From assembly GCA_024228935.1 (NCBI GenBank), contig JAAESX010000231.1, positions 32,172 to 56,171 of the forward strand: a stretch of 24,000 nucleotides of DNA. The letters are read 5' to 3'. The DNA comes from Pseudomonadota bacterium. GTDB taxonomy: Bacteria > Myxococcota_A > UBA796 > CAJQPC01. The notes below the pieces were generated by a model. That model saw only the letters and a list, made by a program, of their open reading frames with translations, was not told the origin of the DNA and did no database searches. This document shows, piece after piece, positions 1 to 24,000 of this stretch. A program made the translations under genes and the position numbers. Positions within the stretch are counted from its first letter, which is position 1, and each line of letters opens with the position of its first letter.

Positions 1-936
1 GCAGTCGATGACGCGGTCGCCGGGATCGGTCGCGAGCTGGAGGCAGCGACGCACCAGTCGCTCGGGCTTCTTCCCGAACTTGAAGCGGACCCCGCCCTCG
101 TTGGCGATGCCTTCCCACCGGATGTCGGTCCAGACGTTGGTCAGCGGCCTCGACGCGCAGCGCTTGCCGTCGATGACGGAGACTTGGCGGTCGTAGCAGA
201 TGAGCTGCTGACCACGCAGGACCCACTGGTCGTCCAGGCCGTCGCGGGGCACCACGAAGACGCGGTCGGGCGAAGCCTTGCTGGTGGCCTTGAGCGCTCG
301 GATGGCCTTGCCGGCCTTGGTGTCGGAGATGCTCGCCAGCCGGAACATGCGCGCGCTCTGCTGGACCCGCAACCGGTCGGCCTCCTCACCGCGGGCGACC
401 GAGCCGAGGGGGCAGAACGTCCAGTCGGTGACGGCGTCCTGTGGGTTCTCGAGCCACATCGAGTAGGCCCGGTCTGGCGCTCGCGCGACACGCAGGGGGT
501 TCCAGCGGAAGCGGCTCCGGTCTTTCGCGTACCAGAGCAGGTACTCGCTGGACTTGAAGAGCCCGCGGTTCACGGTCGAGAACTGGCTGGGGGCACGGGC
601 GTCGACCGTGATCCGGGCGATGAACGCGTCCGGGCCGAAGACCTCGTCGAGCATCAGCCGAAGCCGGTCCATCTCGTTGTCGTCGATCTGGACGAACAGC
701 GAGCCGTCCGGGCGCAGCAGGTCGCGCAGGCCCGAGCACGTCTGTCGCATCATCTCGAGCCAGGCCGCCCGGTCGCGGGCGTCGTCGTACTGCTGGCCGC
801 GACCCGCGGTGTTCCCGGTGTTGTAGGGCGGGTCGATCCAGGCACAGCGGACGGTGCCGGCGAACTGGGCCTCCAGCGCGGCGAGCGTCGGGATCGCCGA
901 GCCGTGGATCAGGTGGTTCGCGCAGGGGTCGAGCAC
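1..936 (-). CDS. DNA methyltransferase, beta-class N6-adenine/N4-cytosine family, Type III Mod-like; C-terminus cut by the window edge
   Basis: Absent from the supplied ORF track (no stop inside the window); found by translating the minus strand by hand. GTG at 936-934 is the first start after an in-frame TAG (948-946). From there 312 uninterrupted codons run to nt 1. N-terminus VLDPCANHLIHGSAIPTLAAL; motif IV WIDPPYNTGN (DPPY = 823-834); then LLRPDGSLFVQIDDNEMDRLRLMLDEVFGPDAF. At the edge, FGKKPERLVRRCLQLATDPGDRVIDC is the lead-in to AdoMet motif I (FxGxG), which must lie left of nt 1. Motif order IV then I is beta class, and the DPPYNT / IDDNE / GKKPE blocks are what I associate with Type III Mod (COG2189-type) enzymes. 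Confidence 0.85.
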   Translation of the reverse strand, partial: MLDPCANHLIHGSAIPTLAALEAQFAGTVRCAWIDPPYNTGNTAGRGQQYDDARDRAAWLEMMRQTCSGLRDLLRPDGSLFVQIDDNEMDRLRLMLDEVFGPDAFIARITVDARAPSQFSTVNRGLFKSSEYLLWYAKDRSRFRWNPLRVARAPDRAYSMWLENPQDAVTDWTFCPLGSVARGEEADRLRVQQSARMFRLASISDTKAGKAIRALKATSKASPDRVFVVPRDGLDDQWVLRGQQLICYDRQVSVIDGKRCASRPLTNVWTDIRWEGIANEGGVRFKFGKKPERLVRRCLQLATDPGDRVIDC

Positions 937-999
937 GTCGGGACCCTAACTTCCTGCCCGCCGGTAGCGGCGCCTGGCCCCCCTGGTGGCACACGGGGC

Positions 1000-1004
1000 G
1001 GAGG
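1000..1004 (+). promoter_or_regulatory. Shine-Dalgarno GGAGG, 6 nt upstream of ATG 1011
   Basis: gcGGAGGtgagtcATG read directly. The in-frame TGA at 1005-1007 rules out any longer N-terminus for the downstream ORF. Confidence 0.6.
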
Positions 1005-1010
1005 TGAGTC

Positions 1011-1478
1011 ATGGTCTGGTCCCTGATCGGATGCGTCGTGGGTGGTGGAGAGCAGACCTTCGAGGTGATGGAGCCCGTCGAGGCGGTCCACGTCGAGCTG
1101 GAGAACGGTGAGATCGACATCGTCGCGGTCGATCGCGAGGGCGTCTTCGTCGACTGGGATGGTGGCGGCATCAGCGACGAGGACCTGTTCACGGCAGATG
1201 TCGTGGACGGTGCGCTCGTGATCTCGTCGACGCGCACGGTGGCGTGCGGCGGCGAACTCTATGTCGAGGTCCCCCACGACACGGACCTGTGCGTGCAGCT
1301 GGCCGCGGGCGAGCTCTCGATCGAGGTCGAGCCGGGCGGCTGGGACCTGGATCTCGACATGGGCGCGGGCGAGCTCTCGGTCGTCGACGTGCACGATGAC
1401 CCCGCCGCGGAACGGTCGATCTGCGCTGTGGTGGCGGCCGGCGAGCTGTCGGTGCGGGGGAGCGAGGACGACGAGTAG
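1011..1478 (+). CDS. Small very acidic hypothetical protein with lipobox-like N-terminus (MVWSLIGC) and repeated G-E-L-S-V/I beta-strand motifs (DUF4097-like beta-helix guess)
   Basis: Track ORF of 155 aa with strong G/C at third codon positions and GGAGG upstream. Repeats GEIDIVAV / GELYVEV / GELSIEV / GELSVVD / GELSVRG. The function call is a guess from the repeat pattern only. Confidence 0.65.
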   Translation: MVWSLIGCVVGGGEQTFEVMEPVEAVHVELENGEIDIVAVDREGVFVDWDGGGISDEDLFTADVVDGALVISSTRTVACGGELYVEVPHDTDLCVQLAAGELSIEVEPGGWDLDLDMGAGELSVVDVHDDPAAERSICAVVAAGELSVRGSEDDE

Positions 1479-1512
1479 CTCAAGGCGTCTCGGCGCCGAC
1501 CGATGACGGGGC

Positions 1513-2355
1513 ATGTCTCGCATCTTCATCGGCGGCGCTGGCCGCAGTGGCACCACGCTCCTCGTCGACCTGCTCGGACTGCATCCGAACCTGTCGCCTA
1601 TCTACGAGACCGACTTCGTCGTGTTCTGTGCGCGCCTGCTGTCGGCGGGGGTGCCGACCGATGTGGCGGCCACGCAGATCGCCCAGTTCATGGAGCAGTG
1701 GACGCGCGGCTTGCCGCATCGACCGCACAACAAGCGGGCGCACGAGCGCTTCGTCCACGGGCCGCACCACATCCTCTTCGGCCGCGACACAGCGCTCCGC
1801 GAGACCCGCCGCTTCTGCGACGCCATCGCCGTCGGTCGCGAGGTCGAGGGCTTCCGGAACTTCCTCGACTCGCTGTTCGGCGAGCACACCCGCCTCGACG
1901 GCAAGACGCGCTGGATCAACAAGACGCCGGCGTACGTCCGCATGCTGCCCGTACTGCAGCAGGTCTACCCGGACATGAAGTTCATCCACTGCGTCCGCGA
2001 TGGCCGCGACGTGGTGGCATCGATCGTGACGCGTCCGTTCGGTCCGTCGAAGGTCGACGAGGCCGCCCGCTGGTGGGCCGGCTCGGTCCAGGCCGGGATC
2101 CAGTTCGCCAACGACAACCCGGAGTGTGTCCGCGAGGTCCGCTACGAGGACCTGCTGCGCGACCCGGTCCGGACGCTCGAGCCTCTGCTCGGCTGGCTGG
2201 GCGAGGAAGGCGCCGCCTCGATGCTCGGGGCCCACTCGGTCGGCCTCGACCCGTCCCGTGCGGGCGCGTGGCGGGCGTCGTTCTCGGCGAACGATGCGAG
2301 CGCGTTCGACAGCGAGGCGGGGGGCCTGCTCGACCGTCTCGGGTACGCCGCGTAG
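1513..2355 (+). CDS. PAPS-dependent sulfotransferase family protein
   Basis: Track ORF of 280 aa. N-terminal 5'-PSB loop IFIGGAGRSGTTLL and 3'-PB motif IHCVRDGRDVVAS, plus RYEDLLRDP. These are classic sulfotransferase-fold motifs. Confidence 0.85.
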   Translation: MSRIFIGGAGRSGTTLLVDLLGLHPNLSPIYETDFVVFCARLLSAGVPTDVAATQIAQFMEQWTRGLPHRPHNKRAHERFVHGPHHILFGRDTALRETRRFCDAIAVGREVEGFRNFLDSLFGEHTRLDGKTRWINKTPAYVRMLPVLQQVYPDMKFIHCVRDGRDVVASIVTRPFGPSKVDEAARWWAGSVQAGIQFANDNPECVREVRYEDLLRDPVRTLEPLLGWLGEEGAASMLGAHSVGLDPSRAGAWRASFSANDASAFDSEAGGLLDRLGYAA

Positions 2356-2358
2356 GGC

Positions 2359-2760
2359 TCAGCTCATCGCGGTGCGGGCCAGCCTCAGGTCCTCGTCGTC
2401 GTGGATCGGCACCGTGTTCGAGCCCTTTCCGCACTCGTCGCACTGCCCGATCTCGCAGATGCACCGGCAGTCCGTGCAGACGAAGTAGGGCTTCGGCGTG
2501 TTGACCAGCCGGTCCTCGAACGCCGGGTCCAGCGGCGATCGCTCCTTCAGCTTGAACTCGCCGTCTTCGGGGTTCCCGAAGACCAGCAGCAGCACGCCAA
2601 CGCCCACGAACGCCAGCGCCAGCGCGGGCAGCGCGATGAAGAAGCCGTTGGTCGAGACGTAGTCGATGGCCGTCACGGCCCCCAGCGCCGCGGCGATGGC
2701 GAGCGAGGCCACGCCGCCCTTGCGGCCGCTCGCGAGCAGGGCATCGATGATGGAGCTCAT
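2359..2760 (-). CDS. Small membrane protein: two TM helices plus a C-terminal six-Cys zinc-ribbon-like cluster
   Basis: Track ORF of 133 aa. Hydrophobic segments VASLAIAAALGAVTAIDYV and FFIALPALALAFVGVGVLLLVF. C-terminal CTDCRCICEIGQCDEC (nt 2431-2478). ATG lies 9 nt after the DUF58 stop. Last gene of the minus-strand array. Confidence 0.7.
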   Translation of the reverse strand: MSSIIDALLASGRKGGVASLAIAAALGAVTAIDYVSTNGFFIALPALALAFVGVGVLLLVFGNPEDGEFKLKERSPLDPAFEDRLVNTPKPYFVCTDCRCICEIGQCDECGKGSNTVPIHDDEDLRLARTAMS

Positions 2761-2769
2761 GCCCCGATG

Positions 2770-3606
2770 CTAACTGGCCGGGCCCAGGATCCCGCGGTCC
2801 AGCAGCACGCCGCACGACGTCTCCAGGTCGTCGTCGGCGCGAAGCGAGGCGAAGAGTCCGCCCCGCCGGCGGGCCTCCTCGGCCAGCCCGGCGTTCAGGC
2901 GGCCCAGCCGCTCCAGGTAGCGATCGACCGTCGTCCGATCCAGGACCAGCTCGACCTCGTCCTGGGTCTCGGCGTCGACGAGTCGGACCGAGCCGCCCAC
3001 CTCGGGCTCGGCGTCCCATGCGGACAGCACCTGGACCAGCGCGACCCGACCCGCGCGAAGGCCGCGGACGAGGGAGGGAGCTGCGTGAGGGGAGAGGAAG
3101 TCACTGATCAGGATGAGGAGCCCACCCGAGGTGGTGCGGACACCCGCCAGGGCCTCGACCAGGGGGCGCACCCCGACGAGCTCGGCGCCGTCGCCGAAGA
3201 GCTGGTCGGTGCCAGGGCGCTCGGCCCGGTCGCCCAGCAAGGTGACCCGCACGTAGAAGCCGTCCGCCGCGGCGGCGTGTGCGAAGAGTGCCGCCAGGTC
3301 GATCGCTCGCTGTTCCTTCTCGGGGTCGGTCGCCATCGAGGCGCTGGCGTCGACGAGCAGATCCAGGGTCGGGCGGACCTCCTCACGGTAGCGCTTCAGC
3401 AGCAGCTGGTCGGTGCGCGCGTACGCCCGCCAGTCCAGGTGCCGCACGTCGTCGCCGGGCTGGTACAGGCGGTGGTCGCGGAACTCCGTCGACGCGCCCG
3501 TTCCCTGGCCCGCATGGGTCCCGCTCGCACCCCGCGTCGGCGGCAGGCGCATCGACAGCGCGTACCGCTCGGCGAGGGCCAGCGCGTCAGGCCGGGGCCG
3601 AGCCAC
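2770..3606 (-). CDS. DUF58 family protein (vWA-like fold with MIDAS DxSxS), the usual MoxR partner
   Basis: Track ORF 2770-3636. Motifs G.H..G.G.EF.DHRLYQPGDDVRHLDWRAYARTDQLLLKRY (DUF58 signature) and LDLLVDASASMA (MIDAS-like). I prefer the GTG at 3606 because a GGAGG (3613-3617) sits 6 nt upstream. Alternatives are GTG 3636 (the track start) and ATG 3552. Confidence 0.8.
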   Translation of the reverse strand: MARPRPDALALAERYALSMRLPPTRGASGTHAGQGTGASTEFRDHRLYQPGDDVRHLDWRAYARTDQLLLKRYREEVRPTLDLLVDASASMATDPEKEQRAIDLAALFAHAAAADGFYVRVTLLGDRAERPGTDQLFGDGAELVGVRPLVEALAGVRTTSGGLLILISDFLSPHAAPSLVRGLRAGRVALVQVLSAWDAEPEVGGSVRLVDAETQDEVELVLDRTTVDRYLERLGRLNAGLAEEARRRGGLFASLRADDDLETSCGVLLDRGILGPAS

Positions 3607-5040
3607 CCGACGCCTCCGGGACGGCCTTCCGGGCACGGTTCAGCATCGCCAGCCCACGCATCATGCGAGGAAGGTTCACGAGGAACGTGACCGCCACGCC
3701 GATGACGATGGCGGGGTGGATCATGTTGTGGTCCCGCGTGGCCCACTCGATGGCGTAGATCGGGCTGCCGATGTGCTCGAAGTTCTCGAGGTCCCAGTCA
3801 TCGATGATGGCGCCGTACAGCGCAGGCAGGAACAGCGCGCACATGCAGAACGCCGGCACCGAGAACACGGAGACGACGCGCACCCACAGGTGGTGGGTCC
3901 AGCGCGCGAACGGCGCCGTCGGGAGGCCGACCGCGATGTAGAGGTACCCCGCCGCGGTCAGCACGCCGGGCACGTACTCCCCGGTCCAGTCCCGCACATC
4001 GATGGGCGGGACCAGGCACACGAAGAACACCATCGAGCCGAGCAGGACCGTCAAGTAGATGAACCCGTTGCCGGAGCCGGGCTGGAGCGGCGACGACAGC
4101 GCCGCGAACTTCTTTGGCACGTCGAGCCAGACCCGCCGGCCGAGCACCTCGGGCTCGGTCAGGAAGCCCATCATCGGGACCGTCAGCACGAAGCACAGGT
4201 AGGCGAACATCACCAGCGGGAGCTCGTCTTCGCCCGAGCCGCTGTACTGGACCCAGTAGACGCCGATGTGTCCGACGAGGCAGAGCGCCGCGACCAGGAT
4301 GCGCAAGGGACGCGAGCGGTTGGACTCGGGGTGGCTGATGCGGGCGACCGCGGCCGCGAACGCCAGCGCCGCGACGGCCCCGCCGTGGAAGACGATGGCC
4401 ATCCAGGCCCACTTGAACTCGTCGTCGGCCATCACGTCTGGCGAGCGGACCAGCTCCGAGCTCGCCGCGACAGCGATGCCGACCATCCACAGGAGCCCGC
4501 CGCCGATGACGGTCATCAGCAGGACGCGGAGCAGCTTGTTGGCGGTGAGCCAGGACGCCGCGATGGTCACCGCGGACAGGAACGCGCCGAAAAGGAGCGT
4601 GGTCAGCAGGATGACGCCGAACGCTCCCAGGTCCACGCCGGGCATCAGGAAGCCCAGACCGAGGAACGGCAGCAGCGCCAGGAAGAGCAGGCCGATCTGG
4701 ACGACCGAGGCCATCAAGCGGCCCTGCACGATCTGGCGTGGTGTCAGCGCCGTGAGCAGCAGCAGGTTGGTGCGCTCGGCGTCCCAGGTCCCACCCGCGG
4801 CGAGGAACGCCTGGAACGGGACCAGGCCCATCGTGCTGGCCGCGAGGCAGAAGTAGACGACGCCGAAGAAGACCGCGCCCAGCTCGTCGGGGTCGTCGAC
4901 CATTCCGAGCAGGAACGAGCCGATGATGGTCGCGGCCGCCAGCGCCAGCGCGTAGGTCCCCCAGAAGTACCGGCTGCGCAGCGCCTGCCGGACCTCCTTC
5001 ACGAGGATGGGGTTGAGGCGGTCGTCGAGCCACTGCATGG

Positions 5041-5044
<4 letters not shown>
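3587..5044 (-). CDS. ABC-2 type transporter permease-like membrane protein, about twice the usual size (roughly 12 hydrophobic segments)
   Basis: Track ORF of 485 aa. N-terminus MTMQWLDDRLNPILVKEVRQALRSRYFW is the typical ABC-2 permease lead-in. I count about 12 hydrophobic stretches by eye. ATG 5044 overlaps the ABC ATPase TGA (5041-5043) as ATGA. Confidence 0.7.
3613..3617 (-). promoter_or_regulatory. Shine-Dalgarno GGAGG, 6 nt upstream of GTG 3606 (inside the 3' end of the permease gene)
   Basis: Minus strand reads cccGGAGGcgtcggGTG. Confidence 0.5.
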
Positions 5045-5969
<925 letters not shown>

Positions 5970-5973
<4 letters not shown>

Positions 5974-7655
5974 GTGCCCTCCAGGACGCCGATGACCCAG
6001 TGCTCGCCGACCACTTCGCGGGGGTCCACGCCCTCGTCGTCGATGAACAGCGACGTGCCCAGGCGCGCGATGTAGCTGCCGTCGGGGAAGTCGAGCGCCT
6101 CGTGCGGCCAGACGGCCGACTGCCGCGTCGCCGTGTCGCTCTGCCACAGGCTCTCGAGCGCCGCGTCGATGTCCTCGGTGACCGTCAGCGAGGTCGCCGC
6201 GCCGGTCGCCAGAGGCTCGTCGAGGACGTACCAGGCGCCGCCCGAGCGCACGACGAGCTGCTCGATCTCCGCGCCGAGCGTGTTCGAGGCCTGCCCTCCG
6301 GTGAACTCCAGGCGCTCGCGGCGGGTCCCCTCACTGATGAGGACCTGGCGGATCGGCGCGCGGATCGGGACCAGGTCGCCGGAGACGACGCGGCCGCCAT
6401 CCCAGCTCGACTCGTAGCGGAAGTCCCAGTCCGGGCTGATGGGGAAGTGCCAGGTCCCGGGCTCGGGTCTCAGGCCCTTGCCTGGGGACAGGCCGAAGAA
6501 GATCTGCCGGACCGCATGGGTCGCCGCGGTGTGGTTCCGCTGGTCCAGCATCGTGATGCTGTAGCCGGCGGTCTGGACGCCCAGGCCGTTGTGGCTCAGC
6601 CCGTAGCCGACCATCAGGAGGGTCGAGCCGACGGCCAGGACGGGCGTCGTCACCAGCATCATCGACGGCCGCTTCAGGAGCTTCACGGCGAAGGCGTTCA
6701 GGGGCCCGAGCACCATCGCGACGCAGAACATCAGGAGCGCATACGCCCCACGGGGAAGCTGCTCGACGCCGGGGATCTCAGGCGCAGCTCCGCCGGTCTG
6801 GTAGGTGCCGCGAGGCAGGCGCTGGCTGATCTCGCTGCGGAACGAGGGCTGCACGATCGACTGGATTGTCAGCGGCTGCGCGGCCTCCTCGGGGCTGGCC
6901 ACGGAGAGCTGGCCCATGCCCATCGCCCAGGTGTTGATGCCCGGGAGCAGGCCCGCGTCGAGCCAGGGCTCCCAGGCGAAGCGGTCCTCCATCCACTCGG
7001 CGAAGACCGGCGCCGAGTGGACGTCTGCGGTGTCGCCCACGAGCACGACGGCGCCGCCCAGTCGGACCCATCCGGCGAGCCCTTCGAGCTGGTCTGCGCT
7101 GGGCATGCCTTCGGTGACGTCGACGATGACGAGGCCGAGCGACGTGTAGGCCCCGGGGTCCCGAGGCAGGTGGTCGAACGCGGCGGTCCCGGTCGCGTTG
7201 ACGTCCGAGAGGCTCAGCCGGTCGCGCCAGGTGTGCTCTTCCTCGAAGTCGTAGGCGGTCTTCGAGGCGAGCAGGACCGACCCCCGGTAGTCCGTGCCGA
7301 GCTCCGAGGGTCCCAGGGGAGACAGGGTGGTCAGCCACCGGCCCTCGTCCGTCACGGACATCGAGTGGCCCGCCACGTGTGGCATGAAGCTCGGGAGCAC
7401 GACCTCGAACTCGCGTCGCTCGCCGGGCTCGAGCTCGAGCACGCGCTCGGTGTTGCTCTGGTAGCCGTACGTCTCCGTGAACGTCAGCTCGATCTGCCGG
7501 TCTTCCTGGCTGGTGTTCTCGACCACGACCTGGACCGGGAAGTACCCGCGGTCCAGCCGCTCGGGCCAGGCGTACGTCGCCTCGACATGGATGCCGGACT
7601 TGGTGTCCGACTGGGTCGAGGCCGCCATCGCGGCACCCAGCAACAGCGCGGTCAT
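5970..7655 (-). CDS. Hypothetical membrane protein (561 aa): short signal-like N-terminus, about 300-aa exported domain, central TM hairpin, about 200-aa C-terminal domain; possible DUF4350/GldG-like segment
   Basis: Track ORF with good G/C at third positions. MTALLLGAAMAAS leader. A beta-sandwich-like stretch GYFPVQVVVENTSQEDRQIELTF. LGLVIVDVTEGMPSADQLEGLAGWVRLGGAVVLVGD resembles the spacing motif of DUF4350 / ABC-auxiliary (GldG) proteins (from memory). TM pair AYALLMFCVAMVLGPLNAFAV and MMLVTTPVLAVGSTLLMVGYGL. ATGA overlaps at both ends. Confidence 0.7.
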
Positions 7656-8674
7656 GCGACCTCGGGCGGGAGGGCCTCGGCGAGCTCGCTCACGGCGTCC
7701 AGGACAGCCGCGGCCACGGCCGGACCGTCGACGCCGTCGAGGCGGCCTCGGTAGTCGACGACGATCCGGTGGCCCAGCGCGTGGGGAGCGACCGCGTTGA
7801 CGTCGTCGAAGCCGACGTTGGGGCGGCCGGCCAGCAGGGCGTGGGCCCGGGCGGCCTCGGCGATGCCGATGGCGGCGCGGGGGCTGGCTCCGTACCGGAC
7901 GGAGCTCCGCACGATGTCGGGGGCGCCGATGCCATCGGGGTGCGTGGCGTCCACGATGCGGGCCGCGTAGCTGGCGACGGCCTTGGGCAGGAAGATGCGG
8001 TCGACGAGGCCGAACAGCTCGGTCAGGCGGGCGTGGTCGCTGACGGCGTGGGCCTCGGGGGGCTTGCCGCGTCGGCGGTCACGCAGCAGCGTCGTGAGCG
8101 TGTCGGCGCCCACCCGGTGGACGGACAGCTTGAAGAGGAAGCGGTCGAGCTGGGCCTCGGGCAGGGGGAACGTGCCCTCGAGCTCGATGGGGTTCTGCGT
8201 GGCCAGGACCCAGAAGGGGTCGGGCAGCTCGTGCGTCGTTCCGAGGACGGTGACGCTTCGCTCCTGCATGGCCTCGAGCAGGGCCGACTGGGTGCGAGGC
8301 GAGGCGCGGTTGATCTCGTCCGCCAGCACCAGGTTGCCGAAGACGGGGCCCTTGTGGAACACGAAGCGGCGCTGGCCGTCCTGCTCCTCGAGCACCTGGC
8401 CGCCCGTGATGTCGCCGGGCAGCAGGTCCGGGGTGAACTGGATGCGGGCGAAGTCGAGCCCCAGCAGGCCGGCGAGGCCCTTGACCAGCTCGGTCTTGCC
8501 GAGGCCGGGCAGGCCCTCGAGCAGCACGTGACCGCGGGCGAGCGCCGCGACGACGGTCAGGCGGACGAGCTGTTCCTGGCCGAGCAGGCGCTGGTTCAGC
8601 CCGTCGAGGAGGCCCTGTGCGAGCGCTTGTCCGCGCGCGACGTCGTCGGGGGAGAGGAGGTCCGAGGTGCTCAT
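7652..8674 (-). CDS. MoxR-family AAA+ ATPase
   Basis: Walker A EGLPGLGKT, Walker B LVLADEINRASPRTQSALLEAMQE, then VLATQNPIE..GTFPLPEAQLDRF and a C-terminal YGASPRA lid. True start is ATG 8674 (MSTSDLL), overlapping the upstream TGA (8671-8673). The 751-aa track ORF is an over-extension. Confidence 0.93.
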   Translation of the reverse strand: MSTSDLLSPDDVARGQALAQGLLDGLNQRLLGQEQLVRLTVVAALARGHVLLEGLPGLGKTELVKGLAGLLGLDFARIQFTPDLLPGDITGGQVLEEQDGQRRFVFHKGPVFGNLVLADEINRASPRTQSALLEAMQERSVTVLGTTHELPDPFWVLATQNPIELEGTFPLPEAQLDRFLFKLSVHRVGADTLTTLLRDRRRGKPPEAHAVSDHARLTELFGLVDRIFLPKAVASYAARIVDATHPDGIGAPDIVRSSVRYGASPRAAIGIAEAARAHALLAGRPNVGFDDVNAVAPHALGHRIVVDYRGRLDGVDGPAVAAAVLDAVSELAEALPPEVA

Positions 8675-9951
8675 TCGGTGTCGTCCGCTGCGAAGAAGGT
8701 GGACACGGCGTCCCGGTGTTCGGGGGCCAGGTCGCGGTGCCAGGTGGCGTCGCCCGCGGACATCGAGGTGGCCTCGGCGCCGGCGAACTGGCGGGTGGGG
8801 TCGACCTCGGCGTCCGCGAAGGCCTCGCCCAGGAGCATCGTGTGCTCCAGGTCGAGCTCGGCGCCGGGGGGCAGGATGGTCGGCTGGAACAGGGCGCTGC
8901 GGTCTTCGGCCTCGTCGCCGAAGGTCAGGTCCGCCGTGCCCGGTCCGCGCGTTATGCCGCCCTGTCCGGGGTCGCCGCTGCCAGCCAGGCTGAGCGCGAC
9001 GTCGCACTCGCTGGGGTTGTCGCAGGTGCCCTCGCCCTCGATGAGCTCGGCGCTCTCGAGGCGGACGCGGCCCTGGTCGATGGCCTGCTGGATGGCGTCG
9101 CCCAGCGCCTGCATCTGCTCGGCGGAGAGCTCGGACATCTGGGCCTGACCGGCCTCGCCGCGTGGCATGTCCTTCAGCTTCTCGGCCAGCTCGGGGGGCA
9201 GGTCCAGGCTGAAGCCCACCTCCTGGAGTGCGTCGAGCGCCTGCTGCATCGCCTTCTCGGGCGGGGCCTGGCCGTCGCGAGCGCGGGCCATTGCGTCCTC
9301 GGCGCGCTTGGCGGCGTCGTCCAGGTCCTCGGCCATCCGCCCCATGCGGTCCTCGGTGGCGTCGAGCGCCTCGAGCTGCGCCTCGGTGGCCTCGGTGGCC
9401 TTCTCCAGGTCCCGGATGTTCTCCTCGATCGCCTCGACCTCGGCCTCGTCCAGCTCGGCGACCTCGTCCAGGGCCTCGAGCTGCTCGTCCAGGTGCTCGA
9501 TGGTGGCCTCTGGGATGGCCGGCGCGGGCGGGGTCGGCGGGGCCGAGACCGGGATCAGGAAGGCGACGGCCAGGAACCCGGCGCCGGGGAGCGGCCAGGT
9601 CCAGGGCAGCGACAGGGTGGGCGCGGCGACCGAGGCGGGGACGGGCCAGCGTGGGTCCGGCTTCTCCAGCGCGGTCAGCACATCGCCGCGTCCGCCTCCG
9701 GCCCGGTCGAGCCAGGCGGCGGCGGTGGCGTCCGTGATGAAGCGGGCGCGCGCGACGACTAGCGCGGTCAGCGGCACGACGGCCAGCGGGATGAGGGCGG
9801 GCCACCAGGCGTCTCTCAGCCACAGTCGGAACACCAGGACGGCCGTCCCGCTCAGGAACAGGGCGACGGCGGCGTGCCGGAGTGCGGCGCCACCGAAAGC
9901 AGCCCACGCAACCCGTCGGCGGATGGCCGTGATGCGCTCGGCGATGCTCAC
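8671..9951 (-). CDS. Hypothetical membrane protein (426 aa): N-terminal TM segments plus a long hyper-acidic coiled-coil-like region; possibly DUF4175-like
   Basis: Track ORF; the start codon is GTG (9951-9949) with AGGA about 9 nt upstream. TM-like segments ALRHAAVALFLSGTAVLVF, WWPALIPLAVVPLTALVVA and GAGFLAVAFLIPV. Then EATIEHLDEQLEALDEVAELDEAEVEAIEENIRDLEKATEATEAQLEALDATEDRM... The C-terminal LAPEHRDAVSTFF resembles a P.eYr..v..YF tail I associate (from memory, unverified) with DUF4175-type proteins next to MoxR/DUF58. Confidence 0.65.
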   Translation of the reverse strand: MSIAERITAIRRRVAWAAFGGAALRHAAVALFLSGTAVLVFRLWLRDAWWPALIPLAVVPLTALVVARARFITDATAAAWLDRAGGGRGDVLTALEKPDPRWPVPASVAAPTLSLPWTWPLPGAGFLAVAFLIPVSAPPTPPAPAIPEATIEHLDEQLEALDEVAELDEAEVEAIEENIRDLEKATEATEAQLEALDATEDRMGRMAEDLDDAAKRAEDAMARARDGQAPPEKAMQQALDALQEVGFSLDLPPELAEKLKDMPRGEAGQAQMSELSAEQMQALGDAIQQAIDQGRVRLESAELIEGEGTCDNPSECDVALSLAGSGDPGQGGITRGPGTADLTFGDEAEDRSALFQPTILPPGAELDLEHTMLLGEAFADAEVDPTRQFAGAEATSMSAGDATWHRDLAPEHRDAVSTFFAADDTE

Positions 9952-10028
9952 GCGCTGGTTCCTTCTCGACTCACGGTCTTGTTGTCACCTCGGCTCATGG
10001 ACAGAACGTGCAGCGGGCGAGGAGTCTT
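9952..10028 (-). promoter_or_regulatory. 77-nt intergenic spacer, the only plausible internal promoter site ahead of the MoxR cassette
   Basis: Visibly lower GC than the flanks. It is the largest gap in the 15-gene array. I could not identify a convincing -35/-10 pair or a terminator hairpin. Confidence 0.25.
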
Positions 10029-11315
10029 TCAGTGCAACGTCGGCACCCACTCCATGTAGCCCAGCGCGGCGCCGATCTCGGTGTTGAGGCGCCACTCGAG
10101 GGTACCGTCCGGGGAGACCTTCTCGAGCTGTCCGCCCGTGCTCCACGTGACCAACCGAGCGCCGTCGGGGAGCCTGGCCACGTTGCCCAGGGCGTAGTTG
10201 AAGAGCTCGGGCTCGGTCCGGTAGGTGTCGACCTCCTCGGCCGTCCCGCCCTCGGTGTCGAGCGTGTACTCGACCACGCGGCTGTCCAGGTCGTCGGTCG
10301 TGCCGTTGTCGAAGACCAGCAGGCTGTCGCCGTCCAGATCGAACTGGTGCTGTTCGAGCGTGGTGCGGCGCTCCGCCTCGCCGACCAGCACGAGCGTGCC
10401 GTGCTCGCCGATGGCCCACTGCTCCTCGCCGGTCTGGGCATCGACGTGCACCACCGTGTTCAGGTTTCGAATCGACAGCGTGTATGCGTCGAGCTCCTCG
10501 CTGTAGTCGACCGCATTGGCGTGCGTGTAGTTCCGCAACATCTCGGGTGTCTTGGCCAGCTCCTCGGTCCAGGGCCGGTCGTCCCAGCTCGTCCAGATGG
10601 TCTCGAGGTCATCGCCGTGGACCTCGACGATGGAGTCGCCGGTCACCAGTCGGCCCTCGATCTCGCGCTTGTCGCTGACGATGGCGGCGTAGCCGTCGGG
10701 CAGGAGCGCGAAGTCGTGATGGAAGCCAGGCACCTGGATCGTGTGGATCGAGGTCTGCTCCCAGTCGACCTCGATGATCTCGGAGACCCGTCCCTCGGCC
10801 TCGATGTCGTTGGTCGAGGTGCCGAAGACGACCCCGCTGCCGTCCGGGAGGAGCCAGGCGCGCACGACCAGGATGTCGTCGCGGGCGTCCTTGAACCACC
10901 AGACCGGCGTGCCTTCGTGGTCGAGGATGAGCGGCCCCGAGGCGGCGCTGACGAACGTGCCGATGATGAACCCGCTGTCCAGCGGCTCGCCGAAGGTCTC
11001 GACGTCCATCTCCGGGATGTCGGTGGGCACGTTGCCCGTGCTGATGACGCCGCTCTGCGTCCGGCCGTCGTCGTGCTGGACCGTGTAGCCGTAGCTGCGC
11101 TGGGGGCCGAGCCCGACCACGAGCGCCGTGCCATCGCCCTCGAACTCCTGCACGAGCGCGCCGTCGAGGCGGATCTCCACCGTCGCCGGGCCCTCGTCCC
11201 AGGTCAGGCGCGCGACCGTGGGGATCGACTCGGCGAGCTTGACGTGGACGGGCAGATCGCCGAGCGCGGTGGGGTCGGCGCAGGCCAGGAGGAGAAGCAC
11301 TCCCCTTCCTATCAC
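10029..11315 (-). CDS. Arylsulfotransferase (ASST) family beta-propeller lipoprotein
   Basis: Motifs FHHDFALLPDG, YTHANAVDYSEELDAYTLSIRNLNTVVHVDAQTGEEQWAIGEHG and EQHQFDLDGDSLLVFDNG match the ASST family pattern as I recall it. I prefer the GTG at 11315-11313, giving (M)IGRGVLLLLAC with lipobox LLAC, and overlapping the upstream TGA (11312-11314) as GTGA. The track start at 11435 adds Arg-rich nonsense. Confidence 0.72.
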   Translation of the reverse strand: MIGRGVLLLLACADPTALGDLPVHVKLAESIPTVARLTWDEGPATVEIRLDGALVQEFEGDGTALVVGLGPQRSYGYTVQHDDGRTQSGVISTGNVPTDIPEMDVETFGEPLDSGFIIGTFVSAASGPLILDHEGTPVWWFKDARDDILVVRAWLLPDGSGVVFGTSTNDIEAEGRVSEIIEVDWEQTSIHTIQVPGFHHDFALLPDGYAAIVSDKREIEGRLVTGDSIVEVHGDDLETIWTSWDDRPWTEELAKTPEMLRNYTHANAVDYSEELDAYTLSIRNLNTVVHVDAQTGEEQWAIGEHGTLVLVGEAERRTTLEQHQFDLDGDSLLVFDNGTTDDLDSRVVEYTLDTEGGTAEEVDTYRTEPELFNYALGNVARLPDGARLVTWSTGGQLEKVSPDGTLEWRLNTEIGAALGYMEWVPTLH

Positions 11316-12541
11316 TCCGGGGCGGAGGAATCCTCTCTCGTCGGCTGGGCGAGCACCTCGTCGGCGAGCTCGACCAGAGCGCCCTGGAACGACGGGGCCC
11401 AGCGCGGGTCGACGAGGCGTGCCTTCACGAGCCACACGTCGGCGGCTTCGGCGTCGCGGTGGACCTCGGGGTCGCGACCAGGGGCGAGGTACGGCGAGGT
11501 CAGGGCGAGCTCGTGCAGGGCCTGGCGGATGACCAGCGCGTCGATGCCATGGCGCACGTGGACTCGGACCAGGACGGGGACGAAGCGGTCCGGATCGGAC
11601 TCGACGATGGCCTCGAGCAGGGCCCGGTTCGGGACCGTGACGGCGCGTCCGTCGTCCCCGACCAGCTCGACGTAGCGGAGCCCGACGGTGCGGACGACGC
11701 CGGCCAGGTGTCGGCCATCAGCGTGCAGCTCGACCCGCTGGTTCTTCACGAGCCGGTGCTCGACGACCAGCACGACGCCGGCGATGACATCCCGCAGGAC
11801 GTCCCTCGCGGTCCAGCCCACGGCGAGCGCCGCCCCGATGAAGACGTAGGCGGGAGCTGGGTTCACGCCGTGCGGCAGGATCATCAACCCACCCACCAGC
11901 ACGGCGGCCAGGGTCGACAGGCGCAGCACGACGACCAGGCCGCGGAGCCCGAGCGGGATGAGGCCGCGCGAGGGGAGCGTGGCCAGGGGGCCGTTCTCGA
12001 TGGCTCGGGTGATCAGGACGAGGAGGATCGCCAAGAGGCCCGACAGGAGGGCTCGACGGAGCGAGGGCTCCGGGGTGACGGGCAGCAGGCGGTGGTGCTC
12101 GGGCTGCGGCGCGGGCGCTGGCTCGGAGGCGTCGGGCTGGGGGGCCGGGGGCGAGGGCTCGGTCGGGTCGGCCGCCGGCTCGGCGTCCGGGTCGGCGGGC
12201 GTGCCCTCGGGGGACTCCGCCTGTCCGGGCTCGGTGGGGGCCTCCGGACCGAACAGGGTCCCGTCGACATACGGCGCCCCCTCCACCACGATGCGTCCGG
12301 ACAGCGGGTCGATGACGTCGACGCCGCGCTGGAAGCCTTCGGCCGGCTGGAACCCGTCGGGCCAGGGTCCGAGGACGTGCTCGCGCGCGCCGTCGTCCTC
12401 CGGTGGCTGCCATGGCTCGGGCGGGGCTGTGTCCTCGGGGGGAGCCGTGTCCTCGGGCGGGGCCGTGTCGACCGCCTCGTCGGGCTCGACGGGCGTGACC
12501 TCGACGGGGTCCTGGGCCAGGGCGAGAGCGATCCAGATCAT
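11312..12541 (-). CDS. MscS-family mechanosensitive channel-like protein with a Pro/Glu/Asp-rich exported N-terminal extension
   Basis: Core FIGAALAVGWTARDVLRDVIAGVVLVVEHRLVKNQRVEL..GRHLAGVVRTVGLRYVELVGDDGRAVTVPNRALL matches the MscS TM3 plus beta-domain pattern, preceded by three TM segments. Start is ATG 12541 (MIWIALALAQDP), overlapping the upstream TGA (12538-12540). The track ORF (to 13201) is over-extended. Confidence 0.75.
   Translation of the reverse strand: MIWIALALAQDPVEVTPVEPDEAVDTAPPEDTAPPEDTAPPEPWQPPEDDGAREHVLGPWPDGFQPAEGFQRGVDVIDPLSGRIVVEGAPYVDGTLFGPEAPTEPGQAESPEGTPADPDAEPAADPTEPSPPAPQPDASEPAPAPQPEHHRLLPVTPEPSLRRALLSGLLAILLVLITRAIENGPLATLPSRGLIPLGLRGLVVVLRLSTLAAVLVGGLMILPHGVNPAPAYVFIGAALAVGWTARDVLRDVIAGVVLVVEHRLVKNQRVELHADGRHLAGVVRTVGLRYVELVGDDGRAVTVPNRALLEAIVESDPDRFVPVLVRVHVRHGIDALVIRQALHELALTSPYLAPGRDPEVHRDAEAADVWLVKARLVDPRWAPSFQGALVELADEVLAQPTREDSSAPE
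12416..12469 (-). repeat. 3 x 18-nt imperfect tandem repeat encoding (DTAPPE)x3 within the MscS-like gene
   Basis: Plus strand reads ctcgggcggggctgtgtc / ctcggggggagccgtgtc / ctcgggcggggccgtgtc. The protein reads DTAPPEDTAPPEDTAPPE. Confidence 0.9.
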
Positions 12542-15500
12542 CCGTCCAGCCCCCTCTCCCGAAGCACGACGCGCAGCGCCGCGGCCAGGTGGCCGGCCAG
12601 GGCGTAGCGGCCTCGCCGAGTGCGGCGCACCAGGCCCAGGTGGGCGAGCCGCGACAGGTCCGCGCCCGAGTGGTCGGGGTCCCGGCGGAACTGACGCGCA
12701 TGGAGCGAGACGTCGATGCGACCCTGCCGCGCCAGCTGGCGAAGGGTGAGCAGGGACTCGTCGTCCAGCGCTCGCACCGAGGCCAGCGGCGCCGCTGGTA
12801 CGTCCCCGAGCACGAGCACGTCGTTCTGCGTGTCGACCTCGATCACCGAGGCCATCCACAGCCGCAGGGCATCGGACAGCAGACCACCCGTCGCCTCGAA
12901 CAGGTCCTCGAAGTAGTGCTCCTCGATGCGTTCGTCGGCGCCCCCGCGCGAGGTCGCGCGCCGCAGCCACTGGCCGAGATGGGCGTCGGTCTCGGCGAAG
13001 CGCAGGCCGTACCCGCTCATCCGGTGCCGCCCCAGGAGCGCCCGGCGCAGCGAATCGGGGTCCAGCGGGCCGAGCTCCAGTCGGTGCGGGAACACGTCGC
13101 GCATGCTGACCACGCGGTCGGCGTAGGCCCAGACGCTGGGGTCGATCGACAGCACGAACGCGTTGTTCCCGTCGTCGTCGATGACCTCTCGGGCGAAGCA
13201 CCGCAGCGCCTCGAACCCGCCCGGCTCGATGGAGAACAGCCAGTGCGCGCCTTCGACGACGACGACCACGCCGCCGGTGGCCTTGGCCTCGATGCGCTCG
13301 ATCTCGGCCAGGTCCCGGACCGGCTCGGTCAGCACGTGGCGAGCGACCTTGGCGGGCAGGCCCCGGACCAGCGCGTTGACCGCGGCGCCGCGCGTGTCTT
13401 CCCCGCTTCCCAGGATGGCGACCGAGCGGCTGCGACCCGCGCCCTCACCGACCAGGACCCGTCGCAAGGCCTCGAGCTCGAGCTCCCGGCCCTCCAACAG
13501 GTCGGTGACCTCGAGCGCGGCGTCGCTGAACAGCCGCCGGAAGACGGCGGGCAGCTCGATGGCCGGCCGGACCTCGGCGAAGGTCTCTGGTCCGACCTCG
13601 GCGGTCGCGGTCTCGGGGAGCCCCAGGGACCGGCGGATGGTCGCGTAGCCCTCGGGGCCCATCGCGCGCTGGACGGCCTCGCCCAGGTGGTCCCTCAGGT
13701 CGGTCAGTGACTCGGCGCCGCCGGTGATGAGGCGCCGGCGTCGGGCGAGCTTGCCGCGGTTCAGTCGGCGGCGGACCTCGTCCCACTGCCCTCCGACGAG
13801 CAGTCCGTGAAGGGCCTCGATGTGTCGGAAGACGGCGTCCTGGATGCGGCCGGCGGCGTCGGCGCCCAGCTCGCTGTTCGCCGCGTGCAGCTGGCCGAGT
13901 CGTCCCGCCAGGCGCTGGAGGGTCGCCAGGAGCGTCTCCCGCAGGATCTCTCGAGCGGCGACGGGCACCACATCGGCCTGGGCCAGCACGGTCAGCTCGG
14001 TGTGGGTCAGGTCCAGGTTGAACTTGAGGCTGCGCTCGAGCTCCTCCATCCCTCGCGCGATGACCTCGACCTGCTCGAGCAGCTCCTCGACCAGCAGCGA
14101 CAGGTCCCGGCCCACCTCGGCGTCCAGGTAGGTGGCGGCGAGCTCGCGGAAGGCCACGTCCTCGATGCGCGGCGCAGCGGGCAGGCGTCGTCCCGACAGG
14201 CCGGGCGGATTCACGGCGACGTCGAACCGGTCGGTCAGTCCGTCGACGCTCCCGGCCAGCGCGTTGCGTAGGGGCTCGATGGCGGTCTCGGTGCGCAGAC
14301 CGGCGCGAACGGTCTCAGCGACCGAGAGCGCGTCGTCGACCACGTGCAGGATGGCGGTGCAGGCCGTCCGGATCCGGGCCTCGAGCTCGTCGGGCCCCAC
14401 GTCGCTGGCGATGTCTTCGTCGAGCTGGGTGATGGCCGCGTCCAGGGCCTCGACGATGCGCCCGAGCTGCAGCACGACCTTGCCGGACAGGTCGCGGGCG
14501 AGCGTGTCCGAGTGCGCGTCGACGGCGTCACGGGCGCTGTCCGCCAGCCGCACGAGCTGGAGCTCCATCGCCATGCCGGCGGCGACACCACGGGTCAGCA
14601 GGTGGGCGTGTCCAAGGCCCTCGAGGAGCTCGCGGATGGCCTCCTCGCGCGCCTGGTAGACCTTGCTGAACCGGTAGTGGCGAGAGCGCAGCTCGGGCGT
14701 ACCGGCGATGGCCAGCGCCCGGTTGAACTGCTTGTAGGGACGACCCAGCGCGGCCGCGGCCACCCGGACGGTCTCGTCGGCCAGCCGGTCGACCTCGCGC
14801 TGGGCGAGCTGGAACTCCTCCTCGAGCTCCCCGCGGAGCGAAGCGAGCAGCGGGTCCCACGAGCCCGGCTCGAAGTCGTCGTGCGCGAGCAGCTCGTCCT
14901 CGCTCTTCCGCAGGACCTCGAACACGTTGCGCGTGCGGGCCAGGAGGTGTCGCTCGGACAGGGCCATGAGGCCGGCCAGCTCGCCCAGGTGCAGGGGCGC
15001 GTGGCCGGACAGCGTGAACCGGGCCAGTGGGCGCAGCTCGACGATGCGCATGGGCTCGCCGAGGCCGATGGCCCGAGCCGCTCGAACCAGGCCCTTGTTG
15101 AGTCCGAGCCAGGGGCCGTCACCCGGCCGGGCCGCGACCAGGCGGTCCTCCAACGGGACCTCGGTCGCCGAGGGGAGCGCGTCGACGAGCCGGTCGATGG
15201 CCCGGAGCATCTCCTGCAGCACGTCGGCCTCGCGCCGGAAGTCGACGCTCGCGGCCCGGTCCAGGATGTGGTCCTCCCAGGTCCGAGCGAGCTGGGCCCG
15301 GCTGTCCCGCACGGCCCGCGCCATGTCCTCGCGGGTCGTGTTGGGGTCGCAGGCCTTCACCTGGAGTCGGCGGTGGTAGCGCAGGAACTCCCGCCGGAGC
15401 TGGCCCAGGAACTGCTGTGCGGTCTGACGGCGCGCGCTCGTGGTGCTCGACCGGACCTCGCGCGTCAGGGTCTGGAGGTCACCCTTCAGGTTGCGGCTGG

Positions 15501-17019
15501 TCTTCAGGAGCTTCCGCCAGGTGACGTCCGGGGGCTCGCCCCAGGGGTCGAACTGCGTGTGGCCCGGCTCGGGCAGCCACTCGGGGAGACGGGTGTCCGG
15601 CTCGGGGTCGTCCTCGGCGAGCGTGAACGCCTCGTCCAGGGTCGGGTCGTCGTCCTGAGGGACCTCCTTGGCGATGCCGAGCGCGACCTTCAGCAGGACG
15701 GGGCCGACCATCTCGTTCAGCGCGATGCCTGCGACGGCCATCGTCGCCAGGTCGGCGCCGACCCCACCGAAGCCGGCGATGACGGTCGCCATGGCCAGCG
15801 CGATGCCGGCCTGGGCGCCGAAGCCCAGGAAGCCCCACTTCGCCAGGATCTCGGGTCCCTGACCGACCCGCGTGCCGGCGGCGGTCCCGAGCCACAGCGC
15901 GAGCATGCGGCCGGCGAACAGGACCCCGGCGAACGCGGCGCTCGCCACCAGCCCCTGCAGGTCGAGGTGGGCGCCGGCCAGGAAGAAGAACACGACGTAG
16001 ATCGGCATCGACAGCCGATCGACCGCGGACTTGAGCTGATCGTGTGCGGCCGGCCGGGTGAAGTTCCGGACGACGAAGCCGGCGAACAGGAACGCCAGCA
16101 ACGCATCCACGCCGACCTGGGCGGCCAGGTAGGTGATGCCGAAGCACAGCCCGGTGAGGATCAGCAGGAGCTCGTTGCCGATCCATCGGGTGACCAGCGC
16201 GATGCCGCCGCCCATCGCGCCGCCGAGCACGACCGCGCCGCCGATCTTGATGAGCAGCTCGAGCGCCAGCCCCTGCTCGCTCGGCGGCGCACCGAAGCGA
16301 GGTCCCAGCACGCTGATCGCGGCCGCGAACAGCACGACGACGACCACGTTGTTCAGGACCGAGACACCCAGGACCGTGTCGGTGACCGGCCCTCGCGAGC
16401 GCGTCTCGTGGACGATGGCGATGCTCGCAGCGGGGCTCATCGCGGCGCCGACGACAGCCAGGAGGACCGCCGCGCCGATGCGCACGTCCTGGGGCTGGTC
16501 GACCAGGAAGGGCAGCGCGAACCCATCGATCGGGCCGGAGATCAGCCAGACCAGGCCGCCCAGGATCGAGAGAAGGGCCACGTACTGGAGCGTCAGGACC
16601 GAGCTGAAGAGCCGGGCTCCGCGCCGCAGCGTGCCCAGCTCGAGCGCGCCGCCGGCCGACAGCGCGATGAGCGCCACGGCCAGGTCGTTGAAGAGCGACA
16701 GCTCCTCGACCGTCTCGTGGTCGAGCATCGTCATCCAGTGCGGCGTGTGCAGCACCTCGTGCGCGTGGTGGCCGAGCAGGATGCCGGTGACGAGGTACGC
16801 CGTGATGTGCGGCAGCTTGATGGTCTCGGCGAGCTCGCCAAGGGTGTAGGCGGCCAGGATGATGAAGCCGAACGTCGCCATCGCGACCGGGTTCAGGAGC
16901 CCCTCGTGCGGCGTGTGGACCGCTTGCAGGAAGAGCATCAGGACGAACAGGAGCCCGACGATGAGCGCCTTGGTCAGCCCGTCGCCGAGCGTGATCTTCT
17001 TGTGGCCGCCGCCCGACAT
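12538..17019 (-). CDS. Giant (1,493 aa) fusion: CPA2-type cation/proton-antiporter-like membrane domain + long helical cytoplasmic region + C-terminal degenerate STAND/AAA_16-like NTPase with winged helix
   Basis: Start is ATG 17019-17017 (MSGGGHKKITLGDG), whose A is shared with the trkH TGA. Residues about 1-450 are Na+/H+ exchanger-like (IKLPHITAYLVTGILLG...). The cytoplasmic part starts near nt 15660. NTPase-like block GRELELEALRRVLVGEGAGRSRSVAILGSGEDTRG (13387-13500), VVVVVEGAHWLF (13231-13275) and LELGPLDPDSL. The wHTH-like C-terminus is LTLRQLARQGRIDVS...LGLVRRTRRGRYAL. The 1,921-aa track ORF is an in-frame read-through into trkH. Confidence 0.8.
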   Translation of the reverse strand: MSGGGHKKITLGDGLTKALIVGLLFVLMLFLQAVHTPHEGLLNPVAMATFGFIILAAYTLGELAETIKLPHITAYLVTGILLGHHAHEVLHTPHWMTMLDHETVEELSLFNDLAVALIALSAGGALELGTLRRGARLFSSVLTLQYVALLSILGGLVWLISGPIDGFALPFLVDQPQDVRIGAAVLLAVVGAAMSPAASIAIVHETRSRGPVTDTVLGVSVLNNVVVVVLFAAAISVLGPRFGAPPSEQGLALELLIKIGGAVVLGGAMGGGIALVTRWIGNELLLILTGLCFGITYLAAQVGVDALLAFLFAGFVVRNFTRPAAHDQLKSAVDRLSMPIYVVFFFLAGAHLDLQGLVASAAFAGVLFAGRMLALWLGTAAGTRVGQGPEILAKWGFLGFGAQAGIALAMATVIAGFGGVGADLATMAVAGIALNEMVGPVLLKVALGIAKEVPQDDDPTLDEAFTLAEDDPEPDTRLPEWLPEPGHTQFDPWGEPPDVTWRKLLKTSRNLKGDLQTLTREVRSSTTSARRQTAQQFLGQLRREFLRYHRRLQVKACDPNTTREDMARAVRDSRAQLARTWEDHILDRAASVDFRREADVLQEMLRAIDRLVDALPSATEVPLEDRLVAARPGDGPWLGLNKGLVRAARAIGLGEPMRIVELRPLARFTLSGHAPLHLGELAGLMALSERHLLARTRNVFEVLRKSEDELLAHDDFEPGSWDPLLASLRGELEEEFQLAQREVDRLADETVRVAAAALGRPYKQFNRALAIAGTPELRSRHYRFSKVYQAREEAIRELLEGLGHAHLLTRGVAAGMAMELQLVRLADSARDAVDAHSDTLARDLSGKVVLQLGRIVEALDAAITQLDEDIASDVGPDELEARIRTACTAILHVVDDALSVAETVRAGLRTETAIEPLRNALAGSVDGLTDRFDVAVNPPGLSGRRLPAAPRIEDVAFRELAATYLDAEVGRDLSLLVEELLEQVEVIARGMEELERSLKFNLDLTHTELTVLAQADVVPVAAREILRETLLATLQRLAGRLGQLHAANSELGADAAGRIQDAVFRHIEALHGLLVGGQWDEVRRRLNRGKLARRRRLITGGAESLTDLRDHLGEAVQRAMGPEGYATIRRSLGLPETATAEVGPETFAEVRPAIELPAVFRRLFSDAALEVTDLLEGRELELEALRRVLVGEGAGRSRSVAILGSGEDTRGAAVNALVRGLPAKVARHVLTEPVRDLAEIERIEAKATGGVVVVVEGAHWLFSIEPGGFEALRCFAREVIDDDGNNAFVLSIDPSVWAYADRVVSMRDVFPHRLELGPLDPDSLRRALLGRHRMSGYGLRFAETDAHLGQWLRRATSRGGADERIEEHYFEDLFEATGGLLSDALRLWMASVIEVDTQNDVLVLGDVPAAPLASVRALDDESLLTLRQLARQGRIDVSLHARQFRRDPDHSGADLSRLAHLGLVRRTRRGRYALAGHLAAALRVVLRERGLDG

Positions 17020-18506
17020 CAGCGCCTCCAGAACCCTGGCGTGAGGAGCGCCAGGATGGTGAAGAACTCGAGGCGACCGAGCAGCATGAGCCCGGAGAGG
17101 ACGACCTTGGTCGGGCCGGTGAAGAAGCCGAAGTGGTCCGTCGGACCGACCAGGCCGAAGCCGGGACCGACGTTGCTGACGCAGGCGAGTGACGCCATGA
17201 TCGAGGTGGTCCCGTCGGTCTGCTCGACCAGCGCAACCCAGACGGCGCCGATGGCCACGGTCAGCACGTACAGGCCCATGAAGGCCAGGATGCCGGTCAG
17301 CTGCTGGCTGGAGACGGACGAGCGACCCACGCGCACCGGCTCGACCAGGTGGGGGCGGAACGAGCGCTTGAGCTCGGCCACGGCGGCCTTCACGAGGATG
17401 ATGACCCGGATGAGCTTCATGCCGCCCGCGGTGGAGCCCGAGCAGCCTCCCGTGAAGTAGAGGCCGAGCAGGAGCATGCGCGTCACGCTCGGCCAGGTCT
17501 CGAAGTCGTGCGTCCCGAAGCCTGTCGTCGACATGACCGAGGCGGTCTGGAAGCTGGCGTAGCGCAGCGCGTTGCCGATGCCGTACTGGCTGGCGAGCGC
17601 CAAGGCGCAGACGCCCGTCACGGCGGCCAGGATGGCGACGTAGACCCGGGTCTGGGTGTCCTTCAGCATCACGGTCGGGCCGCGCTTGATGGCCTCGGGG
17701 ATGAGCCCGAAGTTCAGCCCTGCGATGACCATGAACACCAGGATGATCATCTCGACGACCACGTTGTCGAAGTCCGCGACCGAGCCATTCATGGTGGAGA
17801 AGCCGCCGGTCCCGAGCGTGCTGAACGCGTGGGTGATGGCGTCGAATGGGGACAGCCCGGCGAGCCAGAGCGCGCCGGCCTCGAACAGCGTGAAGCCCAG
17901 GTAGACCTTCCACAGCACGCTCGCGCTCTCGCGGATGCGCGGCGAGAGGCCCTTGGTCTTGGGGCCGGGGGCCTCGCCGCGGAACAGGTGCTTGCCACCG
18001 ACGCCGAGCGCGGGGAAGACGGCGACGAAGAGGACGACGATGCCCATCCCGCCCAGCCAGTGACTGAGCATCCGCCAGAAGTGCAGGGCCGGGTTCAGCC
18101 TCTCCTCGATCTCGGGGAGGATGGTCGCGCCGGTCGTGGTGAACCCGCTGGTCGACTCGAAGATGGCATCGGCCAGCGTGAAGTCGGCCCCGATGACGAA
18201 CGGCACGCCGCCGGCCACGCAGAGCGCGACCCAGGAGATGGTGACGACGAGCAAGGCCTCGCGGCGGTCGAGGTCCTCGAGCGAGGCCTCCCGCCCGACC
18301 CACAGCGACATGCCAGCGAAGGCGCCGACCAGGGCTGCGCTCCCCGCCATCTGCAGGGCGCCCTCGGTCGAGCCCATGGCGACGCCCACCAGGCCGGACA
18401 CCGCCATCGCCAACGCGACACCCACCATCAACAGGCCGACGGGCCGTGCCACCTGGGGGACACGGCTCCGCAGCTCGCCGAAGCGCCAGCGCGCGCGGCG
18501 ACTCAT
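17019..18506 (-). CDS. trkH: TrkH-type K+ uptake membrane subunit
   Basis: Pore-loop style motifs SGFTTTGAT, FSTLGTGGFST, MSTTGFGT and GGCSGSTAGGMK. Start is ATG 18506 (MSRRARWRFGE), 16 nt after the trkA stop. The track start at 18617 lies inside trkA. Confidence 0.9.
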   Translation of the reverse strand: MSRRARWRFGELRSRVPQVARPVGLLMVGVALAMAVSGLVGVAMGSTEGALQMAGSAALVGAFAGMSLWVGREASLEDLDRREALLVVTISWVALCVAGGVPFVIGADFTLADAIFESTSGFTTTGATILPEIEERLNPALHFWRMLSHWLGGMGIVVLFVAVFPALGVGGKHLFRGEAPGPKTKGLSPRIRESASVLWKVYLGFTLFEAGALWLAGLSPFDAITHAFSTLGTGGFSTMNGSVADFDNVVVEMIILVFMVIAGLNFGLIPEAIKRGPTVMLKDTQTRVYVAILAAVTGVCALALASQYGIGNALRYASFQTASVMSTTGFGTHDFETWPSVTRMLLLGLYFTGGCSGSTAGGMKLIRVIILVKAAVAELKRSFRPHLVEPVRVGRSSVSSQQLTGILAFMGLYVLTVAIGAVWVALVEQTDGTTSIMASLACVSNVGPGFGLVGPTDHFGFFTGPTKVVLSGLMLLGRLEFFTILALLTPGFWRR

Positions 18507-18522
18507 CGGGTGGGGCCCGGGC

Positions 18523-19866
18523 TCAGAGGACCCTCTTTCGGAACAGGCGCTCGACGGTCGGTCGGGCGGCTGCGGTGGCGATGACCACGACGACGTCGCC
18601 GCCATGGACCTGGTCATTGCCGCGCGGCAGCCGGACGGTGCCCTGGCTGACGATGCAGGCCAGCAGCGCGCCGCGAGGAAGGTTCAGGCGCTTCAGCGGC
18701 GTGTCCACGATGCGGCTGCCATCTCGGGCCACCAGCTCGAGGACCTCGGCCTGGCCGTGCTCGAGCAGGGTCAGCGACTGGACCTCGGACTGCCGGACGT
18801 ACCGCAGGATGTGCTCGCTCGCGACGGTGCGGGGTGACAGCACGATGTCCACACCCAGCTGGCGGTAGATGTCCGCGTAGTCGGGCCGCTGGGCGATGCT
18901 CGCGGCCCGGTCCACGCCGATGCGCTTGGCCAGGAGCGCAGCCATCAGGTTGACCTCGTCGTCCTGGGTCACCGCGGCGAACAGGTCGTAGTTCCCGACC
19001 TGCTCGTCCTCGAGCAGGTGCACGTCGGTGCCGTCGCCGTGGATGACGGTCACGTCGACCAGCTCCTCGGCCAGCTCCTCGGCGGTCTTCCGGTCTCGCT
19101 CGATGAGCATGACCTCGACATCCGATGCGGTCAGCAGGCGAGCCAGCGCCGAGCCGATGACGCCACCGCCGACGATGCAGACGCGAGCGGCTTCCCGGCC
19201 TCCGCCGAACACGTCCTCGACCTCGTCCATGTTCCCGGCGTGCCCGAGCAGGTAGATGCGGTCCCCGGCCAGCAGCACGTCGGCTCCACCCGGCACGAAC
19301 AGCTCGCCCTCACGCACCACCGCGCCGATGAGGGTGTCCGCGGGGAGGCTCAGGTTGGCGAGCGACTTGTGAAGCATCTTGCTGTCGCCGGACAGCTCGA
19401 CCTGGATCATCTCGACGCGGTTGCCGGCCAGCCCCAGGACCTCGAGGGCGCCTCGGCTGCGGGCGATCTTGGCGATCTCCTGGGCCACCAGGATGCGCGG
19501 GTTCATCACGACGTCGATGCCCAGCAGGCCGTACTGGATGCCGATGTCGTCGGCGCTGTAGTGCCCGTGGTGGACGCGAGCGATCGACCGCTTGGCGCCC
19601 AGATTCTTGCCGGCCAGCGCGGCCACCAGGTTGATCTCGTCATCGTTGGTGACGGCGACCAGCAGCTCGGCCCGGTCGACCTGGGCCTCCTTGAGTACGC
19701 GCGGACTGCTGCCGTACCCGACGAGCGTGCCGACATCCTGCTCGTCCTCGATGTCCTCGAGCGACGCGCCATCGCAGTCGATCGCGACGACGTCGTGTCC
19801 ATCGTGCTCGAGCTCCGAGACGACGTGGCGACCGACCTGTCCCATTCCGACGACGACGACGTACAC
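18523..19866 (-). CDS. trkA: TrkA K+ uptake regulatory protein (tandem RCK/KTN domains)
   Basis: 447 aa. Two Rossmann motifs, VVVGMGQVGRHV and CIVGGGVIGSALA, each followed by a TrkA_C-like segment. The start codon is GTG (19866-19864), 1 nt after the upstream TAG. Confidence 0.92.
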   Translation of the reverse strand: MYVVVVGMGQVGRHVVSELEHDGHDVVAIDCDGASLEDIEDEQDVGTLVGYGSSPRVLKEAQVDRAELLVAVTNDDEINLVAALAGKNLGAKRSIARVHHGHYSADDIGIQYGLLGIDVVMNPRILVAQEIAKIARSRGALEVLGLAGNRVEMIQVELSGDSKMLHKSLANLSLPADTLIGAVVREGELFVPGGADVLLAGDRIYLLGHAGNMDEVEDVFGGGREAARVCIVGGGVIGSALARLLTASDVEVMLIERDRKTAEELAEELVDVTVIHGDGTDVHLLEDEQVGNYDLFAAVTQDDEVNLMAALLAKRIGVDRAASIAQRPDYADIYRQLGVDIVLSPRTVASEHILRYVRQSEVQSLTLLEHGQAEVLELVARDGSRIVDTPLKRLNLPRGALLACIVSQGTVRLPRGNDQVHGGDVVVVIATAAARPTVERLFRKRVL

Positions 19867-19867
19867 G

Positions 19868-21142
19868 CTAGCTCCCTTCCGCGGGGGTGATGTCTGCGGG
19901 GCCCAGGTCCCCGGCCGAGTCTCCGGGGATCTCGGCCCGGATGTCGCCCGCGTCGATGAGCAGCCCCTTCAGGAGCCGCGCCGACCAGACCTCGTTCACG
20001 AGGACGCTCGCGAGGATGCACGTCATCACCACGCCCATCAGCGGCTCGTGGGGGTAGACGATGGCCAGGTTCAGGGCCATCGCCACCGCGACCTCGCCCT
20101 GTCCGAGCATGCCGCGACCGACGTCCCGACGGATGCTCGAGCCGGCCGCCAGGGCCGAGAACCAGCCGCTCGCCAGCCGGGCGCCGCCACGGACGAACGC
20201 GTACAGCACCGCGAACAACAGCAACAGGACGGGTTCGGCCTGCCAGGTGGCTCCGGCGAAGATCAGCAGCACGATGTACATCGGGCCGCGGCTCTTCTCG
20301 AGTACGTCGAGCAGGGCCTTGCTGCTGGCGTCCCGCGCGTTGAACAGCATGACGAAGCCGAGCACCAGGTTCACGAGCAGCGGGGACAGCTCGAGGTAGT
20401 GGGCGGCGCCCGACGCGAACACGATGATGCCGACGAGCGACAGGAACTGCCGGTCGGCGTCCTCCTCGCTGCGCAGGAAGAAGCGGAAAAGGCCGCCCAG
20501 CAGGATGCCCAGCAGGATGCTCACGCCGTACCACTCGGGGTGCGTGATGGGCGTGTCCCGCCACGGGTTCGGCGAGGGGTCGCGGAACCAGCAGAACAGG
20601 GCCCCGAAGGCGGCGATGGCCACGAACTCGTCGACCCGGACGGCCTGCGTGAGCGTCCGGGTGGTGTCACCCTCGGCCGAGAATCGGCTCTTGACGAGCT
20701 CGAGCACGGCGGGGGAGGTGGCCATGGCCGCACAGCCCAGCGCGAGCGCGGCCAGCATGCGCTCGGCGGTCTCGACCTGGGGGACCCAGGGCAGCCCCAG
20801 CCCGAGCCAGGTCGCCCCGAAGACGACGCCGAACGTCCCGATGCTGCCGAAGATGGACAGCATGACCGCCCCACGCGACTCCTCGGACAGGAGCCTTCGC
20901 GGCGACAGCGACGCGCCGTACAACAACCCGACCCAGCCGATGGCCAAGGACATCAGAGGCGAGAGTTGTCGAACCGTCTCGGCGTCGATCAGGTCCAGAG
21001 CAGCGGGTCCGACGAGCACCCCCAGCAGCATGTACTCGCTGCCGGTGGTGAAGAGGAAGCGGCCCTGCAACCACTTGACGACGAAGTGGAACAACAGGAA
21101 GGCGGCCGCGGCGACCGCCAGAAGGGCGAGAGCTGTCGTCAT
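19868..21142 (-). CDS. CPA2-family cation/proton antiporter (membrane domain only, no RCK domain)
   Basis: Track ORF of 424 aa, multi-TM. Na+/H+-exchanger-like blocks ATSPAVLELV...AVRVDEFVAIAAF (acidic pair DE at 20627-20632) and MLGQGEVAVAMAL. Confidence 0.8.
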   Translation of the reverse strand: MTTALALLAVAAAAFLLFHFVVKWLQGRFLFTTGSEYMLLGVLVGPAALDLIDAETVRQLSPLMSLAIGWVGLLYGASLSPRRLLSEESRGAVMLSIFGSIGTFGVVFGATWLGLGLPWVPQVETAERMLAALALGCAAMATSPAVLELVKSRFSAEGDTTRTLTQAVRVDEFVAIAAFGALFCWFRDPSPNPWRDTPITHPEWYGVSILLGILLGGLFRFFLRSEEDADRQFLSLVGIIVFASGAAHYLELSPLLVNLVLGFVMLFNARDASSKALLDVLEKSRGPMYIVLLIFAGATWQAEPVLLLLFAVLYAFVRGGARLASGWFSALAAGSSIRRDVGRGMLGQGEVAVAMALNLAIVYPHEPLMGVVMTCILASVLVNEVWSARLLKGLLIDAGDIRAEIPGDSAGDLGPADITPAEGS

Positions 21143-21204
21143 CAGCGTTCAGGTCTTGGGACGTCTCCTTCCGGGGGTTGGTGTTCTGGGAATCGGACGC
21201 GCGG
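21143..21204 (-). promoter_or_regulatory. 62-nt spacer ahead of the ion-flux gene block (possible promoter; none recognised)
   Basis: Second-largest gap in the array. It holds GGAAGGAG about 22 nt from the ATG, too far for a Shine-Dalgarno. No clear -35/-10 or hairpin. Confidence 0.2.
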
Positions 21205-21873
21205 TCAGCCGTTGAAGCAGATCGACGTGTTGTAGGTGTAGTCGGCGGGCGGCCCGGGCACGGACTCGTCTTCCGGGCTGAACGTGCCGCCGGCGTAGCT
21301 GGTGCTGCCCCAGGTCATCGAGTTGCCCTCGCCCAGGTACATGAACGTCAGCATGGCGTTCTCCCAGTTGAGGTTCCCGCTGGGGGAGAGCGTGTCGAAG
21401 AACACCACGAAGTCGACGTTCCAGCTGTCGCCGTAGTCGAAGCCCTTGGCGTCGGGGTGGTCCCACGTCTCGAGGTAGTTCACACCGGGACATCCGTCCT
21501 CGGTCTTCTTCATGCTGCCCATGTAGCCCTCCTCCGCCTCGGTGGCGGAGAGCGACTCGTGGACGGACCGGCTGACGCGGTCGCCGGTGTACCGCATCTC
21601 GTCGATGCAGTCGTCGTCCCAGCCCGGGTCGTCGAAGAACCAGTACCAGGTCTCGGTCATCTCGAAGCTGCCGTCGGCCTCGCTGTGGCCCTCGGCCAGG
21701 ATGTAGGCCACGGTGGCGGTGCCGTCCTCGCAGCCGTCGACCTGCCACAGGCCGTCGAACTCGGGCGGGACGTTCGGATGCGACCCCAGATCGGCGCTGT
21801 CTCCAGCGCTGTCGCCGGTGTTCGAGGGGCCGTCATCCTTGCTGCCGAAGCAGCCGAGCACGAGCCAAAGCAT
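21205..21873 (-). CDS. Very acidic hypothetical exported/lipoprotein-like protein (MLWLVLGC N-terminus)
   Basis: Track ORF of 222 aa. GGAGG (21878-21882) lies 4 nt upstream of the ATG. An in-frame stop at 21895-21897 rules out a longer N-terminus. Asp/Glu/Trp/Gly-rich with four further Cys. No family recognised. Confidence 0.7.
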   Translation of the reverse strand: MLWLVLGCFGSKDDGPSNTGDSAGDSADLGSHPNVPPEFDGLWQVDGCEDGTATVAYILAEGHSEADGSFEMTETWYWFFDDPGWDDDCIDEMRYTGDRVSRSVHESLSATEAEEGYMGSMKKTEDGCPGVNYLETWDHPDAKGFDYGDSWNVDFVVFFDTLSPSGNLNWENAMLTFMYLGEGNSMTWGSTSYAGGTFSPEDESVPGPPADYTYNTSICFNG

Positions 21874-21877
21874 GAAA

Positions 21878-21882
21878 CCTCC
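21878..21882 (-). promoter_or_regulatory. Shine-Dalgarno GGAGG, 4 nt upstream of ATG 21873
   Basis: Minus strand reads ccctGGAGGtttcATG. Confidence 0.6.
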
Positions 21883-21894
21883 AGGGCGAGTGTA

Positions 21895-22866
21895 TCAGCC
21901 GGCCGGGTCCACGTCCGAGGGCCAGTCGATGGCGGTCGAGGCGGTGTACCCCAGGACCTGGCGGGCCCGCGTGCCGTCGAGCACCGAGCAGTAGTGGAAG
22001 CGCCGCCGGTTCATGCCGTAGCTGAAGTCGTGGCCCCTCAGGCGACGTCGCGCCTTGTACCAGGTGCTCGCGACGCTCCCGGGGACGGGGAGCCCGACGC
22101 GGCCCCAGCGGCGGACGGCGGTGGCCAGCGGCAGGGTGTCCTTGCCGGGGATGTTGAACACGCCCTGGACGCCGAAGGCCTTGCCGGCGAGCTCGAGCGA
22201 CCGGACGCAGTCGTCGATCGAGAGCACGTTCATCATCGGGTCGAACCCGAGCGGACGCAGGCACACCGGCGAGTCGAGCCAGTCGAAGATCTGCGAGCCG
22301 GTGCCGGGACCGAGCACCTCGGCACACCGCAGGACCGCGATCTCGAGCGAGGACAGGCCCATTCGCGTGCAGGCGGTCAGGTCGGCCTCGACGCGGTCCC
22401 GGATCCACTGTGGCGAGCCCGGGCTCATGTTCAGCGGGTGGTTCTCCTGGATCAGGATCGGGAGGTCGGCCTGCACCTGGTAGACGTCGGCGTCGCTCTT
22501 GAAGACCAGTCGCCGGATGCTGGGATGACGCTCGCCCAGGTCCAGGAGCGTCCGCAGCGCGTCCACGTTCTGGGCCCGCACCCGGCCGCCGGTGTGGCGG
22601 GCGTCCCGGTGCATGGCCGTGTGGATCACGACCTCGACCCCGAGCTCCTTGGCGATGCCGAACAGCAGCTCGTGGGCTCGCCGGCTTCGACCGAGGTCGA
22701 CCTTCCTGTAGACGAGCTTCTCGTGCTCGAAGGGGAGCCGCTCGTCGGGGTAGGCGACGGCGAGGACGCTCTCGACGTCTTCGTCGGCCAGCAGGCGGCG
22801 GACGAGCCGCTCGCCGATGGGGGTCGAGGCGCCCGTCACGAGGACACCTTGGATGCGCATCCTCAT
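21895..22866 (-). CDS. NAD(P)-binding epimerase/dehydratase-like (extended SDR fold), apparently atypical: no YxxxK
   Basis: MRMRIQGVLVTGASTPIGERLVRRLL is a Rossmann TGxxxxIG motif, followed by VVIHTA. ATG 22866 overlaps the upstream TGA (22863-22865). Where SPYxxSK is expected, the sequence reads GSPQWIRDRVEAD. The 617-aa track ORF is over-extended. Confidence 0.78.
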   Translation of the reverse strand: MRMRIQGVLVTGASTPIGERLVRRLLADEDVESVLAVAYPDERLPFEHEKLVYRKVDLGRSRRAHELLFGIAKELGVEVVIHTAMHRDARHTGGRVRAQNVDALRTLLDLGERHPSIRRLVFKSDADVYQVQADLPILIQENHPLNMSPGSPQWIRDRVEADLTACTRMGLSSLEIAVLRCAEVLGPGTGSQIFDWLDSPVCLRPLGFDPMMNVLSIDDCVRSLELAGKAFGVQGVFNIPGKDTLPLATAVRRWGRVGLPVPGSVASTWYKARRRLRGHDFSYGMNRRRFHYCSVLDGTRARQVLGYTASTAIDWPSDVDPAG

Positions 22867-23705
22867 GTGAAGAGCCGCCCCCCACGCAGGCGAAGGCCTT
22901 CGTCGATGAGGGCCTGGACCGCGTTCCCCACGCGCTCGGCCGCTTCGGCCACGGCATCCGGGTCGTCGGCGTCCGATGGGCGGTAGTCCCGGTCGATGGG
23001 GACCGGCTTGCCGTAGTGGATGCGGTACTTCACGGGGAGAGGCAGTGGCGTGGCCGGGATGGGCACGTACGGCAGGCCCATCGCCGGCACGTCGATGCGG
23101 GCGACCTGGGGCATCTGTTCTTCGGGCCCGACGAAGGCGACCGGGATCACGGGCGCCCCGTGGCGCATCGCCAGCTCGGCGTGACCGACCCGCCACTTCT
23201 GCAGCTTGTAGCGGTCGCGAAAGTGCTTGCCGATTCCGGGCGTCCCTTCCGGGAAGATCATCAGCAGCTCGCCGGCGCTCAGGAGCGCTCGGGCGTTCCC
23301 TCGGCTTCCGCCGACCATGCCGCCGCGGGCGAAGAACGTGCCGATGACGGGCAGGGCGGGGACGAAGTGATCGGCGATGGGGCGAGGGACGCGCGACGCC
23401 TTCAAGACGACGTCCGTCCACAGCATCATCCCGTCTGTGGGCACGGTTCCCGAGTGGTTGGCGGCCAACACGCCCGGTCCCGTCTTGGGGATGTTCTCGG
23501 TCCCGAAGCTCTCGACGCGGAAGTACCGCTTGTAGATCGGCATCGTGATGGCGAGGCCCATCTTCACGAAGTCGCGGTGCAGTCCGAACGGGTCGAACCC
23601 GTGTCCCGCGTCGCCAGGCATGTGGATGGCGTCGACGTGCGCGAGCGTCTCGGCGTCGAGGCGTCCCTGGGCGAACGTTCGGGCCAGCAGCGGAGGAAGC
23701 GGCAT
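22863..23705 (-). CDS. Lysophospholipid/1-acylglycerol-3-phosphate acyltransferase (PlsC-like) family protein
   Basis: Track ORF of 280 aa. Acyltransferase blocks VLAANHSGTVPTDG, FARGGMV, LMIFPEGTPG and PVIPVAFVG. Confidence 0.82.
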   Translation of the reverse strand: MPLPPLLARTFAQGRLDAETLAHVDAIHMPGDAGHGFDPFGLHRDFVKMGLAITMPIYKRYFRVESFGTENIPKTGPGVLAANHSGTVPTDGMMLWTDVVLKASRVPRPIADHFVPALPVIGTFFARGGMVGGSRGNARALLSAGELLMIFPEGTPGIGKHFRDRYKLQKWRVGHAELAMRHGAPVIPVAFVGPEEQMPQVARIDVPAMGLPYVPIPATPLPLPVKYRIHYGKPVPIDRDYRPSDADDPDAVAEAAERVGNAVQALIDEGLRLRGGRLFT

Positions 23706-23736
23706 GGCCCGGATCTATCACGCTACCCTGCAGGTC
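23706..23736. promoter_or_regulatory. 31-bp divergent intergenic region between the acyltransferase gene and the lipoprotein gene
   Basis: cccggatctatcacgctaccctgcaggtc lies between ATG 23705 (minus) and ATG 23737 (plus). It is too short to hold two full promoters. Confidence 0.3.
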
Positions 23737-24000
23737 ATGCGCTTCCATCCGTGGATCCCGATGGGGATCGTCTTCCTGGCCGCCTGTACTCCCGACGTGA
23801 GCGTCACGCCGGAGGCCGACGAGCCCCCCAATGCCTCGATCGTCAGCCCGACCGGCGACACGATCTTCGCCGATGGCCAGATCATCGAGCTCGTCGGAAC
23901 TGTCGGGGACCCGAACGGCTTGGACGATCTGGCCACGGTCTTCTGGAACAGCTCGATCGACGGAGAGATCGGCAACGCGACGCTGGCGGCGCCCGACACC
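23737..24000 (+). CDS. Lipoprotein with Ig-like/PKD-like first domain, 5' part only (runs off the window)
   Basis: Absent from the ORF track (no stop inside the window). My translation: MRFHPWIPMGIVFLAACTPDVSVTPEADEPPNASIVSPTGDTIFADGQIIELVGTVGDPNGLDDLATVFWNSSIDGEIGNATLAAPDT. It has a canonical signal with lipobox FLAAC, high G/C at third positions and 88 open codons to the edge. The 93-aa minus-strand track ORF here is its antisense shadow. Confidence 0.75.
   Translation, partial: MRFHPWIPMGIVFLAACTPDVSVTPEADEPPNASIVSPTGDTIFADGQIIELVGTVGDPNGLDDLATVFWNSSIDGEIGNATLAAPDT

Follow-up and report, generated by a model that had tools for sequence, protein, structure and literature searches.

The seven-gene cassette at positions 2359-9951 of the window (the whole stretch of 24,000 nucleotides that was analysed) has as its core a six-gene operon encoding, in this order, g1, a MoxR ATPase (g2), g3, an ABC ATPase (g4), a fused ABC-2 permease (g5), and a DUF58 protein (g6). 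We consider it probable that this core encodes one inner-membrane assembly, and that it is a branch of the Bat/MoxR-DUF58 envelope systems marked by its ABC genes. The ORF check of the window located all seven genes on the minus strand exactly where the sequence-only reading had placed them (Table 1).

Table 1. Features of the cassette in the order of transcription (positions in the window).
Feature	Position	Strand	Description or basis
g1	8671..9951	-	426 aa, GTG start; first gene of the conserved operon
g1 CDNPSEC codons, Cys310 to Cys316	9004..9024	-	Alignment with Planctomycetota homologues
g2, MoxR-type AAA+ ATPase	7652..8674	-	340 aa; Pfam
g3	5970..7655	-	561 aa; AF2 model, signal peptides in homologues
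g3 membrane hairpin	6588..6752	-	aa 302-356
g4, ABC ATPase, DrrA/GldA/NosF type	5041..5973	-	310 aa; ABC_tran E 3.6e-25
g5, ABC-2 (type V) permease	3587..5044	-	485 aa, one chain, 12 helices, two 6-TM halves
g6, DUF58 (vWA-like)	2770..3606	-	278 aa from GTG 3606; PF01882 E 1.6e-22
g7	2359..2760	-	133 aa, two TM, Cys4 zinc-ribbon-like C-terminus

The junctions, too, are as they had been described. Four of them are ATGA stop/start overlaps (8671-8674, 7652-7655, 5970-5973, and 5041-5044), the first two joining g2 to g1 and to g3. The stop codon of the permease gene (3587-3589) and the GTG start of the DUF58 gene result in a 20-nt overlap, and the DUF58 gene is separated from g7 by 9 nt (2761-2769). 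The 20-nt overlap was present also in the independent gene calls of the relatives L001 and L004, which supports the GTG start of g6. Stop/start overlaps of 4 nt (or 8-20 nt) were kept in the gene calls of L001, L003, L004, L006, and L090.

Of the related loci, 50 had sufficient flanking sequence. In 43 of these the six core genes lay on one strand and in the same order, and a further three lacked only a detectable g1. The carriers belong to Planctomycetota, Verrucomicrobiota, and Myxococcota, the latter including Corallococcus and Myxococcus xanthus, where g3 is MXAN_6476. A gene arrangement shared in this way by three phyla is far beyond chance. The earlier expectation of seven syntenic genes is thus borne out for six of them, while g7 was present in four loci only. 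Similarly, the idea of one envelope machine joining MoxR and DUF58 to the ABC genes is favoured by the six-gene synteny and the conserved overlaps, but it does not extend to g7.

The identities of the two putative chaperone-type components are clear. For g2, Pfam matches to AAA_3 (E 8.5e-62) and AAA_lid_2 (E 2.8e-17) confirmed the MoxR assignment; the catalytic motifs, GLPGLGKT (Walker A, aa 54) and LADEINR (Walker B, aa 117), were kept in 58 homologues. The match of g6 to PF01882 and the conservation of its MIDAS sequence DASAS (3337-3351) agree with its description as a DUF58 protein with a DxSxS motif. The MIDAS and SDFL motifs were kept in at least 90% of the 69 homologues, and no TM segment or signal peptide was found in g6.

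The ABC ATPase g4 was correctly recognised, as its ABC_tran match demonstrates. It contains Walker A (GPNGAGKT, aa 36), signature (LSKGM, aa 135), and Walker B (LILDEP, aa 156) motifs that were kept in 76 homologues, and ends in a DrrA1-3_C domain. The prediction of g5 as an ABC-2 permease with about 12 TM segments was supported by the 12 helices of the AF2 model (pLDDT 91.4) and by 10 out of 52 homologues matching ABC2_membrane_3, but not by any Pfam or NCBIfam match of g5 itself. Its conserved columns include the N-terminal motif NP(I/V)LVKEVR and, in the second half, HPEENRS. In the Foldseek comparison of the models, the closest solved folds to the two halves are those of CcmB (probability 1.0, TM-score 0.63 normalised to the target) and NosY (probability 0.99), the E-values being weak (0.18-0.87) despite the high probabilities. 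The systems of CcmB and NosY supply periplasmic partners with cofactors (haem or copper) and are not known to pump solutes.

The sequence-only reading of g3 as a bitopic protein was not upheld. In the AF2 model (pLDDT 83, pTM 0.83), a short N-terminus resembling a signal peptide is followed by a beta-sandwich (aa 13-114) and an alpha/beta domain (aa 127-253); then come a membrane hairpin of two helices in the middle of the chain and a C-terminal beta-rich domain (aa 360-557). The homologues are predicted to carry Sec-type signal peptides. Residues G317, P318, and P338 of the hairpin are invariant. Predictions that use hydropathy and the positive-inside rule alone, as for g1, place the two large domains in the periplasm and the short, basic hairpin loop KLLKRPS in the cytoplasm. 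No Pfam model covers the g3 family, although it is large (10,359 representatives at E<=1e-3). The alpha/beta domain gave weak matches to DUF4350 (E 0.014) and ThuA-like proteins (E 0.024), and the same region in relatives to DUF4350 (E 0.0045) and Glyco_hydro_42M (E 0.039). These sub-threshold matches (E 0.0045-0.04) weakly suggest a DUF4350/GldG-like domain; the GldG and ABC_transp_aux models of Pfam and NCBIfam gave no match.

Homologues of g1 lie upstream of the MoxR gene in 43 of the 50 loci. Hydropathy and charge count (69 D+E vs 19 K+R in a region of 292 aa) verified its description as a TM protein with an acidic coiled-coil region. Three hydrophobic segments are predicted to be TM, and the basic loop that joins TM2 to TM3 (AAWLD..GG.G) is conserved; past TM3 follow the long acidic coiled coil, Cys310-x5-Cys316, and the C-terminal motif W.R.L.P.HR.AV..FF. 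Beyond coiled-coil noise, g1 matched no Pfam or NCBIfam family, DUF4175 included.

Although no characterised system matches the operon by family models or in the literature, as the sequence-only reading had anticipated, it does resemble two groups in kind, the Bat/MoxR-DUF58 and the MoxR-vWA-DUF4350 systems (PMC5898192). No paper was found to describe the six-gene set or assign a function to it, and the full-text search gave no match for MXAN_6473-6478. We propose grouping the operon with the Bat/MoxR-DUF58 systems because a BatA-like and a large vWA gene adjoin it, within 7 kb downstream, in 43 of 55 related loci. In M. xanthus, genes for a BatA N-terminal domain and a large vWA protein also adjoin the operon; the window contains no such pair. 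Bat operons likewise encode a MoxR AAA+ ATPase, a DUF58 protein with a MIDAS, and predicted membrane or periplasmic partners. However, here the ABC ATPase, the fused permease, and g3 are located between MoxR and DUF58, g1 precedes MoxR, and equivalents of the TPR protein BatC, BatD, and BatE were not seen. 

A second precedent is provided by neighbourhoods of MoxR (COG0714), vWA, and DUF4350/arCOG01314 genes, predicted to encode a complex for secretion or membrane remodelling (Makarova, Galperin & Koonin 2015, PMC5898192). These share with the operon MoxR, a vWA/DUF58-like protein and, given the below-threshold match of g3, perhaps a secreted, membrane-anchored flavodoxin-like protein of the GldG/DUF4350 type. 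Here, in contrast, the GldG-like protein would be accompanied by an ABC ATPase and a permease. Moreover, arCOG01314 proteins are anchored once, at the C-terminus, whereas the TM hairpin of g3 is central and a further domain forms its C-terminal part.

In the physical complex that we infer, with its topology, direction of action, and cargo, two copies of g4 would sit on the 12-helix permease g5, which would contact the membrane hairpin of g3. ATP hydrolysis would move or feed the periplasmic domains of g3, one of them GldG/DUF4350-like, much as NosFY drives NosD and CcmAB serves CcmE, rather than simply pump a solute. As a three-TM partner, g1 would expose its acidic coiled coil and Cys/Sec motif to the periplasm. 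At the cytoplasmic side, MoxR, as a hexamer and with the MIDAS-bearing DUF58 protein as adaptor, may serve to assemble the membrane complex, to load it, or to remodel it; the earlier idea of an exporter that a MoxR/vWA pair assembles or gates remains conjectural. The single assembly is supported by the synteny in order and strand, the conserved overlaps, the catalytic and MIDAS motifs across 58-76 homologues, the NosY/CcmB-like permease halves, the signal peptides and invariant hairpin residues of g3, the adjoining BatA-like and vWA pair, the DUF4350 precedent, and the Sec/Cys site of g1. Counted against it are ABC triads standing alone, the sub-threshold DUF4350 matches, topologies drawn from hydropathy and charge rules, g1 proteins that lack the Cys motif (M. 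xanthus and L007), and the lack of a phenotype in Leptospira bat deletions (PMC3557215).

A more specific version of the single assembly, which we regard as possible but rather unlikely, is that the ABC-2 module supplies g3 and g1 in the periplasm with a metal, a thiol, or reducing equivalents, with MoxR/DUF58 as a metal-insertion chaperone similar to NorQD and CoxDE. In 32 Planctomycetota loci, g1 contains a UGA in frame, with a covarying SECIS-like hairpin downstream of it. The UGA, a candidate selenocysteine codon, aligns with Cys316 of g1 in the window, and Cys310 aligns with a conserved upstream Cys of these homologues. Such a site argues for chemistry, redox or metal, in the ectodomain of g1. 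The motif is, however, absent in M. xanthus and L007, which excludes redox chemistry as a core function common to all carriers. According to one proposal, Bat proteins bring reducing equivalents into the periplasm (PMC3557215), an old idea for which such a module would be a concrete transporter, and metal cofactor insertion by MoxR/vWA pairs is described for NorQD (PMC9976466). The ATPases of NosDFY and CcmAB belong, broadly, to the class of g4, the permeases match the g5 halves, and a periplasmic partner is membrane-anchored. On the other hand, the 12 TM segments of g5 lie in one chain instead of a homodimer, the g3 model has no NosD-like beta-helix, the Foldseek E-values are weak, and the Nos and Ccm systems are not known to use MoxR/DUF58. 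Neither nosZ, nosL, or ccm genes nor any conserved metalloenzyme or oxidoreductase gene were found beside the operon.

It is improbable that g4 and g5 form an ordinary ABC-2 exporter of a drug, lipid, polysaccharide, or peptide, with g3 as an accessory, merely located beside an unrelated MoxR/DUF58 pair. The DrrA/GldA/NodI-like character of g4 and the best Foldseek match of the whole g5 chain, a fused mycobacterial ABC-2 efflux pump (8k1n_C), would fit such an exporter. Moreover, four Pirellulaceae-type loci contain g3, the ATPase, and the permease without MoxR, DUF58, or g1, hence the triad can stand alone. Yet MoxR and DUF58 flank the ABC genes, instead of lying side by side, in 46 of the 50 loci and in three phyla, with conserved overlaps, and a chance juxtaposition would not outlast divergence to the 24-29% g3 identity of the most distant relatives.

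A gliding-motility ABC system of the GldA/GldF/GldG type is very unlikely. GldA is the best NCBIfam match of g4 (E 1.4e-69), DUF4350 is related to GldG (PMC5898192), so that g3 may share this fold, and the operon is present in the glider M. xanthus; but the GldA score of 235 bits misses the 402.6-bit cut-off, g5 and g3 match no GldF or GldG model, MoxR/DUF58 are present, and the carriers are other taxa, mostly Planctomycetota. Planctomycetota are not known to possess the Bacteroidota gliding apparatus. Just as unlikely is membrane-proximal unfolding or degradation of the MoxR-vWA-YebA transglutaminase type, or a MoxR-vWA ternary anti-phage or conflict system: a MoxR-vWA pair with membrane partners has been predicted to form a degradation system (PMC3495828) and g2 matches bpMoxR (E 2.7e-12), but Pfam and NCBIfam revealed no peptidase, transglutaminase, beta-propeller, or effector domain in the operon, PADLOC gave no meaningful matches, the GC content is uniform with the flanks, and the conservation follows lineages, unlike that of a defence island.

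The last gene of the cassette, g7, is a lineage-specific addition outside the conserved core, found only in four close relatives (L004, L005, L009, and L010) and matching no Pfam or NCBIfam family. Its two TM segments are as first described, but of the six cysteines assigned to a zinc ribbon only four are invariant, arranged as CxxC-x8-CxxC.

Seven ORFs lie on the minus strand across 2359-9951, as the sequence-only reading had claimed. In the direction of transcription they encode a 426-aa TM protein with an acidic coiled coil (g1), a MoxR ATPase (g2), a 561-aa accessory protein (g3, 5970-7655), an ABC ATPase (g4), a 485-aa permease (g5), a DUF58 protein (g6), and a 133-aa protein with two TM segments and a zinc-ribbon-like C-terminus (g7). 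A script reproduced the four ATGA stop/start overlaps, the 20-nt overlap of the permease gene with the DUF58 gene, which is also present in the independent gene calls of relatives, and the 9-nt gap ahead of g7; the arrangement as described stands as a whole. The MoxR and DUF58 genes thereby share one operon, as in Bat-type operons. In region 1800-11600 no promoter-like sites were found, and the terminator scan returned a single terminator-like site, which lies on the wrong strand; the count is no higher than in shuffles. The unusual 20-nt overlap is kept in the related loci L001 and L004 at only 44-58% permease identity, while remoter members have a 4-nt overlap at this junction. Coordinates are collected in the table.

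Coordinates of features in the window and in related loci (L numbers)
Feature	Sequence	Position	Strand	Remark
Sulfotransfer_3-family gene	window	1513-2355	+	convergent with g7
g7	window	2359-2760	-
DASAS of g6	window	3337-3351	-	DxSxS MIDAS
Permease/DUF58 overlap	window	3587-3606	-	permease stop 3587, DUF58 GTG start 3606
ATGA overlaps	window	8671-8674; 7652-7655; 5970-5973; 5041-5044	-
Cys316 codon of g1	window	9004-9006	-
Arylsulfotransferase-like gene	window	10029-11435	-	upstream of cassette
MscS-like channel gene	window	within 10029-19866	-	upstream of cassette
Very long ORF	window	12538-18303	-	up to 1921 aa, Na+/H+ exchanger domain
TrkA gene	window	18523-19866	-
Second permease paralogue	L054	9463-10962
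Second permease paralogue	L056	9490-10989
Second permease paralogue	L065	9473-10936
Second permease paralogue	L051	6846-8315
Second permease paralogue	L063	4802-6262
Second permease paralogue	L073, L032
BatA-like + vWA pair	L090 (M. xanthus CP017170)	14180-19755
BatA-like + vWA pair	L003	15199-19712
UGA/hairpin site, example	L025	3880-3937
UGA/hairpin site, example	L006 (Saltatorellus ferox Poly30)	5734-5791
UGA-bearing g1	L003, L006, L015, L017, L018, L020, L022, L023, L025			and 23 more loci

The same gene order was seen around g3 and g5 homologues in metagenomic Myxococcota, Saltatorellus ferox Poly30, Corallococcus and M. xanthus. A scan with a g5 profile, using one genome per species, gave 80 loci, mostly from Planctomycetota, with some from Myxococcota and a few from Verrucomicrobiota. 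The seven window proteins were compared by phmmer with the six-frame ORFs of all loci, and the 50 loci with enough flanking sequence were counted. All six genes from g1 through MoxR, g3, the ABC ATPase and the permease to DUF58 were present in this order on a single strand in 43 of the 50, five genes were found in three loci where g1 was not detected, and four loci of the Pirellulaceae type contained g3, the ABC ATPase and the permease alone. Distant members, too, have stop/start overlaps in their gene calls. The proposed seven-gene synteny therefore holds for six genes, but g7 is confined to four close relatives. An exporter formed by the ABC ATPase and permease that works independently of its neighbours is less likely, as this synteny speaks against it. 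In Pirellulaceae-type loci (L008, L074, L076, L081, L084 and L085) the g3-like protein is longer, at about 770 aa. Since the g3-ABC-permease triad is found there without adjacent MoxR, DUF58 or g1 genes, it may be the older module.

The family assignments of the two ATPases and the DUF58 protein were borne out. The MoxR protein matched Pfam AAA_3 with an E-value of 8.5e-62 (207 bits, cut-off 27) and AAA_lid_2 with 62.7 bits (cut-off 22.7), and its Walker A (GLPGLGKT) and Walker B (LADEINRA) motifs are kept in at least 90% of 58 homologues. The DUF58 protein matched PF01882 (E 1.6e-22, 80.3 bits, cut-off 23.4), and the D, S and S of its predicted DxSxS MIDAS are kept in at least 90% of 69 homologues. 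The ABC ATPase matched ABC_tran with 89.6 bits in Pfam, and its Walker A (GPNGAGKTT), signature (LSKGM.QR), Walker B (ILDEP) and H-loop (SSH) are kept across 76 homologues. Both ATPases thus have conserved catalytic motifs, and DUF58 a conserved MIDAS, across 58-76 homologues. The top equivalog match of g4 was GldA, at 235 bits and below the cut-off, and a DrrA-like match was also found. On the other hand, g1, g5 and g7 had no family match in Pfam or NCBIfam, and this included DUF4175, a family considered for g1. As for the Cys6 zinc ribbon ascribed to g7, the cysteines are present but only four of them are conserved.

We nevertheless regard g5 as the ABC-2 permease of about 12 TM segments that had been proposed, because 10 of 52 homologues match ABC2_membrane_3 (best E 1.3e-7 in Pfam) and because of its predicted structure. 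The AF2 model, built with 52 homologues (pLDDT 91.4), has 12 helices in two 6-TM halves and shows the 6-TM type V fold of the membrane domain. A Foldseek comparison of the halves with the PDB gave CcmB with a probability of 1.0 and a target-normalised TM-score of 0.63; NosY (probability 0.99), Wzm and KpsM were also aligned. E-values of the g5 matches were weak (0.18-1.8), as was that of the best whole-chain match, the 530-residue mycobacterial efflux pump chain 8k1n_C, which we take to be a fused ABC-2 permease. Some Planctomycetota loci have a second, tandem 12-TM permease paralogue between the first permease and DUF58.

The g3 protein had been described as bitopic, which it is not. Its homologues have canonical Sec signal peptides at the N-terminus, and the AF2 model (pLDDT 83, pTM 0.83) comprises, from N to C, a beta-sandwich, an alpha/beta domain, a central membrane hairpin of two helices (aa 302-356) and a beta domain at the C-terminus. 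From the signal peptides of the homologues and the basic loop of the hairpin, both large domains are predicted to be periplasmic. A Foldseek search of the PDB gave generic beta-sandwich matches alone, with TM-scores below 0.2, and therefore no fold was assigned from it. Sub-threshold matches were obtained with DUF4350 (E 0.014; 16 bits, cut-off 30.4) and a ThuA-like PDB chain (E 0.024), and g3 relatives gave DUF4350 (E 0.0045) and Glyco_hydro_42M (E 0.039). All of these weak matches fall on the alpha/beta domain and suggest a flavodoxin-like fold; Makarova et al. have connected the flavodoxin-like DUF4350-type fold with GldG (PMC5898192). An exhaustive profile search put the size of the g3 family at 10,359 representatives at the 50% identity level with E ≤ 1e-3, and 2,863 with E ≤ 1e-30. 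No Pfam model was matched above threshold by 24 sampled members. The M. xanthus orthologue, MXAN_6476, is named "DUF4350 domain-containing protein" in UniRef, as are some other members. A relationship of g3 with the large vWA protein encoded nearby in many loci was rejected (profile-profile probability 0.6%).

In most Planctomycetota loci g1 appears split. The interruption is a TGA stop with both parts in the same frame in 32 out of 32 interrupted genes, three of which have two in-frame UGAs. The context of the UGA is conserved, C..xCKxPGGT-UGA-(K/S/R)G, and the UGA aligns with a cysteine in the uninterrupted homologues, among them those of the window (Cys316), L004, L009 and L073; Cys310 of the window aligns with a conserved upstream cysteine. 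In several loci examined (e.g., L020, L046 and L025) the conserved peptide GG(V/I)xRG begins ahead of the first available start codon, and therefore the UGA must be read through in such loci. About 18-24 nt downstream of the UGA lies a SECIS-like 7-bp hairpin with a GUG, GGU or GGG loop, in which 86.4% of cells are paired and all seven pairs show compensatory changes. Its covariation score was reached by 0 of 500 shuffles and its number of pairs changed on both sides by 1 of 500; pairing in slid controls was only 31-53%. Such a hairpin with a G-rich triloop agrees with published bSECIS criteria (PMC13188914). Rfam gave nothing at the gathering threshold for eight UGA-carrying loci, and in a 2026 selenoproteome review neither a matching motif string nor any reference to MoxR, coiled coils or membrane proteins is to be found. 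Taken together, the Planctomycetota g1 homologues are a candidate new selenoprotein family, whereas window g1 itself has cysteine. As the Cys/UGA motif is missing from g1 of M. xanthus and L007, it would represent lineage-variable chemistry and not part of the universal core. The candidate selenocysteine site could offer a chemical way into the function of the operon.

Operons of the MoxR-DUF58 and Bat kinds occur very widely and, to our knowledge, have been without a mechanism for more than two decades. In 43 of 55 loci, the 7 kb downstream of DUF58 encode a protein of about 600 aa with a BatA N-terminal domain, together with a vWA protein of roughly 920 aa. The pair follows directly on the same strand in 12 loci and is convergent in 31; in M. 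xanthus it is co-directional. The larger protein combines vWA with a GATase1-like part. Because this pair adjoins the operon in most loci, we place the cassette in the Bat/MoxR-DUF58 family, as a branch that contains ABC genes, with the window holding a minimal form. The pair is absent in the window, where tblastn found nothing better than E 0.1, and in its eight closest marine relatives. The window thus shares MoxR and DUF58 with Bat-type operons but lacks the BatA/BatB membrane vWA proteins. Published results on the aerotolerance or oxidative-stress phenotype of Bat are conflicting. Bat proteins have been proposed to act in periplasmic protein reduction or in the export of reducing equivalents, but bat mutants of Leptospira showed no phenotype (PMC3557215).

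Full-text literature searches found no paper linking MoxR/DUF58 with an ABC-2 transporter or describing the cassette, and no mention of MXAN_6473-6478. Closest to the cassette among published descriptions is a complex of MoxR, vWA and a GldG-like DUF4350 protein, predicted in archaea and bacteria to serve secretion or membrane remodelling (PMC5898192). The DUF4350 partner in these arCOG01314-type systems is secreted and membrane-anchored; the homologues of g3 have signal peptides, but its DUF4350 signal is below threshold. Membership in the Gld system is less likely in spite of the GldA match, as g4 scored 234.9 bits against the TIGR03522 cut-off of 402.6. With respect to GldF, GldG and ABC_transp_aux models, NCBIfam gave no family for g5 or g3 at E ≤ 0.1, and Pfam gave unrelated or sub-threshold models alone, none of them from this set. 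NosDFY also differs: g3 consists of beta-sandwich, alpha/beta and beta domains, the NosD beta-helix is not among its PDB matches, and no nos genes lie within the window. MoxR-vWA-transglutaminase operons have been predicted to be membrane-proximal degradation systems (PMC3495828), but such a role is less likely for the cassette, in which no peptidase is present. A defence system is likewise less likely, since PADLOC returned coiled-coil and generic ABC noise alone, no defence model matched and the G+C content of about 70% throughout the window shows no anomaly, so that a defence island was rejected.

The reading that fits best is a single inner-membrane assembly, given that gene order and overlaps are conserved, that the motifs are intact and that the predicted locations complement one another. 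The envelope machine of the sequence-only reading is partly supported, by the six-gene synteny, but g7 falls outside the core. In the assembly, MoxR, DUF58 and the ABC ATPase would be cytoplasmic; the membrane would hold the permease together with the hairpin of g3 and the TM segments of g1; and the g3 domains and g1 coiled coil would face the periplasm. By analogy with NosFY/NosD and CcmAB/CcmE, the ABC-2 engine may act on or through g3 and g1, and the MoxR/DUF58 pair may assemble or remodel the complex via MIDAS-mediated binding. More speculatively, and in our view improbably, this could be a previously unrecognised periplasmic redox or cofactor machine, in which an ABC-2 transporter loaded or remodelled by MoxR/DUF58 works on a membrane-tethered Cys/Sec g1 and on g3 with its GldG-like ectodomain. 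If true, it would add a new selenoprotein family, and the long-standing proposal of reducing-power export to the envelope by Bat-type MoxR systems would gain the transporter it has lacked. The branch would link the MoxR/DUF58 pair physically to a defined ATP-driven membrane engine and to the very large unnamed g3 family. Since cultured Planctomycetota and the genetically tractable M. xanthus (around MXAN_6476) carry the operon, the target of MoxR/DUF58 can be tested directly.

The arylsulfotransferase-like gene upstream and the convergent sulfotransferase gene downstream were rejected as operon members because neither is conserved beside the cassette in relatives. Three bases separate the stop codons of the latter and g7, and the scan found no terminator-like hairpin between them. 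The very long upstream ORF has versions of about 1500 aa in relatives L004 and L007, and the Na+/H+ exchanger and MscS genes accompany the cassette in close relatives only.

Follow-up and report, generated by a model that had tools for sequence, protein, structure and literature searches.

KefC and KefB, which mediate glutathione-gated potassium efflux, consist of a CPA2 membrane domain and a C-terminal RCK/KTN domain, while SOS1/NHX7, NHE6 and NHE9, members of CPA1, carry long cytosolic tails. Among ATPases, Hda/DnaA, PAB2304 (an archaeal Walker-type ATPase, 2qen), RuvB and ORC1/Cdc6 present a GRExE motif, Walker A, Walker B, a lid and a winged helix in this order, and STAND/AAA_16/AAA_22 NTPases (MalT-type, nSTAND) place a helical domain and then a winged helix after the NTPase. 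An exchanger-fold/AAA+ accessory protein is not known to have been described for TrkAH or MscS systems, and full-text searches of the literature revealed none.

In this study, we analyzed a 24,000-nucleotide stretch of DNA (the window, to which all coordinates refer) encoding a 1,493-aa protein that shares features with these transporters and ATPases. It is composed of an exchanger-fold membrane domain, a helical arm, an AAA+-like base and lid, and a winged helix. As in KefC and KefB, a large regulatory region in the cytoplasm is appended to an exchanger membrane domain, and the context is one of potassium homeostasis; as in SOS1/NHX7, NHE6 and NHE9, the exchanger is joined to a very large helical cytosolic regulator; and the C-terminal module shares the layouts of both groups of ATPases. 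Our preferred but tentative explanation is that the protein serves a potassium/turgor module as a regulatory or scaffold subunit, anchored in the membrane and without catalytic activity, and is probably neither an active Kef-type pump nor a nucleotide switch.

The gene and its operon

The gene lies at 12538..17019 (−). Translation from ATG 17019 to TGA 12538 on the minus strand is free of stops and gives 1,493 aa, confirming, together with the homologues, the single uninterrupted ORF described in the earlier note. The stop-to-stop frame extends to 18303, the extension running under trkH in a different reading frame. ATG 17019 is taken as the start because the trkH TGA overlaps it (cgcTGATGtcg) and because an MSGGGH-type N-terminus is common to the homologues. 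An identical entry exists at NCBI (hypothetical protein, ‘Proteobacteria bacterium’ MAG). Colinear homologues number more than 130; they are approximately 1,480 to 1,510 aa long, have identities from 84 down to 29% and align nearly without indels over the entire length. A single ORF of this size is found in 80 species-level genomes, and databases annotate the family as ‘KefB’ or ‘cation:proton antiporter’. The 1,493-residue ORF is one intact, widely conserved gene.

It is the fourth of five genes (X, trkA, trkH, the 1,493-aa gene and an MscS-like channel gene) and, judging from the ATGA and TGATG overlaps, is translationally coupled within this operon. The first gene, X (19868..21142 (−), 424 aa), has no Pfam match here, and its KSB1-type orthologues are called Na_H_Exchanger. 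When X was compared with the membrane domain of the family by hhalign, the probability was 99.4% (E 4e-21, 363 columns); on this sequence comparison and on context, X is a divergent exchanger-fold paralogue of the membrane domain of the 1,493-aa protein. Next come trkA (18523..19866 (−)), with two RCK units (two each of Pfam TrkA_N and TrkA_C) and a score of 427 bits against the NCBIfam TrkA equivalog (cut-off 293), and trkH (17019..18617 (−), start codon uncertain; Pfam TrkH, 1.3e-55), for which the NCBIfam TrkH match (E 1.6e-95) is below the curated cut-off. The MscS-like channel gene (11312..12541 (−), 409 aa; assigned from its sequence and Pfam MS_channel_2nd, 1e-7) is downstream, and its ATG overlaps the TGA of the 1,493-aa gene (ATGA).

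Of 67 fused loci, 66 have X upstream and 60 have X-TrkA-TrkH there; in four, trkA is directly upstream without trkH. On the downstream side, 62 of 65 species-level loci have the MscS-like gene, and the same five-gene order is present in candidate division KSB1. This channel gene, absent from the earlier note, is the dominant conserved partner.

In other lineages, the arm-AAA+-winged-helix module also exists as a separate protein without the exchanger domain, with an MscS-like gene directly downstream; approximately 19 full-length stand-alone proteins of this type were among the top 150 representatives. Two distinct gene contexts were inspected, TrkA-TrkH-module-MscS (L088) and module-MscS alone (L089/L090), and X is absent from both. 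No linkage is retained more widely than the pair of module and MscS-like channel, which probably forms the core of the system.

The membrane domain and its ion site

Residues 1-450 (15670..17019 (−)) constitute a polytopic membrane domain of the CPA superfamily (Na_H_Exchanger), as indicated by Pfam, hydrophobicity and profile matches. PF00999 matches residues 57-430, over the transmembrane core, at E 1.7e-21 (77 bits, cut-off 26.2); no other Pfam family exceeds its threshold anywhere in the protein, and hydrophobic segments are confined to residues 9-450. Of the earlier description of this region as a CPA2-type exchanger, the exchanger part stands, but the CPA2 label is not established by the sequence matches. 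When the family profile was compared with PDB sequences, the best membrane-domain matches among solved structures were SOS1 (3.5e-6) and NHE6 (1.7e-4), and only CPA1 structures were matched among exchangers. Both CPA1 and CPA2 models of NCBIfam match far below their cut-offs; the CPA2 model TIGR00932 had no match in the query and gave 28.8 bits with relative P0265 (cut-off 238). No RCK/KTN domain is visible, as had been noted: neither TrkA_N nor TrkA_C was detected in the protein by Pfam at E≤1, and the family profile matched no RCK structure among PDB sequences. The RCK domains belong to a separate gene, trkA, which lies two genes upstream.

Both carboxylates expected at the ion site are replaced in the query. 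AMSPAA (residues 193-198; 16426..16443 (−)) is, by profile alignment and column counts, the counterpart of the exchanger ‘ATDP’ unwound-helix motif; it aligns with ATDPVA of SOS1 and ATDPVT of NHE6, so that Ser195 takes the place of the ion-site Asp, and the family column at the TD position is S in 114 of 115 sequences. N223-N224 (16348..16353 (−)) is the counterpart of the ‘ND/DD’ ion-binding motif of the core helix by profile alignment (LMND in SOS1, VLND in NHE6), with Asn224 where the Asp is lost. At these two motifs the query reads MS and NN, and relatives carry TS and KD. The ND/DD position splits the family, with NN in 53 sequences and KD/xD in about 59. To our knowledge, the ND/DD Asp is needed for transport in all characterized exchangers of the CPA superfamily. 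D214, ten residues upstream of N224 in the query lineage, co-varies with NN and might substitute for the lost Asp. Within the NN clade, pairwise identity averages 0.54 for the membrane domain, 0.41 for the arm and 0.47 for the AAA base, in each case at least as high as in the xD clade; the domains of the query lineage are not decaying despite the lost ion-site and Walker residues.

The protein could alternatively function as a monovalent cation/proton transporter, perhaps one whose potassium efflux balances TrkAH, with the arm-AAA+ region as a new regulator replacing the Kef RCK. We consider this possible but rather unlikely. The strongly conserved Na_H_Exchanger fold and the potassium-transport operon are consistent with it, exchangers with large cytosolic regulators are known (SOS1, the best PDB sequence match, is one), and RCK rings might gate in trans in loci where trkA is directly upstream without trkH. 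Moreover, ion transport may be a property of the family at large, since the ion-site Asp is retained (as KD) in most relatives. However, the query clade has NN there, Ser occupies the TD position throughout, the nucleotide-binding lysine has been lost from the regulatory module, and the same module is found without a transporter domain. The cation-efflux device suggested in the earlier note is weakened because both ion-site carboxylates are missing.

The arm and the C-terminal module

An acidic, Pro-rich linker (residues 451-500; 15520..15669 (−)), present as the earlier note had quoted it, follows the membrane domain; it has low pLDDT and shows the poorest conservation and the most gaps in the family alignment. 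The adjoining rigid arm (residues 501-1135; 13615..15519 (−)) was predicted by AF2 (pLDDT 92.1, pTM 0.81) to be all-alpha; its helices reach 87 residues in length, and two short beta-hairpins are inserted. It has no Pfam match, no PDB sequence match and no Foldseek match in the PDB better than E 0.2, in agreement with the earlier description of a long helical region without a nameable motif. The arm possibly consists of two tandem units, as a tentative internal repeat (hhalign probability 45%, E 2e-4) would suggest.

The C-terminal motifs quoted earlier from about residue 1177 are present in the translation, and the proposed order of NTPase, helical and winged-helix parts was recovered by AF2 and Foldseek as a P-loop-type domain, a lid and a winged helix (residues 1170-1493, pLDDT 94.5). 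The AAA+-type alpha/beta base (residues 1170-1316; 13072..13512 (−)) opens with the GRExE motif (LEGRELE). The helical lid (residues 1317-1405; 12805..13071 (−), boundaries approximate, from model secondary structure) carries an invariant RH.MSGY motif (invariant columns R192, H193, S196 and G197 of A1), and the winged helix-turn-helix (residues 1406-1493; 12541..12804 (−)), delimited by model secondary structure and profile matches, resembles the EutK C-terminal HTH (3i71, 9.5e-6), matches to MarR being weak. With residues 1140-1493, the closest Foldseek structures were Hda, PAB2304, RuvB and ORC/Cdc6 (E 1e-6 to 1e-5, probability 1.0), and CbbX and RFC were also matched with probability 1.0. 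At the level of the model, the alpha/beta base and the helical lid behind it have an AAA+ fold, the best matches having TM-scores of only 0.3-0.45 and sequence identities of 11-18%. For the ORC/Cdc6 structures 2v1u, 1fnn and 2qby, E-values were 6e-6 to 2e-5 with TM-scores of only 0.3-0.45, and no match was seen at the sequence level.

The fold is kept in the query without an intact nucleotide site, as the combination of a GxxxxGK[ST] Walker A with an acidic Walker B is not found. GSGEDTRGA (residues 1204-1212; 13384..13410 (−)), aligned with GPDGVGKSA and GELGSGKTS of relatives, is a degenerate Walker A without lysine, and the Walker B strand identified by alignment, VVVVVEGAHW (residues 1251-1260; 13240..13269 (−)), has E-G where motif-intact relatives have E-D. 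GK[ST] survives in only 24 of 164 fused relatives, and 84 lack the lysine; intact motifs are confined to a minority of relatives, P0245 (GELGSGKTS, VVLED) being one. Although an Arg replacing the Walker A lysine might still permit weak nucleotide binding, a nucleotide switch in the query protein is unlikely because the lysine is absent and Walker B reads E-G, which also argues against the nucleotide-switch-like output proposed earlier.

Could the protein be a membrane-tethered sensor that detects ions through its exchanger-like domain and binds DNA through the ORC/Cdc6-like AAA+ and its winged helix? The likeness of the winged helix to nucleic-acid-binding HTH domains (EutK and, weakly, MarR) and the DNA-binding ORC/Cdc6 and RuvB among the nearest folds point in this direction. 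Nevertheless, the gene is invariably partnered with one for a channel rather than with a regulon, and the winged helix of AAA+ and STAND proteins is built into the ATPase module and often contacts no DNA, making such an output improbable.

A STAND/AAA_16-type signaling or anti-phage NTPase with the membrane domain as effector is even harder to reconcile with the data and is very improbable. The GRExE motif and several sub-threshold matches in motif-intact relatives are in its favor: AAA_16 gave 23.8-29 bits in the fused relatives tested and P0237, and 16.7 and 22.6 bits in two other stand-alone relatives (cut-off 32.6), the match covering only profile positions 2-50; nSTAND3 gave 22 (cut-off 27) and NB-ARC 18.5 (cut-off 23.5); AAA_22 was borderline. 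In addition, the stand-alone P0245 weakly matches mad8 in PADLOC. However, AAA_16 has no Pfam match in the query, none of AAA_16, NACHT, NB-ARC or nSTAND exceeded its gathering threshold, and no STAND structure was among the Foldseek top 50. The AAA_16/STAND assignment of the earlier note thus holds for the P-loop-type fold but not for STAND, since the nearest structures are classical AAA+. Its observation that the NTPase is at the extreme C-terminus without repeats was borne out: no sensor repeats (TPR, WD40, LRR) were detected by Pfam or in the model, and the winged helix ends the protein. Furthermore, the P-loop is eroded in most members, PADLOC reported no defense system for the query or its neighbors, and the locus is a stable housekeeping ion-transport operon across phyla rather than a variable defense island. 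Finally, an assembly or frameshift artefact joining two genes, as is the case for two database relatives resembling larger fusions, can practically be dismissed because the same single ORF recurs across more than 130 independent assemblies, at identities as low as 29%.

A possible potassium/turgor module and known systems

If the protein is a regulatory or scaffold subunit, as we tentatively favor, the module might operate as follows: the membrane domain would pair with X, because CPA-superfamily exchangers act as dimers and X was present only where the exchanger domain was present in the loci examined; the arm would position the C-terminal module beneath the membrane; and this module would contact the cytoplasmic portion of the MscS-like channel, the TrkA ring or both, thereby coupling potassium uptake with solute release. 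Gene order alone is what points to contact with the MscS-like channel, TrkA or X. Two database ‘fusions’ considered as support for contact were rejected as frameshift artefacts. Where relatives retain GKT/ED motifs, the coupling might be set by ATP binding or hydrolysis, and in the query lineage the module might be locked in a nucleotide-independent form. A broader and more doubtful proposal is that the arm-AAA+-winged-helix protein represents a previously unrecognized class of cytoplasmic partner of the MscS family, the fused form tying an X/1,493-aa heterodimer, TrkAH and the MscS-like valve into a turgor/potassium supercomplex, with an ATPase that has repeatedly decayed to a structural pseudo-enzyme.

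Compared with KefC and KefB, the protein has no RCK/KTN domain but 1,040 aa of helical arm, AAA+ and winged helix, its ion-site carboxylates are absent, and membership in CPA2 is not supported. SOS1 and NHE6 carry the TD and ND carboxylates where the query has MS and NN, and no part of the tails of SOS1/NHX7, NHE6 or NHE9 matches the arm. Set against STAND NTPases, the protein has no C-terminal sensor repeats, the Pfam thresholds for AAA_16 and nSTAND are not attained, and the P-loop is eroded in most members of its family. In contrast to Hda/DnaA, PAB2304, RuvB and ORC1/Cdc6, the query module lacks the Walker A lysine, has E-G in Walker B and is tethered to a membrane protein by a 640-aa arm; its link is to ion-channel genes rather than to DNA replication or repair, TrkAH and MscS-family channels being its conserved operon partners.

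Gene integrity and operon context

The gene lies on the minus strand, where the frame from the ATG at 17019 to the TGA at 12538 translates into 1,493 residues without interruption. The stop-to-stop frame reaches further upstream, to 18303. However, this extension (17019-18303) sits under trkH, which uses another frame, the TGA of trkH overlaps the ATG of the gene (…cgcTGATGtcg…), and an MSGGGH-type N-terminus is common to the homologues; the start is thus the ATG at 17019. As the G+C content of the window is about 70%, long open reading frames alone are weak evidence here, and it is conservation that settles the question. An identical protein has been deposited as a hypothetical protein from a "Proteobacteria bacterium" MAG, and more than 130 homologues of 1,480 to 1,510 aa, with identities from 84% down to 29%, cover 97-100% of the sequence. 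The family alignment is nearly gap-free outside a linker (residues 451-500). The single open reading frame described in the earlier note is therefore sound, since both translation and colinear homologues support it. That an assembly error fused two genes has a negligible probability: with so many homologues of the same length, and gaps almost confined to the linker, a fusion artefact is excluded.

Two longer database proteins that looked like Rosetta-stone fusions were rejected and left out of the evidence. P0087 (2,038 aa, locus L004), apparently TrkH joined to a protein of this type, results from a frameshift: on a contig of 3x coverage, the end of trkH is read in the wrong frame. P0112 (2,083 aa, loci L005/L075), apparently joined to MscS, is an artefact in which the winged-helix region is frameshifted. 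The assemblies concerned are low-coverage or error-prone.

Five abutting or overlapping genes run together on the minus strand, ours being the fourth. The first, X (19868-21142), encodes a 424-aa polytopic membrane protein. It is followed by trkA (18523-19866), with two RCK units and a score above the cut-off of the NCBIfam TrkA equivalog, by trkH (up to 17019; Pfam 1.3e-55), by our gene (12538-17019), and by an MscS-like gene (11312-12541; MS_channel_2nd 1e-7) that shares an ATGA overlap with it. X in the window had no Pfam match; profile-profile comparison identified it as a full-length, very divergent paralogue of the membrane domain of our protein (hhalign probability 99.4%, E 4e-21, 363 columns), and Na_H_Exchanger is called in its orthologues from KSB1-type loci.

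When one genome was scanned for each GTDB species, 90 relatives came up, all of them from MAGs; their labels are nearly always Myxococcota, Polyangiales, Sandaracinaceae or "delta proteobacterium". Where the flanking DNA sufficed, the gene has X-TrkA-TrkH upstream in 60 of 67 loci, X-TrkA alone in four and X alone in two, and an MscS-like gene downstream in 62 of 65. The single-frame arrangement beside trkAH, for which the earlier note had proposed a check of relatives, is seen in most of these loci. A candidate division KSB1 genome has the identical five-gene order, and another lineage has the shorter order X, query-type gene, MscS-like. In a subgroup with trkA and no trkH (X, TrkA, query-type gene, MscS-like; loci L039, L052, L070 (= L007), L079, L084 and L086), the P-loops tend to complete erosion, e.g., SLDRQAALA.

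The MscS-like protein has a signal-peptide-like start, then about 150 Pro/Glu/Ala/Asp-rich low-complexity residues, then transmembrane helices and a beta-domain; the low-complexity stretch is a periplasmic extension, unusual in an MscS homologue of this small size. Directly downstream of the operon, 10029-11435 (minus strand) encodes an arylsulfotransferase-like protein (Pfam Arylsulfotrans, 1.4e-20). Beyond it, a mechanically called 751-aa frame (7652-9907, minus strand) matches MoxR-type AAA_3 and AAA_lid_2 only at residues 460-728, its N-terminal 430 residues having no Pfam match and being either a long extension or an over-extension in high-GC DNA. In loci L001 (1182-3744) and L003 (1276-3821), the genes upstream of X comprise one for an acyltransferase, one of the epimerase family and one, about 228 aa long, that Pfam does not match. 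An epimerase-domain frame occupies the corresponding place in the window (21895-23748, minus strand), and synteny may reach upstream of X.

The membrane domain and its ion site

Pfam Na_H_Exchanger matches residues 57-430 (E 1.7e-21) and all hydrophobic segments fall within residues 9-450, in agreement with the exchanger-type membrane domain that the earlier note had placed near residues 1-450. No other Pfam family exceeded its threshold in the protein; the same scan gave no TrkA_N or RCK match, so that the reported lack of an RCK/KTN domain stands. The CPA2 label finds no confirmation: among PDB sequences the family profile matches only CPA1 structures (SOS1/NHX7, 3.5e-6; NHE6, 1.7e-4), and the NCBIfam CPA1 and CPA2 models both score far below cut-off.

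In characterised exchangers, two carboxylates form the cation/proton site and are required. HMMER alignments to SOS1 and NHE6 place the family sequence A-T-S-P-A-A opposite the exchanger A-T-D-P-V-A, and V-L-K-D opposite L-M-N-D (SOS1) and V-L-N-D (NHE6). As our protein reads AMSPAA and VLNN at these positions, both carboxylates are absent. The family splits cleanly at the second motif, with NN in 53 sequences (our protein and all its closest relatives), KD in 51, and another residue before Asp in about eight. The "cation:proton antiporter" annotation that databases give may thus mislead in the case of this lineage. Ten residues before the motif, residue 214 (about 16378-16380, minus strand) is Asp in the NN clade and Arg, Ser or Gln in the KD clade; this clean co-variation might point to a charge displaced within the ion pathway. 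At its counterpart of the ND/DD motif, X carries D-E in the clade of our protein, G-D or S-D in the majority of the others and, in one KSB1-type locus, N-Q; strict complementarity of ion-site residues between X and its partner fails across loci.

The helical arm and the C-terminal module

The long helical region without a nameable motif that had been noticed in the sequence was recovered in a model of residues 454-1180 (pLDDT 92.1, pTM 0.81; 95-sequence alignment), which is nearly all helical, with helices of 51-87 residues and two short beta-hairpin inserts. This arm of about 640 residues has no relative in the PDB or Pfam. Its mean identity to our protein within the family is 36%, with few indels and with invariant Arg-rich motifs such as LRREFLRxHRR. 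An hhalign comparison (probability 45%, E 2e-4) weakly suggests an internal duplication of two units.

Residues 1140-1493 were modelled (pLDDT 94.5, pTM 0.90) as a five-stranded alpha/beta base, a helical lid and a winged helix. The best Foldseek matches are Hda, the Pyrococcus Walker-type ATPase PAB2304, RuvB, CbbX and ORC1/Cdc6 (E 1e-6 to 1e-5), and no STAND protein is among the top 50. The sequence itself matches no P-loop family in Pfam. In a Pfam scan of six family representatives, AAA_16 stayed below threshold in the fused relatives (about 27 bits against a cut-off of 32.6, profile positions 2-50 only). Among motif-intact stand-alone relatives, AAA_22 was just reached (27.2 and 27.8 bits against 27), and nSTAND3, AAA_16 and ATPase_2 were all sub-threshold. 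Of the AAA_16/STAND-like module proposed earlier, the layout of NTPase, helical and winged-helix parts is borne out; as a description, an AAA+ module of the ORC/Cdc6-Hda-RuvB kind, with base, lid and winged helix, suits it better than STAND.

The nucleotide-binding motifs are degenerate. At Walker A, our protein reads GSGEDTRGA, without the lysine, where relatives read GPDGVGKSA or GELGSGKTS; at Walker B it reads VVVVVEG where motif-intact relatives read VVLED. Across 164 exchanger-fused proteins, Walker A is GK[ST] in 24, GK with another residue in 39, GR in 17 and without lysine in 84, and many GK[ST] members miss the Walker B acid. In the first family set, the NN clade lacks the lysine with the sole exception of the database relative P0084. 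As the AAA base is as conserved in the NN clade as in the xD clade (mean pairwise identity 0.47 versus 0.41), the domain is retained, in a predicted non-catalytic role, rather than decaying. In the KSB1 and short-operon relatives the membrane domain has TSP and KD, and the GKT and ED motifs are intact. Since these distant relatives have both, KD with an active-looking ATPase is probably ancestral, and the NN motif and dead P-loop of our protein would be derived.

Searching 1.84 billion representative proteins with a profile built on residues 454-1493 gave 2,512 matches at E<=1e-3, of which 497 reach E<=1e-30. Of the best 150, about 19 are proteins of 990-1,120 aa that align from their first 10-40 residues to the end. 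Two genomic contexts of this stand-alone module were read: in L088, TrkA and TrkH precede a 1,001-aa module and an MscS-like gene, with the exchanger domain and X both absent; in L089/L090, a 1,051-aa module precedes an MscS-like gene and the Trk genes are absent. As the MscS-like gene is present in both, no linkage is retained more widely than its pairing with the module. X, in the loci examined, occurs only alongside the exchanger domain. A metagenome scan with the back-translated RREFLRHHRR pattern returned exchanger-fused or truncated loci only, and no further stand-alone loci.

Proposed role and comparison with known systems

We tentatively favor the view that the protein serves a potassium/turgor module as a membrane-anchored subunit, regulatory or scaffolding rather than catalytic. 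This is based on the folds of the domains, the lack of catalytic residues in both of the enzyme-like ones, purifying constraint, translational coupling, the operon with TrkAH and the MscS-like gene, and the stand-alone modules beside MscS-like genes. Exchangers of the CPA superfamily are dimers, and the membrane domain probably pairs with X. The arm would then bring the AAA+/winged-helix module into contact with the TrkA ring, the cytoplasmic cage of the MscS-like channel, or both. Where relatives keep intact motifs, the nucleotide state would control this contact, a control that our lineage would lack.

The main rival, a still-active cation/proton transporter with a new regulatory domain, is rather unlikely in view of the two absent carboxylates. 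It is consistent with the Asp kept as KD in most relatives, with the co-variation of Asp214 with NN, and with trkA lying directly upstream, without trkH, in four of 67 loci, an arrangement compatible with gating by RCK in trans. In the family profile, the winged-helix portion matches the C-terminal HTH domain of EutK (9.5e-6), with weak matches to MarR proteins; a membrane-tethered DNA-binding regulator would be improbable, less likely than an active transporter. A STAND-type defence or signalling NTPase is more improbable still, as PADLOC was negative for the protein and its neighbours.

It is doubtful, though conceivable, that the protein represents a new class of MscS-channel partner organising a turgor supercomplex. 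Trk potassium uptake, mechanosensitive release and cation/proton exchange are mostly treated as systems of their own; here one operon hard-wires them together with a large conserved protein whose long helical domain is confidently predicted. Were the arm-AAA+ module to regulate the MscS-like channel or link it to TrkAH, turgor control would have a new principle, and a transporter fold and an ATPase fold would both clearly have been taken over as non-catalytic parts. Relatives ranging from GKT/ED with KD to no lysine with NN form a natural series that is ready-made for comparison.

Full-text literature searches returned nothing on this architecture and, as far as could be found, both it and the five-gene module are undescribed. 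The components are nevertheless of known kinds (an exchanger fold, an AAA+ domain with a winged helix, TrkAH and MscS), and the C-terminus resembles Hda, PAB2304, RuvB, CbbX and ORC1/Cdc6 in fold, each at a Foldseek probability of 1.0.
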